From NCBI GenBank assembly GCA_034522055.1, contig JAXHLS010000002.1, positions 2,497,549-2,561,548 on the forward strand: DNA of 64,000 nt, read 5' to 3'. A program made the translations under genes and the position numbers. Below, piece after piece: positions 1 to 64,000 of the stretch (within the stretch, counting starts at the first letter, position 1; each line of letters starts with the position of its first letter). The DNA is from Gammaproteobacteria bacterium. GTDB lineage: Bacteria > Pseudomonadota > Gammaproteobacteria > JAABTG01. Under the pieces are notes generated by a model that did no database searches, was not told the DNA's origin, and saw nothing but the letters and a program-made list of their open reading frames with translations.

Positions 1-107
1 GAGGGTGCGGGACGACACAAGGGTGGACATCAGCCTGGTACCCATCGGCGACGGCCACGCCCTGGCCCGCAAGCGAGAGCTATAACCCGAACAGGAGCGA
101 GACGGCG

Positions 108-665
108 ATGGCGGTACGCGAGGTCTTGAAAATGGGCGATCCGCGGCTGGCGGAGGTGGCGCGGCCGGTGACCGATTTCGGTTCCACGGAACTGGGGGCC
201 CTGCTGGTGGACATGCACGACACCATGGCGGCCCAGAACGGCGCCGGGTTGGCAGCCCCCCAGATCGGCGTGCCCCTGCGGGTAGTGGTGTTCGGCTACG
301 ATATCAATCCCCGCTATCCGGACGCGCCCCCCGTGCCCCCCACCATCCTCATCAACCCGGAGATCGAGCCCCTGGACGAGGCCATGGAGACGGACTGGGA
401 GGGTTGCCTCAGCGTGCCCGGCATGCGCGGCCTGGTGCCACGTCATCTGCATGTCAGGTACCGGGGCTTCGACCAGCGTGGGCGGCCCATCGAGGTCGAG
501 GCCACGGATTTCCATGCCCGCGTGGTGCAGCATGAGTGCGACCATCTGGACGGCGTGCTCTATCCCCAGCGGGTACAGGACCTGAAGGATTTCGGTTTCT
601 CGGACCCCCTGGCCCGGGCGGGTCGCTTCAGCGGCGGCGCGCCCTGCGACGATCCCCCCGAGTGA
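108..665 (+). CDS. def: peptide deformylase
   Basis: 185 aa; GCLSVPG motif and QHECDHLDG (HExxH) metal site; canonical position upstream of a formyltransferase gene. Confidence 0.9.
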
Positions 666-669
666 TGCC

Positions 670-1557
670 ATGGCGGGTCCTTTTCCGCCCCTGGTGCTGT
701 TTGCCACCAACGGCCGCTTCTCCGCCGCGGTATTGGAGGGGCTGATCGGCGGCGGACTGATCCCCCGGGTCCTGGTGCTGCCGGGACAGGCGGGGACCTT
801 CTACGAGCAGCCCGCCTGCGCCGCTGGCTCCACGGCCGAACTCGCCCGCCGCCGGGGGATCCCCCTGATCCACCTGCCACCCCATGCCCCCGAGAGCGCG
901 GTAGAGCGGGTCTCGGAACTACGGCCCGTGCTCGGCATCATGGCCTGTTTCCCGCGCCCCCTGCCCATGGCCGTGGCTGATCTGCCGCCCTGGGGCACCC
1001 TCAACATCCATCCCTCGCGGTTGCCCCTGTACCGGGGGCCGGCGCCCCTGTTCTGGCAACTGCGGGACGGCGTGGAGCGGCTGCATGTGAGCCTGCATCG
1101 GGTGGTGCCGGAGCTGGATGCCGGAGACGTGGTGGCGCGGGAGACGGGACCCCTGCCCATGGGTGCCGGCGGCGCCGCCCTGGACCGCCGACTGGTCGCC
1201 CTCGGAGTGACCGGCCTCCTGGGATTGCTCGCGGCCCACCCCGACGGCGCCTTTAGCGACGAACGTCAGGATCCCGCGGCGGCCACCCGCCAGCCCTGGC
1301 CCGCACCCCCAGACTTCGCCGTGGACGCATCCCGCAGCGCGCGGCGGGCCTATACCTTCATGACCGGATGTGGCGACTGGCGCCAGCCGTTTCGGGTGCG
1401 GGGTGCGGGCGATCTGCTGCTGTCCCGCGCCGTGTCCTTCCGGGATACGGGGGCCCTGGGGATGCCGTGGCGGCCGGCGGGGGACACGGTGCTGGTACAG
1501 TGCGCCCCGGGGATACTGCGGGCCGTGCCCGAGCCCCCCAGGGCGGGGGCTCGTTAG
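670..1557 (+). CDS. methionyl-tRNA formyltransferase-like protein (formyl transferase family)
   Basis: 295 aa; N-terminal formyl_trans_N-like region with NIHPSRLPLYRGPAPLFWQLRDG (compare fmt NVHGSLLPRWRG); starts 5 nt after def stop; C-terminal half atypical for Fmt. Confidence 0.6.
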   Translation: MAGPFPPLVLFATNGRFSAAVLEGLIGGGLIPRVLVLPGQAGTFYEQPACAAGSTAELARRRGIPLIHLPPHAPESAVERVSELRPVLGIMACFPRPLPMAVADLPPWGTLNIHPSRLPLYRGPAPLFWQLRDGVERLHVSLHRVVPELDAGDVVARETGPLPMGAGGAALDRRLVALGVTGLLGLLAAHPDGAFSDERQDPAAATRQPWPAPPDFAVDASRSARRAYTFMTGCGDWRQPFRVRGAGDLLLSRAVSFRDTGALGMPWRPAGDTVLVQCAPGILRAVPEPPRAGAR

Positions 1558-1903
1558 ACCTGCGCAGGACGGGCCATTTTTCGCCGCCGTGGCCTGGTTG
1601 ATAATGGCCGCGAGCGCCAAGCATATGATGGGCATGTATAAATGGTAGCGGCGTGGGGACCTTCGGGTTGGTCTTTCCGCCACGAACAACAGACTCTCGC
1701 CAAGAACGCCAAGAACGCCAAGAAAACCTTAGCCAATTGTTTTCGTTGTATTCGTGACCTGTTCCATATCCGGTGGCCCAGGGAGCAAGGAGTACGGCAT
1801 CCGGTACCAAGGATGATGGGCTAACTTGGCGATCTTGGCGCCTCGGCGAGAGAAAAATTCTTTTCATATACACTCATGAATTCTGCTGACGAACCGGGAG
1901 ATC

Positions 1904-3877
1904 ATGCAAAACCAATGGGACGATGAGTCTGTGGTCGCGTTCGAAGGGCCCCTCGGGCCGCGGGTCTACAGCTCCAGGCTGTTGGGCGCGGAGTCGGAGC
2001 TGGTGCTTCACGGTGGCGGCAACACCTCGGTCAAGGTGACGGAGCCCGATCTCTACGGCGAGCCCCGGGAAGTGCTCTATGTCAAGGGCAGCGGCTGGGA
2101 CCTGGCCCGCATCGAGGCCGCCGGTTTCGCGCCCCTGGACCTCGCCGGCACGGCGCGGCTGGCGACCCTGGAGCGTCTCTCGGATCTGCACATGATGGCC
2201 GAACTCAAGCGCCTGTGTCTGCGGGCCGAGGCGCCCACGCCGTCGGTGGAGGCCATCCTCCACGCCGTGCTGCCCCACCGCTATGTGGACCACACTCACG
2301 CCGACGCCGTGGTGAGCATCACCAACACCCCCGGCGGCGAAGGGCACATCCGAGAGGTCTACGGTGACGAGGTGGTGGTCATCCCCTATGTCATGCCGGG
2401 TTTCGACCTGGCCCGCCGCTGCGCCGCCGAGTTCGCCCGCCGGGCCGGACCCGCCACCCGTGGCATGGTTCTCATGAACCATGGCATCTTCAGCTTCGGC
2501 GCCAGCGCCCGGGACTCCTACGACACCATGATCGAGTTGGTGAGCCGGGCCGAGGCATTCCTGAAGGCCAGAGGGGCGTGGGCGGGGCCGCCCGCCGAAC
2601 CCGCAGGGTTAGCGTCGCCGCCGTTCCTGGCCCTGGCCCGGTTGCGCCGCGATGTGGCGGACGCCATGGGCCGGCCCTGCGTGCTGCGCCGCGATGCCGG
2701 GCCGGCGGTGGCCGCCTTCCTGGCCCGCCCCGACGTGGAGCGCATCACCCAGCGCGGGCCCGCCACGCCGGATCATGTCATCCGCACCAAGGCCGTGCCT
2801 CTGTGGGGGCGGGACGTGGCTGCCTATGGCAAGGCCTACCGCGCCTACTTCGAGCGCCATGCCGGCGCCGCGCGCACCCCCGTCACCCTGCTGGACCCCG
2901 CGCCGCGGGTGGTGCTGGACCCGGAACTGGGTCTGGTGGCCGTGGGCCGTGATGCCGGCGAGGCCGATGCGGTGGCGGACATCTATCGCCATACCATGGG
3001 CGTAATCGGCCGCGCCGAGGCCCTGGGCGGCTACCGCGCCCTGCCGGAGAAGGACCTGTTCGACATGGAGTACTGGGAGTTGGAGCAGGCCAAGCTGGCG
3101 CGGGGTGCCGGCGGGCCCGCCTTCCGTGGCGAGGTGGTGCTGGTGACGGGCGCGGCATCCGGCATCGGCCGGGCCTGCGTGGAGGCCTTCAGGGCCCGGG
3201 GCGCGGCGGTGGTGGCGGTGGATGTGGCGCCGGCGGTGGAGGCGCTGGACGACGGCGTGGGGGTACTCGCCGTGCGCTGTGATGTCAGCGACGAGGCGGC
3301 GGTCGCCGCCGCCCTGGCCCTGGCGGAACGTACCTTCGGAGGCCTGGACATGCTGGTGCTGAACGCCGGCTTATTCCCCGGGGGCACCCCCGTGGCCGCC
3401 GAGACGGCACAGCAGTGGCGCCGCGTCATGGCGGTGAATCTCGACGCCAACCTGTTCCTGTTGAAGCACGCCCATGGGCTCCTCAGGCTCGCGCCCCGCC
3501 ATGGCCGGGTGGTGGTGATGGGCTCCCGCAACGTGGCGGCGCCGGGACTGGGGGCGGCCGCCTATTCCGCCTCCAAGGCGGCCCTGTTGCAACTGGCCCG
3601 GGTCACGGCCCTGGAGTGGGCGCCCGATGGCATCCGCGTCAACATGCTGCACCCCGACGCTGTCTTCGACACCGGGCTGTGGACCGCCGAGGTGCTGGCG
3701 GCGCGGGCCGCCCACTACGGCCTGTCCGTGGAGGCCTACCGTCGGCGCAACCTGCTGAAGACGGACATCACCAGCCGGCGGGTGGCGGAGCTGGCGGCGA
3801 ACCTGTGCGGCGAGGACTACGCCTGTACCACCGGTGCCCAGCTGCCGGTGGACGGGGGCAACGAGCGGGTCATCTGA
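1904..3877 (+). CDS. bifunctional class II aldolase (rhamnulose-1-phosphate aldolase-like)/short-chain dehydrogenase
   Basis: 657 aa; N-terminal aldolase/adducin-like domain; C-terminal SDR with TGAASGIGRA Rossmann motif and YSASKAA catalytic motif. Confidence 0.75.
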   Translation: MQNQWDDESVVAFEGPLGPRVYSSRLLGAESELVLHGGGNTSVKVTEPDLYGEPREVLYVKGSGWDLARIEAAGFAPLDLAGTARLATLERLSDLHMMAELKRLCLRAEAPTPSVEAILHAVLPHRYVDHTHADAVVSITNTPGGEGHIREVYGDEVVVIPYVMPGFDLARRCAAEFARRAGPATRGMVLMNHGIFSFGASARDSYDTMIELVSRAEAFLKARGAWAGPPAEPAGLASPPFLALARLRRDVADAMGRPCVLRRDAGPAVAAFLARPDVERITQRGPATPDHVIRTKAVPLWGRDVAAYGKAYRAYFERHAGAARTPVTLLDPAPRVVLDPELGLVAVGRDAGEADAVADIYRHTMGVIGRAEALGGYRALPEKDLFDMEYWELEQAKLARGAGGPAFRGEVVLVTGAASGIGRACVEAFRARGAAVVAVDVAPAVEALDDGVGVLAVRCDVSDEAAVAAALALAERTFGGLDMLVLNAGLFPGGTPVAAETAQQWRRVMAVNLDANLFLLKHAHGLLRLAPRHGRVVVMGSRNVAAPGLGAAAYSASKAALLQLARVTALEWAPDGIRVNMLHPDAVFDTGLWTAEVLAARAAHYGLSVEAYRRRNLLKTDITSRRVAELAANLCGEDYACTTGAQLPVDGGNERVI

Positions 3878-3878
3878 C

Positions 3879-4937
3879 ATGGCGCCGGTGGCCCCATGGC
3901 CGGGACGTGCTCTGACGACCCTGATGCTCCTGCCCTGGCTGGCGGCAGCGGTGGCCGGGGAGGTCATCAGCCGGTCCCATGTCCTACACCATGAGCTGGG
4001 GCCGGGGGAGGAGTTCGAGGGGATCAGGCTGCGGGGCGCCGTGGAGCTGGAGGCGGTGGACCTCGATGGCGTCGGCGTGGCGGGCCTCTCCGCGCTTGCC
4101 TGGGACGCGGATGAGGACCTGCTCTACGCCCTGTCCGACCGGGGGCGGATCTTCCACCTGCGGCCCCACATGGCGGACGGCATGCTGAAGGCGGTGGAGG
4201 GGCTGCGAGGGTTTCACCTGCGCAATGCCAACGGGCGTTACATCCCGCGGCGTCACGCCGATTCCGAGGGCATGGTGGCCCTCAATGCCGACAACGGCGT
4301 GCGCGGCGATACGCGGCTGGTGATCGGCTTCGAACAGACCCCGCGCCTGATGGTGTTCAGGCCGGACGGCCACTGGGCCGCCAGCTATGCCCTGCCCACC
4401 CCCCTCAGGCTGGTGGACAACTACAACCATCCCAACCGGGCTCTGGAGGCCGTGGCCTTCGTCGCGGGCGTAGGGCCGCTGACGGGACCGGAGCGCCCCT
4501 TCTGGAACGAGGCCGGGGAAGGGCTGAGGCTTTACGACCTCGAGGGGAATCACTGGCGCTACCCCCTGTCCCCGGACACCGACGCCTCCCTGGTGGCCAT
4601 GGAATACCTGCCGGAGCGGGACCTTCTCACCCTGGAACGAAGCTTCGTATCGCCGTTCCACCCCCTGCGCATCCGCCTGCGCCGCGCCGAACTCCCGGAT
4701 CACGCCGACGGAACCACCCTGGCGGTAGAGGAGGTGGCCCTGCTGGACAGCCATCGCGGCTGGAATATCGACAACTTCGAGGGCCTCGCCCATCATCGGG
4801 ATAATCGCTGGTTCATGGTGAGCGACGACAACGAGCGCGGCCTGCAGAAGACCCTGCTGGTGTATTTCGAGCTATTGGCGCGCCCGGACCAGGTGCCCCA
4901 CGTCGCCGCGGACAACCCTCCGCAGGAGCGCCGTTGA
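3879..4937 (+). CDS. secreted hypothetical protein (possibly phytase-like esterase family)
   Basis: ATG at 3879 directly after the preceding stop; N-terminal signal peptide MAPVAPWPGRALTTLMLLPWLAAAVAG; family assignment is from memory only. Confidence 0.45.
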   Translation: MAPVAPWPGRALTTLMLLPWLAAAVAGEVISRSHVLHHELGPGEEFEGIRLRGAVELEAVDLDGVGVAGLSALAWDADEDLLYALSDRGRIFHLRPHMADGMLKAVEGLRGFHLRNANGRYIPRRHADSEGMVALNADNGVRGDTRLVIGFEQTPRLMVFRPDGHWAASYALPTPLRLVDNYNHPNRALEAVAFVAGVGPLTGPERPFWNEAGEGLRLYDLEGNHWRYPLSPDTDASLVAMEYLPERDLLTLERSFVSPFHPLRIRLRRAELPDHADGTTLAVEEVALLDSHRGWNIDNFEGLAHHRDNRWFMVSDDNERGLQKTLLVYFELLARPDQVPHVAADNPPQERR

Positions 4938-4939
4938 AG

Positions 4940-5345
4940 CCCACCCGGCCCGGGGTGCGTGCGGCGGGGTTTGGATGTCGGGATGAATCCCGACCTACAA
5001 AAAGCGTAACCGCGAAAGACGCGAAATGACGCGAAAAGGGAGAAGGTCCGGGAGGAGTGGCAGTTCGAAAAGGCGCAGCGGATCCACCGTTTCGGCGTCA
5101 GCAGAGCGGACGCGCGGGTGGTAATCTTTTCCCATTTCCCATTTCCCATTTCCCCTGGGGAGAAGGACAGAGGCGTAGGTCGGCTGCTCTTGGCAGCCGA
5201 CGGAAACTCGGCGCTTTGCGGGCGCGGATGTCGGTTGCCAGGAGCAACCGACCTACATTCGTGCCCCGGGAACGTGCGGTGGTGGCGTACCTGTAGGTCG
5301 GGCTTCAGCCCGACAGCCCGCAGAGCCCGGGGTTCGCACGCAAGC
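4940..5345. repeat. composite REP-like intergenic element (copy A)
   Basis: Palindromes tcgggatgaatcccga and tcgggcttcagcccga; tandem (A/G)ACGCGAAA 9-mers; (CCCATTT)x3; ~330 bp about 95% identical to 22040-22360. Confidence 0.8.
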
Positions 5346-5351
5346 GCGGTC

Positions 5352-6341
5352 CTACCGTTCGGCGATGCGATCGGCGAGGGTGCCCACGGTGGTGGCGAAG
5401 TAGTCCGAGCGGTTCCACTTCAGGAGCACGTGGTAGTTGTTGTAGACCACGTAGGCGGGGCCGTCGGGGCCGCCGGGTTGGACCACGGAGGCCCTGATGT
5501 CCACCGCGGGGAGATCCCGGCCGTCGGCCCGGCGCACGCCCAGGGCCTGCCATTCCTGCAGGTTCTTGCCGATATCCCGCCCCACCAGATCCGGGTCGAA
5601 GTCGGCTGGCAGGCGGGCCTTGCGTCCCCAGGTCTGCTCGGGGTTCCAACCGGAACGCGCCAGATAGTTGGCGGCGGAGGCGAAGGCATCGGCGGTGGTG
5701 GTCCAGATGTCCTTGCGGCCGTCGCCATCGTAGTCCTGGGCGAAGTTGAGGAAGCTGGAGGGCATGAATTGGACCTGCCCCATGGCCCCCGCCCACGATC
5801 CCTGCATGGCGGCGACGTCGATGTGCCCCTGGTCCAGGATCCGCAGGGCCTTCAGCAGTTCGCCGCGGAAGAAGGCGCTGCGGCGACCGTCGTGGGCGAG
5901 GGTGGCGAGGGCGGCGATCACCGGGTAGCCCCCGGTGATGCGGCCGAAATCGGTCTCGATGCCCCACAGGGCGACGATGAACCGGGGCTGCACCCCGTAT
6001 TTATTGCCGATGGCCTCGAGCAACGGCCCGTGGGCCTCCAGCCGCTCGCGGCCCATGCGCACCCGCCGCGGCGGCAGCACCCGCTCCAGGTATTCCTCGA
6101 AGGTGAGGGTGAACTCCGGCTGGCTGCGATCCAGCTCGATGATCCGGGGAATGGGGGCGACGCCGGCGAAGGCATCCTCCAGCACGGACTCGGAGATCCC
6201 CGCTTCACGGGCCTCCTGCTTGAGCCCCGCGACCCAGGTGTCGAAGTCTTGGGCGTGGCCGGTGACGCTGAGGGCCGCCAGTAGCAGGATAAGGCCCAGC
6301 CCGCGCAGCGGGCGGGCCTTGACGATAAAGGGACGGAACAT
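5352..6341 (-). CDS. mltB: lytic murein transglycosylase B
   Basis: 329 aa; signal peptide; MltB-family sequence throughout (ALWGIETDFG, QFMPSSF). Confidence 0.8.
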   Translation of the reverse strand: MFRPFIVKARPLRGLGLILLLAALSVTGHAQDFDTWVAGLKQEAREAGISESVLEDAFAGVAPIPRIIELDRSQPEFTLTFEEYLERVLPPRRVRMGRERLEAHGPLLEAIGNKYGVQPRFIVALWGIETDFGRITGGYPVIAALATLAHDGRRSAFFRGELLKALRILDQGHIDVAAMQGSWAGAMGQVQFMPSSFLNFAQDYDGDGRKDIWTTTADAFASAANYLARSGWNPEQTWGRKARLPADFDPDLVGRDIGKNLQEWQALGVRRADGRDLPAVDIRASVVQPGGPDGPAYVVYNNYHVLLKWNRSDYFATTVGTLADRIAER

Positions 6342-6350
6342 GAGCGGCCT

Positions 6351-6629
6351 CTAACCCAGTTGATAGTGTTTCTTGACGGGGGAGCGGATGTCCCAGGTAC
6401 ACGCGAGCCCGGCGTCGAAGCGCACCAGGTCACCGCGTTTCAGGGTCACCGGCGCGCCGTCCTCCGGGGTCACCACGGCCTCGCCCTCCAGGATGTAGCA
6501 GGTCTCGGCTTCGTCGTAGGTCCAGGGGAACACCGAGATCTCTTTTTCCCACAGTGGCCAGTCTTCCACGCCCATCACGTCGAGCTTGGCGGGGGAGGGC
6601 TTGCTCTCGACGGTAATGCTGTCCATCAT
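6351..6629 (-). CDS. cupin-domain protein (DUF861/EutQ-like)
   Basis: 92 aa; small cupin beta-barrel signature (YILEGEAVVTPEDG...GDLVRFDAG). Confidence 0.6.
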   Translation of the reverse strand: MMDSITVESKPSPAKLDVMGVEDWPLWEKEISVFPWTYDEAETCYILEGEAVVTPEDGAPVTLKRGDLVRFDAGLACTWDIRSPVKKHYQLG

Positions 6630-6810
6630 CCTGCTCCAGCGGGTTATCGGTCAGGGGGCATAGTGTCCCTTGTTCCAGTGCGGCGGAAAAGCCCGGATTG
6701 GCAAGGGTCACCGGCTGAAGGGTCAGGGCTCGGGGGGCGCGGCAGCTCACGCCTTTACCCCTTCCGGGGCAACGGGCTCGTTGCCGCTGCAATCAATAAG
6801 AATCCAACCG

Positions 6811-7012
6811 TTAACTCTCATGGCGATACGCGCCACCCGAAATGATCAAAGAGGAGCGCGTATCGCCATGTTCGTTCCCTCACCCCATCGCTATACTCCG
6901 GGCATCCTGCCCTTCGCCCTGCGGGCCGCGCCAAGGCGCGTTCAAATCCGTTCCCGACGGATTTGTCCCAAAGGGAGAGGGGGAGATCGTGCTTCGCGAC
7001 TTTCACGTTAAC
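6811..7012 (+). repeat. MITE-like structured repeat element, long variant (copy 1)
   Basis: TTAACTCTCATGGCGATACGCGC ... GTGCTTCGCGACTTTCACGTTAAC; shares both ends with the copies at 12600, 16965 and 30684; carries a ~75-bp internal insert that the 129-bp variant lacks. Confidence 0.85.
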
Positions 7013-7029
7013 GAACAGGTAACAGCACC

Positions 7030-7452
7030 ATGGACACCAAGACTTCGGGTAATCGCATCAAGTCCTTCCAGACTGCAGGCGGGGTGGCGCTGACCTGGCT
7101 CCAGGATATTGGGCTATTGATCATTGCCATTGCAACCGTGGTGGCCATCGGCGACGAGATCGGCGTGATGTTCAGCGCCGGCAAGGTCACGTTGGCGGAC
7201 CTGCTGTTGCTGTTCATCTACCTGGAGATCCTGACCATGGTGGCGGTGTATCTCCAGTCGGGCAAGCTGCCGGTGCGGATCCCGCTCTACATCGCCATCG
7301 TCGCCCTGGCCCGTTACCTGATCCTGGACATGAAGAGTATGGACTACCTCGAGATGATCGGGGTGGCGGTGGCGGCACTGGTGGTCGCCGTGGCGATCCT
7401 GGTGATCAGGTACGGCCACGTGCGTTTCCCCTACGGTAAGGAAGAGGGCTGA
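7030..7452 (+). CDS. psiE: phosphate-starvation-inducible protein PsiE
   Basis: 140 aa membrane protein matching the PsiE family over its length. Confidence 0.75.
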   Translation: MDTKTSGNRIKSFQTAGGVALTWLQDIGLLIIAIATVVAIGDEIGVMFSAGKVTLADLLLLFIYLEILTMVAVYLQSGKLPVRIPLYIAIVALARYLILDMKSMDYLEMIGVAVAALVVAVAILVIRYGHVRFPYGKEEG

Positions 7453-7472
7453 CGCCGGGCCCCCGGGGCCCG
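7446..7472. terminator. GC-rich hairpin between convergent genes
   Basis: gccgggcccccggggcccgg palindrome between the psiE stop and the stop of the minus-strand gene at 7479; no U-tract. Confidence 0.3.
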
Positions 7473-7478
7473 GTAGAT

Positions 7479-9869
7479 TCAGCGCAGGCCCTCCAGCTGG
7501 TTGCGGACCTCGTCCATCATGTTGGCGGTGGCCTCCTCCTCGGCCTTGAGGGCCTCCAAGGCCTCGTTCTGGGCTTTGATAAGGTCCTCCGACAATCGCG
7601 TGGTGACATTGTGGTTGCGATCCTCGTTCTCGGATTCCCGCGCCACCCATTCCTCGAGTTCCCGCTCCAGACGCCGGCGCAGGGTGTCCTCGATGGCCTC
7701 GCTGCGGGCATCGCCGGCCTCGATGATCTCGCGGGTGATGCGTAGCCGCTCCGCGGTGGTCTCCGCGCTGTCCACCTCCTCGCGGGTCTGGGACACCACC
7801 TGACGCTGCTCCTCGATGGCCTGGTCCAGGGTGCCCGTGGCCCGCGTGTCCGCGGCCCGGGCCAGCAGCGCCTCCAGTTCGGCCTGGGCCGCGGCGTACG
7901 CCTCGCGGGCCTTGGCGGTGCGGGCCTCGAGAGTCCTGCGTTCCTGCTCCAGCGGAGAAGGGGCCGCCGGTGACTGGGGCCCGGTGGGCTCCTCGGCCGC
8001 GGATGACGGGGCCGAATCCCGGGCCTCCAGCCGTGCCGCCTCCTCCGTGGCCAGACGTTGGGCCTCTGCCGCCTCCCGGCGCTGCCGTTGCAGCTGTTCG
8101 AGTTCTGCCGCCACTTCGGCGAAGTCCTGCTCGAGCCGCCGGCGCTCGTCCTCCAGCTTCTGGTGACTGCTGCGGCGGAGTTCCAGTTCCGTGGTCATCA
8201 GCCCTTGGCGGTGCGCCGCCGTGTCCTGGTCGTGTTGTTCCAGGGCGGCGTGGCTGCGCTTCACCTCGGCGGCGGCGAGTTCCCGTTGGCGTTCCAACTC
8301 CGCCAACCGGGATTCGGCCTGCCGCCCGGCGGCTACCAGCTCTTCGCGGCGTGTCGTGGCCTCGGATTCGAAACGCGCGCGTTCCTCCTGGACCCGTTCG
8401 AGTTCGGTGCATACGCGCTGGTACATGGCCGCGAGACGTTCCTCGCCGGCCTTGAGGCGCTCCTCCGCGGCGGCGCGTAGGGATTCTTCGCGGCTCTCGG
8501 CATCGCTGATGGCCTCTTCGGCCAGGCGTTCCAGGATGGCGGTGTCGGCGGCCAGGTCGAGGCGGCGTTGCTGGGCCTCCCGCAGGGTCTGCTCGGTGTG
8601 TCGGGCCTCCGCGCGGAAGCGCTCCTGGTCGGCATGCAGCGCCTCCTCGAGGGCCTGGTTGGCGCCGTTATGCTCGCCGTGGCCATGCTTCAGGGCCTCC
8701 CCCGCCGCTTCGGCGATGCCGGCGGCCTGGGCGGAGCGCTGGGCCGCCTCCTCCACGGTACGGTTGGCGCGGGCCAGTTCGAGCCGGCGCCGCTGGGCCT
8801 GGCGGGCGGTGTTCAGCACCTGCTCGCGGTCGCGGGTCTCACGATGCCCGCGGTTCATGATGCCACCGGCGAGATGGTAGGCCTCGAAGCCGTGCTCCAT
8901 GAGCAGGAAGGTGGCGACCGCGCTGCGGCTGCCGGAATCGCAATAGACGATATGGCGGTGGCCACGCTGCAGCTCGGACATCTTCAAGCGCAGGTGTGCC
9001 AGGGGGATGTTCAGGCTGTCGCGAATGGCCGTCTTGGCGTGTTCCTCCGGCAGCCGGACATCGAGCCAGCGCACGTCCGGTTGCGAGGCCAGCTCGCGGG
9101 CGGCGGCGGCGTCCAGTTCGCGCACCACGGGTTTGCGGATGAGTTCCGTGAACTGGCCCTTCGACAGACGCCGCAGCACGCCGTCGGTGACCATGGTGAC
9201 GGTGGCGTTGCGCCGGGAGCCGGCGATGAGGGCCTCCTCGCCGAAGCAGTCCCCCGGCCGCAGCTCCGCGAGCCGCATCTCCCGGCTGCCGTCGGCGGTG
9301 CGACGGGAGACGGCGCAGCGGCCCTGTTGGAGGATGTAGTAGTAATCTCCCATCTCACCCTGTCGGACGACGGTGTCGCCGGCCAGGTAGTGCACCGGTT
9401 CCAGCAGGGTCAACACCTTCTGGATATTCTCCGGCGGCACACGTGAGAACAAGGCCGAGGCGGCGAGGCGAATGAGCCAGTCATTGGAGTCCGCGGCGGG
9501 GGTGTCGTCGTCACCGCCGGTGGCCTGGGCCCAGAACAGGCAGGTATCGAGCAGTATGCGGTTGACTTGCAGGACCGCGGTTTTGTCCATGGCCCTGGCC
9601 GAGCGGATGCGCGGCAGCTCGGGCGACAAGGGGTGGCGCGCCGCTTCTCCGCCGGCCTCTACCGTTTCCCGGAAATCTGTCCCGCCGGTCAGTTCGACGG
9701 CGCCGCGGATGACGTAATAAAGGGCCTGGTCCCGGTCGCCTTCGTGGAACAGGAGTTCGCCGGCCGCGGGTTCCAGCAGCGCCGCCGATTGCCGTATCTG
9801 GGTGCGAAGGCCGGGGGGCAGGGCGTTCATGGGCACCAGCCGTTCCAGCAGGGTATCGTCGATGTTCAT
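7479..9869 (-). CDS. multidomain protein: two cyclic-nucleotide-binding domains, a rhodanese domain and a long coiled coil
   Basis: 796 aa from the ATG at 9869 (AGGAG RBS); two cNMP-binding-like segments; rhodanese active-site loop YCDSGSRS; C-terminal ~450 aa of E/A/R/Q-rich heptad-like sequence. Confidence 0.7.
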   Translation of the reverse strand: MNIDDTLLERLVPMNALPPGLRTQIRQSAALLEPAAGELLFHEGDRDQALYYVIRGAVELTGGTDFRETVEAGGEAARHPLSPELPRIRSARAMDKTAVLQVNRILLDTCLFWAQATGGDDDTPAADSNDWLIRLAASALFSRVPPENIQKVLTLLEPVHYLAGDTVVRQGEMGDYYYILQQGRCAVSRRTADGSREMRLAELRPGDCFGEEALIAGSRRNATVTMVTDGVLRRLSKGQFTELIRKPVVRELDAAAARELASQPDVRWLDVRLPEEHAKTAIRDSLNIPLAHLRLKMSELQRGHRHIVYCDSGSRSAVATFLLMEHGFEAYHLAGGIMNRGHRETRDREQVLNTARQAQRRRLELARANRTVEEAAQRSAQAAGIAEAAGEALKHGHGEHNGANQALEEALHADQERFRAEARHTEQTLREAQQRRLDLAADTAILERLAEEAISDAESREESLRAAAEERLKAGEERLAAMYQRVCTELERVQEERARFESEATTRREELVAAGRQAESRLAELERQRELAAAEVKRSHAALEQHDQDTAAHRQGLMTTELELRRSSHQKLEDERRRLEQDFAEVAAELEQLQRQRREAAEAQRLATEEAARLEARDSAPSSAAEEPTGPQSPAAPSPLEQERRTLEARTAKAREAYAAAQAELEALLARAADTRATGTLDQAIEEQRQVVSQTREEVDSAETTAERLRITREIIEAGDARSEAIEDTLRRRLERELEEWVARESENEDRNHNVTTRLSEDLIKAQNEALEALKAEEEATANMMDEVRNQLEGLR

Positions 9870-9999
9870 GCCCGCTCCTGGAGACCCGATGGATGATGGC
9901 CGCCGGCGGCGGCGTGGAGTGGCCTCCAATTGGGTTGGCGGTCCGATGAGCGGCGCGTTTAGCCCCGGTGGGTAAAAAATCCACGAGCTGTGAGGGCCG

Positions 10000-10788
10000 T
10001 CACGCCGTGGCGGGGCCCTTCAGGAATTCCTGCACCACGTGGGCGAAGCGCTCCGGGGCCTCGGCGTGGAGCCAGTGGCCGGTATCCTCCAGGGTATGGA
10101 TGCGGGCGGCGGGAAAGAGCCGGTGGATGGCCTGCTCGTGCTCCGGCAGCACGTAGTCCGAGTGCTCCCCCCGCAGGAACAGGGTCGGTCCGGCGAAGGT
10201 GGCATCGCGGTAGGGTGCCGGGAAGTCCGCCAGCTCGCGGTCGTGGCGGTCCAGGGCGTCGAGGTTGACGCGCCAGCGGAAGCCGTCGTCGTCGCGCACC
10301 AGATTCTGCAGCAGGAAGGCGCGGATACGGCGCTCGGGGATAGCCTCCGCCAGGGCGGCATCGGCGTCGGCGCGGGAGTTCAGGGCCGCCAGGTCGAGGC
10401 CGCGCAGGGCCGCCAGGATCCCGGATGGCCGGAAGGTGTTGGCCACCGGGGCCATGTCCGCCACCACCAGGCGGTCCACCGCCGCGCCGCGGTCCAGGGC
10501 CAGGGCCATGGCCACCTTGCCGCCCATGCTGTGGCCGAGGACGCTGGGCCGCTCCAGGTCGAGGTTACGGAACAGTTCCAACAGATCCGCGACCATATCG
10601 GCGTAGGTCATGGACGAGGCATGGGGGGAGCGGCCGTGGTTGCGCAGGTCCACCGCCACCACCCGGCGATCTGCGGCCAGGGCCTTGGCGATGGTCTGCC
10701 AGTTGACCGATGAGCCGAACACCCCGTGCAGCAGCACCAGGGCGGGGCCGTCATCGCCGTAGCTGCGGTGGTACAACTTTATGGCCAT
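10000..10788 (-). CDS. alpha/beta hydrolase (YbfF-like esterase)
   Basis: 263 aa starting MAIKLYH; HGVFGS and GHSMGG nucleophile elbow; 20 nt downstream of lpdA. Confidence 0.75.
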   Translation of the reverse strand: MAIKLYHRSYGDDGPALVLLHGVFGSSVNWQTIAKALAADRRVVAVDLRNHGRSPHASSMTYADMVADLLELFRNLDLERPSVLGHSMGGKVAMALALDRGAAVDRLVVADMAPVANTFRPSGILAALRGLDLAALNSRADADAALAEAIPERRIRAFLLQNLVRDDDGFRWRVNLDALDRHDRELADFPAPYRDATFAGPTLFLRGEHSDYVLPEHEQAIHRLFPAARIHTLEDTGHWLHAEAPERFAHVVQEFLKGPATA

Positions 10789-10808
10789 GGCGGTTCGGGC
10801 AGCCGCCC

Positions 10809-12569
10809 TCAGCGCTTCTTCGGCGGCAGCAGGTCGGTGATGCTGCCGTCCACCATCTCCGCCGCGAAGGCGAAGGTCTCGGACAGGGTGGGATGGGGAT
10901 GGACGGTGAGGCCGATGTCCTGGGCGTCTGCGCCCATCTCCAGGGCCAGCACCGCCTCCGCCACCAGGTCGCCGGCGTGGGGCCCCACCATGCCGGCCCC
11001 GAGGATGCGCCCGCTCTCCTTGTCGAACATGATCTTGGTGACGCCCTCGTCGCGCCCCATCCCCAGGGAGCGCCCGCTGGCCGCCCACGGGAATACCCCC
11101 TTGTCGTACTCGATGCCTTCCGCCTTGAGTTCCTCCTCGGTGGGCCCCATCCACGCCACTTCCGGGTCGGTGTAGGCCACCGAGGGCACCGCGCGGGCGT
11201 CGAACACGGCGCGGTGGCCGGCGATCACCTCCGCCGCCACCTTGGCCTCGTGGGTGGCCTTGTGGGCCAGCATGGGTTGGCCCACCACGTCACCGATGGC
11301 GAAGATGTTGGACACGTTGGTGCGCATCTGGCGGTCTACTTTGATGAAGCCCCGCTCGTCCACGTAGAGGTGGGCCTGTTCCGCCCCCACGCGGTCGCCG
11401 TTGGGACGCCGTCCGGCGGCCACCAGCACGCGATCGAAGGTGGCGGTGGCCGGCGCCTTGGGGCCTTCGAAATGCACCTTGAGCCCCTTTTTCTGGGCCT
11501 CCACACCGGTGACCCTGGTATCGGTGTATATGCCCTCGTAGCGTTTGCCGATGACCTTCTGGAGGGGCCGCACCAGGTCCCGGTCGCAGCCCGGCATGAG
11601 GCCCTTGGTGAGTTCCACCACCGTGATGCGGGAGCCCAGGGCGGCGTACACGGTGGCCATCTCCAGGCCGATGATGCCGCCGCCGATCACCAGCAGGGAG
11701 TCGGGGATGTCCGCCAGTTCCAGGGCCCCGGTGGAGTCAATCACCCGCGGGTCGTCGTAGGGGATGCCGGGGATCTGGACCACCCGTGAGCCCACCGCCA
11801 CGATGGCGTGGTCGAAGCTGATGGTGCGCTCGCCGTCCTCGCCCGCCACCTTGAGGCGGTTGGCGGAGTCGAAGCGTCCCATGCCCTGTACCACCTTCAC
11901 CTTGCGTTGCTTGGCGAGCTGGGCGAGGCCGCCGGTGAGCTTGCCCACCACCTTGTCCTTCCACCCCCGCAGCCGGTCGAGGTCGATCTGCGGCTGGCCG
12001 AAGCTCACGCCATGGGACGCCATGGCGGCGGCGGCATCGATGATGCCGGCGGTATGGAGCAGGGCCTTGGAAGGGATGCAGCCCACGTTCAGGCACACGC
12101 CGCCGAGGTCCGGGTAACGCTCCACCAGCACCACCTGCTTGCCCAGATCGGCGGCGCGAAAGGCCGCCGTATAGCCGCCGGGGCCGGCCCCCAGCACCAG
12201 CACCTCGGCGTGGATGTCGCCATCTCCGGCGGTGGCCGGCTTGGATCCCCCTGTCGGCTTTTCTTTGGAAGACGCCCCGCCGTCCTCGTCCCTGGTCTTG
12301 TCTCCCTGCTTATCCTTGTCCTCATCCGAAGTGGCTTCGAGGGTAAGGATGGCATCGCCCTCGGATACCTTGTCTCCCACCTTGACGTCCATGGATGCCA
12401 CACGCCCCGCCTGAGGTGAGGGGATCTCCATGGAGGCCTTGTCGCTCTCCAGGGTGATGAGGGAGGTCTCGGCCGCCACCTCGTCTCCGGGGGCTACCAG
12501 GACCTCTATGACCTCGACCCCTTCGAAGTCGCCGATATCGGGTATCTTTACCTGAATGTTCTTTCCCAT
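10809..12569 (-). CDS. lpdA: dihydrolipoyl dehydrogenase (E3) with N-terminal lipoyl domain
   Basis: 586 aa; N-terminal lipoyl-attachment domain (SLITLESDKASMEIPSP); FAD and NAD Rossmann motifs; redox-active CLNVGCIPSK. Confidence 0.9.
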   Translation of the reverse strand: MGKNIQVKIPDIGDFEGVEVIEVLVAPGDEVAAETSLITLESDKASMEIPSPQAGRVASMDVKVGDKVSEGDAILTLEATSDEDKDKQGDKTRDEDGGASSKEKPTGGSKPATAGDGDIHAEVLVLGAGPGGYTAAFRAADLGKQVVLVERYPDLGGVCLNVGCIPSKALLHTAGIIDAAAAMASHGVSFGQPQIDLDRLRGWKDKVVGKLTGGLAQLAKQRKVKVVQGMGRFDSANRLKVAGEDGERTISFDHAIVAVGSRVVQIPGIPYDDPRVIDSTGALELADIPDSLLVIGGGIIGLEMATVYAALGSRITVVELTKGLMPGCDRDLVRPLQKVIGKRYEGIYTDTRVTGVEAQKKGLKVHFEGPKAPATATFDRVLVAAGRRPNGDRVGAEQAHLYVDERGFIKVDRQMRTNVSNIFAIGDVVGQPMLAHKATHEAKVAAEVIAGHRAVFDARAVPSVAYTDPEVAWMGPTEEELKAEGIEYDKGVFPWAASGRSLGMGRDEGVTKIMFDKESGRILGAGMVGPHAGDLVAEAVLALEMGADAQDIGLTVHPHPTLSETFAFAAEMVDGSITDLLPPKKR

Positions 12570-12599
12570 GCGGGACGATCTCCCCAGTTTGTTTGAGCA

Positions 12600-12728
12600 T
12601 TAACGTGAAAGTCGCGAAGCACCATCTCCCCCTCTCCCTCTGGGAGAGGGATGGGGTGAGGGAACGAACATGGCGATATGCGCTCCTCTTTCTTCATTTC
12701 GGGTGGCGCGTATCGCCATGAGAGTTAA
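12600..12728 (-). repeat. MITE-like structured repeat element, short variant (copy 2)
   Basis: TTAACGTGAAAGTCGCGAAGCAC ... CGCCATGAGAGTTAA; internal hairpins CCCTCTCCC/GGGAGAGGG and GGCGATATGCGC/GCGCGTATCGCC; sits between lpdA and aceF. Confidence 0.85.
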
Positions 12729-12735
12729 GTACGGA

Positions 12736-14100
12736 CTACAGCAGCATGTGCCGGATGTCCGAGAGCACGGTGCGCAGCTCGGTGGTGAAGCGAGCGGCGT
12801 CCGAGCCGTCGATGACACGGTGATCGTAGGACAGCGAGATGGGCAGCACGAGCCGGGGCACGAACTCACCGTTCTCGTATACCGGCTTCATCTCGGCCTT
12901 GGAGATGCCGAGGATGGCGACCTCCGGCGCGTTGATGATGGGCGTGAACCAGGTGCCGCCGATGCCCCCCAGGCTGGAGATGGTGAAGGTGCCGCCCTGC
13001 ATGTCCTTGGGGCCGAGCTTCCTGTCCCGGGCCTTCTGGCTGGCTTCGCCGAGTTCGGCGGCGAGCTGGAACAGGCCCTTCTGATCGGCGTTGCGGATGA
13101 TCGGCACCACCAGTCCGCCGGGGGTGTCCACGGCGATCCCCACGTTGAAATAGCGTTTGATGATCAGTTCGTCGCCGCTGGGTGCCAGGGACGAATTGAA
13201 GTGGGGAAATTTCTTCAGGGCCACCACTGCCGCCTTGATGAGGAAGGACAGCAGGGTGAGCCTGACCCCCTCCTTGGCGAGCTGGTCCTTCTTGCCCTGG
13301 CGGAAGTCCTCCAGCTCCGTGATGTCCGCCTCGTCGAACTGGGTGACGTGGGGCACGGTGATCCAGTTGCGGTGGAGGTTGGGGCCCGAAAGCTTCTTGA
13401 TGCGGGACAGGGGCTCGTGGTCCACCTCCCCCCACTCGCTGAAATCGACGTCCGAGAAGTCCGCCATCTGCAGGCCCACGGGGCCGGTGGGGCCGGAGCG
13501 CGTCATCACGTTCTTGACGAACTTCTGCACGTCCTCCTTGAGCACTCGGCCCTTGCGGCCGCTGCCGCTCACCTGAGCCAGGTCGACGCCGAGCTCGTTG
13601 GCCAGGTGGCGCACGGCCGGGCTGGCGTGGCCCTTGCCGCGCTGAGCCGCGGCGACCTCCCGGGGCGTGAGGTCCGGCACCGGCGGCGCGGCCGGGGCAG
13701 GGCTGCCCGCGGGGGCGCTGGTGGTGGCGCTCGAGGACTTCGACTTCCTGGCCTCGGCGTCGTCCGAGGCCGCCCTGGTCTTGTCCTTATGGGTTTTTTC
13801 CTCAGGTTCGCCTTCGTCCCTGCCCTTGTCTTCGTCCCCGGCGGCCTCGGCACGTCCCTGCTCCGCCTCGATGACGGCGATGAGGGCGCCTTCCGAGACC
13901 TTGTCCCCCACCTTCACCTTCACCGACTCGACGACGCCGCCATGGGGACTCGGAATCTCCATGGTGGCCTTGTCGCTCTCCAGGGAGATCAGGGAATCTT
14001 CTGCCTTTACCCGGTCGCCGGGGGCGACCAGCACTTCGATGACCTCGACATTCTCGAAATCGCCGATGTCGGGTACGAGCACCTCTTTTGCGGTCGCCAC
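12736..14100 (-). CDS. aceF: dihydrolipoamide acetyltransferase (E2) of pyruvate dehydrogenase
   Basis: 454 aa; lipoyl domain, E3-binding domain, catalytic domain ending in the DHRVIDG motif. Confidence 0.9.
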   Translation of the reverse strand: MATAKEVLVPDIGDFENVEVIEVLVAPGDRVKAEDSLISLESDKATMEIPSPHGGVVESVKVKVGDKVSEGALIAVIEAEQGRAEAAGDEDKGRDEGEPEEKTHKDKTRAASDDAEARKSKSSSATTSAPAGSPAPAAPPVPDLTPREVAAAQRGKGHASPAVRHLANELGVDLAQVSGSGRKGRVLKEDVQKFVKNVMTRSGPTGPVGLQMADFSDVDFSEWGEVDHEPLSRIKKLSGPNLHRNWITVPHVTQFDEADITELEDFRQGKKDQLAKEGVRLTLLSFLIKAAVVALKKFPHFNSSLAPSGDELIIKRYFNVGIAVDTPGGLVVPIIRNADQKGLFQLAAELGEASQKARDRKLGPKDMQGGTFTISSLGGIGGTWFTPIINAPEVAILGISKAEMKPVYENGEFVPRLVLPISLSYDHRVIDGSDAARFTTELRTVLSDIRHMLL

Positions 14101-14130
14101 TGTTTGGTCTCCTGCCGGACTCGTTGGGGT

Positions 14131-16788
14131 TTAAACGGAAACGGGATTGGGCTTGTCGGCGTCGAGGCCGTACTTCTCGATGGCCTCGTCCACCTTGGCG
14201 GCGTCGAGCTCGCCGTCCTGCACCAGCCCCCACAGGGCGGCCACCGCCACATAGCGGCGGTCCACCTCGAAGAAGGAGCGCAGGGCCTTGCGGGTGTCAC
14301 TGCGGCCGAAGCCGTCGGTGCCCAGGGTGACGTAGGGACGATCGATGAAGTTCCTCACCGAATCGGCGTAGGCACGAGTGTAATCCGTGGCGGCGATGAC
14401 GGGGCCCTTGTGCTTCGCCAGCTGGTGGGTCACGAAGGGGACCTGCGGCTTGCTGCGGGGGTGGAGCATGTTCCAGCGCTGGGCGTCCAGGCCCTCGCGG
14501 CGCAGCTCGGTGAAGCTGGTGGCACTCCAGATGTCTGCGGTGACGCCGAAGTCCTCCTCCAGCATGTCGGCCGCGGCCATGACTTCCCGCAGGATGGTGC
14601 CGCTGCCCAGGAGCTGCACCCGATACTTGGCGCGGCTCTTGCCCTTCTGCAGCAGGTAAAGACCCCTGATGATGTCCTCCTCCACGCCCTCGGGCATGGC
14701 CGGGTGATGATAACTCTCGTTCATCACCGTGATGTAGTAGAAGACATTCTCCTGGCGCTCGTACATGCGCTTCAGGCCCTCGTGGATGATCACCGCCAGC
14801 TCGTAGCCGAAGGTGGGATCGTAGGCGATGCAGTTGGGGATGGTGGCGGCCGCCAGGTGGCTGTGGCCGTCCTGGTGCTGCAGGCCTTCGCCCGCCAGGG
14901 TGGTGCGCCCGGCGGTGCCGCCGAGAAGAAAACCCCGCACCTGCATGTCGCCGGCCGCCCACGCGAGGTCGCCGATGCGCTGGAAGCCGAACATGGAATA
15001 GAAGATGTAGAAGGGGATCATGTTGATCCCGTGATTGGTATAGGCGGTGCCCGCCGCCATCCAGGAGGAGAAGGCCCCGGCCTCGTTGATGCCTTCCTGG
15101 AGGATTTGGCCCTGTTGATCCTCCCGGTAGTACATCACCTGGTCCGAGTCCTGGGGATCATAGAGCTGACCCACGGAGGAATAGATACCCAGCTGGCGGA
15201 ACATGCCTTCCATGCCGAAGGTGCGGGACTCGTCGGGCACGATGGGCACCAGGTGCCGGCCGAGCTTCTTGTCCCGGGTGAGCACCGTCAGCAGCCGCAC
15301 GAAGGCCATGGTGGTGGACATGGTGCGATCCCCGCTGCCCTTGGTCACGCTCTCGAAGGCGGACAGTTCGGGGATCTCCAGGGGATCGGCGTTGTTCCGG
15401 CGTACCGGCAGGTAGCCACCCAGGGCCTTGCGGCGCTCCTGCAGGTAGCGGATCTCCTGGCTGTCGGGATCGGGGCGGTAGAAGGGGGCTTCGCCTATGT
15501 GGTCATCGGAGACGGGAATGTTGAAGCGGTCGCGGAAGGCCTTCAGCGCCGCTTCGCCCATTTTCTTCTGCTGGTGGGTGATATTCTGGCCCTCGCCGGC
15601 CTCCCCCATGCCGTAACCCTTGACCGTCTTGGCGAGGATGACCGTGGGTTTGCCCTCGGTCCGGGCGGCGGCGGCATAGGCGGCGTAGACCTTGAAGGGG
15701 TCGTGGCCGCCGCGGTTGAGGCGCCAGATATCCTCGTCGGTCATGTTGGCGACCAGTTGCTTGAGTTCGGGGTACTTGCCGAAAAAATGCTCGCGGGTGT
15801 AGGCGCCGCCCTTGGCCTTGTAGGCCTGGTACTCGCCGTCCACCGCCTCCTCCATGCGCCGGCGCAGCAGGCCGTCCTTGTCGCGGGCCAGCAGCGGGTC
15901 CCAGTAGGAGCCCCAGATGACCTTGATGACGTTCCAGCCGGCGCCTTGGAACACGGCCTCCAGCTCCTGGATGATCTTGCCGTTGCCGCGCACCGGTCCA
16001 TCCAGGCGCTGCAGGTTGCAGTTCACCACGAACACCAGGTTGTCCAGGCGCTCGCGGGCCGCCAGGGAGATGGCGCCCAGGGATTCGGGCTCGTCCATCT
16101 CGCCGTCCCCCATGAAGGCCCACACCTTGCGGTCCCCGGTGTCCGTGATCTCGCGGTCCGTGAGGTACTTCATGAAGCGGGCCTGATAGATGGCGGTGAT
16201 GGGGCCAAGGCCCATGGACACGGTGGGGAACTGCCAGAAGTCAGGCATCAGCCAGGGGTGAGGGTAGGAGGACAAACCCGGGGCCTCGGCCTCCTGGCGG
16301 AAGCGGGCCAGGTCTTTCTCGTCGATGCGGCCCTCCAGGTAGGCACGGGCATAGATGCCGGGCGCCGAATGACCCTGGAAAAACACCAGGTCACCGCCGT
16401 GGGCATCGGAAGGCGCCCTGAAGAAGTGGTTGAAGCCGACGTCGAACAGGGTGGCCGCGGAGGCGAAGCTGGCGATGTGTCCGCCGAGTTCCGAGGAGGT
16501 ACGGTTGGCCTGCACCACCATGGCGGTGGCATTCCAGCGGATCAGCGAGCGGATGCGGTGCTCGATGGCCTGGTCGCCGGGGTTGCGTTCCTCCATGTGC
16601 ACCGGGATGGTGTTCACATAGGCGGTGTTGGCGCGGTAGGGCAGGTAGGCCCCGGAGCGCCGCGCCTTGTCGATGAGCTTCTCGAGGAGAAAATGGGCGC
16701 GCTCCGGGCCGTCGGCGTCGAGCACCGAGTCCAGCGCGTCGAGCCATTCCTGGGTTTCCTGGGAGTCAATATCGGTTTCGTCCACCAT
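14131..16788 (-). CDS. aceE: pyruvate dehydrogenase E1 component, homodimeric type
   Basis: 885 aa AceE-type E1 with a transketolase-like ThDP fold. Confidence 0.9.
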   Translation of the reverse strand: MVDETDIDSQETQEWLDALDSVLDADGPERAHFLLEKLIDKARRSGAYLPYRANTAYVNTIPVHMEERNPGDQAIEHRIRSLIRWNATAMVVQANRTSSELGGHIASFASAATLFDVGFNHFFRAPSDAHGGDLVFFQGHSAPGIYARAYLEGRIDEKDLARFRQEAEAPGLSSYPHPWLMPDFWQFPTVSMGLGPITAIYQARFMKYLTDREITDTGDRKVWAFMGDGEMDEPESLGAISLAARERLDNLVFVVNCNLQRLDGPVRGNGKIIQELEAVFQGAGWNVIKVIWGSYWDPLLARDKDGLLRRRMEEAVDGEYQAYKAKGGAYTREHFFGKYPELKQLVANMTDEDIWRLNRGGHDPFKVYAAYAAAARTEGKPTVILAKTVKGYGMGEAGEGQNITHQQKKMGEAALKAFRDRFNIPVSDDHIGEAPFYRPDPDSQEIRYLQERRKALGGYLPVRRNNADPLEIPELSAFESVTKGSGDRTMSTTMAFVRLLTVLTRDKKLGRHLVPIVPDESRTFGMEGMFRQLGIYSSVGQLYDPQDSDQVMYYREDQQGQILQEGINEAGAFSSWMAAGTAYTNHGINMIPFYIFYSMFGFQRIGDLAWAAGDMQVRGFLLGGTAGRTTLAGEGLQHQDGHSHLAAATIPNCIAYDPTFGYELAVIIHEGLKRMYERQENVFYYITVMNESYHHPAMPEGVEEDIIRGLYLLQKGKSRAKYRVQLLGSGTILREVMAAADMLEEDFGVTADIWSATSFTELRREGLDAQRWNMLHPRSKPQVPFVTHQLAKHKGPVIAATDYTRAYADSVRNFIDRPYVTLGTDGFGRSDTRKALRSFFEVDRRYVAVAALWGLVQDGELDAAKVDEAIEKYGLDADKPNPVSV

Positions 16789-16964
16789 GGGTTTCTCGTC
16801 GAGTTCGTCGTTATTGGGAATCCTGACCGGCGCGGGAGCGGGATTGCATACATCCCTTCGCAGCCGGGCCCGTCGCCACCGCCGCCGATGCTCTGCGCTG
16901 CCCGCGCCGCCGGCGGCTCCAGCCGCTGCCGGGGCGGGCGTTAAAAAGGCCGCTAGTTTAACCT

Positions 16965-17088
16965 AACTCTCATGGCGATACGCGCCGCCCAAGATGATGA
17001 AAGAGGAGCGCGTATCGCCCTGTTCGTTCCCTCACCCCATCCCTCTCCCAAAGGGAGAGGGGAATCGTGCTTCGCGACTTTCACGTTA
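16965..17088 (+). repeat. MITE-like structured repeat element, short variant (copy 3)
   Basis: Same ends and internal hairpins as copy 2, opposite orientation; immediately upstream of aceE. Confidence 0.85.
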
Positions 17089-17260
17089 GATGGTGTAGGC
17101 GCCGAAGTAGGCGCCGACCGCGGGCCGGGCCGGGCCGGCCTCGGCTTCCGTGGCCGGCGCCATGGCAATGAAAAAAGGCGCGGGGGCTCTCGCCCCCGCG
17201 CCTCGGCTGCCGCGTTGCCGCGCCGGCCGGGAAGCCCCCGGCCGTCGGCCGATCGGCTCG

Positions 17261-17842
17261 TTACAGCACCGGACCGGTGTAGCGCTCGGCGCGGGCCTTC
17301 TCGACGGCCGCGCGCATCTCGGCCATACGCTCCTCGGCGGCCTTGCGGTCGGCCGCGATACGCTTCAGGTGCTCCTCATAACGGCCGTTGTCGAAGGCCA
17401 CCGGAAACTCGGGGCGGTCCAGGGTGTAGCCCGGGCGCGCGGCCTTCATCTCCTCTTCGGCCTCGGCGAAGCGGGCATCCATCTCCTGGCGGCGCTCCTC
17501 GAACAGGGCATCCATCTCGGCGCGGGTCATGGGGCCGTCGAAGGCCGGGGCTTCGAAGCTGGGGGCCTCGAAAGCGGGCGCCTCGAAGGCGGTCCGATGC
17601 ATGCGGGCCATCTCTTCGTGCATCTTCGTCATCTGCTCCATGGCGGCCTGATGGGCCTCAAACTGCTCCTCGTGGATGGCCTGAATGCGGGCCTGATGGG
17701 CCGCGAAGTGCGCGGCGGGGGCCGGCATGGCGTACGGCGCGCCGTAGGGCATGGCCACGGCCTGCTCAGGGTTGGTGTTCTCGGCATGGGCGGAAACGGC
17801 GGCGGCCAGCAGGCTGGCGGCGATTACGGTCATGGTCTTCAT
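17261..17842 (-). CDS. secreted hypothetical protein with FEAPAF repeats
   Basis: 193 aa; signal peptide MKTMTVIAASLLAAAVSAHA; FEAPAFEAPSFEAPAF tandem; E/A/R/M-rich. Confidence 0.55.
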   Translation of the reverse strand: MKTMTVIAASLLAAAVSAHAENTNPEQAVAMPYGAPYAMPAPAAHFAAHQARIQAIHEEQFEAHQAAMEQMTKMHEEMARMHRTAFEAPAFEAPSFEAPAFDGPMTRAEMDALFEERRQEMDARFAEAEEEMKAARPGYTLDRPEFPVAFDNGRYEEHLKRIAADRKAAEERMAEMRAAVEKARAERYTGPVL

Positions 17843-17916
17843 GGGGCGACTCCTTAATATCGAAGGTTTGAGGGACGGAAATCGTCGTTGGCCCGGTCAG
17901 GGCAAAAGCGTTTCTG

Positions 17917-17934
17917 CAAGGACCGGGTCCTTGG
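17917..17934 (-). terminator. possible terminator hairpin downstream of the sgp-like gene
   Basis: caaggaccgggtccttgg perfect palindrome; weak T-stretch on the minus strand. Confidence 0.25.
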
Positions 17935-18022
17935 AGAAGCACTCTTCGGTGGATCGGCTCGAGGTGGGCACTTCCCTGTGCACGCCGGACGATTCCCTCG
18001 TCGGTTCTGCGAGCTACTGGTC

Positions 18023-18346
18023 TTACTTGCTCTCGGAGGCCTGGGGGGCAGCCGGGGCGACCGGGGCGACCGGGGCGACGGGGTGGCCGTAGGCCGGATA
18101 GCCATAGCCGGGGTAGCCGTAGGCGGGATAGCCGCCGTAGTAGGGGGCGCCGTAGCCGTAGCCACGACCCCAGCCGCGGCCGCCGCCGGACCAGTTCATG
18201 TTGAAGTCGCCGAACATGTCGCCGAAGCCGTCGCCCCAACCGCTCCAGGGACCACCACCGTAGCCCGGGCCCCACCATGCATGGGCGGTACCGGCGGAAG
18301 CGGCGAGAATGGCGACAGCGGCGATGGTTTTTGCTATGTTGCGCAT
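18023..18346 (-). CDS. Gly/Tyr-rich secreted protein, sulfur-globule-protein (Sgp)-like
   Basis: Start at MRNIAKT (GGAGAT RBS); signal peptide; [26 protein letters not shown] repeats as in Sgp envelope proteins of sulfur oxidisers; paralog at 30931. Confidence 0.6.
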
Positions 18347-18557
18347 TTGGATATCTCCACGTTTGTGCTTGTTCAATCTTCAGGGTTCGTTGTGTCGGCG
18401 TTCTATCGCTGCCTGACGATGATTAGTATATTACTACGTACGAATATTACAACGTAAGAGATTTTATACTGCATAAAATTCTCTTATTTTGCCGAGGGCC
18501 GGCCCTTCGCCCCCATTCATCCGCCCGCCGCGGGCGTCCCACGCCGGGACGAGTTCC

Positions 18558-19604
18558 ATGAAGACGCTCACCATCATCCGGCCCGACGACTGGCACCTGC
18601 ATCTTCGCGATGGCCCGGGACTGGCCGCCTTCGTCGCGGCCACGGCCCGGCAGTTCGCGCGCGCCATCGTCATGCCCAATCTGGTGCCGCCGGTGACTAC
18701 CACGGCGCTGGCCGCGGCCTACCGGGAGCGCATCCTGGCGGCGCTGCCCGCCGACACGGTGTTCGAGCCCCTCATGACCCTCTATCTGACGGACCACACG
18801 TCGCCAGAGGAGATTCGGCAGGCCAGGGCCAGCGGTTTCGTCAAGGCGGTCAAATACTATCCGGCGGGTGCCACCACCCACTCGGACAGCGGTGTCACCC
18901 GGGTGGAGAACACCTATGACGCCCTCGAGGCCATGGCAGCGTCGGGCCTGCCGTTGCTGGTGCACGGCGAGGTGGTGAACGACGAGGTGGACATCTTCGA
19001 CCGCGAGCGTGTGTTCATCGACCAGGTCCTGGAGCCCCTGACGGAGCGCTTTCCCACCCTGAAGGTGGTCCTGGAGCATGTAACCACAAAGGATGCGGTG
19101 GGTTTCGTCAAGGCGGCGTCGGTTAGGATGGCGGCCACCATCACCGTCCACCATCTCATGTTGAACCGCAACGCCATGTTCAAGGGGGGCATGAACCCCC
19201 ACCATTACTGCCTGCCGGTACTCAAGCGGGAGATCCACCGCCAGGCCCTGCTGGAGGCGGCGGTGAGCGGTCATCCGCGCTTTTTCCTTGGCACCGACAG
19301 CGCGCCTCATCCGCGCGGCGCCAAGGAGGGTGGTTGCGGTTGCGCCGGTATCTTCTCGGCGCCGGCGGCGCTGGAACTCTATGCCGAGGTGTTCGACGAA
19401 GCCGGCGCCCTGGATCGACTGGAAGGGTTCGCCAGCCGTCACGGCCCCGCCTTCTACGGCCTGCCCGTCAACGCTGACCATGTCACGCTGGTGAAGCGGC
19501 CCTGGAAGATGCCCGCCACCATCACCTGTGGCACGGATGAGGTGGTGCCCCTGCGCGCCGGTGGTGAAGTGCACTGGAGTCTCGTCCATGGAAACGATGG
19601 ATAG
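18558..19604 (+). CDS. pyrC: dihydroorotase (class II)
   Basis: 348 aa from [19 protein letters not shown]; matches E. coli-type PyrC throughout. Confidence 0.9.
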
Positions 19605-20235
19605 TCCGGCGCCGGTTGCCGGAAAGGGCGTCGTGGCGGGTCGCTTTCGCGGCTTCCTGCCGGTGGTGGTGGACGTGGAGACCGGGGGCTTCAACGCCCG
19701 CACCGACGCCCTGCTGGAGGTGGCGGCGGTGATCGTGGGGCCGGACGAGGAGGGCGTGTGGCGCCGCCAGGCCACCCATGCCTGCCACGTGGAGCCGTTC
19801 TCCGGTGCCAACATCGAAAAGGCGGCCTTGGAGTTCACCGGTATCGACCCCTATCATCCCTTTCGCGGCGCGGTGTCCGAGGCGGAAGCCCTGCGCACCG
19901 TGTTCCAGCCCATCCGCGCCGCCATCAAGGCCGCCGGCTGCAGCCGGGCGGTGCTGGTCGGACACAATCCCGCCTTCGACCTCGGCTTCATCAACGAGGC
20001 GGTCAAGCGCACGAGTACCAAGCGCAACCCCTTCCATCCCTTCTCGTCCTTCGATACCGCTACCCTCGGCGGCCTGGCCTTCGGCCAGACCGTGCTGGCG
20101 CGGGCGGTGCAGGCCGCGGGCATGGAATGGGAGAGCGGCAGCGCCCATTCGGCCATCTACGATGCGGAGCGCACGGCGGACCTGTTCTGCGCCATCGTCA
20201 ACCTCTGGGACCACCACATAGGAATCGAGCCATGA
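19588..20235 (+). CDS. rnt: ribonuclease T
   Basis: Near-colinear with E. coli RNase T ([35 protein letters not shown]); the start could equally be the ATG at 19597. Confidence 0.85.
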
Positions 20236-21173
20236 CCACACCGCGCAAACTGCGGGGTGCCGACAAGACATCGCGCAACCCCGTCAAGATACCGTCCACC
20301 ACCGGCCCCCTGTTGCGCAAGCCGGCGTGGATCCGGGTCAAGGCCCCCCTGGCCCCGGAGGTGCAGAGGCTGAAGGGGCTGTTGCGCCGCCAGGGGTTGC
20401 ACACGGTGTGCGAGGAGGCGGCCTGCCCCAACCTCGGCGAGTGCTTCCAGCACGGCACCGCCACCTTCATGATCCTCGGGGACGTATGCACCCGCCGCTG
20501 TCCCTTCTGCGACGTGGCCCACGGCCGGCCGGATCCCATCGACACCGCGGAGCCCCAACACCTGGCGGAGACCGTGGTGGCCATGGGGCTCAAGTACGTG
20601 GTCATCACCTCGGTGGACCGGGACGACCTGAGGGACGGTGGCGCGGGCCATTTCGCCGCCTGCATCGCCGCCCTTCGCGATGCCGCCCCCGCGGTGCGAG
20701 TGGAGGTGCTGGTACCGGACTTCCGGGGCCGCGTGGCGCGCGCCCTGGAACTGCTGGTGGCCACCCCGCCCGACGTGTTCAACCATAACCTGGAGACGGT
20801 GCCGCGGCTCTATCGCGAAGCACGGCCGGGGGCCGATTACGCCGGCTCCCTCAAGCTGCTGGCGGATTTCAAGGCCCGCTGCCCGTCGCTGCCCACCAAG
20901 TCCGGCATCATGCTGGGCCTGGGGGAGGAGCGCGCCGAGGTGGAGCAGGTCCTCGGGGATCTGCGTTCCCATGGCTGCGATATGGTGACCATCGGTCAGT
21001 ACCTCCAGCCCAGTCGCGACCACCTGCCGGTGAGTCGTTACGTGCCGCCGGAAGAGTTCGCCCAACTGGCGGAGGCGGGCCGGGCGCTGGGCTTCGCCAA
21101 TGTGGCCAGCGGCCCCCTGGTGCGCTCCTCCTACCATGCCGATCAGCAGGCGGCGGGCGAGCACATATCCTGA
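20232..21173 (+). CDS. lipA: lipoyl synthase
   Basis: 314 aa; radical-SAM CPFCDV and [12 protein letters not shown] cysteine clusters; ATGA overlap with the rnt stop. Confidence 0.9.
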
Positions 21174-21194
21174 GAACCGATCGCGCCTGAGCCC

Positions 21195-21962
21195 ATGGAT
21201 GGTTTCCTGCTGTCCAAGTTTGTGGCCGCCTGGCTGCTGCCGCCGGGCGGGCTAATCATCGGCCTGGTCCTCGGGCTGGCGCTGCGTCGGACATGGCGCC
21301 GCGCCGGAAACCTGCTCATAGGGTTGTCCCTGGCGGCCCTGGTGGCCCTTACCAGCCCGCCGGTGGCCCACCTGCTGATGAGTGGCCTCGACCGTTATCC
21401 GCCCCTCACCACCGGAGCCCTGAAGGACCACCGGCCCGAGGTCATCGTTGTGCTGTCCGGTGATCGTCGCGAGGAGGCCGCGGAGTACGGCGGCGATACC
21501 GTGGGAACCGCCACCCTGGAGCGCCTGCGCTACGGGATCCGCCTGAACCGCGCCACCGGCCTGCCCCTGTTGCTCAGCGGCGGCTCGGTGAGCGGCGACG
21601 ACGACTTCTCCCTGGCCTTCCTCATGAAGGAGGCGGCCGTGGACGATTTCCGCGTGCCCGTGGTGTGGCTGGAGGAGGAGAGTCGCAATACCTGGGAGAA
21701 CGCCGTCTACAGCGCGGCCGTGTTGGAGCATGAAGGGATCTCACGGATCCTGCTGGTGACCCACGCCTACCACATGCCCCGATCGATGGCCTGCTTCGAG
21801 GCCGCCGGCATGGAGCCCCGGGCCGCGCCCACCGGCCTGATCGGGCCCCTGGACATGAAGGCCACGGACTGGATACCGAGCAGCAAGGCCCTGGTGGCAA
21901 GCACCCTGGCCCTCCACGAGTACCTCGGCATGGTGTGGTACCGCATCAAATACGACCTGTAG
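21195..21962 (+). CDS. DUF218 (YdcF/ElyC/SanA family) protein
   Basis: 255 aa; N-terminal TM segment then a DUF218-like domain. Confidence 0.6.
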   Translation: MDGFLLSKFVAAWLLPPGGLIIGLVLGLALRRTWRRAGNLLIGLSLAALVALTSPPVAHLLMSGLDRYPPLTTGALKDHRPEVIVVLSGDRREEAAEYGGDTVGTATLERLRYGIRLNRATGLPLLLSGGSVSGDDDFSLAFLMKEAAVDDFRVPVVWLEEESRNTWENAVYSAAVLEHEGISRILLVTHAYHMPRSMACFEAAGMEPRAAPTGLIGPLDMKATDWIPSSKALVASTLALHEYLGMVWYRIKYDL

Positions 21963-22486
21963 GTCGGGCTGTAGGTCGGACTTCAGTCCGACAGCCCGCG
22001 GCTGGTACCGCCCCGGCCCGGGGTGTGCGCGGCCGGCCTGAATGTCGGGATGAATCCCGACCTACAAAAAAGCGTAACCGCGAAAGACGCGAAATGACGC
22101 GAAAAGGGAGAAGGTCAGGGAGGAGGGGCAGTTCGAAAAGGCGCAGCGGATCCACCGTTTCGGCGTCAGCAGAGCGGACGCACGGGTGGTAATCTTTTCC
22201 CATTTCCCCTTTCCCCTTTCCCCTGGGGAGAAGGACAGAGGCGTAGGTCGGCTGCTCCTGGCGGTCGACGGAAACTCGGCGGTTTGCGGGCGCGGATGTC
22301 GGTTGCCGAGAGCAACCGACCTACATCCGTGCCGATGGAACAGGCGGTGGTGATGTATCTGTATGTCGGGCTGTAGGTCGGACTTCAGTCCGACAGCCCG
22401 CGGCTGGCACCGCCCCGGCCCGGGGTGTGCGCGGCCGGCCTGAATGTCGGGATGAATCCCGACACAGAGCGACACACCCTGCCGGT
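21963..22486. repeat. composite REP-like intergenic element (copy B)
   Basis: Same ~330-bp core as 4975-5300, flanked on both sides by gtaggtcgggctgtaggtcggacttcagtccgacagcccg palindromic units. Confidence 0.8.
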
Positions 22487-23851
22487 TCAGTCCTCGCCAT
22501 TCTCCGCGGGCACGGGCGTGACGGCGCAATGGAATTCGCCGTCGGCCACCCGCGCCTTGAGGGCCGTACCCGCCGGCGCCATGGCTACCCGGGTCACCAG
22601 CCGGCCGTCGGAAATCCTGCTCACGATGGCATAGCCGCGCCTCAGCACCCCATCCGGGTCGAGCCCCGCCAACGATCGTTCCGCCAGGGTGAGGCGGGCG
22701 AGACGGCGTTCTGCTCCCCGCTGCCAGGCTTGGTGGAGGCGCTGGGTGAGGCGAATCTGGTCCTGGCGTGCGAGGGCCACGCGGCTGGCCGGGCTGGTGG
22801 AGCCTAACCGATGTTCGAGGCGCTCCAGCCGCTGGCTGCGTGCGGCGAGTTGACGACTCATCGCATTGTCCAGGCGCATGGCCAGGGTGTCCGCCCGCTG
22901 CTGGGTCTCCTGGAGGGCCTGACGGGGGTGGCGCAGGCGCCTGGACAACCAGTTCAGACGTTGTGCCTCGTGGCCCAGGCGGGTCGCCATCAGATAACGC
23001 AGGCGGCCGGCGAGACGGTCCAGTTGTTCCCGCCATTCCCGTTGATCGGGCACCACCGCCGCCGCGGCGGCGGATGGGGTCTCGGCCCGTACGTCCGCCA
23101 CGAAATCGGCGATGGTGAAGTCCACCTGGTGGCCCACGCCGCTCACCACCGGCAGGGTGCAGGCATAGATGGCCCGCGCCACGGCCTCCTCGTTGAAGGG
23201 TTGGAGATCCTCCAGGCTGCCACCGCCGCGGGCCAGTATCAGCACGTCGCAGTCCCGCCGTTCGTCGGCGGTCCGCAACGCCGCCACGATATCGGCCGCC
23301 GCCGCCTCACCCTGGACGCGTATGGGATAAACCAGCACCGGGACGGCGGGAAAGCGCCGCTCCAACACGCTCAGGATGTCTCGCAGGGCGGCCCCGGTGG
23401 GCGAACTGATGACGCCGATGCGCAGGGGCAGGGCAGGCAGAGGCCGCTTGTGACGGGGCTCGAACAGGCCTTCCGCCTCCAGCTTGCGCTTCAGCAGTTC
23501 GAAGGCCTGGCGCAACACCCCCTCGCCGGCCGGGTCCATGTGGTCGACGATGAGCTGGTAGTCGCCCCGGGGGGCGTACAGGCTCACCCGGCCGTGGACG
23601 ATGACCTGCAATCCGTCGGCCGGCGTCACGGCGAGGCCTGCCCGGTTGCCCTTGAAGAGGGCGCAACGCACCTGGCTGGAGGTGTCCTTAAGGGTGAAAT
23701 AGAGATGCCCCGAACGAGGCGTGGCAAGGTTGGAGATCTCGCCCTGTACCCACACCGAACCCAGGGTACTCTCCAGTAGATCCCGGGTCTCGGCGTTGAG
23801 CGCGCTGACGGTGTAGATGTAGCCGGTGCCTTGTCTGCCGGGAGGTGTCAT
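22487..23851 (-). CDS. xseA: exodeoxyribonuclease VII large subunit
   Basis: Colinear with E. coli XseA (OB fold YTVSALN...VWVQGEISNL; HLYFTLKD); start set at MTPPGRQ to avoid overlapping the divergent CYTH gene. Confidence 0.85.
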   Translation of the reverse strand: MTPPGRQGTGYIYTVSALNAETRDLLESTLGSVWVQGEISNLATPRSGHLYFTLKDTSSQVRCALFKGNRAGLAVTPADGLQVIVHGRVSLYAPRGDYQLIVDHMDPAGEGVLRQAFELLKRKLEAEGLFEPRHKRPLPALPLRIGVISSPTGAALRDILSVLERRFPAVPVLVYPIRVQGEAAAADIVAALRTADERRDCDVLILARGGGSLEDLQPFNEEAVARAIYACTLPVVSGVGHQVDFTIADFVADVRAETPSAAAAAVVPDQREWREQLDRLAGRLRYLMATRLGHEAQRLNWLSRRLRHPRQALQETQQRADTLAMRLDNAMSRQLAARSQRLERLEHRLGSTSPASRVALARQDQIRLTQRLHQAWQRGAERRLARLTLAERSLAGLDPDGVLRRGYAIVSRISDGRLVTRVAMAPAGTALKARVADGEFHCAVTPVPAENGED

Positions 23852-23924
23852 GGGGGAGCGCGATGGTAAGATGCCCGCCAGTCTATCAGCCGCATCCCGG
23901 ATGCACACTCGGAGGTCATCATCC

Positions 23925-24368
23925 ATGCCCCGCGAGATCGAGCGCAAATTCCTGCTGCAGGACGATTCCTGGCGGGCATCCGTGGAGTCCAGCAAACGCC
24001 TCGTCCAGGGCTACCTGCCCGGAATGAAGACGGCCTCGGTGCGAGTACGCATCTCCGGCCACGACGCCCGCCTCAACATCAAGAGCGCCACCCTCGATGT
24101 CAGCCGCCTGGAGTACGAATATCCGCTGCCCCTGGACGAGGCCGAAGAGATACTGGAGCGCCTGTGCGAACGGCCCCTCATCGAGAAGACCCGCCACCAT
24201 GTCCCCCATGGTGGCCACCTGTGGGAGGTGGACGAGTTCGCGGGCGACAACGCCGGCCTGGTGGTGGCCGAGATCGAACTCGCATCTGCCGACGAGGCCT
24301 TCGAGCGCCCCTCCTGGGTGGGTGACGAGGTGTCTGACGACCCCGCTATTACAACGTCTGCCTGGTGA
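23925..24368 (+). CDS. CYTH-domain protein (CyaB-like adenylyl cyclase / triphosphatase)
   Basis: 147 aa; starts MPREIERKFLL, the EXEXK CYTH signature. Confidence 0.7.
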   Translation: MPREIERKFLLQDDSWRASVESSKRLVQGYLPGMKTASVRVRISGHDARLNIKSATLDVSRLEYEYPLPLDEAEEILERLCERPLIEKTRHHVPHGGHLWEVDEFAGDNAGLVVAEIELASADEAFERPSWVGDEVSDDPAITTSAW

Positions 24369-24419
24369 GCCATCCGTTCAAGGACTGGTGATGTCCTGCG
24401 GCCGGCCATTCCGGCTTTC

Positions 24420-24680
24420 TTAAATTAACCAAGAAAATTAACTACGAAATACGCGAAAGACGCGAAATAAAAAGGCGACATTCGGAACGCCCGTCTGGAC
24501 CTCCAGCACCCTCGGCCCCATGGTGCCCGCGCCATTCCCGCACGGGGTAATCAGCATGTTTAGTGTCTTTCGCGTCTTTCGCGGTTAAGCTTTTCGCCGT
24601 TTCCCGTTTCCCGTTTCCCGTTTCCCGTTTCCCTTTTCGCGTCACTTCGCGTTTTTCGTGGTTGCCGCTTTTGATGTTCG
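24420..24680. repeat. rearranged REP-family element with a (GTTTCCC)5 tandem
   Basis: Inverted copies of the cgcgaaagacgcgaaa tandem; gtttcccgtttcccgtttcccgtttcccgtttccc; shares motifs with the elements at 4940 and 21963. Confidence 0.7.
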
Positions 24681-24697
24681 CTTTTGTCATGCCGGTG

Positions 24698-25387
24698 TCA
24701 GTGGGTCAGCACGTCGCCGAGGCGCAGGCCGCCGTTGGGGGCCATGTCGGCGCCCAGCGCGAGGAACAGTTCGGCGGTGGCCAGGGCGTCGCTGAGGGCA
24801 TTGTGGGCCTGGTAACGGGGCAGGCCGTAGCGTTCCCGCAGGTTGGCGAGGCGCAACTCGCCGGCCTTGAAGGCATGGTGCCGGCGCTCCAGGCGCCGCC
24901 GCGCCAGGTGTTCGGTATCCACGATGGGGACGATGCAGCGCCCGCCGTAGAGGCGCCGGCAAACGGCGTCGAGGAAGGTGCTTTCGACGGCGGCATGATG
25001 CACCAGCATCACCCGCCCCCGCAGGTGTTTCAGTACCCGGGGCATGATCTCTTCGATGGGGCTGCCGGCGGCGGCATGGTCGTCGGTGATGCGATGAATC
25101 ACCGCCGAGGCCTCCGGCACGCTACCGGCCAGCCGCACCACCCGGTGCAACGCCGTGCCCAGAACGATGGCGTTGCCGACCACGTGTACCAGCCCGACGC
25201 TCAGGATGTGGTCTCGTGCGGCATCGAGTCCCGTGGTCTCCAGGTCGAGGGCGACGAATTCCACGCCGTGGGTCGGGGTGCGGCGGTGGGGCAGGGGCGC
25301 CCGTAGCAATGCGTCCAGCGGCGCGGCCGGCCGCCGCGCCAGGGCCCGCCTGCGGGCCCGCTCGCGGGTGAACGGCCAAAACTCCAT
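24698..25387 (-). CDS. 3'-5' exonuclease (DnaQ/DNA pol III epsilon-like, DEDDh)
   Basis: 229 aa from MEFWPF; Exo I motif VALDLETTGLD; C-terminal HNALSDA motif. Confidence 0.8.
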   Translation of the reverse strand: MEFWPFTRERARRRALARRPAAPLDALLRAPLPHRRTPTHGVEFVALDLETTGLDAARDHILSVGLVHVVGNAIVLGTALHRVVRLAGSVPEASAVIHRITDDHAAAGSPIEEIMPRVLKHLRGRVMLVHHAAVESTFLDAVCRRLYGGRCIVPIVDTEHLARRRLERRHHAFKAGELRLANLRERYGLPRYQAHNALSDALATAELFLALGADMAPNGGLRLGDVLTH

Positions 25388-25389
25388 GA

Positions 25390-27258
25390 TCAGCCGAAGC
25401 GGCCGGCCTGATAGCGATTGGCGAGAGTCTCCTGGATGGACTGGATGACCTTGAAGGCATCCTTGAGGTGGTCCCGCTCCAGGGTGGACAGGCGTTTGGG
25501 ATCCATGAAGTTGTCCGTGGGCTGGGCGCGGCGGATCTGCCGGGCCTGGTGCTGGATACGCAGGCTGGCGATGAACTCCAGGGCGTCCGTGAGGTTGTCG
25601 CAACCCTCGCTGCTGAGGGCGCCGCTCTGCCCGGCGGCGGCGAGGCGTTCCGTGGTGTTGACCGCCGCCAGCCCCTCGGAGAGGGCGTAGACCCGGGCGA
25701 TGTCGGTGATGGGCACCACGCCCCGGTGCTTGATGTCCAGGGTGTCGTCGTGCTCGCCGTCGTGCACCAGCACGAAGGTGCGAAAGAAGCCGAGCGGCGG
25801 CCGGTGGTGCAGGGCGTTGGACACCATGTAGGCGATAAAGATGCGGTTCTTGCGGGTTTCCTCGAGGACATGCTGGTGCAGGGGGGCGAACAGGTCGCGG
25901 TCGCCGTGCACCACCCGCAGGTCGAAGAAGATGCTGGCCAGCATCAGGGATTTGGGCTCGGGCCGATGGATCCAGTTATCGAAGTATCGCCGCCAGCTGG
26001 CCACCGGCTGGCGCCACTGGGGATTGGAGGCCATGGCGTCCCCGGGGCAATAGTAGAAACCGCAGGCATCGAGGCCGGCGGTGACGCGGCGTGCCAGCTC
26101 CTCGAAATACCCGGCATGCTCCCCGGGGCGATAGTCGTCCGCGAGGAGCAGGGCATTGTCCTGGTCGGAGTGGGAACTCTGCTCGCGGCGCGCCTGGGAG
26201 CCACCGGCCAGCCAGGCATAGGGAACGGGCGGCGGGCCGTGGTCGTGCTCCGCCATCTCCAGCAGACGCCCGGTGATGGCATCGGTGATGGTGGAAACGG
26301 CCTCGCCGATATGCAGGGCTGTGGCACTGGAGGCCGCCAGTTGGACCATCAATTCCGGCAGGCGCCGGGACGCCGCCACCAGGTCGTCGACGGTCTCGGC
26401 CTTGCGGACCTGGGTGGCGATATAGGGCGAACTGGTGCTCTGATGGTGGGCCAGATCGCTGGATGTGAGCACCCCCACCAGTCGCTCCCGTTCCACCACC
26501 GGCAGATGGTTGACCCGCAACCGTGTCATGGTGAGCAAGGCCTCGGACACCGGCGACTGATGTTCGATGGTGTGGGGCTCACGGGTCATCACGGCGGTGA
26601 CGGGTAGTGCGGCGTCCAACCCTTCGGCCACACAGCGGGCGCGGATATCGCGGTCGGTGACGATGCCGGCCAGGGCGCCGCCATCCATGATGACCACCGA
26701 TGACACCTTCTCCTCGGTCATGAGTCGGGCCACCTCGCGTATGGTGGCCCCGGCAGACGCGGTGACGGGCTGTTTCTTCAACAACCGTTCCACGGGCGCC
26801 ATCATGTAGCTCGGGTCACCGCCGACGCCACCCTGCTGGCGTTGCAGGGCGAACTGGAGGCGTTCGCGGACGGAGGCACTGAAGTGGCGGTCGAACTCGG
26901 GGACACGGGCGCGCAGTGCCTCCAGCCGCTCGCAGGGCAGCAGGTACAGCAGCGCGTCCTCGGCGGCCACCCCCGGGCAGGGCCCGTCCACATCCGCGAG
27001 CTGGCAATCGCCGCTGTAGAGGGAACCTTCGCCCAGCTTCTCGCATAGGCGGCCATTGCCATCCCGCAGCTCTATGGCGCCGCTGCGCACGACGTGTAGC
27101 CAGCGGCCGTCGGCCCCGGTCGGCGGGAAATCCCCGCCGCGCCTTAGGTAACGGACCTCCATATGACGGGGCAGGTCGTCCAGCTCCCCTTCCGGCAGGG
27201 CATCGAAGGGGGGATGGTGGGCCAGGAAGTCGCGTATCTCGAGGAGTTCTATTTCCAT
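25390..27258 (-). CDS. cNMP-binding / CBS-pair / DUF294 nucleotidyltransferase-domain signalling protein
   Basis: 622 aa; N-terminal cNMP-binding domain, two CBS motifs, then a DUF294 and DUF294_C-like region; this architecture is commonly paired with a downstream DnaQ-like exonuclease. Confidence 0.7.
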   Translation of the reverse strand: MEIELLEIRDFLAHHPPFDALPEGELDDLPRHMEVRYLRRGGDFPPTGADGRWLHVVRSGAIELRDGNGRLCEKLGEGSLYSGDCQLADVDGPCPGVAAEDALLYLLPCERLEALRARVPEFDRHFSASVRERLQFALQRQQGGVGGDPSYMMAPVERLLKKQPVTASAGATIREVARLMTEEKVSSVVIMDGGALAGIVTDRDIRARCVAEGLDAALPVTAVMTREPHTIEHQSPVSEALLTMTRLRVNHLPVVERERLVGVLTSSDLAHHQSTSSPYIATQVRKAETVDDLVAASRRLPELMVQLAASSATALHIGEAVSTITDAITGRLLEMAEHDHGPPPVPYAWLAGGSQARREQSSHSDQDNALLLADDYRPGEHAGYFEELARRVTAGLDACGFYYCPGDAMASNPQWRQPVASWRRYFDNWIHRPEPKSLMLASIFFDLRVVHGDRDLFAPLHQHVLEETRKNRIFIAYMVSNALHHRPPLGFFRTFVLVHDGEHDDTLDIKHRGVVPITDIARVYALSEGLAAVNTTERLAAAGQSGALSSEGCDNLTDALEFIASLRIQHQARQIRRAQPTDNFMDPKRLSTLERDHLKDAFKVIQSIQETLANRYQAGRFG

Positions 27259-27371
27259 TGTTTCGATAAAGGACGGGCGGAGAAGGAGATTTAACTACGA
27301 AATACGCGAAAGGCGCGAAAAGAATATAGGAAAAAAAACAGTTCTTGACACCGTGTACGCGCCTTTGCGGT

Positions 27372-27398
27372 GAAAAAAAGCCCCGCCGGAGCGGGGCC
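27372..27398 (-). terminator. Rho-independent terminator of the symporter operon
   Basis: Minus strand reads GCCCCGCTCCGGCGGGGC followed by TTTTTTT, directly after the actP-like stop. Confidence 0.8.
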
Positions 27399-27423
27399 TC
27401 AGGGTCAGGAACGGGGCCTGCCG

Positions 27424-29205
27424 TCAGTGGGCCGTGGCGGTGCCGGCGCCCCTGGGTACGCGGATGTCCTCCACCAGGTGCTGGATGTGCTCCGGCGGTG
27501 CCTGGGTGACCTTGGATATGGCGATGGCCACCGCGAAGTTGATGAGGGCGCCGACGGCGCCGAAGGACTCCGGCTGGATGCCGAACAGCCAGTACTCCGC
27601 GGTGTTGGGCAGGTTGTTGGTGCCGGGAATGAAGAACCAGCCCTTGTACACGAAGATGTAGACCACCGTGGAGGTCAGGCCCGTGAGCATGCCCGCCACC
27701 GCCCCGACGTTGTTCATCTTCTTGTTGAAGATCCCCATCATCAGGGCGGGGAAGATGGACGATGCCGCCAGCCCGAAGGCCAGCGCTACCACCTGGGCCG
27801 CGAAGCCCGGTGGATTCATGCCCAGATAGCCCGCCACGATGATGGCGCCCGCCATGGCGATACGGCCCGCTCTGAGTTCGTTTCGCTCCGAGATGTTGGG
27901 CATGAACACGCCCTTGAGCAGATCATGGGAGATGGACGACGAGATGGCGAGCAGCAGACCCGCGGCGGTGGACAGGGCGGCCGCCAGACCGCCCGCCGCC
28001 ACCAGGGCGATGACCCAGTTGGGCAGGTTGGCGATCTCCGGGTTGGCCAGCACCATGATGTCCCGATCCACCTTGATCATTTCGTTGCCTTGCCAGCCCC
28101 ACTGCTCCTCCGCCATGGCCGCGAACTCGGGGTTGCCGTCGTTGTAGTATTGGATGCGGCCGTCGCCGTTCTTGTCCTCGAAGGCGAGCAGGCCGGTGGT
28201 CTCCCAGGTGGCCATCCATGCGGGCCGGTTCTCGTAGACCAGGTTGGCCTCGGGCTGGCCCACCGGCCCCGTCTGCACCGTCTCCATGAGGTTCAGGCGG
28301 GCCATGGAGCCCACCGCGGGGGCGGTGGTGTAGAGGATGGCGATGAACACCAGGGCCCAGCCGGCGGAGAAGCGGGCGTCCCGCACCTTGGGTACGGTGA
28401 AGAAGCGGATAATTACATGGGGCAGACCCGCGGTGCCGATCATCAGGGACAGGGTCAACAACACCATGTTGAGCGATGTCCCTTTCTGATCCGTGTACTT
28501 GGCGAAGCCCAGCTCCGTGACCACCTGGTCCAGCTTGTCCAGCATGAATGTATTGCTGTCGGCCATGGTGCTGGCCAGCCCGAGCTGGGGTATGGGGTTG
28601 CCGGTGAGCTGCAGGGAGATGAACACCGCCGGCACGGTGTAGGCGAAGATGAGCACGCAATACTGGGCGATCTGGGTGTAGGTGATGCCCTTCATGCCCC
28701 CCAGCACCGCGTAGATGAACACGATGGCCATGCCGATGAGGACGCCCACCTCGAACTCCACCTCGAGGAAGCGGCCGAAGGCCACGCCCACGCCCTTCAT
28801 CTGGCCGATGACGTAAGTGACGGAGGCCACGATGAGGCACAGCACCGCCACCAGGCGGGCGGTCTGGGAGTAATAACGCTCGCCGATGAACTCGGGCACC
28901 GTGAACTTGCCGAACTTGCGCAGGTAGGGGGCCAGCAGCATGGCCAGCAGCACGTAACCGCCGGTCCACCCCATGAGGTAGACCGAGGCATCGTAGCCAC
29001 TGAAGGCGATGAGCCCCGCCATGGAGATGAAGGAGGCGGCGGACATCCAGTCGGCCGCCGTGGCCATGCCGTTGGCGATGGGGTTCACGCCCTTGCCGGC
29101 GACATAGAACTCACCGGTGGTAGCGGCCCGGGCCCAGATGGCGATGCCGATGTAGAGGGCGAAGGTGCCGCCCACGAACAGATAGATAAGGGTCTGCAGT
29201 TCCAT
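27424..29205 (-). CDS. actP: sodium:solute symporter family transporter (cation/acetate symporter ActP-like)
   Basis: 593 aa polytopic SSS-family protein; coupled to an upstream DUF4212 gene as in actP loci. Confidence 0.75.
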   Translation of the reverse strand: MELQTLIYLFVGGTFALYIGIAIWARAATTGEFYVAGKGVNPIANGMATAADWMSAASFISMAGLIAFSGYDASVYLMGWTGGYVLLAMLLAPYLRKFGKFTVPEFIGERYYSQTARLVAVLCLIVASVTYVIGQMKGVGVAFGRFLEVEFEVGVLIGMAIVFIYAVLGGMKGITYTQIAQYCVLIFAYTVPAVFISLQLTGNPIPQLGLASTMADSNTFMLDKLDQVVTELGFAKYTDQKGTSLNMVLLTLSLMIGTAGLPHVIIRFFTVPKVRDARFSAGWALVFIAILYTTAPAVGSMARLNLMETVQTGPVGQPEANLVYENRPAWMATWETTGLLAFEDKNGDGRIQYYNDGNPEFAAMAEEQWGWQGNEMIKVDRDIMVLANPEIANLPNWVIALVAAGGLAAALSTAAGLLLAISSSISHDLLKGVFMPNISERNELRAGRIAMAGAIIVAGYLGMNPPGFAAQVVALAFGLAASSIFPALMMGIFNKKMNNVGAVAGMLTGLTSTVVYIFVYKGWFFIPGTNNLPNTAEYWLFGIQPESFGAVGALINFAVAIAISKVTQAPPEHIQHLVEDIRVPRGAGTATAH

Positions 29206-29215
29206 GGGAGGCTCC

Positions 29216-29470
29216 TCAGTCTTCGTGCAGGTCGAACTTGCGATCGAGGGCGTTCATGCGCCAGGCATAGACGAAGATGAGCACCAGGAAGGTATAGATG
29301 GAGCCCTGCTGGGCGAACCAGAAGCCGAGGCCGACGCCGCCGAGGCGTATGGCATTCAGTGGCTCCACGAGAATGATGCCGAACAGATAAGACACGGCAA
29401 ACCAGATGACCAGCAGGATCGTGACCAGTCGTATGTTGGCCTTCCAATAAGCTTTCGCGGAATCACTCAT
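29216..29470 (-). CDS. DUF4212 small membrane protein (symporter small subunit-like)
   Basis: 84 aa from MSDSAKAYWKANIRL (GAGGAGGG RBS); two TM segments; 10 nt upstream of the symporter. Confidence 0.7.
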   Translation of the reverse strand: MSDSAKAYWKANIRLVTILLVIWFAVSYLFGIILVEPLNAIRLGGVGLGFWFAQQGSIYTFLVLIFVYAWRMNALDRKFDLHED

Positions 29471-29707
29471 AGCCGGTGCCCTCCTCAAGGCTGATGTTCT
29501 GATTTTTGCGCTGTCCTGAGTCTATCCTTCGTTCCTCGGTACGCCCGTCGTTGTCGTGTCCCGTGGTCCCGTGGCGGTAGGGCTTTGTAATCCAGTTTTG
29601 TCATGGTTGTCAAAATGTTACCTTTACTTATTAATAATATGCTTTTGTGGCTTGAGCGGACTGCCGCGGTCGTACACGGGCCGGCGGGCACCGGCGTCGG
29701 GAGGTGA

Positions 29708-30581
29708 CATGCGTATCACTGTGCTGGGGATGGGATTGATGGGGGCCGCCATGGCGCGGCGGCTGGTGGATACGGGCCACGGGGTGACGGTATACAACCG
29801 CACCCCGGGGCGGGCGCAGCCCCTGGCCGCGGCGGGCTGCAGGGTGGCCGCGGATGCAGGGGAGGCGTTGCAGGCCGGGGATTTCATCATCCTCGCTCTG
29901 GCGGATGCCACGGCCATCGAGGCGGTGCTGTGGGACGGTCACGACGAGGGACATCTGACGGGTCGCGTGATGATCCAGATGGGCACCATCGGCGCCCTCG
30001 AGAGCCGGGCCCTGGATGAACGGGTCAGGGCGGCGGGCGGGTCATACCTCGAGGCGCCGGTGCTCGGCAGCATTCCCGAGGCGACGGCGGGTACCCTGCT
30101 GGTGATGGCCGGCGGCACGGCTGAACTGTTCCAACGCTGCCTGCCCCTGTTCGAGGTCCTCAGTCGCGCGCCGGTGCACGTGGGGGAGGTGGGGCAGGCC
30201 GCCACCATCAAGCTCGCTCTGAACCAACTCATCGCCTCCCTGACCACTGCTTTCTCCCTTAGCCTCGGCCTGGTGCAGCGGGAGGGCATCGAAGTCGAGA
30301 CCTTCATGGGCCTGCTGCGGGACAGCGCCCTCTATGCGCCCACCTTCGACAAGAAGCTGCCGCGCATGCTGGAACACGAATACGCCAATCCCAACTTCTC
30401 GGCCCGCCACCTGGCCAAGGACATTCGTCTGTTCTCGGAACAGGCGGCCGCCGCCGGTCTGGATGCGGCCATGCTGGACGGCGTGGCCGCGGTGGTGGGA
30501 CACACCATCGCCGCGGGCTTTGGCGATGCGGATTACTCGGCCCTTTACGAGGGTGTTACCGGCGGCGTGGACGCCACTTGA
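29708..30581 (+). CDS. NAD(P)-dependent oxidoreductase (3-hydroxyisobutyrate/6-phosphogluconate dehydrogenase family)
   Basis: 291 aa from MRITVLGMGLMGAAMARRL (GGGAGG RBS); dinucleotide-binding GxGxxG motif. Confidence 0.75.
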
Positions 30582-30683
30582 GTCCAGACCGGCCGCTGGT
30601 CTTGCCTCCGGGGCAATTTCGGGGGCTTGGGGTCGGAGGATGAGGGGCGGGCGGATAGGTTTGCGGGTCGTCGTGGACGGGGT

Positions 30684-30885
30684 TTAACGTGAAAGTCGCG
30701 AAGCACGAACTCCCCCTCTCCCTCTGGGACAAATCCGTCGGGAACGGATTTGAACGCGCCTTGGCGCGGCCCGCAGGGCGAAGGGCAGGATGCCCGGAGT
30801 ACAGGGATGGGGTGAGGGAACGAACATGGCGATAGGCGCTCTTATTTCATCATCTTGGGCGGCGCGTATCGCCATGAGAGTTAAC
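30684..30885 (-). repeat. MITE-like structured repeat element, long variant (copy 4)
   Basis: TTAACGTGAAAGTCGCGAAGCAC ... GCCATGAGAGTTAAC; contains the same ~75-bp insert (with AAATCCGTTCCCGACGGATTT and CGCGCCAAGGCGCG palindromes) as copy 1. Confidence 0.85.
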
Positions 30886-30930
30886 GCGGCGCGCGTGACG
30901 TCACGCGCGCCGCGCCTGGGTGCATCTATT

Positions 30931-31296
30931 TTACTGGTTGGAGGAACCCTGGGGGGCGCTGGGGGCGGCCGGATAGCCACCGTAGGCTGGGGCCGGGTGG
31001 CCGCCGTAGGCCGGGTAGCCACCATAGCCCGGGTAGCCGCCATAGCCCGGATAACCGTAAGGACCGTAGCCGCCATAGTAGGGGGCGCCATAACCGTAGC
31101 CGCGACCAGAGCCCCGGCCGCTGCCGGTCCAGCTCATGTTGCCGCTTCCGAACATGTCACCGAGGCCGTCTCCCCAGCCACTCCAGGGGCCGCCGCCGTA
31201 ACCTGGGCCGCCCCACCATGCATTGGCGGACTGCAGAGGCAGAGCGGCGGCGCCGAGGATGGTGGCGACTGCGGCTGCTTTAGCGAGTGCTTTCAT
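30931..31296 (-). CDS. Gly/Tyr-rich secreted protein, sulfur-globule-protein (Sgp)-like, paralog 2
   Basis: 121 aa from [10 protein letters not shown] (AAGGAGAG RBS); signal peptide; [24 protein letters not shown] plus GYG/PYG repeats nearly identical to the 18023 paralog. Confidence 0.6.
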
Positions 31297-31513
31297 ACAT
31301 CTCTCCTTAGTCTTATAAACAGCAAAACAGATAGCAGACTGACGTGTTCGACCGCCCACCGCGACCCCGAACGAGCGGGTGGACGATCCAAATCAAGTTT
31401 CGCACCGCTAGTAAGGTGATTCAACTCTGCCGTTGATCTGAATCCCCAGGTCGGGGTGCGAAACGTGTACGCGCCGGCTTACCTTGAGGCGGAGCGCGTG
31501 ATAGAAATGCGCC

Positions 31514-32461
31514 ATGGAATATAAAGACTATTACAAGACCCTCGGCGTGGACCGCGGTGCCTCCACGGCCGACATACGTGCCGCCTACCGGCGGCTGGCC
31601 CGCAAGTACCACCCGGATGTCAGCAAGGCCGCCGATGCGGAGGCCCGCTTCAAGGCCGTCAACGAGGCCCACGAGGTGTTGAAGGATCCCCAGAAGCGGC
31701 GCGCCTACGACCAGCTCGGCCGCGGCTGGCAGTCCGGTCAGGATTTTCGTCCCCCACCCGGGTGGCAGCGCCGGACCCAGGCGGGCGGCGGGCAGGCCGG
31801 GTTCAACGGCGCCTCCTTCAGCGATTTCTTCGAGACCCTGTTCGGTGGTGCCCCGCCCCGCGGGGCCCACGGACCGCGGGATGGTGTTTACGCCCAGGCG
31901 GGCGAGGACGAACGGGCGAAGATACTGGTGAGCCTGGAGGATGCCTACCACGGCGCGGTGCGCACCCTGCAACTGCAAGTGCAGGAGATCGGTCCGGGGG
32001 GGCAGGTGGTGAGCCGCACTCGTGCCCTCAAGGTGAGGATACCCCCGGGCGTGACCCAGGGCCGGCAGATCCGGCTCGGTGGCCAGGGCGGTCCCGGCCT
32101 TGGCGGTGGCAGCCCCGGGGACCTGTACCTGGAGGTGGACCTGCAACGCCATCCCTATTACCGCGCCGAGGGCCGCGACATCTACCTCGATTACCCCGTC
32201 GCCCCCTGGGAGGCGGCTCTCGGCGCCACCCTCAAGGTGCCCACCCTCGGGGGAGAGGTGGACCTCAAGATCCGTCCGGGTTCCCAGAGCGGCCTGAAGA
32301 TGCGCCTCAAGGGCCGGGGGCTGCCCGGCGAGCCGCCGGGGGACCAGTACCTGGTGCTGACAATCGTCACGCCCCCCGCCGCCGACGAGCGGGGCCGTGC
32401 CCTCTACGAGCGCATGGCGCGGGAGATCCCCTTCGATCCGCGCTCCCATCTCGGGCGTTGA
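31514..32461 (+). CDS. cbpA: curved-DNA-binding protein CbpA (DnaJ-like co-chaperone)
   Basis: 315 aa; J domain (DYYKTLGV...KYHPDV) then DnaJ C-terminal substrate-binding domains, no zinc finger. Confidence 0.8.
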   Translation: MEYKDYYKTLGVDRGASTADIRAAYRRLARKYHPDVSKAADAEARFKAVNEAHEVLKDPQKRRAYDQLGRGWQSGQDFRPPPGWQRRTQAGGGQAGFNGASFSDFFETLFGGAPPRGAHGPRDGVYAQAGEDERAKILVSLEDAYHGAVRTLQLQVQEIGPGGQVVSRTRALKVRIPPGVTQGRQIRLGGQGGPGLGGGSPGDLYLEVDLQRHPYYRAEGRDIYLDYPVAPWEAALGATLKVPTLGGEVDLKIRPGSQSGLKMRLKGRGLPGEPPGDQYLVLTIVTPPAADERGRALYERMAREIPFDPRSHLGR

Positions 32462-32544
32462 TCCGGGCCGTGGCCGCCAACACATGAGTCCCAATACATG
32501 AGTCCCAAAACATGAGTCGAGGAACACGAACCGAGGATGAGACG

Positions 32545-33960
32545 ATGAATCCCGCCATGCGCTACCACCCTGGAAAGAACCGCCCCCACCACGCCCGGCG
32601 CCCGGCCCGTCGGCTGCCGGCTCTGCTGGCGGTGCTGGCCTTCGTCACCGCCTCCACCGTGGGGGCGGCCCTGCCCGCCGCGGTGGATGGCGAGCCTCTG
32701 CCCTCCCTGGCGCCCATGCTGGAGCGCGCGGTGCCGGCGGTGGTGAACATATCCACCCGCACCGAGGTGCGTCGCGAGCTCAGCCCCCTGTTGCAGGACC
32801 CCTTCTTCCGGCGCTTCTTCGACATCCCCCGGGAGCGCTCCAGGAAACGCCACAGCCTGGGCTCGGGGGTGGTGGTGGATGCCGCCGAAGGCTACATCCT
32901 CACCAATCACCATGTCATCGACCGCGCCGACGAGATCACCGTGACCCTGCAGGACGGGCGTAACCTTCAGGCGGAACTGGTGGGCCACGATCCCGAGACC
33001 GACATCGCCGTAGTGCGGGTGCCGCCTGAAGGCCTCACCGCCCTGCCCCTGGCGGACTCCGATGACCTGCGGGTGGGGGACTTCGTGGTGGCCATCGGCA
33101 GCCCCTTCGGCCTCGGCCAGACGGTGACCTCGGGCATCGTCAGCGCCATGGGGCGCAGCGGCCTGGGCATCGAGGGCTACGAGGACTTCATCCAGACCGA
33201 TGCCTCCATCAACCCGGGCAACTCCGGCGGTGCCCTGGTGAACCTGCGGGGCGAACTGGTGGGTATCAACACCGCCATCCTGGCCCCCGGGGGCGGCAAC
33301 GTGGGGATCGGCTTCGCTATCCCCGCCAACATGGCGCGGGAGATCATGGCCCAGTTGGTGGAGTATGGCGAGGTACGCCGGGGTTATCTCGGCGTCACCG
33401 CCCAGGACCTCACGCCGGAGCTGGCCACGGCCTTCGGCCTGGAGTCGCGCGACGGCGCCGTCATCACCGAGGTGGCCACGGGCTCCCCCGGCGCCGAGGC
33501 CGGCCTGCGGCCCGGCGACGTCATCGTCGCGGTCAACGGCCGCCGGGTCAGCAATTCCTCCGATGTACGCAACACCGTGGGTCTGGCCCGCCTCGGCCAG
33601 GAGGTGGCCATCGAGTTCCTGCGTGACGGGGCCCCCATGACCGTCACCATGCGCTCCCGTGCCCCGGAGCCCGAAGGCACGGCCGGCGCACAGTTGCACC
33701 CGCGGCTGGCGGACGCGCGCTTCGCCGAGGTCGACGTCGGCGGCGACGGCCGTGACGCGGTGCGCGTCGGCGTGCTGGCGGTGGAGCAGGACGGCGCCGC
33801 CTGGAACTCCGGGCTGCGGCCGGGGGACATCATCCTGGCGGTGAACCGCCAGCGGGTGGGTGGGCTGAAGGCCATGGCGCGCGAACTCGCCGGTAGCGGC
33901 GACACCTTCTCCCTGACCCTGCAGCGGGGCAGCAGGATCCTGCGTATCGTACTGAGGTAG
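32545..33960 (+). CDS. periplasmic serine endoprotease, DegP/DegQ (HtrA) family
   Basis: Signal peptide; trypsin-like domain with GNSGGAL catalytic serine; two PDZ domains. Confidence 0.85.
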   Translation: MNPAMRYHPGKNRPHHARRPARRLPALLAVLAFVTASTVGAALPAAVDGEPLPSLAPMLERAVPAVVNISTRTEVRRELSPLLQDPFFRRFFDIPRERSRKRHSLGSGVVVDAAEGYILTNHHVIDRADEITVTLQDGRNLQAELVGHDPETDIAVVRVPPEGLTALPLADSDDLRVGDFVVAIGSPFGLGQTVTSGIVSAMGRSGLGIEGYEDFIQTDASINPGNSGGALVNLRGELVGINTAILAPGGGNVGIGFAIPANMAREIMAQLVEYGEVRRGYLGVTAQDLTPELATAFGLESRDGAVITEVATGSPGAEAGLRPGDVIVAVNGRRVSNSSDVRNTVGLARLGQEVAIEFLRDGAPMTVTMRSRAPEPEGTAGAQLHPRLADARFAEVDVGGDGRDAVRVGVLAVEQDGAAWNSGLRPGDIILAVNRQRVGGLKAMARELAGSGDTFSLTLQRGSRILRIVLR

Positions 33961-33966
33961 CTGAAC

Positions 33967-33997
33967 GCCGATTCAATCTGTTCTTTATCGAATCGGC
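33967..33997. terminator. hairpin between convergent degP-family and rmuC genes
   Basis: GCCGATTC ... GAATCGGC stem with an AT-rich loop; no strong U-tract. Confidence 0.3.
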
Positions 33998-34019
33998 ACT
34001 GGCCTGGTGAGACGCCCTG

Positions 34020-35459
34020 TCAGGCCCCGTCGCCGCTCCCCGGGGCCGCCCGGGGCAGGGCGGCGGCCTCCTCCGCGCCCTCCAGCTCCACCTTCTCGAT
34101 GCGCTCGAAGCGCTCCGCGATCTTGCCCGCCGAGATGTGCACGTCCTTGACGTCGCTGTGGGCCTGGCCGATGTGGCGGGCGAGATTGTCCATGCGCTTG
34201 CGGAAGCGCTCGAAGTCGCGGCCCAGCCATGACAGGTGGTCCTGGATGATATGCACCTGGCGACGGGTGGCGTCGTCCTTGAGCACCGCCCGCGCGGTGT
34301 TCAGTACCGCCATCATGGTGGTGGGGGAGCACATCCACACCCGGGAGCGGTAAGACAGCTCCACCAGGTCGGGGTGGTGGGCCTGGATCTCGGCGAACAC
34401 CGCCTCCGCGGGGATGAACATCACCGCGCCATCCGCCGTCACCGTGGGTAGGATGTAGCGCTCGGCGATGTCCTTGATGTGGCGTTTCACGTCCTGCTTG
34501 AACTGGCGCCCGGCCGCCTGGCGCTCCGCCTCGGGGGCCGTTTCGTCCATCATGCGCTGCCAGGATTCCAGGGGGAACTTCGAATCCACTGCCACGTGTC
34601 CGGTGGGGTCGGGCAGGAACAGGATGCAGTCCACCCGCCGGTTGTTGGGCAGGGTGTGCTGGAGGGCGTAGCTGCCCTCGGGCATCACGTTGCCGACCAG
34701 GGCGGACAGCTGGACCTCCCCCATGGCGCCCCGGGAGCGCTTGTCCGACAGCACCTCCTGGAGGCTCACTACGTTGCTGGAGAGTTCGGTGATGCGCTTC
34801 TGGGCCTCGTCGATGAGGGCGAGGCGCTGCTGCACGTCGGCGAATACCGCGGTGGTCTTCTCGAAGCCCTCGGCGAGGCGTTTCTCCACCTGGCCGCTGA
34901 TGTCCCGCAGGCGCTCGTCGGTGGAGCGGGTGAGGCGGTCTACCTGCTCGCTGACCGCCTCGCCACTGGCCTTGACCGCCCCGGACACCTGCTCCTGCAT
35001 GGCGCGGGTGCCCCGGCTGAGGCTGTCATGCAGGACCTTGAGGCCGTGGCTGTCGCGGCGTTCGGCCCGCTGCTCGTAGTCGGCCAGGCTGCTCTTCACC
35101 TGGTCGTTGAGGGCCGCGAACTGGCGGATGAGGTGATTCTGCAGTTGCCCCAGGGCCTTGATCTGGGTCGCGCGATTGGCGCCGAAGCCGCGCTCCAGGG
35201 CCGTCGTGAGCTCGCCGCGGTGGGCCGCCAGGTGCTGGTCCATGCGGTCCATCTGGGTGGCCAGGGCGCGCAGGGCATGGGCCTGCTCGTGCTGCCGGTC
35301 ACGGGCCTGCTCCAGGGACGCCTCCAGGCGTTCCAGCGCCCGCTGAGCGTCACGCCGGGCGCGGCCATGGAACACCGCCAAGGCCGCCACCAGCGCCGCC
35401 ACCAGCGCCAGCGGCACTAACGCCGCCAGCCAGGGCAGGAGGGGGTGCTGGAGATCCAT
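34020..35459 (-). CDS. rmuC: DNA recombination protein RmuC
   Basis: 479 aa; N-terminal TM segment, coiled coil, RmuC family C-terminal region. Confidence 0.8.
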   Translation of the reverse strand: MDLQHPLLPWLAALVPLALVAALVAALAVFHGRARRDAQRALERLEASLEQARDRQHEQAHALRALATQMDRMDQHLAAHRGELTTALERGFGANRATQIKALGQLQNHLIRQFAALNDQVKSSLADYEQRAERRDSHGLKVLHDSLSRGTRAMQEQVSGAVKASGEAVSEQVDRLTRSTDERLRDISGQVEKRLAEGFEKTTAVFADVQQRLALIDEAQKRITELSSNVVSLQEVLSDKRSRGAMGEVQLSALVGNVMPEGSYALQHTLPNNRRVDCILFLPDPTGHVAVDSKFPLESWQRMMDETAPEAERQAAGRQFKQDVKRHIKDIAERYILPTVTADGAVMFIPAEAVFAEIQAHHPDLVELSYRSRVWMCSPTTMMAVLNTARAVLKDDATRRQVHIIQDHLSWLGRDFERFRKRMDNLARHIGQAHSDVKDVHISAGKIAERFERIEKVELEGAEEAAALPRAAPGSGDGA

Positions 35460-35594
35460 CAGGGCGTCACCGCGCAGGTGAGAATTGTCACGGGTTTTGA
35501 CGGTTGAATCAGGGGAGTCACCACCATCTAATAGTCAATATCGACGTTCGCCGGTATCTTGCCGACCTTGGGGCCAATCTTGACGCCTACCGCT

Positions 35595-36437
35595 ATGAAC
35601 AAGCAATTACCCGAACAGCTGCGAAACCTGGTTTCCAGTGGGGAAGAAGGGCTCGACCTCGCGGCCGGGGCGTTGCTCATTGCCAGCCTGGAGTACCCGG
35701 AGCTGGATGCCGGGCGCTACCTGGCGGACCTCGACCGCATGGGCCGCGAGGTGAACGAGCTGGCCGGGTCCGGTGCCGCGCCCCTGGATGCCCTGCGCGC
35801 CCTCAACCGCTATCTGTTCGAGCAGCAGGGTTTCGCCGGCAACCACGCCGATTATTATGACCCCCGCAACAGCTTCCTCAACGATGTGCTGGAACGCCGC
35901 ACCGGGATCCCCGTGACCCTGTCGGTGGTGTACATGGAGGTGGCCCGTCGCGCGGGGCTGGAGGTCGACGGCGTGCCCTTCCCCGGCCATTTCCTGGTGA
36001 AGCTCACCCTGGAGGAGGGCGAGGTGCTGCTGGATCCCTATTCCGGCGGGGTGTCCCTGTCCCTGGAGGACGTCGAGGCGCGGCTGGCGGCCCTGGGCGG
36101 CGGCGGCCAGGAGGCCCGGCACGCCATCCCCGAACTGCTGAACGCCGCCTCCAAGCGCGATATCCTGCTGCGCATGGCCTCCAATCTGCGGGTCATCTAC
36201 CGCAACAACGACGACTATCCGCGCCTGCTGGCCCTGTCGGAACTGCTGCTGGTGCTGGCACCGGATGATGCCGAGATCTACCGTGACCAGGCGCTGTGCT
36301 ACGAGGGGCTGGAGTATCCCGCCGGTGCCTTGAAGGCCTACCGGCGCTATCTGGAGCACGCCGGCGAGCCACGGGACCGCGATGCCGTTCGCGAGCGCAT
36401 GGTGGAGTTGGGGGCCGTCGCCGGCAACGTGCACTGA
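35595..36437 (+). CDS. transglutaminase-like/TPR protein (SirB1/YchA family)
   Basis: 281 aa from MNKQLPEQL; SirB1-like N-terminal region (GIPVTLSVVYMEVARRAGL) then TPR-like C-terminus. Confidence 0.6.
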   Translation: MNKQLPEQLRNLVSSGEEGLDLAAGALLIASLEYPELDAGRYLADLDRMGREVNELAGSGAAPLDALRALNRYLFEQQGFAGNHADYYDPRNSFLNDVLERRTGIPVTLSVVYMEVARRAGLEVDGVPFPGHFLVKLTLEEGEVLLDPYSGGVSLSLEDVEARLAALGGGGQEARHAIPELLNAASKRDILLRMASNLRVIYRNNDDYPRLLALSELLLVLAPDDAEIYRDQALCYEGLEYPAGALKAYRRYLEHAGEPRDRDAVRERMVELGAVAGNVH

Positions 36438-36473
36438 AGGCACGCCCCTGGGGCGGTGACTCTGGGGGGCGGC

Positions 36474-36890
36474 TCAGCCCGCGGTCTGGGGCTGGTAATT
36501 GGGCAGGGGGCCGTCCGCCATGGACAGCCCCTCCGCCAGCCGTGCCAGGGCCGCGTCCAGCTCCATGAGGGAGATGGGCTTGCGCAGCAGGTCGATGGCG
36601 CCCCCCTCCAGGGCGGCCCGGCGCACGGCGGCGTCGTGGACTCCACTGATCATGATGACGCCCATGGTGGGTGCCGCCTCGCGCGCCGCCCGCAACACAT
36701 CGAGGCCCGTGCCGTCCGGCAGGCAGTAGTCCAGCAACGCGGCGCTGAAGGGCCGGTCCTGCAACAGGTACAGGGCCTCGCGACAGGTGCGAGCCCCGGC
36801 TATGCGGTAGCCCGCTTCCTGCAGGTGGAGGCCGAGGATGGCATTGAGGGACAGGTCGTCATCCACGATGAGGATATTGTGTTCATTCAT
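36474..36890 (-). CDS. single-domain response regulator (CheY-like receiver)
   Basis: 138 aa; ILIVDDD at the N-terminus, conserved D and K positions of a receiver fold, no output domain. Confidence 0.75.
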   Translation of the reverse strand: MNEHNILIVDDDLSLNAILGLHLQEAGYRIAGARTCREALYLLQDRPFSAALLDYCLPDGTGLDVLRAAREAAPTMGVIMISGVHDAAVRRAALEGGAIDLLRKPISLMELDAALARLAEGLSMADGPLPNYQPQTAG

Positions 36891-36897
36891 GGTGACC

Positions 36898-37449
36898 TCA
36901 GGCGGCCGTTTGGAGGCCGTAATCCGACTCCAGGAGTTCCCGCAGCTTGTGCTTGGCGCGGAACACCCGGGTCATGACGGCGCCGCGGGAGATCCCCATG
37001 ATACGGCCGATCTCCTCGCAGCTGTGGCCGCCCAGCACCTGCAGTTCCAGGGGCTCGCGGTACTCGGGGGAGAGGGTCTCCAGGGCGCGCCGTAACACGA
37101 AGGCCTCGGTGCTCTTGTCGTCGCCATCGAAGCCGGCCACCCGTTCGACCTCCATGTCGCTGAACTCGGGGCGGTAGCGCTCGTAGAGGCGGGCGTGTTC
37201 GCGGCGCACGATGGTCATGAGCCAGGACTTCACGGCCTTGGAGTCACGGATGGAACTACGCGCCCGCCATGCCCGCAACAGAGTCTCCTGCACCACGTCC
37301 TCGGCCACCGCGCGGTCGCGGGCCAGCCACAGGGCGTAACGGAACAGGTCCCGGGAGTAGGTGTCCACCAGGGTCTCGAACTCGGCACGGGTGACATCCG
37401 GGGGAAAGGGCGCGGTGGCTTGCTCGATTTGGGCGGCACAGGTGGACAT
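36898..37449 (-). CDS. RNA polymerase sigma-70 factor, ECF subfamily
   Basis: 183 aa from MSTCAAQ (GGAGAA RBS); sigma region 2 (YSRDLFRYALWLARDRAVAEDVVQETLLRAW) and region 4 (SCEEIGRIMGISRGAVMTRVFRAKHKL). Confidence 0.8.
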   Translation of the reverse strand: MSTCAAQIEQATAPFPPDVTRAEFETLVDTYSRDLFRYALWLARDRAVAEDVVQETLLRAWRARSSIRDSKAVKSWLMTIVRREHARLYERYRPEFSDMEVERVAGFDGDDKSTEAFVLRRALETLSPEYREPLELQVLGGHSCEEIGRIMGISRGAVMTRVFRAKHKLRELLESDYGLQTAA

Positions 37450-37642
37450 GGCGGTTCTCCGGTCACGGGCCCCCAACGGGCCGGTCACTCTCAGTAGAGC
37501 AATCGCCATGCCATTAATTAACGCATTGATATATTTAGGTATTTAATTTTTTAGAGGCAAGGATAACAACGAATCGTTACATCGATGTGCGGCGGCGGAG
37601 GTAACGAAACGTGACATTCACACCGGCATCATGCCCGCCGCT

Positions 37643-47163: not shown

Positions 47164-47469
47164 ATGGACTTTGTCACCGCCCGCGAACTCAGGGCTGAGT
47201 CGGCCAAGGTATGGAAGAAGCTGGAGGCCGGAGAGGACGTCGTCGTGACCCGCAACGGCAAGCCCTTCGCCCTGCTGGTCAATACTCGCCCGGAGGAGTT
47301 GGAGGATACGCTGCGCGCCATCCGCGGCGAACGCTTCGCCGCGACTGTGCGGAAGATGCGGCGGCAAGCGATGGCGCAGGGGCTGGACGGGATGACCATG
47401 GAGGAGATCGATGCCGAGATCACGCAGGCACGCAGGGAATGGCGGGACCGTGATGCGGGTGGTGATTGA
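47164..47469 (+). CDS. type II antitoxin, Phd/YefM family
   Basis: 101 aa; MDFVTARELRAESAKVWKKLEAGEDVVVTRNGKPFALLV; overlaps the downstream PIN gene. Confidence 0.7.
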   Translation: MDFVTARELRAESAKVWKKLEAGEDVVVTRNGKPFALLVNTRPEELEDTLRAIRGERFAATVRKMRRQAMAQGLDGMTMEEIDAEITQARREWRDRDAGGD

Positions 47470-47866
47470 CACCAATGTTCTTGTCGCCGCGCTCATCAGC
47501 CCGACGGGTAAACCGGCGCGAATAGTGGATAAGATCAGGGCTCAGGCCATCCAGCCCGTGGTCGGCCGGGCCATTCTGGAGGAGTACCGGCTCGTCCTGG
47601 CACGCCCCCGCTTCGGCTTTGATACTGCTGCCGTCGACGAACTTCTCGATGACATGGCCGCGCTCTCCCTCGCCATGCCGCCGGCGCCGGTGGATGCCGC
47701 GGGGCTTCCGGACGCGGATGATGCGCCCTTCATTGGCGTGGCCGTGGCCGCCGGCTGCCCCGTGGTTATCGGCAACTCCCGGCACTTCCCACCTGACTGC
47801 GGCGTCGAGGTACTGAGCCCGGCGCAGTTTCTGCAGCGGATGCATTTTTGCGACTCGCCGACATGA
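47453..47866 (+). CDS. PIN-domain toxin (VapC-like)
   Basis: 137 aa; MRVVIDTNVLVAAL N-terminus (PIN acidic residue D6); 17-nt overlap with the antitoxin. Confidence 0.7.
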   Translation: MRVVIDTNVLVAALISPTGKPARIVDKIRAQAIQPVVGRAILEEYRLVLARPRFGFDTAAVDELLDDMAALSLAMPPAPVDAAGLPDADDAPFIGVAVAAGCPVVIGNSRHFPPDCGVEVLSPAQFLQRMHFCDSPT

Positions 47867-48129
47867 GACTCGGGTACTTGCTTACAACGACGAGGCCCTC
47901 ATGAAGCACGGGATCATCCGCATCGTTCATCGGCTGGAAGAAACCGCTGATTTCTTGGCGTTCTTGGCGAGAGCAAAATTCTTATCTACTACACCCACGA
48001 ATTCTGCGGACGGGCCAGATTCCCAGGGAATATCCGGAATAGGGTAATCTGGGAATCATGACCGACGAAGAAAGCCACTCACAGGGTCGCGCCTATACTT
48101 GCGATCGGCGTTCCCTGGCGGGATAAGCG

Positions 48130-48786
48130 ATGGACAGCAGACAATGCTTTCCGCAACTCTTCGCCAGCCGCGACCCGCATATCCAGACCCTGCTCGGCGA
48201 GGCGCAGGAAGTCACCTTGCCCGCCGATCAGCTTGTTTTTCACCGCGGCGCGCCCTGCGAGCGCTATGTGCTGGTCGCCGCCGGCCGTATCAAGGTGGTA
48301 CTCGTCGCGCCGAACGGGCGCGAAATCGTGCTTTATCATGTCGGCCCCGGCGACTCCTGCGTGCTGACCACCGTCGGCCTGCTCGGCAACGAAAACTATC
48401 CCGCTGACGGGATTACCGAATCCCCCGTCACCGCGCTGCTGATCGGTCGCAATGGCTTCGCAACCGCGCTGGGAGAATCGCAGCACTTCCGTAATTTCGT
48501 GTTCGGCAATATGGGCCGGCGGCTGGCGGATGTCATCGCCCGCATGGAGCAGATCAACTTCAGCGATATCAACTCCCGCCTCGCCGCGATTCTGCTCGCC
48601 CAGGCCGATGACAACGGCCGGCTTAGTATCACGCACCAGCAACTTGCGCTGGAAATCGGTTCGGCACGCGAAGTTGTGTCAAGGCATCTGAAAAGTTTTG
48701 AATCGCGCGGTTGGATACGCCTGGAACGCGGCCGGCTGGAAATCCGCGACCGGCGACAATTGCAATCACTGATCAAGTCTGTGTGA
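48130..48786 (+). CDS. Crp/Fnr-family transcriptional regulator
   Basis: 218 aa; N-terminal cNMP-binding-like beta-roll; C-terminal HTH (SREVVSRHLKSFESRGWI). Confidence 0.8.
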   Translation: MDSRQCFPQLFASRDPHIQTLLGEAQEVTLPADQLVFHRGAPCERYVLVAAGRIKVVLVAPNGREIVLYHVGPGDSCVLTTVGLLGNENYPADGITESPVTALLIGRNGFATALGESQHFRNFVFGNMGRRLADVIARMEQINFSDINSRLAAILLAQADDNGRLSITHQQLALEIGSAREVVSRHLKSFESRGWIRLERGRLEIRDRRQLQSLIKSV

Positions 48787-48856
48787 TCAAGTCACTGACT
48801 CTGTCGGAACTTGCGTGGAAACTGGCACTCGAAATAACACAACCGGAGTCAATCTC

Positions 48857-49045
48857 ATGCAACAGAACGTTGGAAATTCAGAACGCATCATACGCGCCGT
48901 TGTGGGTATTGTGCTGATCGCACTGGTGTTCGTTGGTCCCCAAACTCCCTGGGGCTGGATCGGCATCGTGCCACTGCTGACGGCCATCGTCGGCTGGTGC
49001 CCGCCTTACGCGATTTTCGGCATCAATACCTGCAAGGCGAAATAA
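48857..49045 (+). CDS. DUF2892 (YgaP-like) small membrane protein
   Basis: 62 aa from MQQNVGNSERIIRAVVGIVLIALVF; conserved CPxY-like GWCPPYAIFG motif. Confidence 0.6.
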   Translation: MQQNVGNSERIIRAVVGIVLIALVFVGPQTPWGWIGIVPLLTAIVGWCPPYAIFGINTCKAK

Positions 49046-49129
49046 GCGTCGCGCCGGGCGCCATTCTGCCATTGCGCCCGGCGTTCCCGCCTGTATTATA
49101 GATACACCACCACCGCCTGTTCCTTCGGC

Positions 49130-49330
49130 ACGAATGGACGTCGGGATTCATCCCGACATTAAACCCCGCGGGGCACACGACGGGCCGGGCCGGAATCACC
49201 CGCCAGCGTTGGGTGTCGGACTGAAGTCCGACCTACAGCCCGACCTACACAATCCCCCCTACCGCCCATTCCTTTGGCACGAATGTAGGTCGGGATTTAT
49301 CCCGACAATCAAACTGCTGCGACCGGCTTG
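49130..49330. repeat. REP-like palindromic element cluster
   Basis: gtcgggattcatcccgacat, gtcggactgaagtccgacctacagcccgacctacac and gtaggtcgggatttatcccgacaatc. Confidence 0.75.
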
Positions 49331-49525
49331 GCCCAGTCAGGCATATTCCTGTCCAGCGTCCGTATTCCGCCGTTGATCACGTGCAGCAGGCGCCGGATGT
49401 CGGGGCGCTGCTGCTGACAGGCACGCCGGCCGCTATGGCGTCGAGCAGCGTGTCAGTCATGGTGCTGCCGCCAAGGGTGGTTTCGAAGGCGAAAGCGGTA
49501 TCGTCGCGAATGGCTGCCCGCAGTC

Positions 49526-49708
49526 TGCGCCGCGGCTGGCATCGAGGATCTGCATTTCCGCGATCTGAGGCACGAGGCCACCAGCAGATTAGCCGAGTGG
49601 CTCCCGAACGTTATCGACTTAGCCGCGGTCACCGGCCAGCGGGATCTCCGAATGTTGGCCAGGTACTACCACCGGCGAGCGGGGGACTTGGCGCAGAAGC
49701 TCGGATAA
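49526..49708 (+). pseudogene. tyrosine recombinase (phage integrase) C-terminal remnant
   Basis: Frame translation gives ...AAAGIEDLHFRDLRHEATSRLAEWLPNVIDLAAVTGQRDLRMLARYYHRRAGDLAQKLG*, i.e. the HxxRH and LGH...Y catalytic-tyrosine motifs with no N-terminal body. Confidence 0.65.
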
Positions 49709-49791
49709 TGGACGTATCGACATTGTTGCTACACTCTGGGCGTTCATTTATTCTTCGGGTAGAGCGACGACTTGAGATGAGGTCTGCCGAG

Positions 49792-50040
49792 ATGAAAGTG
49801 ACAATAAAGAAGTGGGGAAACAGTGCCTCGATCCGTATTCCCGTGGCCATTATGCAGGCGGCCAAGCTACGTGTAGACGCAACGGTTGACGTTCGAGAAG
49901 AAGATGGTCGTGTTGTCATTGAGCCCGTTCCCGAGCCCGAGAAAGATTTCGATCTCGATGTGCTCATTTCGGGGATCACTTCAGACAATCTTCATGCCGA
50001 AATCGACTTTGGTCCCCCGGCCGGGAAGGAAACGTTGTAA
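49792..50040 (+). CDS. mazE: MazE/PemI-family antitoxin
   Basis: 82 aa; MKVTIKKWGNSASIRIPVAIMQAAKLRVDATVDV (SpoVT/AbrB swapped hairpin); TAATG overlap with the toxin gene. Confidence 0.75.
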   Translation: MKVTIKKWGNSASIRIPVAIMQAAKLRVDATVDVREEDGRVVIEPVPEPEKDFDLDVLISGITSDNLHAEIDFGPPAGKETL

Positions 50041-50393
50041 TGGCCAGGCCAAGGAAGGCGTATATCCCCGACACCGGCGATATTGTATGGCTCCATCTCG
50101 ATCCGAGAGTCGGGCATGAACAAGCCGGCCGGCGTCCTGTAGTGGTTTTATCTCCGGCGTCCTACAATGGAAAAACAAGCCTGATGCTCTGTTGCCCGAT
50201 GACAACGCAAATCAAAGGCTATCCATTCGAGGTCGAGATATCCGCCAGCAGACAAGGGGTAGCGCTCGCGGACCAAATAAAAAGCCTTGACTGGAGAGCG
50301 AGAAAAGCGACCAAGAAAGGGAACGTCACCTCAGAGGAGCTTTTTAAGATTCGACGTAAGACCCTGGCGCTGATTGGTTCCACGATTGCTTAA
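50040..50393 (+). CDS. mazF: MazF/PemK-family endoribonuclease toxin
   Basis: 117 aa; YIPDTGDIVWLHLDPRVGHEQAGRRPVVVLS ... CPMTTQIKGYPFEV. Confidence 0.8.
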   Translation: MARPRKAYIPDTGDIVWLHLDPRVGHEQAGRRPVVVLSPASYNGKTSLMLCCPMTTQIKGYPFEVEISASRQGVALADQIKSLDWRARKATKKGNVTSEELFKIRRKTLALIGSTIA

Positions 50394-50548
50394 GGGGCGG
50401 CTTCCACCGCCCCCTATCCAATCAATCCTCCGACTGGAGCCAGTTCGCTGCATCGGCCCTGGCCCATGAGAGCATCGGGTAATCGGCCAGCCGGTACTCC
50501 ATCCGGTAGCCCTGCTCGGCCGACTCGACAGACCAGTAATGCTGACCC

Positions 50549-51311
50549 TTGAAAAATCTTTGGCTATATCCGGATCTCGCAAAGCCCCGATTGCTCGTAT
50601 TGCCTGACCTGGTGGGTCTCATGAACGTTTTCACAGTGTCCAAAACCGTGCCGGGATTTGCTCAGGCAAATCAAGGTTCCCGACAGCCAGATAAATCATG
50701 TCGGAGAATGCATCGAGATGGCGGTGTAGATGGCTGTAAAAACCCGCATATCTGGCGAAGGATTGATTGCCAGGCCAATCAGTCGCTGAGCCGGCAGGCG
50801 GGCGGCGGCAAGCAACCGGTGACAAGAGTGCCGGAATCGGGTGGATGAAGAGGGGCCGTTGAGACAGGTGCGATACCGGGTGTAATTGACTTGGCCGTCG
50901 AGCCCGGTATCGCACTCCGGGCCGTGCAGAGCATGAGCCCGCACACTATTTCTCGTTTTCCCCTGACAATCAAGTGCGCATTCCACGCCATTCGCAGATC
51001 AAGTCCTCATCTCTCTTCATCGGGGCAAAAGTAAGCCCGCAGACTGGCTGCCACCGGCATCCGACGGTTTCGCCCCACAGGCGCCGAGCACGCGCAGCTG
51101 CCACCGTCCATCTCGCCGTGGGGAGGCTCGGCCCGTAGGTCGGCTGCTCTTGGCAGCCTACGGATAAGAAAGCTCGCGCCATGACTGCCTGCATTCATGA
51201 GTGCCCGTACTCAGGCCACGGCTGAATGCCGCCGATAACGTGGCCTGCCCGTAAGAGCCCGCTTGCGGGCGAATGGTTGCTATGGAGCCAAGGCTGAATG
51301 CCACGGATAAC
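50549..51311. repeat. duplicate of the CRISPR array-end flank plus a 2-repeat degenerate mini-array
   Basis: ~600 bp near-identical to 53130-53713, with one ~110-bp indel; ends in degenerate CRISPR repeats ggccacggctgaatgccgccgataac (to 51239) and aggctgaatgccacggataac (to 51311). Confidence 0.8.
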
Positions 51312-51553
51312 TATCGTCTTCCTGCGCCAGCGTCTCGCTCAGGCGCAAGCCCATCGAGTAGGCTGCAATGCGCCGCACGGCGCGGGCACAGGCATCGATG
51401 GTCTTGTCGCTCATGCCCTGCTTCCCTTTCGGACCGGCCTGCCTTTATATCGACAGAATAACCTAATCTCGGTACAACATAATAACCTAGTAAGCGTGCA
51501 GCAGGAAAACCTTGCAAACACGACACAGAATAACCGAGCAACGAGGAAAACAG

Positions 51554-53107
51554 ATGGCCACCCCCTCCGAGAAGCTTGCCGAATCGCTTGAGGTCCTCAA
51601 GGCTCTCCAGAAGGAGGGTGCCGTTGCGATCCGGTCGGCCGGGCTTTCCCGTGTTCATCGTGAACGCCTGCTCAAGGGCGGCTTTCTGCAGGAGGTCATG
51701 AAGGGATGGTACATACCGGCCCGCCCGGATGAACCTGCCGGGGAGAGTACCGCTTGGTATGCCTACTTCTGGGGCTTCAGTGCCGCCTATCTTCGGGAGC
51801 GCTTCGGTGGCGCCTGGTGTCTGTCGCCTGAACAGTCCCTTCTGCTCCATACGGGAAACCGGACGGTTCCCGGCCAGCTCCTCGTTCGGACCCCAAAAGG
51901 GGGCAACAAGGTAACGAAGCTGCCTCACAATACATCGGTGCTCGATGTCCGGGTCGCTATGCCCGACCCAGAGGAGATCGTTGAACTCGACGGTCTACGG
52001 CTCTACGCAGTTTCGGCGGCACTGGTGTCCAGTACGCCCGGTTTTTACCGCCGGCATGCGACCGAAGCGCGCGCCGCCCTTGCCATGGTCGACGATGCCT
52101 CTGATCTTCTCCGTCCGCTGCTTGATGGCGGACACAGCACGATAGCCGGTCGTCTCGCCGGTGCCCTGCGAAACATCGGACGCGACCGTATGGCCGAGGA
52201 GATCGTCAAGACCATGCAGGCTGCCGGTTATACCATCCGTGTGGACGATCCTTTTGAAGCGGCAGCGACCACGCTGCCGGCTCCACGCGAGGTCTCGCCC
52301 TGTGTGAACCGCTTGCGCCTCATGTGGGAAACCATGCGGGTAGCGGTTATTGAGCGCTTTCCTGTGGCCCCGGGTCTGCCGGGAAGGCCAGGAGATTATC
52401 TAAAGGACGTGGAAGAAATCTATGTCACCGATGCTTACCACTCCCTGTCAATCGAGGGATACCGGGTCAGTGCCGAGCTGATCGAGCGCGTACGCAGCGG
52501 CAACTGGAACCCTGACGGGTATGCCGGTGATCGCGCGCACCTTGATGCCCTCGCCGCGCGCGGCTACTGGCAGGCTTATCGTGCCGTGCATGACAGTGTG
52601 GAGAGCGTGCTGGAGGGCAAGAACGCAGGGACTGTCGCCGACCAGGATCACGGCACGTGGTATCGAGATATGTTTGCGCCGAGTGTCACCGCCGCTCTGG
52701 TTCGCCCAGCCGACCTCGCCGGATACCGCAACGAACAGGTCTATATACGGCGTTCAAGGCACGTGCCGCCCCGGCGTGAAGCCGTCCGCGAAATGATGCC
52801 CGATTTTTTCGAGTTGCTGGCCGGAGAAGCAGAGCCCGCCGTTCGGGTCGTTCTTGGCCACTTCGTGTTCGTCTACATCCATCCCTATTTGGACGGCAAT
52901 GGGCGTATGGGAAGGTTTTTGATGAATGTCATGCTTGCCTCGGGCGGCTATCCATGGACCGTCATTCCCCTTGAGCGACGCGATGTCTACATGGCGGCGC
53001 TTGAAGAAGCGAGCGTGAGGCAAGACATTCGGCCGTTCGCGGAGTTTCTGGCCGGTTTGGTCGAGACAAGACTTCAGGGCCAGGCCACAGCGAAACGGCC
53101 ACGATAG
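51554..53107 (+). CDS. Fic/Doc-family protein
   Basis: 517 aa from MATPSEKLAE (GAGGAAA RBS); canonical Fic motif HPYLDGNGRMGRFL near the C-terminus; long N-terminal extension. Confidence 0.8.
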   Translation: MATPSEKLAESLEVLKALQKEGAVAIRSAGLSRVHRERLLKGGFLQEVMKGWYIPARPDEPAGESTAWYAYFWGFSAAYLRERFGGAWCLSPEQSLLLHTGNRTVPGQLLVRTPKGGNKVTKLPHNTSVLDVRVAMPDPEEIVELDGLRLYAVSAALVSSTPGFYRRHATEARAALAMVDDASDLLRPLLDGGHSTIAGRLAGALRNIGRDRMAEEIVKTMQAAGYTIRVDDPFEAAATTLPAPREVSPCVNRLRLMWETMRVAVIERFPVAPGLPGRPGDYLKDVEEIYVTDAYHSLSIEGYRVSAELIERVRSGNWNPDGYAGDRAHLDALAARGYWQAYRAVHDSVESVLEGKNAGTVADQDHGTWYRDMFAPSVTAALVRPADLAGYRNEQVYIRRSRHVPPRREAVREMMPDFFELLAGEAEPAVRVVLGHFVFVYIHPYLDGNGRMGRFLMNVMLASGGYPWTVIPLERRDVYMAALEEASVRQDIRPFAEFLAGLVETRLQGQATAKRPR

Positions 53108-53677
53108 GCAAAGTGGTTCTCAAGCCCGCAAATATTCCGGCTATATCCGGATCTCGCCGCGCCCCGATGGCTCGTATTGCCAGGCCAATCAGTCGCTGTA
53201 GCTGGCTGTAAAAACCCGCGCATATCTGGCGAAGGATTGATTGCCAGGCCAACCAGTCGCTGAGCCGGCTGGCGGGCGGCCGCGAGCAACCGGTGACAAG
53301 AGTGCCGGAATCGGGTAGATGAAGAGGGGCCGTTGAGACAGGTGCGATACCGGGTGTAATTGACTTGGCCGTCGACCCCGGTATCGCACCCCGGGCCGTG
53401 CAGAGCACGTGCCCGCACACTATTTCTCGTTTTCCCCTGACAATCAAGTGCGCATTCCACGCCATTCGCAGATCAAGTCCTCATCTCTCTTCATCGGGGC
53501 AAAAGTAAGCCCGCAGACTGGCTGCCACCGGCATCCGACGGTTTCGCCCCACAGGCGCCGAGCACGCGCAGCTGCCACCGTCCATCTCGCCGTGGGGAGG
53601 CCCGGCCCGTAGGTCGGCGGCTCTTGGCAGCCTACGGATAAGAAAGCTCGCGCCATGACTGCCTGCATTCATGAGTG

Positions 53678-56600
53678 CCCGTACTCAGGCCACGGCTGAA
53701 TGCCGCGGATAACGGGCTGGTGGATGAGGGATACCGCCCCGGCCGCAAACAGCTTCAGTGAGGCCGCGGCTGAAAGCCGCGGATAACCAAGACCAAGCCC
53801 GCGGGCAAGCTGGCGGATGTGGTGCTTCAATGAGGCCGCGGCTGAAAGCCGCGGATAACTGGAAACGAATGGGCCGGGGGGCACGGAGCCGCACCCGCTT
53901 CAATGAGGCCGTGTTGTTTCGCGGCTGAAAGCCGCGGATAACGGTGTTGGCCTCGCCGGCGGCGTAGGCGGGGCCCATGCTTCAATGAGGCCGCGGCTGA
54001 AAGCCGCGGATAACCCAGCTTGTGGGTGAAGGCCTACCGCAGCAAGAACCAGCTTCAATTAGGCCGCGGCTGAAAGCCGCGGATAACGCCGGGGCGCAGG
54101 TGGGGCGGGACGTCGGCGGCATCGCTTCAATGAGGCCGCGGCTGAAAGCCGCGGATAACCACTCAGGACCTTGCGCAGATTGCAAGTTTTCCGCGGCTTC
54201 AATGAGGCCGCGGCTGAATGCCGCGGATAACAGGGCGTGGCCTACGACCAGGTGAAGTGGATCGAGGTGGCTTCAATGAGGCCGCGGCTGAATGCCGCGG
54301 ATAACCCGAGAATGGTGTTTGCGCTCGCACGGTCTGTTGCCGCTTCAATGAGGCCGCGGCTGAATGCCGCGGATAACCCGGCATGTCCACCGGAACGACA
54401 CCAGTAATGGCCAGGCTTCAATGAGGCCGCGGCTGAATGCCGCGGATAACGCGTATATTCGGCGTCTGCTCGCTCCTCCAGATACGGCTTCAATGAGGCC
54501 GCGGCTGAATGCCGCGGATAACGGCCGAGGCCGCGTATCTGGGCCTGCAATCCATCGCGGCTTCAATGAGGCCGCGGCTGAATGCCGCGGATAACCCAGC
54601 ACACAACCCATGCCAGGACGGCTACAGCGGGCTTCAATGAGGCCGCGGCTGAATGCCGCGGATAACGAGGCCTGGGCGTACTGGCTCAAGGTCAAGGCAA
54701 CGCTTCAATGAGGCCGCGGCTGAATGCCGCGGATAACTCGGCATCGTCGCAATCAGCGGCGTGTTTGAGTTCCCGCTTCAATGAGGCCGCGGCTGAATGC
54801 CGCGGATAACGCGCCGGAAGGGTACAGTTCCACCGCCGCGCAAAATGCTTCAATGAGGCCGCGGCTGAATGCCGCGGATAACCTGGCCGCGGGCGAGGAG
54901 GTGGGCGTCATCGACAGGCTTCAATGAGGCCGCGGCTGAATGCCGCGGATAACAAGCGGGCCGAGGGTCTGAGCCGCAGCCTGCAAATCGCTTCAATGAG
55001 GCCGCGGCTGAATGCCGCGGATAACGGTCTACCTCCCGCACACCGAGGGCCTGAATACCAAGCTTCAATGAGGCCGCGGCTGAATGCCGCGGATAACCTT
55101 CGGCGTGAGGCTGGAACCACTTCCTGTCATTCGGCTTCAATGAGGCCGCGGCTGAATGCCGCGGATAACGCCAGACAAATGAGGCCACCTACAGGAGACA
55201 CCATGCTTCAATGAGGCCGCGGCTGAATGCCGCGGATAACAGCGAGGAGGCCCTGAGGACCACTGTGACGCAAGATGCTTCAATGAGGCCGCGGCTGAAT
55301 GCCGCGGATAACGCAGACCCTGGAAGCGGCACCAGTGGACACAGGCGGCTTCAATGAGGCCGCGGCTGAATGCCGCGGATAACGCACGGGCACGGGTGGT
55401 CAGGGGTCGCACGGGCTTAGCTTCAATGAGGCCGCGGCTGAATGCCGCGGATAACGCACGGGCACGGGTGGTCAGGGGTCGCACGGGCTTAGCTTCAATG
55501 AGGCCGCGGCTGAATGCCGCGGATAACTGCGAGGCGAGATTCGCCAGGGCGGAGCAGGTGACGCTTCAATGAGGCCGCGGCTGAATGCCGCGGATAACCG
55601 GTAACGGCGTGACCGTGCTCGACGTGGACATTGCGGCTTCAATGAGGCCGCGGCTGAATGCCGCGGATAACCAGAGCATGGACAGCAACATGCCGGACCT
55701 GTAGCGCTTGCTTCAATGAGGCCGCGGCTGAATGCCGCGGATAACGTACTTGGTGTTCCCGTAGGCTACGTGGCGGTCCTTGCTTCAATGAGGCCGCGGC
55801 TGAATGCCGCGGATAACTCCACCTGCCCGACGACGTGGACGAGGACTACTGCGCTTCAATGAGGCCGCGGCTGAATGCCGCGGATAACGATGCCTGTAAG
55901 GGATATGACGGCGGTCTTTACAGAGCTTCAATGAGGCCGCGGCTGAATGCCGCGGATAACGGTGCCAGGTGTTCCCGTCCGCCGGGTCGCCGCCGAGCTT
56001 CAATGAGGCCGCGGCTGAATGCCGCGGATAACATCGGGTAGTAGGTTCTCCTCTTGAAGATTTTTCATGCTTCAATGAGGCCGCGGCTGAATGCCGCGGA
56101 TAACCACGTGGTGGCCCTGGCTCCCAACTCACCTACACTAGGCTTCAATGAGGCCGCGGCTGAATGCCGCGGATAACCCAGGGTATGCAGACGGCGCTTG
56201 AGGTCTCGCCGCAGCTTCAATGAGGCCGCGGCTGAATGCCGCGGATAACATGGAAGAACGGGCCTTCAGGGCGACAGACTACGCAGGCTTCAATGAGGCC
56301 GCGGCTGAATGCCGCGGATAACTGGTCTGCCACACCACCACGGGCGTCACCAGGTACACGCTTCAATGAGGCCGCGGCTGAATGCCGCGGATAACGTACT
56401 TGTCGAATAGCCAGGCCTGCTTGGCCTCGGTGCTTCAATGAGGCCGCGGCTGAATGCCGCGGATAACATCGCCGACAGCAACAAACTCCGCCGGATCGCC
56501 ATCGCTTCAATGAGGCCGCGGCTGAATGCCGCGGATAACTTGCGGCATCCCGCCGCGAATCACCCCCGGAGGTTGCCGCTTCAATGAGGCCGCGGCTGAA

Positions 56601-56828
56601 TGCCGCGGATAACCCTGTACGACAGAGATGGGCCACGCGTTGACGGTATGCTTCAATGAGGCCGCGGCTGAATGCCGCGGATAACTACGAACCGCCGAAG
56701 ATCTTGCTGACCCTCCTTAAGCTTCAATGAGGCCGCGGCTGAATGCCGCGGATAACGCCGCAATACTTGCTTCGCGGGAGGAGACATAAGATGCTTCAAT
56801 GAGGCCGCGGCTGAATGCCGCGGATAAC
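53678..56828 (-). CRISPR. CRISPR array, 44 repeats of 36 bp (plus strand GCTTCAATGAGGCCGCGGCTGAATGCCGCGGATAAC), ~35-37 bp spacers
   Basis: Minus-strand repeat GTTATCCGCGGCATTCAGCCGCGGCCTCATTGAAGC has a 7-bp stem and ends in an ATTGAAGC 5'-handle-like 8-mer; the AT-rich leader and cas2 are at the 56.8-kb end; the first ~7 repeats at the 53.7-kb end are degenerate (AAAGCC for AATGCC, and one 46-bp repeat with an insertion). Confidence 0.95.
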
Positions 56829-57053
56829 CGCCCCTCCCCGAACCAAGGGCCGGCGGGGCCTGCCGGCGGGTCTTGCGAGCGGTGCGGGTTTCTGGCCAAT
56901 GGTCATCATGCCATTCTCATGTGGGGCTGGAAATGGTTTATGTAATTGATTGTTTGTTAAAGAGCATCCGGGCTGCGAGCGGTCCCCGGGGTTTTCGGTG
57001 CCACCGGACCGCTCGCGGCACCCAGGCGGAGCCCGGCGTCGCCGGCAACCGCT
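56829..57053 (-). promoter_or_regulatory. CRISPR leader
   Basis: Between cas2 and the newest repeat; contains the AT-rich tract atggtttatgtaattgattgtttgttaaagag. Confidence 0.6.
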
Positions 57054-57344
57054 TCAGACTATGGTAGGTACTCTTTCCACCAGATTGAAGTCCTTTCCCA
57101 GGCTGGTGACCCGCGGTTCGACCTTGTCGGCCACTCCGATGTCCACCAGCAACACGTGGTCGGCGTCATGGTGGATGATCTGGTCGAGCATGGCGATGAG
57201 GTCCGCATGGCGGCGCCGGGACAGGCGACACTGGAAAACGGACAGTTGGAGCCATTCGCCGTAGCCCTTCATGGTCTTGAAGACCGCGCGCCAGCGCCGG
57301 GGATCGGCGATGTCATAGGAAACGATGTAGAGGTGTTCGTCCAT
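57054..57344 (-). CDS. cas2: CRISPR-associated endoribonuclease Cas2
   Basis: 96 aa; MDEHLYIVSYDIADPRRWRAVFKTMKGYGEWLQLSVFQCRL is a canonical Cas2 N-terminus. Confidence 0.9.
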   Translation of the reverse strand: MDEHLYIVSYDIADPRRWRAVFKTMKGYGEWLQLSVFQCRLSRRRHADLIAMLDQIIHHDADHVLLVDIGVADKVEPRVTSLGKDFNLVERVPTIV

Positions 57345-57350
57345 GGCCGG

Positions 57351-59060
57351 TCACCGGGTCGTGAAATTGGGATTGTCGTCGAGGTCGCCGAGCAGGTAGC
57401 GGCCAAGCAACCGGCCCTGGAGTTCCAGCAGCCGCCGGTAACTGAGCCGGTAGCCGAAGATCGGATGGGTGATCTCCTGGCTTAGGCGACGCTCGTACGC
57501 GGTGATGAAACGCTTGCGGCCATCCGGGGTGAGGTTCACGGCGCCTGCGGCGGTGACGAAATCCGATGGCCGCACCTCGCCATTATTGATGGCCTGGATG
57601 ACGCTGGAGTCGGCGAGCAGGGGTCTGAAGGGTTCCATCATGTCCAGGGCGAGGGCAGGGCGGCCATATCTGGGCTGATGATAGAAGCCGCGAAAGGGGT
57701 CGAAGCCCACGGCTCCGAGGGTAACCGCCCAGGTGCGGGACAGCAGCGAATAGGCATAGGACAACAGTGCATTGACGGGGTCGCGGGGCGGGCGCCGGTT
57801 GCGCTGGGTGAAGTCGAAGGCGAAGGTGGCCTCCGGGGTCTCGGCCTTCAAAAGGTTTCGGAAAGCACCGAAGTACTTTGCCGCGGCGCTGCCCTCGATG
57901 CCGAGCAGCTCCTCAAGATTGCGGCAGCGCAGGGCCTCTTCCGAAAGGTGCTTGAGGTCTCTGAGCAGCCGTTCCGGCTTCTCGTCGAGGCGCCAGTTGC
58001 GGCGCAGCAGGGTGCGGCTGTTCTGGATCTTAGCCCGTACCCAGCCCTTCGCCAGATGCAGGCAGACTTTCTCGTCGAAGCTCTCCCGATACTGAGCGGT
58101 GCGCAACTCCACGTTTTTGTGACCGTTGCCGATGGAGTGGCCGAGGAACCAGCCGCCATAGCTGTGCCAGGTGACGGGGATATCCCTGCGCATGAGCTCG
58201 TGGAGGGTGGGCGTCGTGAGATAGACGTTGCCCATGAGGACCACCTGGGAGATGTCGATCAATCGCACATGAGCCGCCGGTTTGTCATCGACGGAGACTT
58301 CCAGGGTCTCACCCTTCTTGCGCACCGCCGCCTTGTTGGCCTGGACATACAGTGGCAGGGCCTCGTCCCGCCCCACGGCAAGGGGGCGAGGGGGTGTTTC
58401 GGTTCGCCGCAGATAGTTGACCTCGTCCGGCAGGCAGATCCCCACCAGCGAGCAACGCGGACACTTGGGGCTGTCTTCCAAGGGCACCGGCATGCGCCCT
58501 CCGACAGCCACCAGACGCAATCCGTTGACGGCCGAGCGGGTACGATTGCGCAACTCCTCGTCGAATTCGACGGTTACCCGTTCCTTCGACTCGACGAAGT
58601 AGAGGATGCCATGGTCGCAATGGTAACCATGCTCCTCGAGAATGAGGCCCTGCACGCAAAGCTGCACCCGCTCGGGTTCGTAGGCACCCTTGGCGACGTG
58701 GGGGCGCTTGCCCCGCTTGTAGTCCACGGGTACCACTTCTTCCCCCTCGCCCTCCACCAGGTCCAGCTTGGCGATGAGCCCGATCTTGCGGGAGGACAGG
58801 GTAATGGACTTGGCATGGAAGGTCTCGTATTCCTCGGCCTCCCCAGGGTCCGGCAGCTTGCCGCCAGGCTTGTCCACCCGGCGATGCCGGTATCGCCCTT
58901 CCACCGTATCGGCGGAGTCCGCCCATTCCCCCTGGACCCATTCCAGATAGGCCAGGCGCGGGCAGTATTCGTACTCGTTGACCATGCGCGCCGGCAGCAG
59001 CGGCAGGTCTTCGGACAACTCCGGGAAGCTGAAGGGCAGTTCAGGTTGCTGGTCGGTCAT
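57351..59060 (-). CDS. cas1: Cas4-Cas1 fusion protein
   Basis: 569 aa; N-terminal Cas4 RecB-like nuclease with 4Fe-4S cysteines (YEYCPRLAY ... CPRCSLVGIC); C-terminal Cas1 (NALLSYAYSLL ... MMEPFRPLLAD); this fusion is the hallmark of type I-U/I-G. Confidence 0.9.
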   Translation of the reverse strand: MTDQQPELPFSFPELSEDLPLLPARMVNEYEYCPRLAYLEWVQGEWADSADTVEGRYRHRRVDKPGGKLPDPGEAEEYETFHAKSITLSSRKIGLIAKLDLVEGEGEEVVPVDYKRGKRPHVAKGAYEPERVQLCVQGLILEEHGYHCDHGILYFVESKERVTVEFDEELRNRTRSAVNGLRLVAVGGRMPVPLEDSPKCPRCSLVGICLPDEVNYLRRTETPPRPLAVGRDEALPLYVQANKAAVRKKGETLEVSVDDKPAAHVRLIDISQVVLMGNVYLTTPTLHELMRRDIPVTWHSYGGWFLGHSIGNGHKNVELRTAQYRESFDEKVCLHLAKGWVRAKIQNSRTLLRRNWRLDEKPERLLRDLKHLSEEALRCRNLEELLGIEGSAAAKYFGAFRNLLKAETPEATFAFDFTQRNRRPPRDPVNALLSYAYSLLSRTWAVTLGAVGFDPFRGFYHQPRYGRPALALDMMEPFRPLLADSSVIQAINNGEVRPSDFVTAAGAVNLTPDGRKRFITAYERRLSQEITHPIFGYRLSYRRLLELQGRLLGRYLLGDLDDNPNFTTR

Positions 59061-59352
59061 GGTGGACGTATTCCGTTAGCCCGCGTTCACCCGTGCAGAG
59101 GTTACTCGGGTCATCGCCATCGCGCTAACGGCTGCTCGCGCGGCCGTGACCGGCGAAGCTCGACAATCGCCGCCGGGTATGGCCCGGATGCTCTTCGTGT
59201 CGTGGCGCTGGAAAGGACGCATGGCACGAAACAAGAAAGTGCTCTGAATGGGCGATGCGACGAGCCGTGAGGAATTTTCCCTGGGGTGTAATGCCGTTCT
59301 AATACACGACAAGAGCTGTCCAAACGGAATATCGGCTTCGCTCCTGGCGTGT

Positions 59353-60213
59353 TCATTGCGGTACAAACATTCCCAAGCCAAAGTGACAGCCGAAGCCGAG
59401 TGCGAGCGGGCCGCCTATTGGTTCTGAAAACTCGATCTGCCAGAAGCTGCCGTGTCGATCGGGTTGGCTGAGGCCACGTCGGGCGCGGATGCGGTGGAAG
59501 TGAAGCGGGTAGCGGTCACGGCCACCAATAGAGATTGACGGCAGGCGCTCGATTCGTAGGGGTTTGGGGAACCCTCGCTCCCCGCATTCTCGCCGAATCT
59601 GGTCCTCTACGGTGAAGCCGTTCTTGGCGTGCCAGGGGTGCAGATAGGGCGTAACCGAGGTCCATTCTCGGCTTGGCTCTACCAGGGAACCACCGACCCC
59701 AACTCCACCAATACCTTCCAGGATCAAGCGCCATTTACCACCGTCCCGCTGCCAGATCTTACGCAACCTCCCGATGATGAGGCGTTGGTCTCCAGAGAAC
59801 CCAGCCGGAACGTGGATCACCGCACGATTCAGGTAGCCATGGCCGCTGCTGTCATAGGGCAGATAGAATGCGTGTTGATGCCGATTGCCTTGGGGCAGAT
59901 CGTGGCCGGAAAAGATGGGAGGTGCAGAGTAGCGCCCGGCCTCGTCCTTACCGAAGGCACTCATCACAGCCCAGCGCAGCAACTCACCGATACGGAGACT
60001 GTCCTCTACGCGCGGCAGCGGCTTTCCGACCAACAAGAAGCGGGCGGTGGTGAACATAGGAAAGGCTGCCTTGTGGTTCGTCCAATCAGGCGGGGACCTG
60101 CTTGGTAGCTGCAGGCAATCGGCCCGGTGGCCACTCATGAGGAGGATACTCACACAAGGCTCGCATCCTGGAATATTGGTATGGCCGTCATCGCTTGGCT
60201 GAGTGGTATTCAT
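59353..60213 (-). CDS. CRISPR-associated RAMP protein (Cas5/Cas6-like, Csb2-like?)
   Basis: 286 aa; C-terminal glycine-rich loop LALGFGCHFGLGMFVP typical of Cas5/Cas6/Cas7 RAMPs; located between cas3 and cas4-cas1; subfamily not resolved. Confidence 0.55.
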   Translation of the reverse strand: MNTTQPSDDGHTNIPGCEPCVSILLMSGHRADCLQLPSRSPPDWTNHKAAFPMFTTARFLLVGKPLPRVEDSLRIGELLRWAVMSAFGKDEAGRYSAPPIFSGHDLPQGNRHQHAFYLPYDSSGHGYLNRAVIHVPAGFSGDQRLIIGRLRKIWQRDGGKWRLILEGIGGVGVGGSLVEPSREWTSVTPYLHPWHAKNGFTVEDQIRRECGERGFPKPLRIERLPSISIGGRDRYPLHFHRIRARRGLSQPDRHGSFWQIEFSEPIGGPLALGFGCHFGLGMFVPQ

Positions 60214-60298
60214 CTCTTATTTGTGCGTAATGGTTGGAGACGCCGCTTCTGCGATTGATTCTTATCCGATGTTTGTCAGAGCCGGTATGCTGGATTCA

Positions 60299-61237
60299 CT
60301 ATAAGACTTCGCTTGGTGCGAAATTGCCATAGCCTCCCTGATCGGAGCGGTGGATACGCGATTGCAGGACGCAGCCAATGCCACGAGCCACTCGCTCGCG
60401 CGCCCTCATATCGGGCAAGCCCGGCAGGTTCATCAGAACCTCGGCAGTGCGTATGGTGCAATCCCGCGTCCATAGGGGCCAGCGGAAGCCACCGTTTTTC
60501 CAACCGCCATAACAGCCAGTGGTTACCAGCCTTGTACCCACAGCGAAGCTGCGTAGTACGGCCAAGCCGCGAAAAGCGAGCCAATCGGCACCGGGTACGC
60601 CGAGCTTCTTGTCGGTCGAAGGATTGCTGGCACGGAGGGCGTAGTCCCGAGTCACGGTCGAGTCCCATCCGAGCACTGGCATCGGCCGGGAGTAGGTCCA
60701 CGGTCCAAACAGCGCTTCTGCAAGGTCCTCCCTGGTAACTCCCTTTCCGTCATATCCAGCGAGAGTTGCTGCCATGTGAAGAAATTCCTGTTGCCCGGCA
60801 GTGAAATGCAATGGAAAAGGCTTTGTGGCCCCGTTGTTATCGACTACACCCTCGGCCGCGAACGCTGCGGCGTACTGCGCCGCTCGTCTTCCCTTGGCTG
60901 AGTCTTCATCAAGCAGCTGCTGGAGGTAGGCACGGAAGCGGGGCGGTGGTGGTTTCAGGTCCCACGCGAGCCTTTCAGGTTTGTCCTTGTGCTTCGGATA
61001 CCGCAGGTCTAATGTTGCATCGTGGGGCCAGCAAATAGTTGCATCAGCTTCCAGGAAATCCAGAAGCTCTTCACGGTTGAGCAAACTGCACAATTGCGGT
61101 ATCCAGGTTCCGTCTTGCCGCCAAGTTAACCGCGGGGCTTCGCCAGACTGTTCACTCAAAACTCGCAGCGCGCCCATTGCAGCCAGAAACCCTAACGGGT
61201 TGGTTCCGTCCAGTCCAGGCAATACCAATGTGTTCAT
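60299..61237 (-). CDS. CRISPR-associated effector subunit (possibly Cas7/Csb1-like)
   Basis: 312 aa; start overlaps the cas3 stop (translational coupling); position and size fit the Cas7 slot of I-G loci; no motif-level confirmation possible here. Confidence 0.45.
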   Translation of the reverse strand: MNTLVLPGLDGTNPLGFLAAMGALRVLSEQSGEAPRLTWRQDGTWIPQLCSLLNREELLDFLEADATICWPHDATLDLRYPKHKDKPERLAWDLKPPPPRFRAYLQQLLDEDSAKGRRAAQYAAAFAAEGVVDNNGATKPFPLHFTAGQQEFLHMAATLAGYDGKGVTREDLAEALFGPWTYSRPMPVLGWDSTVTRDYALRASNPSTDKKLGVPGADWLAFRGLAVLRSFAVGTRLVTTGCYGGWKNGGFRWPLWTRDCTIRTAEVLMNLPGLPDMRARERVARGIGCVLQSRIHRSDQGGYGNFAPSEVL

Positions 61238-64000
61238 AGGTTTCCTCTTTCCTCCTGCTCGCTGCGTCGGTGGTCAGCGAGACGCAGGATGGCTTCAACC
61301 CAGGCCAGTCCGTGGCTTCCGTAACGCTCAGTCAGGATGAAGAAGCGGTCGCTAACCCCCGAGTCAAGGGCGGCGAGGCCATGGTCAGTCGACGCACTGA
61401 GTGCGGCCCCGTCCAATTCAATTTTGATTTGAACTGGTTCGCCAACCGACTCAGGCTCCACGGGCGCCAAGGGTCGGCAGTGGCCGTGATGTGACGCGAC
61501 CAAGTACAGCACTAGGTCCCAGTCATTTGCCTTGGCGCGCACGTGTTCGGCGTCCTGCAACAACGCGAGGGAGATCAGTTCATGCCGGGTGCCGACGGGG
61601 TAATCTGCGCGGCGTCGGGCTTCGGCCTCCTGGCGGCGATTACGACCGCTCACGGCTGATTTGGCCAGCGCCTCAGGTGCGGTCAGGGCGCGGTATTCGC
61701 TCCCACCGTGTAGCAGGCATTGGAAGCGCGAGTCGTGCTTGCCGAGGTCGTGCAACTGGCCAGCGAGGCGCAGATCCTGCACCAAGGGCTCCGGTAGGCC
61801 GCAACGACGCGCAAATCCCTCGGCTAGTCGGCCGACGCCGGCAAGATGTTTGCGTAGCGGGGCGGCCTTGCCGATGAGGGACAGCTCGTCGCCATCCAAT
61901 GCCAAGTCAGGACTGACAAGTCCCGTCACGGGGTTCGCCGATTTAATAATCCGGCGTGAGATTAACACCCAGCTGTCTCCGATTTGGTGGCCTTTGACGC
62001 GGATTAGTCGCGGACCGTCGCGTTGCGCCAATTCTTCGAGCAATATGCGAATCGCATCGGCGCGGATGTCCCGGATTCCGGTTTCCGCTACCACGTTGCC
62101 GGCGTGTTCGGCAAGGAAACGCCGGATTTGCCCCCGATCGTCGGTGTCCTGCTCCGCGTCACCCTCTATGGGAACAGGCGGTTCGCTGCCTGGCCAGAGC
62201 CGACTGTCCAGACGGAGTACAGCGCGTCCGCGTTGCTGCAAGTGAGCGGCGTCTGCGAGGTCTGTAACCGGCTCCGCTGCACCGGGATCCCAGTTGCCGG
62301 AACGGATTCCGCCGTAATCAATCGGAACGATCACGGTATCCCAGGCTTTGATTACTGTCGAACGGATTGCCTGGGCTTCTCCGTTGCGTATAACCAGTGC
62401 AGGGCGCCCATGAGGCTGCTCGGCTTTCGTCGCTTCGGGTGTGTGCCTCTCTACGTCCGCAAGAGCCGCATCGGAATCCGGATCGGTACCGAGCAGCCAC
62501 CCCTTCGCAGCCCATACGGGGACGGCTAGACTCTCCGACGTTAGAGGCGGGCAGGCGTCGAGGCGCTCTGCGAGCGCCCTGGAGATCGGTGTATCCTTTT
62601 CTCCATTGGCGTTCTCGCGTGCTGCGACTTCCAACTCTGTTTCTTCCAGATCTGCTCGCCAAACGACCCTTACTTCGGCCGACGATTCCCGGGGGCCGTG
62701 TAGCCAGAGGGCGACGTCTGGGTCGGGATAGGGGACTGGTGCAGTCTGGCTCCAAGCGTCCAAGTGCGCGGGCAACAGAATAGGGGAAGTAGTTACGGGG
62801 GTCAGAAGCCGCACCAGATCGTTGCGCTTAGGCAGCGTCAGCCCCTCGGAGCCAAAGTCGACCTGCTGAAGAGAGCAAAGGTAGTTCCAAGTCGCGGCTG
62901 CGGCTGTTCCGTAGATCGGGTCGTCCCCGTCGATATCGCTCCGTGCGAATATGGTGCCCGCGGCGTTGTCCAGGTCGCCGGCCCGGTTCAGGCGCCCGAA
63001 GCGTTGGCGCAGGGCGTCGAGGCTGGCGCACTCGGTGAGAAGAATATCGAAGTCGAAGTCGGCGCCTGCCTCAATGCATTGGGTGGAGACCAGCACCACG
63101 GCGTCCAGGGTGGCGTCGCGGCTGCGACCAGTTGTAAGTCGGGCTTGGAGCTTTTTCTCCAATTCTTGGCGATCCAACGGGCGCATGCGGCTCGTCAACA
63201 GCCAAGTGTTCGCAGCCAGACCGCGTGCCGTGAGGTCGGCGTAAATGAGTCGGGCAGCTTGCACTCGGTTTACGACCACGCCAACGGCATTGCCCGGCTG
63301 AATGGCGTCCACCGCGGCGGCAGCCATTTGCTCGGCCAGAACAGTCAGCCGGCGCGACTCGCCGCCGCTGACCTTGACCATCTTAAGGTTGGTCGGCTTT
63401 CGCGCTACGAGGCGGCGGCGAAGGACCCCATTGTTTAGGTCGGCGGCATCCAGCCTGAACGGCTTCGCACCGTCCTCGTGGTGCGTTGCGGATAGCTCTA
63501 CCAACTGGAAGCGCCTTGGTAGTCGGGAGCCTATCCGGTCGGCGTGATAGCGCTCCAGCATTCGCAGCGTATCGCAGAACGGGCGTGCCAGGTGCACCTC
63601 GTCCAGCATAAACAATATGTCGTTACCCAGCAGTCCGGCATGTACCGGACGCATTCCCTCGCTGACACCATAGCCTCGGAAGAACAAGCGTGAACCGACT
63701 TGATCGACGGTAGAAATCAACACGGTCGGTTGTGCAGGGTTGGCTGCCCAAGTGTCGTCGCGCTGGACGGCGCCACGCAACAGGGCAACGTGTAGCGGCT
63801 CGTGGGTGCCCGCGAGGCGGATCAACTGATCAGCCACGCGCCGGACGACTGAATCCGGTTTGCTGTCAGCGAGTACGTTAGCGAGCTTGATCGCCCGCGC
63901 GAAGGATTGATCCGCCACGGTGCGCCGATCCACTACGAAGGCGATTCGGCAAGGCAGGCGTTGTCGGCCGGCCGCGAGGTCCGCCGCCAGAGCGAATACG
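61234..64000 (-). CDS. cas3: Cas3 helicase with C-terminal HD nuclease domain (N-terminus beyond the window end)
   Basis: More than 920 aa in window; DExH motif LFMLDEVHL; C-terminal HD motif LHDLGKHDSRFQ ... LYLVASHHGH; a C-terminal HD is characteristic of type I-G/I-U Cas3. Confidence 0.85.
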   Translation of the reverse strand, partial: VFALAADLAAGRQRLPCRIAFVVDRRTVADQSFARAIKLANVLADSKPDSVVRRVADQLIRLAGTHEPLHVALLRGAVQRDDTWAANPAQPTVLISTVDQVGSRLFFRGYGVSEGMRPVHAGLLGNDILFMLDEVHLARPFCDTLRMLERYHADRIGSRLPRRFQLVELSATHHEDGAKPFRLDAADLNNGVLRRRLVARKPTNLKMVKVSGGESRRLTVLAEQMAAAAVDAIQPGNAVGVVVNRVQAARLIYADLTARGLAANTWLLTSRMRPLDRQELEKKLQARLTTGRSRDATLDAVVLVSTQCIEAGADFDFDILLTECASLDALRQRFGRLNRAGDLDNAAGTIFARSDIDGDDPIYGTAAAATWNYLCSLQQVDFGSEGLTLPKRNDLVRLLTPVTTSPILLPAHLDAWSQTAPVPYPDPDVALWLHGPRESSAEVRVVWRADLEETELEVAARENANGEKDTPISRALAERLDACPPLTSESLAVPVWAAKGWLLGTDPDSDAALADVERHTPEATKAEQPHGRPALVIRNGEAQAIRSTVIKAWDTVIVPIDYGGIRSGNWDPGAAEPVTDLADAAHLQQRGRAVLRLDSRLWPGSEPPVPIEGDAEQDTDDRGQIRRFLAEHAGNVVAETGIRDIRADAIRILLEELAQRDGPRLIRVKGHQIGDSWVLISRRIIKSANPVTGLVSPDLALDGDELSLIGKAAPLRKHLAGVGRLAEGFARRCGLPEPLVQDLRLAGQLHDLGKHDSRFQCLLHGGSEYRALTAPEALAKSAVSGRNRRQEAEARRRADYPVGTRHELISLALLQDAEHVRAKANDWDLVLYLVASHHGHCRPLAPVEPESVGEPVQIKIELDGAALSASTDHGLAALDSGVSDRFFILTERYGSHGLAWVEAILRLADHRRSEQEERGNL

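Follow-up and report, generated by a model that had tools for sequence, protein, structure and literature searches.

Results

A short repeat occupies four intergenic sites

The window, by which we mean the whole 64-kb stretch of DNA that was analysed, comes from an uncultured gammaproteobacterium and carries the pyruvate dehydrogenase genes lpdA, aceF and aceE. Also present are psiE and a gene for an Sgp-like product, which is a Gly/Tyr-rich protein with a signal peptide. Four copies of a short repeat, named c1 to c4, are located in the spacers beside these genes (Table 1). The copies are 90.6-94.5% identical in pairwise comparisons and fall into two size classes. Three invariant 21-23-mers, searched with at most 3 mismatches, matched these four places exclusively, and no match was expected (100 shuffles). 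The four copies and two size classes given in a preliminary description of this DNA are thereby confirmed, and the element is multi-copy.

Table 1. Copies of the repeat, the TA duplications that flank them, and the module nested in the long form.
Feature	Position	Strand	Element proper	TA duplications	Setting or content
c1, long form	6811-7011 (201 bp including TTAA ends)	-	6814-7008 (195 bp)	6812-6813 and 7009-7010 (target GT-TA-AC)	In the spacer that separates a cupin gene (6351-6629, minus strand) from psiE (7030-7452, plus strand); stops 18 nt short of psiE
c2, short form	12600-12728	+	12603-12725 (123 bp)	12601-12602 and 12726-12727	Occupies the spacer between lpdA (10809-12569) and aceF (12736-14100); antisense to the operon
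c3, short form with 2-nt deletion	16964-17088	-	16966-17086 (121 bp)	16964-16965 and 17087-17088 (flanks C-TA...TA-G)	175 nt upstream of aceE (start 16788); after the terminator (17204-17175) of the upstream gene
c4, long form	30684-30884 (201 bp including TTAA ends)	+	30687-30881 (195 bp)	30685-30686 and 30882-30883	Between convergent genes for an NAD-dependent dehydrogenase (ends 30581) and the Sgp-like product (30931-31359, minus)
Nested module in c4	30730-30803	+			Four small hairpins, with GGA in the loop of two; ~74 nt, a net gain of 72 bp
Nested module in c1	6892-6965	-			Junctions identical to c4

We define the forward strand as that reading TTAACGTGAAAGTCGCGAAGCAC ... CATGAGAGTTAA. 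The element proper is ACGTGAAAG...CATGAGAGT; it spans ACGTGAAAGTCGCGAAGCAC to CGCCATGAGAGT and is 123 bp long in the short form and 195 bp in the long form. The difference between the forms, located at one internal point, is exactly 72 bp. Hence, the extra module first described in two copies is present but is smaller than the ~75 bp reported. Some further details need correction. The long copies are real but end one base earlier than first given, at 7011 and 30884 rather than 7012 and 30885. TTAAC or TTAA ends had been assigned to every copy; c1, c2 and c4 are indeed flanked by TTAA, but c3 reads CTAA...TTAG, its ends being CTAACGTG...GAGAGTTAG. The placements between lpdA and aceF, upstream of aceE and upstream of psiE are correct. 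Conversely, c4 is downstream, not upstream, of the Sgp-like gene, 46 nt beyond its stop codon (30931).

The orientation of the copies with respect to flanking genes is mixed: c2 is antisense, c3 is in the sense direction upstream and c1 is reversed before psiE. The copies are also mosaics. Judged by presence of the module, c1 goes with c4; judged by three linked sites in the 3′-hairpin loop, c1 goes with c2 and c3 with c4; and one further variable site pairs c2 with c4. This pattern therefore indicates recombination or gene conversion between copies.

Orthologous spacers in relatives are empty

Loci for comparison were located using AceF homologues. These were L007 and L008 (both 86% identity), L009 (89%) and L010 (78%). 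The aceF-lpdA spacer is 42 bp long, with a single TTAA, in L007, L008 and L009, and 166 bp long, with TTAA[element]TTAA, in the window. The empty site is CCTTAACGCTCAAGC in all three relatives, where the spacer reads ...TAG-N8-TTAACGCTCAAGC; the occupied site is ACTTAA[element]TTAATGCTCAAAC. Upstream of aceE, the empty site in L007 and L009 is ...CTCATTTAGGTTAAACTAAG, that is ATT-TA-GGTTAAAC. The equivalent sequence in the window is ...CCATC-TA-[ACGTG...GAGAGT]-TA-GGTTAAACTAG, or ATC-TA-[element]-TA-GGTTAAAC. The cupin-psiE spacer of L007 is also devoid of the element. Thus, the sites of c1, c2 and c3, which are the three that could be compared, are all empty in relatives. For c4, the contigs of the closest relatives either end too early or differ in gene order. 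These comparisons demonstrate insertion polymorphism.

The placement of the copies had been taken to fit a transcribed or regulatory element. If so, the repeats might be a vertically inherited regulatory element, or a family of small-RNA genes, controlling the pyruvate dehydrogenase operon, psiE and the Sgp-like gene. All copies are intergenic and adjoin metabolic genes, which is consistent with such a role. Vertical inheritance would have been indicated had these been the sole copies, sitting in conserved orthologous spacers. The opposite was found: the empty spacers at three of three testable sites largely refute this interpretation, and the mixed orientation of the copies also argues against it.

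Only the dinucleotide TA is duplicated

The boundaries of the insertion were defined using seven copies: c1 to c4 and three copies from other assemblies, L001, L002 and L007 (described below). The preliminary description proposed a TTAA-specific element that makes a 4-bp TTAA duplication in a piggyBac-like reaction. The TTAA on both sides of c1, c2 and c4, and the one TTAA at the empty aceF-lpdA site, would be explained in this way. However, c3 and L002 are flanked by CTAA...TTAG and L007 by TTAA...TTAG; in these three of the seven copies the 4-mers are unequal and share only TA. Furthermore, the site upstream of aceE has one TTAG when empty and, when occupied, has CTAA on the left and TTAG on the right. 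Taken together, the aceE site, L002 and L007 show that TA alone is duplicated and that the adjoining A and T belong to the element. The junctions are TA/ACGTGAAAGTCGCG and CGCCATGAGAGT/TA. PiggyBac-type transposases are not known in bacteria, and we consider a TTAA-specific mechanism very unlikely.

TA is found at both ends in six of the seven copies (four genomes or metagenomes), and the decayed copy L001 keeps the left TA only. The bases immediately outside TA are T..A in three cases, C..G in two and T..G in one. This is a YTAR-like preference, and the flanks otherwise share nothing. Comparison of occupied and empty sites in relatives hence defines the target duplication as a 2-bp TA within YTAR. 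Such a duplication is as expected for IS630/Tc1-mariner elements, in which CTAG or NTAN is a frequent context of the TA.

The terminal inverted repeats are weak. In an anchored comparison, the left end matched the reverse complement of the right end at 13 of 25 positions for c2 (p = 0.005) and at 14 of 25 for the L007 variant (p = 0.0025). This corresponds to ~52-56% over 25 bp, and there was no significant local alignment.

The lack of good inverted repeats would suit a site-specific or RNA-guided recombinase acting in trans, of the IS110 type with bridge RNA or of the IS607 type, with TA serving as the crossover core. The two ends are alike as direct repeats (ACGTGAAAGT versus CCATGAGAGT, 7/10), and an IS110-family transposase is encoded in the window. 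Against this, the insertion sites share YTAR alone and have no extended common target. In addition, the IS110 copy differs in its ends and is located in a REP target. A recombinase of this kind consequently has only a slim chance of being the mobiliser. We found no partner transposase for the repeat; the sole transposase gene of the window is the IS110-family gene (43416-44549), which lies in a REP cluster. We considered this particular enzyme as the driver and rejected it, since both its own ends and its REP target differ.

The element is structured and non-coding

The short copy has a predicted minimum free energy of -62.5 kcal/mol (z = -5.4) on the forward strand, ACGTG...GAGAGT, and of -50.8 kcal/mol (z = -4.1) on the reverse strand. 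For the long copy, the values are -87.4 kcal/mol (z = -3.2) and -81.3 kcal/mol (z = -4.1) respectively. The predicted fold of the forward strand has three hairpins. The first is a small 5′ hairpin, CGUGA-AAG-UCGCG. Hairpin 2 is CCCUCUCCC-UCU-GGGAGAGGG, extended by CAUCUC/GGGGUG. The third, a long 3′ hairpin, is AUGGCGAUAYGCGC...GCGCGUAUCGCCAU. The internal hairpins of the preliminary description are thus confirmed. The variant GGCGATAGGCGC in c4 must be added to the arm GGCGATA(T/C)GCGC.

A GTG-initiated frame of 38 or 62 amino acids was examined as a possible coding peptide and rejected; it is interrupted in c3, c4 and L002. A search of 5.8 billion proteins with an alignment of the reverse-frame translation, intended to recover more copies, gave no match. 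The element has no conserved reading frame and so, as noted previously, does not encode a transposase. Together with the folding and the empty sites, the broken frame supports the earlier view of a non-coding, structured, MITE-like mobile repeat.

Signals for autonomous transcription were also sought. No sigma-70-like promoter was found in the element. Terminator-like matches were within chance expectation, and just one falls within a copy, c3, as a weak stem of 5 pairs. The element matched no Rfam family at gathering or lenient thresholds. ARAGORN detected no tRNA-like gene, and the window contains no tRNA or rRNA genes. Derivation of the backbone from a 5S-rRNA-like sequence (CCATGAGAGT versus CCATGCGAGAGT) was considered and set aside, as it lacked covariance-model support.

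These results complete the case concerning a regulatory element or small-RNA gene family. The strong predicted RNA folding is in its favour, as are three C-to-T changes by which the large L002 hairpin retains pairing, as G-U, on the forward strand. Conversely, the missing promoter-like site, the chance level of terminator-like matches and the lack of an Rfam family weigh against it, in addition to the empty sites and mixed orientation. We judge it very improbable that the copies are regulatory sites or small-RNA genes maintained by descent. For the same reasons (empty sites, mixed orientation and no promoter-like signal), the suggestions that the extra module is part of a modular small-RNA gene, or that the repeat spread as a small RNA, are not supported.

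The family is rare in public sequence data

We used the exact 21-mer of the left end to scan for further copies. Among 185,579 genomes (one per species) there was one match, the diverged copy L001 in MAG PPR_0564. Among 241 million metagenome records there was also one match, L002. The L002 copy, 87-91% identical, has ligA on one side and an upstream gene on the other. A diverged copy is also found in GCA_011389995.1 (L007), a related MAG, at 1988-2108 between xseA and a DUF218 gene. A Logan contig from the source organism (L003) breaks inside c1, as is usual for assemblies at multi-copy repeats, which supports multi-copy status in the source genome. The adjoining 7.4 kb on the left side (L015) contain no further copy. 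In viral contigs, a 16-mer gave 3 chance matches without extension and a 24-mer gave none. A literature search with the terminal sequence returned nothing. By these searches, the family is lineage-restricted and rare in public data.

L001 is from a more distant MAG and is unevenly preserved. Its first 24 nt, comprising the flanking T, the TA and 21 nt of element, are 100% kept. The remainder is ~75% identical and the right TA is lost. Conservation of the left end hints at an extra constraint beyond plain MITE decay. Transposase binding, gene conversion or some other role of the left end are possible causes.

Hairpin 2 resembles a widespread short repeat

Hairpin 2 together with GGGGTGAGGG (element nt 24-66) corresponds to a widespread short repeat of proteobacteria, CCCTCTCCC-NNN-GGGAGAGGG-NN-GGGGTGAGGG. 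Matches are found in Klebsiella, Enterobacter, Aeromonas, Azospirillum, Variovorax and Xanthomonas records, with 1-5 places per E. coli genome. Examples are the cstA/yjiX site in K. aerogenes, the ypfG/tkt site in E. coli and an inverted pair in Variovorax. The motif is intact in the short form of the element, and the short form is therefore ancestral.

This resemblance is relevant to the earlier suggestion that a REP-associated tyrosine transposase (RAYT) spread the repeat as a REP/BIME-type element (REPIN). Like REP, BIME and REPIN sequences, which are short intergenic palindromic repeats, the element is intergenic and rich in hairpins, and its hairpin-2 segment could be seen as a relative. 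However, REP sequences typically have a GTAG head and make no target duplication, whereas the element has no GTAG head and is flanked by a TA duplication that, with the empty sites, fits cut-and-paste insertion. REP sequences of the GTAG type form a separate family in the window, GTAGGTCGGGCTTCAGCCCGAC, and no RAYT gene is among the window ORFs scanned. Spread by RAYT is accordingly an exceedingly improbable explanation.

The long form contains a nested module found in other repeats

In the long form, the 3′ arm of hairpin 2 has lost 2 nt and contains the module in their place. The outer helix is kept, with CUCCCCCUCUCCCU pairing with AGGGAUGGGGUGAGG. The module starts with ACAAATC and ends with GAGTA; MITE sequence lies on both sides of it, with no more than GGGA repeated. 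The junctions are the same in both long copies, which indicates that the module was inserted once and that the long form then transposed. These junctions, and the independent occurrence of the module elsewhere, bear out the proposal that it is a nested insertion.

The module is 79-80% identical to sequences downstream of 5S rRNA (rrB and rrF) in E. coli, Salmonella and Klebsiella, which belong to the tRNA-linked repeats (TLRs). A core of GAACG-[hairpin]-CGGCCCGnAGGGCGAAG-[hairpin]-GAGTA is common to the module, rrB, rrF and the tyrT TLRs. With 80% identity, the module is also found inside an ERIC element upstream of ybtA in Salmonella plasmids (L019; the HPI ERIC insert). In Yersinia pseudotuberculosis it occurs twice inside one ERIC copy (L021), where it adjoins the ERIC2 primer site AAGTAAGTGACTGGGGTGAG. 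Wilson and Sharp, in 2006, reportedly described an ERIC size class with an internal insertion of ~70 bp, and we take the module in ERIC copies to be the insertion of that size class. Cromie, Collins and Leach, in 1997, are said to have written of 'interruptions that keep RNA folding'.

The structure of the module was assessed by comparison. In a seven-sequence alignment (A9), 86.8% of cells were paired, against at most 47.7% with slid partners. Seven pairs were changed on both sides, none of 500 shuffles reached the covariation score, and compensatory changes were present in three helices. A covariance model (R1) gave 95.6 bits for the c4 module and 96 bits for the c1 module, both of which were among the sequences used to build it. 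The model also found the tyrT TLRs, not used in building, at E ~0.007-0.01. A search of the window and relatives with R1 gave no further module. The Rfam RtT model (RF00391) gave no match in positions 30600-30960 at E values up to 10. E. coli rrB itself scores 17 bits on the RtT model, for which the gathering threshold is 45.

Two hairpins with GGA in the loop, UCGGGAA and GGGCAGGAUGCCC, are conserved in the window copies; GGA is the core of the CsrA-binding motif. RrA, RrB and RrF bind CsrA and Hfq in vitro via GGA motifs, and rrB and rrF are transcribed with rRNA (PMC8144298). The MITE may have been co-opted, such that the long form delivers RrB-like CsrA/Hfq-binding hairpins into host transcripts and some copies serve as regulators at the RNA level. 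This would be an added layer, compatible with the element being a MITE. Homology of the module to these CsrA and Hfq binders, conservation of both GGA hairpins in the window and backing of the structure by covariation argue for it. Conversely, there are just two long copies, and their orientations relative to the adjacent genes are opposite. Mispairs of the G-U and A-C types are equal in number (6 versus 6), and this gives no bias towards selection on either strand of the module. On balance, we consider co-option unlikely.

Discussion

A probable MITE inserted at TA and moved in trans

We conclude that the repeats are probably a previously undescribed MITE family of an uncultured gammaproteobacterium: modular, inserted at TA, mobilised in trans and accidental in position. 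The element inserts at TA, mostly in T-TA-A or C-TA-G, and duplicates the TA. Since no reading frame is conserved in it, it must be moved in trans by a transposase whose gene lies elsewhere. IS630/Tc1-mariner transposons are the standard source of TA duplications at targets like CTAG and TTAA, and RUP elements are linked to IS630-Spn1. From duplication of TA, a preference for YTAR and terminal inverted repeats that are weak, we infer that the mobiliser is probably a DDE transposase of the IS630/Tc1-mariner type, with a cut-and-paste reaction. The element body is predicted to fold as a chain of hairpins built from modules, and the 195-bp subfamily gained the 72-bp module. Positions at the pyruvate dehydrogenase genes, psiE and the Sgp-like gene would be accidents of insertion into intergenic DNA that tolerates it. 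Neighbouring transcripts might be affected where the hairpins are transcribed with them, but this would be secondary.

Comparison with known repeats

The closest parallels are with the ERIC (IRU) sequences of Enterobacterales. These are similar in size (127 versus 123 bp) and are likewise intergenic, non-coding, strongly folded and TA-flanked (PMC3184786). ERIC also has a longer size class, arising from an insert of ~70 bp that is homologous to the 72-bp module, and ERIC and the element have in common the short motif TGGGGTGAG(C/G)GAACG. However, the backbones are not homologous. When the whole element was compared by BLAST with 5,426 E. coli genomes, matches were confined to the module and the hairpin-2 motif. 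The same is true of matches in plasmids, and the ERIC halves in L019 and L021 do not align to the element backbone. ERIC forms a long, nearly perfect palindrome whose inverted ends are clear, whereas the element is asymmetric, with three hairpins in a chain and ends that are weakly inverted. The hosts differ too, being Enterobacterales for ERIC and a distant uncultured gammaproteobacterium here.

Correia (NEMIS) elements of Neisseria and RUP elements of Streptococcus pneumoniae resemble the element in being ~100-160 bp long and non-coding, with TA duplication and size subfamilies (PMC3184786). They are often co-transcribed with neighbouring genes (PMC3184786). Unlike the element, both have their own clear inverted ends of 20-30 bp, and neither has sequence similarity to it.

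The nested module has the core sequence and three-hairpin structure of the TLRs (RrA, RrB, RrF and RtT, RF00391). TLRs are located downstream of a tRNA or rRNA gene, contain an 18-19-bp copy of the 3′ end of that gene, and are reported from Enterobacterales only (PMC8144298). In contrast, the module lies within a MITE, is not downstream of such a gene and has no 18-19-bp copy of an upstream gene end; it also goes undetected by the Rfam RtT model.

Implications

The repeats appear to represent a rare new MITE family in a poorly sampled gammaproteobacterial lineage. That they 'bracket' the pyruvate dehydrogenase genes would be explained by insertion history rather than by regulation, their position being incidental. 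The more useful result is the nested module, since TLR small RNAs of E. coli, ERIC elements and an unrelated MITE all carry the same structured unit of ~72 nt. This suggests that the module moves between repeat families, across large phylogenetic distance, and might be treated as a cassette that is mobile or recombines. The origin and function of TLRs have been unclear since 1978; a core that moves among repeat families and orders would provide a concrete handle on both. More speculatively, and in a proposal that may well prove wrong, the module could be an ancient, independently spreading structured unit of Gammaproteobacteria, common to the TLRs of 5S rRNA and tRNA genes, to ERIC and to this MITE. 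MITEs might then be vehicles that scatter CsrA- and Hfq-binding hairpins into many transcripts. If true, this would link three classes of repeat that are usually handled separately.

A diverged copy of the element

A diverged copy of the MITE occurs in MAG PPR_0564 (locus L001). Its first 24 nt (TTTAACGTGAAAGTCGCGAAGCAC; positions 3295-3318) match the window copies exactly. This conserved stretch starts with the flanking T and the TA and then runs 21 nt into the element. Over the other ~100 nt, identity drops to only about 75%. The hairpins have decayed, and the TA on the right has been lost.

Small elements and modules in other genomes

We also inspected ENA XULI22-1 scaffold_1495 (L010), from a relative with 78% AceF identity. 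Here, the aceF-lpdA spacer is filled by a different hairpin-rich sequence of 186 bp (positions 2515-2700), unrelated to the MITE. It seems that, in this relative, a second kind of small element entered the same spacer independently. Separately, two copies of the ~73-nt module lie within a single ERIC-like element in a serC-yadA-like spacer of Yersinia pseudotuberculosis (L021). These score 60 and 80 bits with R1, the covariance model of the module; both inserts are among the sequences from which R1 was built.

Other features of the window

The locations of further features are listed in the table. Another repeat family of the window carries a GTAG head (GTAGGTCGGGCTTCAGCCCGACAGCCCG), belongs to the REP type and occurs in clusters. 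It is without relation to the MITE studied here. One REP cluster is interrupted by an IS110-family transposase gene, and the layout before insertion can be seen in a paralogous cluster. The insertion junctions are GCGCTGTAG/ATACTCC and AACATACA/AGGTCGGGCTTCAG.

The genes for the two Gly/Tyr-rich secreted proteins are 80% identical across 177 nt (repeat D8). The proteins resemble sulfur-globule proteins, with no more than a weak Pfam SGP match under the curated cut-off.

The window also contains a CRISPR array that matches Rfam CRISPR-DR16. The array is large, with 40 repeats reported, and is accompanied by a Cas4-Cas1 fusion and by a Cas3 with a C-terminal HD domain. The system appears to be of type I-G (formerly I-U). 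Some 2.5 kb upstream, there is a duplicate leader-like segment with a few degenerate repeats.

Locations and orientations of features (window coordinates unless L021 is stated)
Feature	Position	Strand	Remarks
Gly/Tyr-rich secreted proteins (paralogues)	18023-18376, 30931-31359	minus
~73-nt modules, L021	177-249, 303-379	same orientation	one per arm of the ERIC-like element
IS110-family transposase gene	43416-44549	minus	Pfam DEDD_Tnp_IS110 and Transposase_20
REP-type clusters	4999-5298, 21957-22463
REP-type cluster, paralogous	40058-40337		uninterrupted
REP-type cluster, interrupted	43282-43396, 44690-44837		flanks of the IS110-family gene
Leader-like segment, duplicated	50562-51312, 53139-53788
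CRISPR array and cas genes (Cas4-Cas1 fusion, Cas3)	53824-56828, 57351-59060, 61234-63933

Mosaic relationships between the window copies

The site patterns of the four window copies (c1, 6811-7011; c2, 12600-12728; c3, 16964-17088; c4, 30684-30884) are mutually incompatible. Presence of the module pairs c1 with c4, the sites in the 3' hairpin loop pair c1 with c2 and c3 with c4, and another site pairs c2 with c4. This conflict indicates that dispersed copies of the MITE have undergone recombination or gene conversion with each other.

Follow-up and report, generated by a model that had tools for sequence, protein, structure and literature searches.

The window analysed here, a 64,000-nt stretch of a gammaproteobacterial contig, carries a CRISPR-Cas system towards its right end. 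The array (53678–56828) comprises 44 repeats and 43 spacers in our repeat/spacer table, and its Rfam CRISPR-DR16 matches all lie on the minus strand. Between the first perfect repeat and cas2 is a leader on the same strand (56829–57053) with an AT-rich core at about 56900–56960. Minus-strand cas genes occupy 57054–64000 and were identified with Pfam and NCBIfam as cas2, a cas4-cas1 fusion, csb2, a Cas3-extension gene and cas3, the last of which extends past the window end; the full cas operon is contained in L003/L102. Cas4 and Cas1 form one protein of 569 aa, Cas2 is present and the Cas3_HD domain sits at the C-terminus of Cas3 (Pfam). NCBIfam detected type I-G Csb2 (3e-28) and the Cas3-extension (4.5e-97). 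GSU0053 and GSU0054 are present in L003. With all signature cas genes present, this is a type I-G CRISPR-Cas locus. Upstream of the cas operon is a mini-array with one repeat-like unit, an intact CCTCATTGAAGC end, and a spacer with a 16/18 nt match and a TTT PAM. Judging from these sequence features, it is likely the true cr-like regulator of the I-G system.

The mismatched repeats of the main array lie at 53678–54159, beginning with the degenerate terminal repeat, R0 (53678–53713, minus strand), at the opposite end from the leader and cas2 (56829–57344). As the array is transcribed on the minus strand, with the leader, cas2 and cas4-cas1 at the other end and the degenerate repeats here, the DNA to the left of R0 is the trailer, i.e., the old, leader-distal flank. 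The sequence-only reading of this stretch had likewise placed the duplicated flank described below at the oldest array end. A GAAAGCC variant is found in the six oldest internal repeats, and this block is flanked by repeats of the GAATGCC type, a pattern that indicates one or more additional recombination events outside our best explanation for the locus. None of the 44 spacers (43 in the main array and one, sp', in the relic described below) had a self-target in the window with up to 9 mismatches allowed.

The trailer is present twice, as direct repeats on either side of a fic gene. These repeats (50562–51240 and 53139–53714) are real and far beyond chance, and their limits are near those proposed from sequence reading (50549–51205 and 53130–53690). 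Alignment of the two flanks, which had been recommended as a check, gave a core (50722–51240 versus 53194–53714) with 96.9% identity over 521 columns (E=0; BLAST, MAFFT), differing by 13 substitutions and one 2-nt indel. Homology starts in both copies at GGCTATATCC and continues to the exact end of the same degenerate CRISPR repeat, R0 in the downstream copy and its orphan counterpart R0' in the upstream copy.

The upstream copy, directly to the right of a plus-strand MazE-like/MazF toxin-antitoxin pair (49381–50393; Pfam MazE_antitoxin 1e-8, PemK_toxin 6e-26), consists of segment A (50562–50609), a 112-bp stretch (50610–50721) and segment B (50722–51203). In the downstream copy, segment A' and a templated patch (53139–53193) are followed by B' (53194–53677), which is joined to the working array. 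B and B' are 97% identical, while A and A' (53139–53186) extend the homology by 43–48 nt at 88–91% identity. The 112-bp stretch is found in alignments only in the upstream copy and accounts for the "~110-bp indel" noted earlier. In its place, the downstream copy has a 17-nt patch, AGGCCAATCAGTCGCTG, that copies sequence ~60 nt further on, which makes the upstream copy the more complete of the two. Substitutions between the copies are unevenly spread, with shared substitution-free stretches of 192 nt and 87 nt (P about 0.03 for the 192-nt stretch). Such a pattern could reflect gene conversion after the duplication or selective constraint; our best explanation predicts neither.

The trailer is native intergenic DNA of this genome, since it holds a REP element (51134–51164) of the genome's own family. 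This element matches positions 5174–5204 at 97%, and the window contains 20 occurrences of the REP core, CCGACCTAC, versus 0.44 expected. The trailer had no Rfam match, its fold z-score was only -2.7, and no similarity to it was found in 80 related I-G loci, plasmids or phages; an exact trailer 22-mer was absent from JGI metagenomes and IMG/VR. We therefore rejected the idea of a conserved CRISPR-associated element or RNA. No Pfam matches were found for trailer ORFs of 74, 63, 96, 94 and 99 aa, and no homologue for orf73 (50422–50643, minus strand). The 74-aa minus-strand ORFs, earlier described as identical in the two copies, differ at two residues (Q17P, S23G). Both changes are non-synonymous and the ORF had no exact match in a public gene-call index or in Pfam, and a real gene is thus not supported.

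Next to the upstream trailer copy is a relic two-repeat mini-array (51204–51311), as the sequence-only reading had recognized. It consists, all on the minus strand, of R0' (51204–51239), with 8 mismatches to the consensus and a single difference from R0; a 36-nt spacer, sp' (51240–51275), with the hairpin GCCCGCTTGCGGGC; and a second degenerate repeat, R1' (51276–51311), which matches the consensus at 28/36 nt. The handle-coding end of R1' is ATAGCAAC versus ATTGAAGC in the consensus, a 5/8 match, and its stem contains a T-T mismatch as judged from sequence. Though the adjacent trailer is 97% identical in the two copies, sp' is unrelated to sp1 or to any other main-array spacer. Nothing leader-like lies beside R1': the region 51312–51448 is without similarity to the leader at 56829–57053.

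Between the trailer copies, the sole intact gene is fic (51554–53107, plus strand), which encodes a 517-aa FICD/SoFic-like protein (Pfam Fic, E=2.7e-13; PDB FICD, 1.7e-21). The earlier claim that fic is the only gene here thus stands for intact genes, but a 34-codon gene stub (51313–51414) is also present. The Fic core motif, HPYLDGNGRMGR, is at residue 443 and fits HxFx(D/E)GNGRxxR with Y replacing F, and N-terminal to it, at residue 297, is SLSIEG, an inhibitory motif of the form (S/T)xxxE(G/N). A PADLOC match to SoFic (E=1e-22) is partial, covering model positions 59–267 of 361, and the NCBIfam SoFic model scored it at 30 bits, far under the 550-bit cut-off. Full-length homologues of the protein exist at 89% identity. 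Probably, fic is cargo of the defence island and encodes an active AMPylase that inhibits itself.

The fic gene is a foreign, horizontally mobile module: its DNA is 83–86% identical to relatives over 51449–53107 only, and the flanks are different in every relative. The sequence-only reading was therefore right that foreign fic DNA lies between the copies, beside the CRISPR-Cas system. Homology to every fic relative starts in a conserved upstream region (51449–51553, plus strand) with three ATAACC(T/G)A motifs, which are operator- or promoter-like and are kept in L004, L007, L089 and L092. In L004 and L007, fic comes immediately after a DUF6538 tyrosine integrase within defence islands, and the neighbours of such integrase-fic relatives include toxin-antitoxin, restriction-modification and GmrSD genes. 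The module here resembles these in its protein (86% identical to relatives), its catalytic and inhibitory motifs and its SoFic match in PADLOC. Unlike them, it has no tyrosine integrase upstream, and only 105 bp of upstream region are left before the fic ATG.

The proximity of the mini-array to a toxin-family gene raises the question of whether it encodes a cr-like RNA that guides the I-G Cascade to repress a Fic toxin, making loss of the cas genes lethal. Two degenerate repeats around one spacer, beside such a gene at a CRISPR-cas locus, do recall CreA and the CreTA or cr-like mini-arrays (Li et al. 2021, as cited in bioRxiv 10.1101/2023.03.03.530964; Shmakov et al. 2023), and mini-arrays that regulate toxin-antitoxin cargo are on record (bioRxiv 10.1101/2023.03.03.530964). 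Nonetheless, several findings make this extremely unlikely. The spacer had no seed of at least 9/12 nt in the fic upstream region (51312–51600), and with a TTN PAM no convincing partial match in either orientation in the window or in L003 (cas operon and 200 nt upstream). At only 5/8 matches to the consensus, the R1' handle-coding end is degenerate, whereas the mini-array upstream of the cas operon, a likely working example, combines a 16/18 nt match and a TTT PAM with an intact end. The arrangement is also not conserved with fic: the mini-array was missing from the flanks of all six relatives read (L004, L007, L089, L090, L092, L093). Finally, a Fic protein with its own inhibitory motif makes a separate antitoxin needless. 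The mini-array R0'-sp'-R1' is most probably a relic rather than a regulator.

The remainder of the insert is a patchwork with three joints: R1' to the stub, the stub 5' region to the fic module, and the fic flank to A'. The stub, on the minus strand, is the 5' part of a gene cut by R1' and corresponds to a 44-aa hypothetical protein at NCBI (U5S82_12440). Its GC3 is coding-like at 82%, versus 52–64% in the other two frames. It had no Pfam or NCBIfam match, and the sole candidate retrieved was the same MAG's own U5S82_12440 (100% identical). We had suspected a recombinase N-terminus, for which these searches provided no support. Beyond the cas operon, no full copy of the stub gene was found, only toxin-antitoxin genes and an HTH gene. 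On the other side of fic is a remnant of its 3' flank (53108–53138), where AAGTGGTTCT... aligns to the sequence 3' of fic in L007 and L089 after a deletion of about 29 nt, before the illegitimate joint to A'.

A single intact gene between direct repeats is what a transposon or cassette insertion with target-site duplication would leave, as the sequence-only reading suggested. The structure of the insert makes this scarcely credible, however. The repeats, at 575–680 bp, are far beyond the target duplications of transposases or integrases, and the patchwork has three separate joints. No transposase or integrase was found between the copies, where the small ORFs tested had no significant Pfam match, nor any to a transposase or integrase family, and where no ORF of transposase size is present; the insert ends lack inverted repeats. 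We also rejected the other suggestion made from the sequence, that fic was captured in a simple segmental or tandem duplication: the homology ends precisely with R0, and the spacers that come next, sp' and sp1, are not homologous.

Our combined findings lead us to favour, with somewhat better than even confidence, a scar of recombination at the leader-distal end of the I-G array, produced by Campbell-type or homology-facilitated insertion. In this type of illegitimate recombination, incoming DNA enters through one homologous and one illegitimate joint and ends up between direct repeats of a host-homologous anchor. Here too the insert lies between direct copies of a host-homologous anchor, which carries the genome's REP. 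The starting order would have been MazEF, trailer (A, 112 bp, B), degenerate terminal repeat, array, leader and cas genes. The array lies in a defence island rich in toxin-antitoxin genes. The incoming foreign patch would have consisted of the 34-codon stub and the mobile fic module minus its usual integrase neighbour. On one side, entry may have occurred by homologous recombination in the trailer or the terminal CRISPR repeat, and on the other by a single illegitimate joint between the fic 3' flank and A', at about 53138/53139. The outcome would be an anchor (trailer and terminal repeat) in two copies around the insert, with the left copy retaining an orphan array end, R0'-spacer-R1', and the right copy capping the working array. 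Afterwards, the copies would have diverged by ~3%, and the right one would have lost 112 bp by a template-switch deletion. This mechanism, which we infer from its product alone, demands an unusual intermediate: the molecule would have been circular, or the illegitimate joint would have lain upstream of the anchor.

Searches of GTDB species representatives, JGI metagenomes, IMG/VR, plasmids and phages turned up no genome closely related to this one, with the closest Cas4/1 being 80% identical (GTDB genomes) and the closest MazF 71% (metagenomes). Neither an empty-site (pre-insertion) allele nor a donor molecule was found in GTDB genomes, metagenomes, IMG/VR, plasmids or phages, and for this reason we can only infer the order of events.

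The same arrangement may go back to an ancestor with a pair of I-G arrays, one behind the other in the same orientation and with homologous trailers, a pair that itself came from an earlier duplication. The stub-fic patch would later have taken the place of the left array and its leader, except for R0'-sp'-R1'. The unique mini-array spacer is in keeping with this, as is the stub abutting R1', where a deletion endpoint inside an array would be expected, and relatives include both multi-array I-G loci and interrupted arrays. Still, a duplication of the trailer is needed in this scenario as well, so that it requires more events rather than fewer. No leader-like sequence survives next to R1', and the joint between the fic flank and A' would have to fall just where the trailer of the right array has its far end. 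We thus consider two ancestral arrays unlikely, though a serious alternative to a single insertion.

A further concern is that the duplication reflects assembly or phasing, with a single trailer in the chromosome and the fic unit plus the other copy residing on a 2.5-kb circle or in a second strain. Both arrangements yield an identical assembly graph, the 192- and 87-nt substitution-free stretches are unphasable by short reads, and Logan unitigs (run SRR26473340) break exactly at the repeat borders. Against this, the record of the stub protein U5S82_12440 (100% identical) gives 3.72 Mb for the longest contig, a length typical of long-read assembly. Furthermore, one unitig (L001) joins the R0'-specific variant to A'-specific variants and another (L002) joins MazF to A and the 112-bp stretch, both as in the linear arrangement, and a 2.5-kb circle without a replication gene would not persist. 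Given the contig record and the unitigs, gross misassembly is unlikely, and we regard an artefact of either kind as very improbable.

The proposed insertion at the array end has parallels in what is known of CRISPR arrays. Mobile or cargo DNA breaks related I-G arrays too, in the form of an IS21 element (L056) or of a ParA-like gene with an orphan repeat behind it (L024). Frequent recombination and rearrangement of arrays has been described, as have variant-repeat blocks in mid-array (bioRxiv 10.1101/2022.05.19.492656), and degenerate-repeat remnants have been proposed as recombination targets (10.1101/2023.03.03.530964). The locus shares with rearranged or mobile-DNA-interrupted arrays a breakpoint exactly at a CRISPR repeat, an orphan degenerate pair and a mid-array block of variant repeats. 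It differs in that ~570 bp of trailer are duplicated together with the terminal repeat, an arrangement unseen in the literature examined or, among related I-G loci, in any of the 58 where an array was detectable.

The locus has the look of a scar left by recombination within a defence island and reveals no new system or mechanism. It shows in good resolution one way in which an array can be remodelled at its old end: foreign defence cargo is attached at a CRISPR repeat, leaving an orphaned array end and a long duplication of the trailer. As such it is relevant to the reconstruction of array histories and to mini-array annotation, given that a degenerate two-repeat unit by a toxin gene is not always a regulator. 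From established recombination biology, direct repeats of 520 bp and 97% identity should be good substrates for RecA-mediated loop-out, in line with the excision suggested by the sequence-only reading. Measurable loss of fic by recombination is thus predicted, and the locus could be polymorphic in the population. A broader idea, that the trailer and terminal repeat serve as a recurrent homologous landing pad for defence cargo such as fic, strikes us as doubtful. If true, captured fic would be removable by loop-out between the 520-bp repeats, and related strains would exchange defence genes at array ends in an integron-like manner.

The type I-G CRISPR array at this locus (53678-56828, minus strand) comprises 44 repeats and 43 spacers, and all of its repeats match Rfam CRISPR-DR16 on the minus strand. 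An AT-rich leader follows on its high-coordinate side, and beyond it come the minus-strand genes cas2, a cas4-cas1 fusion, csb2, a type I-G Cas3-extension gene and cas3 with a C-terminal HD domain; the rest of the cas operon, homologues of GSU0053 and GSU0054, was seen in a unitig of the same organism (L003/L102, run SRR26473340). The repeat strand and the position of the leader and cas genes thus indicate a type I-G system transcribed from right to left, so that the DNA duplicated around fic is the leader-distal trailer together with the terminal repeat. This bears out the sequence-only reading, which had placed the duplicated flank at the old end of the array. Toxin-antitoxin modules are found on both sides of the locus, MazEF on the left and BrnTA and Phd/PIN on the right, a typical defence-island setting. 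Within the array, adjacent identical spacers, GCACGGGCACGGGTGGTCAGGGGTCGCACGGGCTTA, at 55384-55419 and 55456-55491 represent a local repeat-spacer duplication, and one repeat carries a 10-nt insertion (53897-53942).

Repeat search, MAFFT and BLAST all confirmed the direct-repeat duplication around fic. The segments 50722-51240 and 53194-53714 are 96.9% identical over 521 columns, with 13 substitutions and one 2-nt indel, and similarity extends leftward for a further 43-48 nt (50562-50609 vs 53139-53186, 88-91% identity). The coordinates first proposed were essentially right, being slightly off relative to the full extents of 50562-51240 and 53139-53714. The two homologous blocks are separated in the upstream copy (A-112 bp-B) by 112 bp at 50610-50721 that are absent from the downstream copy (A'-B'), where a short patch, AGGCCAATCAGTCGCTG, takes their place. 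In the repeat search this patch proved to be a duplicate of sequence ~60 nt deeper within the downstream copy, a pattern characteristic of a template-switch deletion; the upstream copy is therefore the more complete. A terminal degenerate repeat closes both copies (R0' at 51204-51239 upstream and R0 at 53678-53713 downstream, with 1 base different), beyond which a single G, which may match by chance, is shared before the unrelated spacers sp' and sp1 (36-38 nt) begin. The upstream copy then ends in a mini-array tail in which a 36-nt spacer is followed by another degenerate repeat, R1' (51276-51311), that matches the consensus at 28 of 36 nt. A 192-nt stretch without substitutions between the copies (P about 0.03, permutation) could reflect gene conversion. 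The 74-aa minus-strand ORFs of the two copies had been described as identical, but they differ at two residues, both through non-synonymous substitutions. Given this difference, and with neither a Pfam match nor an exact match in a public gene-call index, we regard the ORF as spurious.

Both trailer copies hold a REP-like hairpin (51134-51164 is 97% identical to 5174-5204), and there are 20 copies of the REP core, CCGACCTAC, in the window vs 0.44 expected by chance. The presence of the genome's own REP shows that the trailer is native intergenic DNA rather than part of an incoming element. That it is a conserved CRISPR-associated element was ruled out: the trailer had no match in Rfam, no similarity to 80 related I-G loci and no counterpart in plasmids or phages, and an exact trailer 22-mer was absent from JGI metagenomes and IMG/VR. 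Members of the REP-like family lie at 4990-5301, 21959-22381, 40149-40314, 44749-44814, 49228-49293, 51135-51143 and 53609-53617, and are often grouped into 100-300-bp intergenic blocks, which in turn are repeated (e.g., 4999-5298 vs 22067-22366, 93%). The window also holds four copies, 91-93% identical, of an 81-82-nt element (TAACTCTCATGGCGATACGCGCC...CCCTCACCCCAT), at 6812-6892 and 16964-17044 on the plus strand and at 12647-12728 and 30803-30884 in the opposite orientation. Two inverted copies bracket a 1424-aa ORF (12670-16944), and a separate 46-nt repeat stands beside two copies (12600-12645 and 30684-30729).

The insert between the trailer copies is a patchwork with three joints: R1'/stub, the 5' region of the stub/fic module (51448/51449), and the fic flank/A' (~53138/53139). 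Directly after R1', a minus-strand open frame of 34 codons (51313-51414, MSDKTIDACARAVRRIAAYSMGLRLSETLAQEDD) has a GC3 of 82% vs 52-64% for the other two frames and runs into the repeat. It is the 5' remnant of a gene truncated at a CRISPR repeat, to which Pfam, NCBIfam and NCBI protein look-up assigned no family. The fic module (51449-53107) shares 83-86% DNA identity with fic loci on unrelated metagenome contigs, from 105 bp before the ATG to the stop codon, with ~25 nt more of the 3' flank alignable past a ~29-nt deletion. The flanks differ in every relative, and on two long contigs (L004 and L007) fic comes immediately after a DUF6538 tyrosine integrase, with PIN and MazE toxin-antitoxin, type I restriction-modification and GmrSD genes as neighbours. 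This combination of homology limited to the fic module, varied flanks and integrase-linked relatives identifies fic as defence-island cargo that moves horizontally and that, at this locus, no longer has its integrase, and upholds the view that it is foreign DNA between the copies. The 517-aa protein itself is intact and shares 89% identity with full-length homologues. It has the Fic core motif HPYLDGNGRMGR and, upstream of it, an SLSIEG inhibitory-type motif; it matches FICD structures (1.7e-21) and, partially, the PADLOC SoFic defence model (1e-22). The 105-bp upstream region contains three ATAACC(T/G)A motifs conserved across all relatives examined. In the form (G/A)ATA(A/G)CC(T/G)A, 3-4 copies are found upstream of fic in the window (51449-51553) and in L004, L007, L089 and L092, the upstream-most copy being missing in the window. 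These motifs may be an operator for this Fic family's long N-terminal region, or integrase arm-type sites.

The fic-adjacent mini-array, with two degenerate repeats next to a gene of a toxin family, recalls CreTA and the cr-like regulators reported in bioRxiv 10.1101/2023.03.03.530964. A CreTA-like regulator of fic was nonetheless rejected, as the defining feature is missing: sp' gave no PAM-flanked partial match in the fic upstream region, the whole window, or the cas operon with the sequence upstream of it. In addition, only 5/8 positions match the consensus at the degenerate handle-coding end of R1', and the mini-array was absent beside all six fic relatives with flanking sequence read. A second mini-array lies outside the window, directly upstream of GSU0053, the first cas gene (L102 1917-2058, with the array at 1956-2058; unitig of SRR26473340), and serves as a positive control for how a regulatory mini-array appears in this system. 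It has two repeat-like hairpin units, of which one retains an intact CCTCATTGAAGC end while the other terminates in CCTCATTGGCCAC, and its spacer (AAGGATTTTGTTTTTTGA...) matches a site ~60 nt upstream at 16/18 nt, with TTT before the site. This mini-array is a candidate for a cr-like autoregulator of the type I-G cas operon; the string 'I-G' is absent from the main text of the preprint by Shmakov et al. The fic-adjacent mini-array looks like a relic.

How did the two trailer copies arise? Insertion with a transposition-type target duplication, as originally suggested, is contradicted by the length of the repeats (575-680 bp) and by the lack of a transposase, an integrase or a terminal inverted repeat. 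Simple tandem duplication with later divergence is excluded since the duplication ends on its right at exactly a CRISPR repeat, with unrelated spacers beyond. At its left limit, fic flank/A', there is no long homology, which makes it an illegitimate joint. Campbell-type integration and homology-facilitated illegitimate recombination, which combine one crossover in a host-homologous anchor with one non-homologous joint, both yield an anchor-insert-anchor product. The locus has the same arrangement, with the trailer or terminal repeat as the anchor. We infer that a patch of stub plus fic, still carrying the old end of an array (R0'-sp'-R1') with its trailer, would have recombined with a chromosome holding an intact trailer and array; a related strain or a sister chromosome could have been its source. 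Neither an empty-site allele nor a donor was retrieved, since identity to the nearest relatives reaches only 80% for Cas4/1 and 71% for MazF. Overall, the duplication is confirmed and the original interpretation partly supported: the duplicated old end of the array encloses a foreign fic, but this is not a target-site duplication, and the 74-aa ORF is not real.

One chromosomal copy plus a 2.5-kb circle would give the same short-read assembly graph as the linear arrangement, and the Logan unitigs do end at the repeat borders. Against this, a longest contig of 3.72 Mb is recorded for NCBI protein U5S82_12440 of a Gammaproteobacteria MAG, a 100% match to a 44-aa ORF in the window, and variant linkage within unitigs L001 and L002 favours the linear form. 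Together, these observations argue for a linear arrangement of both trailer copies and fic.

No comparable trailer duplication was found among 58 related I-G loci with a detectable array, three of which have interrupted arrays. That of Thauera aminoaromatica S2 (L056; 12784-15312 and 19753-21355) is split by IS21 (IstA/IstB) and a 462-aa ORF without an assigned family, L024 is interrupted at 13879-15399 by a ParA-like gene with one orphan repeat after it, and L017 has a 300-bp gap. In a related MAG (L037), 160-bp direct repeats ~20 kb apart (1068-1227 vs 21256-21415, 95%) flank the I-G locus, and another repeat, of 121 bp, lies just beyond the end of the array and again upstream of the cas genes (1601-1721 vs 12466-12586); such repeats may mark island borders or represent REP blocks. 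In the array studied here, six old GAAAGCC-variant repeats are sandwiched by GAATGCC-type repeats, a kind of pattern that is common in arrays and has been ascribed to recombination (bioRxiv 10.1101/2022.05.19.492656). This block and the substitution-free stretch in the trailer hint at further events at the locus. The event is of a known kind, the remodelling by recombination of a CRISPR locus that lies within a defence island, with the long trailer duplication as its sole unusual feature.

Follow-up and report, generated by a model that had tools for sequence, protein, structure and literature searches.

Introduction

The closest described counterparts of the locus analysed here are the type I-G CRISPR-Cas systems of Sorangium cellulosum So ceGT47 and other myxobacteria, which represent the Cas8u1 sub-variant and for which the gene order csb1-csb2-cas3-cas8u1 has been published (PMC11237760). 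Canonical type I-G loci, such as those of Thioalkalivibrio sulfidiphilus and Geobacter sulfurreducens, are ordered cas3-cas8g/csx17-cas7/csb1-csb2-cas4/1-cas2 (PMC9638904, PDB 8B2X). In the Csb3 type, found in Bifidobacterium animalis and in Acidihalobacter ferrooxydans (locus L007), the order is cas3-csb3-csb1-csb2. When the Cas6 domain of Csb2 was isolated (R262 to the end), it was folded and cleaved the repeat, and its binding to the hairpin was tighter than that of full-length Csb2; it did not support the assembly of Cascade in vitro (PMC9638904).

Here we describe a locus in a 64,000-nt stretch of DNA ("the window") from a gammaproteobacterial metagenome-assembled genome. It has the same gene families in the same order as the myxobacterial Cas8u1 systems and shares with them the cas3/cas8u1 overlap, the Cas4/Cas1 fusion, and a 36-nt repeat that ends in TTGAAGC, the published type I-G form. 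It differs from them in its host, since the described Cas8u1 systems are myxobacterial, and in an added ORF for a Cas6 domain between cas8u1 and cas4/cas1.

Results and Discussion

Locus architecture and subtype

We put the probability at about 0.87 that the locus is a complete type I-G system of the Cas8u1 sub-variant with one extra gene, the Cas6-domain ORF, and that the window takes in its 3' two-thirds. The window end interrupts the cas3g gene (61234..64000, - strand, TIGR02621), which encodes a helicase with a C-terminal HD nuclease: the reading frame stays open up to base 63999, and the gene runs off the edge. The earlier note on this DNA had proposed a look beyond that edge, and this proved decisive. 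A public Logan contig from SRR26473340 (L001) matches the window with 0 mismatches over 7,202 nt and extends past base 64000. Immediately upstream of cas3g it carries csb1/cas7g (427 aa, L001 positions 2074-3357), followed by a full-length csb2 (cas5/6g, 565 aa, L001 positions 3354-5051). Both genes lie outside the window and are known from this contig, the link being the 7.2-kb identical overlap. The contig also completes Cas3g, a protein of 978 aa whose gene starts 170 nt beyond base 64000 and whose HD domain occupies residues 772-906. The full order that we propose is csb1(cas7g)-csb2(cas5/6g)-cas3g-cas8u1-[Cas6-domain ORF]-cas4/cas1-cas2-leader-array, all on the - strand.

Against TIGR02621, the in-window part of Cas3g scores 621 bits and the full protein 735 bits (cut-off 400). 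The resident Csb2 scores 256.9 bits against TIGR02165 (cut-off 45), covering model positions 1-491 of 492, and Csb1 scores 69.7 bits against TIGR02570 (cut-off 38) and also matches PF09617. The cas4-cas1 fusion (57351..59060, - strand, 569 aa) matches the type I-G specific model NF049935 (cas4g_cas1g) with 841 bits (cut-off 560), and cas2 (57054..57344, - strand, 96 aa) matches TIGR01573 and PF09827. On this sequence evidence the subtype is type I-G (formerly I-U), because Cas3g, Cas4g/Cas1g, Csb1, Csb2, and the Cas3-adjacent family pass curated NCBIfam cut-offs and the repeat is of the kind found in type I-G. The locus thus shows the csb2 signature, Csb1, a Cas3 with C-terminal HD, Cas4-Cas1 with Cas2, and the hairpin-forming repeat. 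The earlier note had named the same subtype and had pointed to the C-terminal HD of Cas3 and to the Cas4-Cas1 fusion, both of which we recover.

The order csb1-csb2-cas3-cas8u1 is seen in essentially all of the 80 species-level loci that we surveyed. Relative to canonical type I-G, csb1-csb2 of the window locus precede cas3, and its Cas3, Csb1, and Csb2 are all longer. A promoter and terminator scan of positions 56700-61400 found no signals on the - strand.

The 312-aa protein

Between cas3 and cas4/cas1 the earlier note had counted two ORFs, of 312 and 286 aa, which are both present (60299-61237 and 59353-60213), and it had found none able to encode a large subunit of ~700 aa, with which we agree. 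The 312-aa ORF (60299..61237, - strand) is coupled to the cas3 stop as described there: its ATG overlaps the stop by 4 nt (ATGA), and such an overlap is seen in most related loci. We assign this ORF to cas8u1, a short type I-G large subunit. Its product matches NF049934 over the full length with 325 bits (cut-off 65; profile positions 1-298 of 299) and the PADLOC model PDLC01514 with an E value of 4.6e-73. NF049934 is named in NCBIfam "type I-G CRISPR-associated protein, Cas3-extension family"; it includes the Sorangium So ceGT47 protein, and nearly every member listed is about 300-315 aa long. The predicted fold is Cas8-like, and the first ~60 residues align with the N-terminus of Csx17 in tblastn. 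Family membership and predicted fold together show, at the level of a structural model, that Cas8u1 is a large subunit of which only the part equivalent to the N-terminal domain of Cas8g/Csx17 remains, and the same predicted-fold argument would equate the NCBI "Cas3-extension" family with the N-terminal domain of Cas8g.

In canonical loci the large subunit has about 650-800 aa; in the window locus no such Csx17 follows cas3. None of the locus proteins matches the Csx17 models, L001 holds no Csx17-sized gene, and a tblastn search with three Csx17 proteins of the window and the extended contig found nothing beyond the ~60 residues in cas8u1. By its length and fold, Cas8u1 appears to lack the C-terminal Cas11-like helical domain of canonical Cas8g, and since the Cas3-extension family is predicted to hold only the N-terminal domain of Cas8g, the sub-variant appears to work without a Cas11-like C-terminal domain. 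The Csb3-type loci likewise have a large subunit of ~300 aa beside cas3 together with a csb1/csb2 backbone, but theirs belongs to PDLC00996 and not to PDLC01514. In five loci (L017, L041, L060, L067, and L076), long ORFs were considered as Cas3-Cas8u1 fusions; the idea was dropped, because the G+C-rich DNA there holds ORFs that overlap in different reading frames.

The CRISPR array and crRNA processing

Pattern searches delimit a CRISPR array (53678..56828, - strand) of 43 detectable 36-nt repeats with 35-38-nt spacers, and Rfam CRISPR-DR16 matches it on the - strand above the gathering threshold. The 44 repeats of the earlier note fit this count if a 119-nt gap within the array (53860-53978) conceals, as is probable, one decayed repeat. 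In transcribed orientation the repeat reads GTTATCCGCGGCATTCAGCCGCGGCCTCATTGAAGC. The 37 leader-proximal repeats are identical and the distal ones degenerate; because the identical repeats are those nearest to cas2 and the degenerate ones those farthest from it, we place the leader between cas2 and the first (newest) repeat (56829..57053, - strand), where the sequence contains an A/T-rich stretch. The 36-nt repeat ends in ...ATTGAAGC, and it is predicted to fold into a 7-bp stem with a 5-nt loop and a 12-nt tail, the latter made up of 4 nt and an 8-nt AUUGAAGC handle. This geometry matches that reported for type I-G (PMC9638904). No protospacers were found when the entire array was compared by megablast with phage and plasmid collections, and two exact-core scans of viral contigs for spacer targets gave no match, so that activity of the system has no support from spacer targets.

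From the families present, a working scheme can be proposed. The array would be transcribed from the leader, each repeat would form its 7-bp hairpin, and a Cas6-type domain would cut 4 nt 3' of the stem, as in Thioalkalivibrio type I-G, to leave the 8-nt handle. Csb1 would form the backbone along the crRNA, with Csb2 gripping the 3' hairpin. [quoted passage not shown] Cas8u1, which is translationally coupled to Cas3g, probably links Cas3 to the complex and contributes to recognizing the PAM. Cas3g would then unwind and degrade the target, as expected of its family, while Cas4/Cas1 and Cas2 would acquire spacers.

The 286-aa ORF

Apart from the 286-aa gene (59353..60213, - strand), nothing about the locus is unusual: it is complete and represents a type I-G sub-variant that is already known. 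Family, homolog, and fold evidence identify this ORF as a stand-alone Cas6 ribonuclease domain. It matches only positions 229-491 of the 492-position Csb2 model, and no frame carries a Csb2 N-terminal half for it. Its fold is the two-RRM fold of Cas6 with a C-terminal glycine-rich loop; the protein ends in GFGCHFGLGMF, the glycine-rich loop already recognized in the earlier note. Of 71 conserved residues, 70 are retained. His277, in the glycine-rich loop, is invariant in canonical Csb2 and is the probable equivalent of the catalytic H503 of T. sulfidiphilus Csb2. The Csb2 homology is restricted to positions 59356-60060. Residues 1-50 show no relationship to Csb2, and disorder is predicted for them; the real start is likely the ATG at 60057 (M53), giving a product of 234 aa. 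No convincing ribosome-binding site was found at either candidate start codon.

The 286-aa ORF is 62-74% identical to canonical Csb2 queries, whereas canonical Csb2 and the matching region of the resident csb2 are only about 30% identical. A tandem copy of the locus's own csb2 was rejected on these values. The comparison shows that the ORF derives from a second Csb2, one of the canonical (Csx17-associated) type, of which it retains the Cas6 domain, the cut lying at the Cas5/Cas6 boundary; the R260/R262 boundary used experimentally (PMC9638904) coincides with its breakpoint. Compared with its full-length sister, the ORF has 19 unique changes versus 17, which shows no rate acceleration, and its dN/dS against locus L002 is 0.12. 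Most probably, the ORF entered when an effector cassette of the Cas8u1 type recombined with a canonical type I-G locus. Set against the experimental Cas6 domain of Csb2 (PMC9638904) and the stand-alone Cas6 proteins of types I-A, I-B, III, and IV, the domain in the window is a natural separate ORF, and this putative Cas6 coexists with a full-length Csb2 of another subfamily.

These assignments bear on how the interval had been explained before. A type I effector made of two small proteins, the 312-aa and 286-aa products, without a Cas7/Cas5 backbone or a large subunit would have been remarkable, and the window alone indeed shows no further effector genes. The claim fails nonetheless, as the apparent restriction to two small effector genes is an artefact of the window edge: on the identical L001, csb1/cas7g and a full-length csb2 immediately precede cas3, both genes are present in 80/80 related loci, and one of the two small proteins, that of 312 aa, is a large subunit of the Cas8 type. 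We consider a natural minimal effector practically excluded. A deletion of cas8 fails as well, the 312-aa protein being a known short Cas8u1. It is just as implausible that a frameshift split one Csx17/Cas8u2 gene into an N-terminal and a C-terminal half, seen here as the two ORFs. Their summed length of ~630 aa is near that of Csx17, and the ~60 N-terminal residues do align; however, the HMM searches that had been suggested place the 312-aa protein end to end in the NF049934 family, for which it has full length, and the 286-aa protein with Csb2 and Cas6 rather than Csx17, and the three-protein tblastn finds nothing else in the interval. Very improbable, too, is an assembly chimera of two community type I-G loci at the junction of cas8u1 and the Cas6 domain. 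The source is a metagenome-assembled genome, a single genome can carry type I-G loci of two kinds, and an assembler could be misled where repeats or cas4/1 are shared. Against this, the 7.2 kb of the SRR26473340 contig cross both junctions without a mismatch and the same protein is found on a 3.7-Mb NCBI contig, assemblies that possibly come from the same reads; moreover, the stretches flanking the junction (60061-60298 and 59061-59352) are unique and not repeats, and the complete genome of Acidihalobacter (L007) has an analogous junction.

Cas6-only copies in other type I-G loci

Sequence comparison indicates that type I-G loci have given rise to Cas6-only copies on several independent occasions. 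Independent cases occur in the Csb3-type L007, where the ORF stands before cas4/1 as in the window, in the Csx17-type L008 and L009, and in the Cas8u1-type L010 and L095. The last two share one common junction and have diverged with a dN/dS of 0.18 at a dS of 0.79; by this measure, the copies of that lineage evolve under purifying selection. The window, L007, and L008 have independent junctions, and all three lie no more than about 3 residues from one and the same domain boundary. Of 114 cluster representatives, 25 start between -7 and +39 residues from the boundary, and about 20 start elsewhere, spread over residues 60-239. In L007 the short ORF overlaps the preceding csb2 stop by 4 nt. L010 is a clear cassette replacement in a canonical locus, with cas3_c remaining on the left and, on the right, FitA/PIN and a csb2 preserved from codon 209 onward. 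We take these loci as evidence for the replacement of one type I-G effector cassette by another within a locus, and the Cas6-domain-only Csb2 derivatives as a recurrent and apparently undescribed class.

The ORF is absent from the closest relatives of the window locus (L094 and L011), whose spacer between cas8u1 and cas4/1 is unrelated to the window's, and from 60 of the 65 species-level Cas8u1 loci with enough downstream sequence; in Minicystis (L053) only a 71-aa relic lies between cas8u1 and cas4/1. The short Cas6 forms do not group as one clade, each being nearest to a full-length Csb2. The Cas4/1 of the window is 75% identical to that of the canonical L091, 71% to L007, and 70% to the Cas8u1-type L011, values too close for Cas4/1 similarity to decide on a chimeric origin.

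Working nuclease or scar

We somewhat favor the view that the 286-aa ORF is expressed as a stand-alone RNase that binds and cleaves the repeat. There is also a considerable chance, if below even, that it is an inert scar, namely, the 3' half of the resident canonical csb2 left beside cas4/cas1 after recombination with a Cas8u1 cassette and undecayed so far. Such a remnant would suit the vacant position in most Cas8u1 loci and the unrelated spacer of the closest relatives, the relic in Minicystis, the replacement in L010, and the polyphyly of the short forms, which have no long-lived clades; the lack of a clear ribosome-binding site, the 50 unrelated N-terminal codons, and the ease with which ORFs survive in G+C-rich DNA point the same way. 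It is harder to reconcile with the coincidence of the three independent junctions, the sharp excess of cluster representatives that start at the domain boundary, the retention of the short gene in L010 and L095 at a low dN/dS, and the 4-nt overlap in L007. The nearly complete set of conserved residues and the absence of rate acceleration in the window ORF also speak against a scar, although an intact state and a normal substitution rate are likewise expected after a recent truncation.

A distinct repeat was rejected as the reason for a separate Cas6: the repeat of the Cas8u1-type L015 is nearly the same as the window's, differing in the loop only, with the same stem and handle. In contrast to canonical Csb2, the resident Csb2 lacks the G-loop histidine, but it keeps an invariant histidine elsewhere, in RVLTHVYVEF. 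Given this histidine and the near-identical repeat in Cas8u1-type loci, a separate nuclease is not obviously needed.

If the 286-aa ORF does encode a working RNase, a broader scheme may be offered tentatively. Cas6-only genes may recur when a canonical Csb2 is cut at the Cas5/Cas6 linker, often via cassette replacement, and may then be kept as working pre-crRNA nucleases beside a full-length Csb2 of another subfamily. The window locus would be a two-nuclease hybrid whose Cas6 domain, having arrived with the adaptation module and the array, may cut for the resident Csb2 with its missing G-loop histidine. Active Cas6-only derivatives would represent a natural fission of the Cas5-Cas6 fusion and could provide a compact, tight-binding repeat RNase for the development of type I-G tools. 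A full-length second csb2 occupies the same position in five Pseudonocardiaceae species, with 62-91% identity.

A Complete Type I-G Locus

Every cas gene of the window lies on the reverse strand: cas2 (57054-57344, 96 aa), a cas4-cas1 fusion (57351-59060, 569 aa), an ORF with a Cas6 domain (59353-60213, 286 aa), cas8u1 (60299-61237, 312 aa), and cas3, the stop codon of which is overlapped by the ATG of cas8u1 (ATGA). The cas3 gene, from 61234 to the window end, is partial: with its reading frame still open at base 63999, it is cut by the window. The earlier note had read this interval as two small effector genes with no large subunit. Its coordinates, ORF lengths (312 and 286 aa), glycine-rich C-terminus, and cas3 coupling were all correct on re-inspection, and the interval holds no ORF long enough for a protein the size of Csx17. 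The claim of only two effector genes, however, arose from the cut at the window end, and looking past that point, as the note proposed, revealed the others. A search for exact copies of the 312-aa protein retrieved a 12.4-kb public Logan contig (L001); its 7,202-nt overlap with the window is identical throughout, and it reaches 5.2 kb beyond base 64000. It carries a complete cas3 (978 aa; TIGR02621, 735 bits) and, immediately upstream, csb1/cas7g (427 aa; TIGR02570, 70 bits, cut-off 38) and a full-length csb2 (565 aa; TIGR02165 positions 1-491 of 492, 257 bits, cut-off 45), which gives the order csb1-csb2-cas3-(312)-(286)-cas4/1-cas2-leader-array. The locus is thus a complete type I-G of the known Cas8u1 sub-variant, and the finding as originally worded is largely explained away.

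The CRISPR array (53678-56828, reverse strand) has 43 detectable 36-nt repeats with spacers of 35-38 nt. The 119-nt gap at 53860-53978 probably holds a repeat decayed beyond 10 mismatches, in agreement with the previous count of 44. The 37 repeats adjoining the 225-nt leader are identical and the distal ones degenerate; the uniformity near the leader suggests that the locus is active. The six oldest recognizable repeats (53678-54159) are mutated, by a T-to-A change in the loop or otherwise; the terminal one has 7 mismatches. One spacer sequence is present twice. The repeats match Rfam CRISPR-DR16 on the reverse strand and are predicted to fold into a hairpin (7-bp stem, 5-nt loop) followed by a 12-nt tail that ends in AUUGAAGC. 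We found no protospacers for the array in phage and plasmid collections or in viral contigs.

The 312-aa Protein as a Short Large Subunit

The 312-aa protein matches NCBIfam NF049934 ("type I-G CRISPR-associated protein, Cas3-extension family") end to end (E 4.5e-97) and, with E 4.6e-73, a Cas8g model of PADLOC that bears the label "CAS-I-U; effector_LS". Homologs number at least 1,560; among the 120 matches listed, nearly all are about 300-315 aa, and a protein of Sorangium cellulosum So ceGT47 is included. In a 2024 myxobacterial survey, type I-G interference modules consist of csb1-csb2 followed by cas3-cas8u1 or cas3-csx17, and So ceGT47 is named as a carrier of both (PMC11237760). Shangguan et al. 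likewise distinguish three type I-G variants by large-subunit size (PMC9638904). An AF2 model built with 25 homologs as input is confident (pLDDT 85, pTM 0.89), and Csx17 residues 1-59 align to residues 1-62 of the protein (E 7e-4). From its length, the mixed alpha/beta model, and this N-terminal match, we infer that the protein would correspond to the N-terminal domain of Cas8g, lacking the Cas11-like C-terminal domain. A separate second Cas8 match is to type I-A (7r2k_Y). A caveat concerns chain 8b2x_M, which is, we suspect, largely a fitted AF2 model. Its density is poorly resolved (PMC9638904).

A Cas8u1 profile scan with one genome per species yielded 80 loci, annotated using the window locus's own proteins as queries. 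The order csb1-csb2-cas3-cas8u1 holds nearly everywhere, and cas4/1-cas2 is found downstream, or else upstream and divergently oriented. In 46 of the 80 loci the stop codon of cas3 overlaps the start of cas8u1 by 4 nt, and in ~75 the two are no more than about 10 nt apart, a tight coupling that fits the finding that type I-G Cascade contains Cas3 as a stable subunit (PMC9638904). Apparent Cas3-Cas8u1 fusions in the ORF table proved to be overlapping frames and were rejected.

A Second, Canonical-Type Cas6 Domain

The 286-aa ORF matches only the C-terminal half of Csb2, the Cas5-Cas6 fusion (TIGR02165 positions 229-491 of 492; PADLOC Cas56g positions 220-448 of 449, E 3.7e-60), which excludes the suggestion that the two ORFs are halves of a split Csx17. 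Its nearest homologs are Csb2 proteins of about 495 aa (up to 74% identity) from canonical cas3-csx17-csb1-csb2-cas4/1-cas2 loci (L002, L004-L006, L091, L093). A local csb2 duplicate can be eliminated as its source because canonical Csb2 queries are 62-74% identical to it, versus ~30% to the matching region of the resident csb2. Homology, in protein and DNA, runs from 60052-60060 (P0002 residue 259) through the stop codon, and an ATG (M53, base 60057) lies one codon past its start; the flanks 60061-60298 and 59061-59352 match nothing in any sequence fetched. According to Shangguan et al., the Cas5 and Cas6 domains of Csb2 meet at R260; on its own, the C-terminal domain folds, cleaves the repeat, and binds the hairpin with higher affinity than the full-length protein, but cannot support complex assembly (PMC9638904). 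Of the 71 positions in the Cas6 domain at which 104 full-length relatives show at least 95% conservation, the ORF keeps the residue at 70, the GFGCHFGLG histidine among them. By sequence, it encodes the Cas6 domain of another Csb2, one of the canonical type.

We favor, at roughly 55%, the reading that this copy is an expressed, active Cas6; that it is an inert scar is a serious alternative, to which we give somewhat less than even odds. A scar would agree with the lack of a convincing ribosome-binding site and with its absence elsewhere: the closest relative (L094, Cas8u1 69% identical) has an unrelated 286-nt spacer between cas8u1 and cas4/1, L011 also lacks the ORF, and among 65 species-level loci whose downstream sequence is long enough, the site is empty in 60 and holds a 71-aa relic in one. 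Moreover, each short Cas6 form is closest to full-length Csb2, never to another short form, and the repeat stem and handle of Cas8u1-type loci are the same. On the other hand, Cas6-only ORFs arose independently in loci with each of three large-subunit types: Csb3 (L007, the complete genome of Acidihalobacter ferrooxydans), Csx17 (L008/L009), and Cas8u1 (L010, L095, and the window), with three of those junctions no more than ~3 residues from one linker position. Among 114 representatives covering the Cas6 domain from its start, examined from a search of 1.84 billion cluster representatives, 25 have their first residue between -7 and +39 relative to the boundary, and only ~20 begin, spread out, at residues 60-239; the remainder are full length. 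L010 and L095 share a junction and a homologous 47-nt spacer, and have since diverged with dN/dS 0.18 at dS 0.79. The window copy shows no sign of having evolved faster than its full-length sister (19 vs 17 unique substitutions; dN/dS 0.12). Finally, five Pseudonocardiaceae species keep a second full-length csb2 at the equivalent position, with 62-91% identity that tracks the divergence of their Cas3 and Cas8u1. We found no description of a Cas6-domain-only gene or its recurrence across type I-G loci, which we consider of modest interest.

The five Pseudonocardiaceae MAG loci (L077, L081, L086, L088, L090) have a canonical-type csb2 of 456-484 aa between cas8u1 and cas4/1 on top of the usual one ahead of cas3, in what looks like a stable sub-variant with two Csb2 proteins. 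In L053 (Minicystis rosea CP016211), the 71-aa ORF just downstream of cas8u1 matches only residues 244-283 of the window protein and looks like a decayed relic of a similar extra csb2.

Probable Origin by Cassette Replacement

L010 plainly shows the mechanism: a Cas8u1-type cassette has replaced part of a canonical type I-G locus. Both ends of L010 still match the canonical locus L099, cas3 on the left and, on the right, csb2 from codon 209 followed by FitA/PIN. Between them, csb1-csb2-cas3-cas8u1 stands in place of csx17-csb1-5'csb2, so that L010 carries cas3 twice, together with a Cas6-only ORF starting exactly at the junction. The window locus has a different junction and its Cas8u1 is only 29% identical to that of L010, and hence it most probably represents an independent event of the same kind. 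It contains no further canonical remnants, and Cas4/1 similarity does not decide the source of the adaptation module. L010 (7908-8706) and L095 (552-1362) share 88% DNA identity at the cas3 3' end and 80% across the Cas6 gene, with only 33% protein identity in the cas8u1 body between; the large subunit seems either hypervariable or exchanged, perhaps under PAM or anti-CRISPR pressure.

Resident Csb2 and Neighboring Genes

In the resident Csb2 (L001 3354-5051) and 14 other loci, mostly Cas8u1-type, the C-terminal glycine-rich loop lacks its histidine, with canonical GFGCHFGLG changed to GAGRF/YLGLG in the Cas8u1-associated subfamily. Another invariant histidine lies ~14 residues upstream (..RVLTHVYVEF..). 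The catalytic site may have moved, or the protein may not cut.

Extra genes also accompany the compared loci (L008/L009 4277-5164 and 10885-11682; L010 10525-11424): in L008/L009, cas3 and csx17 are separated by a gene for a KilA-N domain protein, and in L008 as well as L010 the short Cas6 ORF is followed by one for an ST7/TPR protein. The window locus is itself set among toxin-antitoxin and mobile genes (window 49381-50393, 51512-53107, and 43416-44549; L001 137-1838), with MazE/MazF, a 531-aa Fic/DOC protein, and an IS110 transposase on the array side and BrnT/BrnA and PIN/PhdYeFM upstream of csb1. Elsewhere in the window, tandem heptamers (TTTCCCA, TTTCCCC, TTTCCCG) occur in up to 7 copies at 5128-5154, 22196-22224, and 24592-24642.
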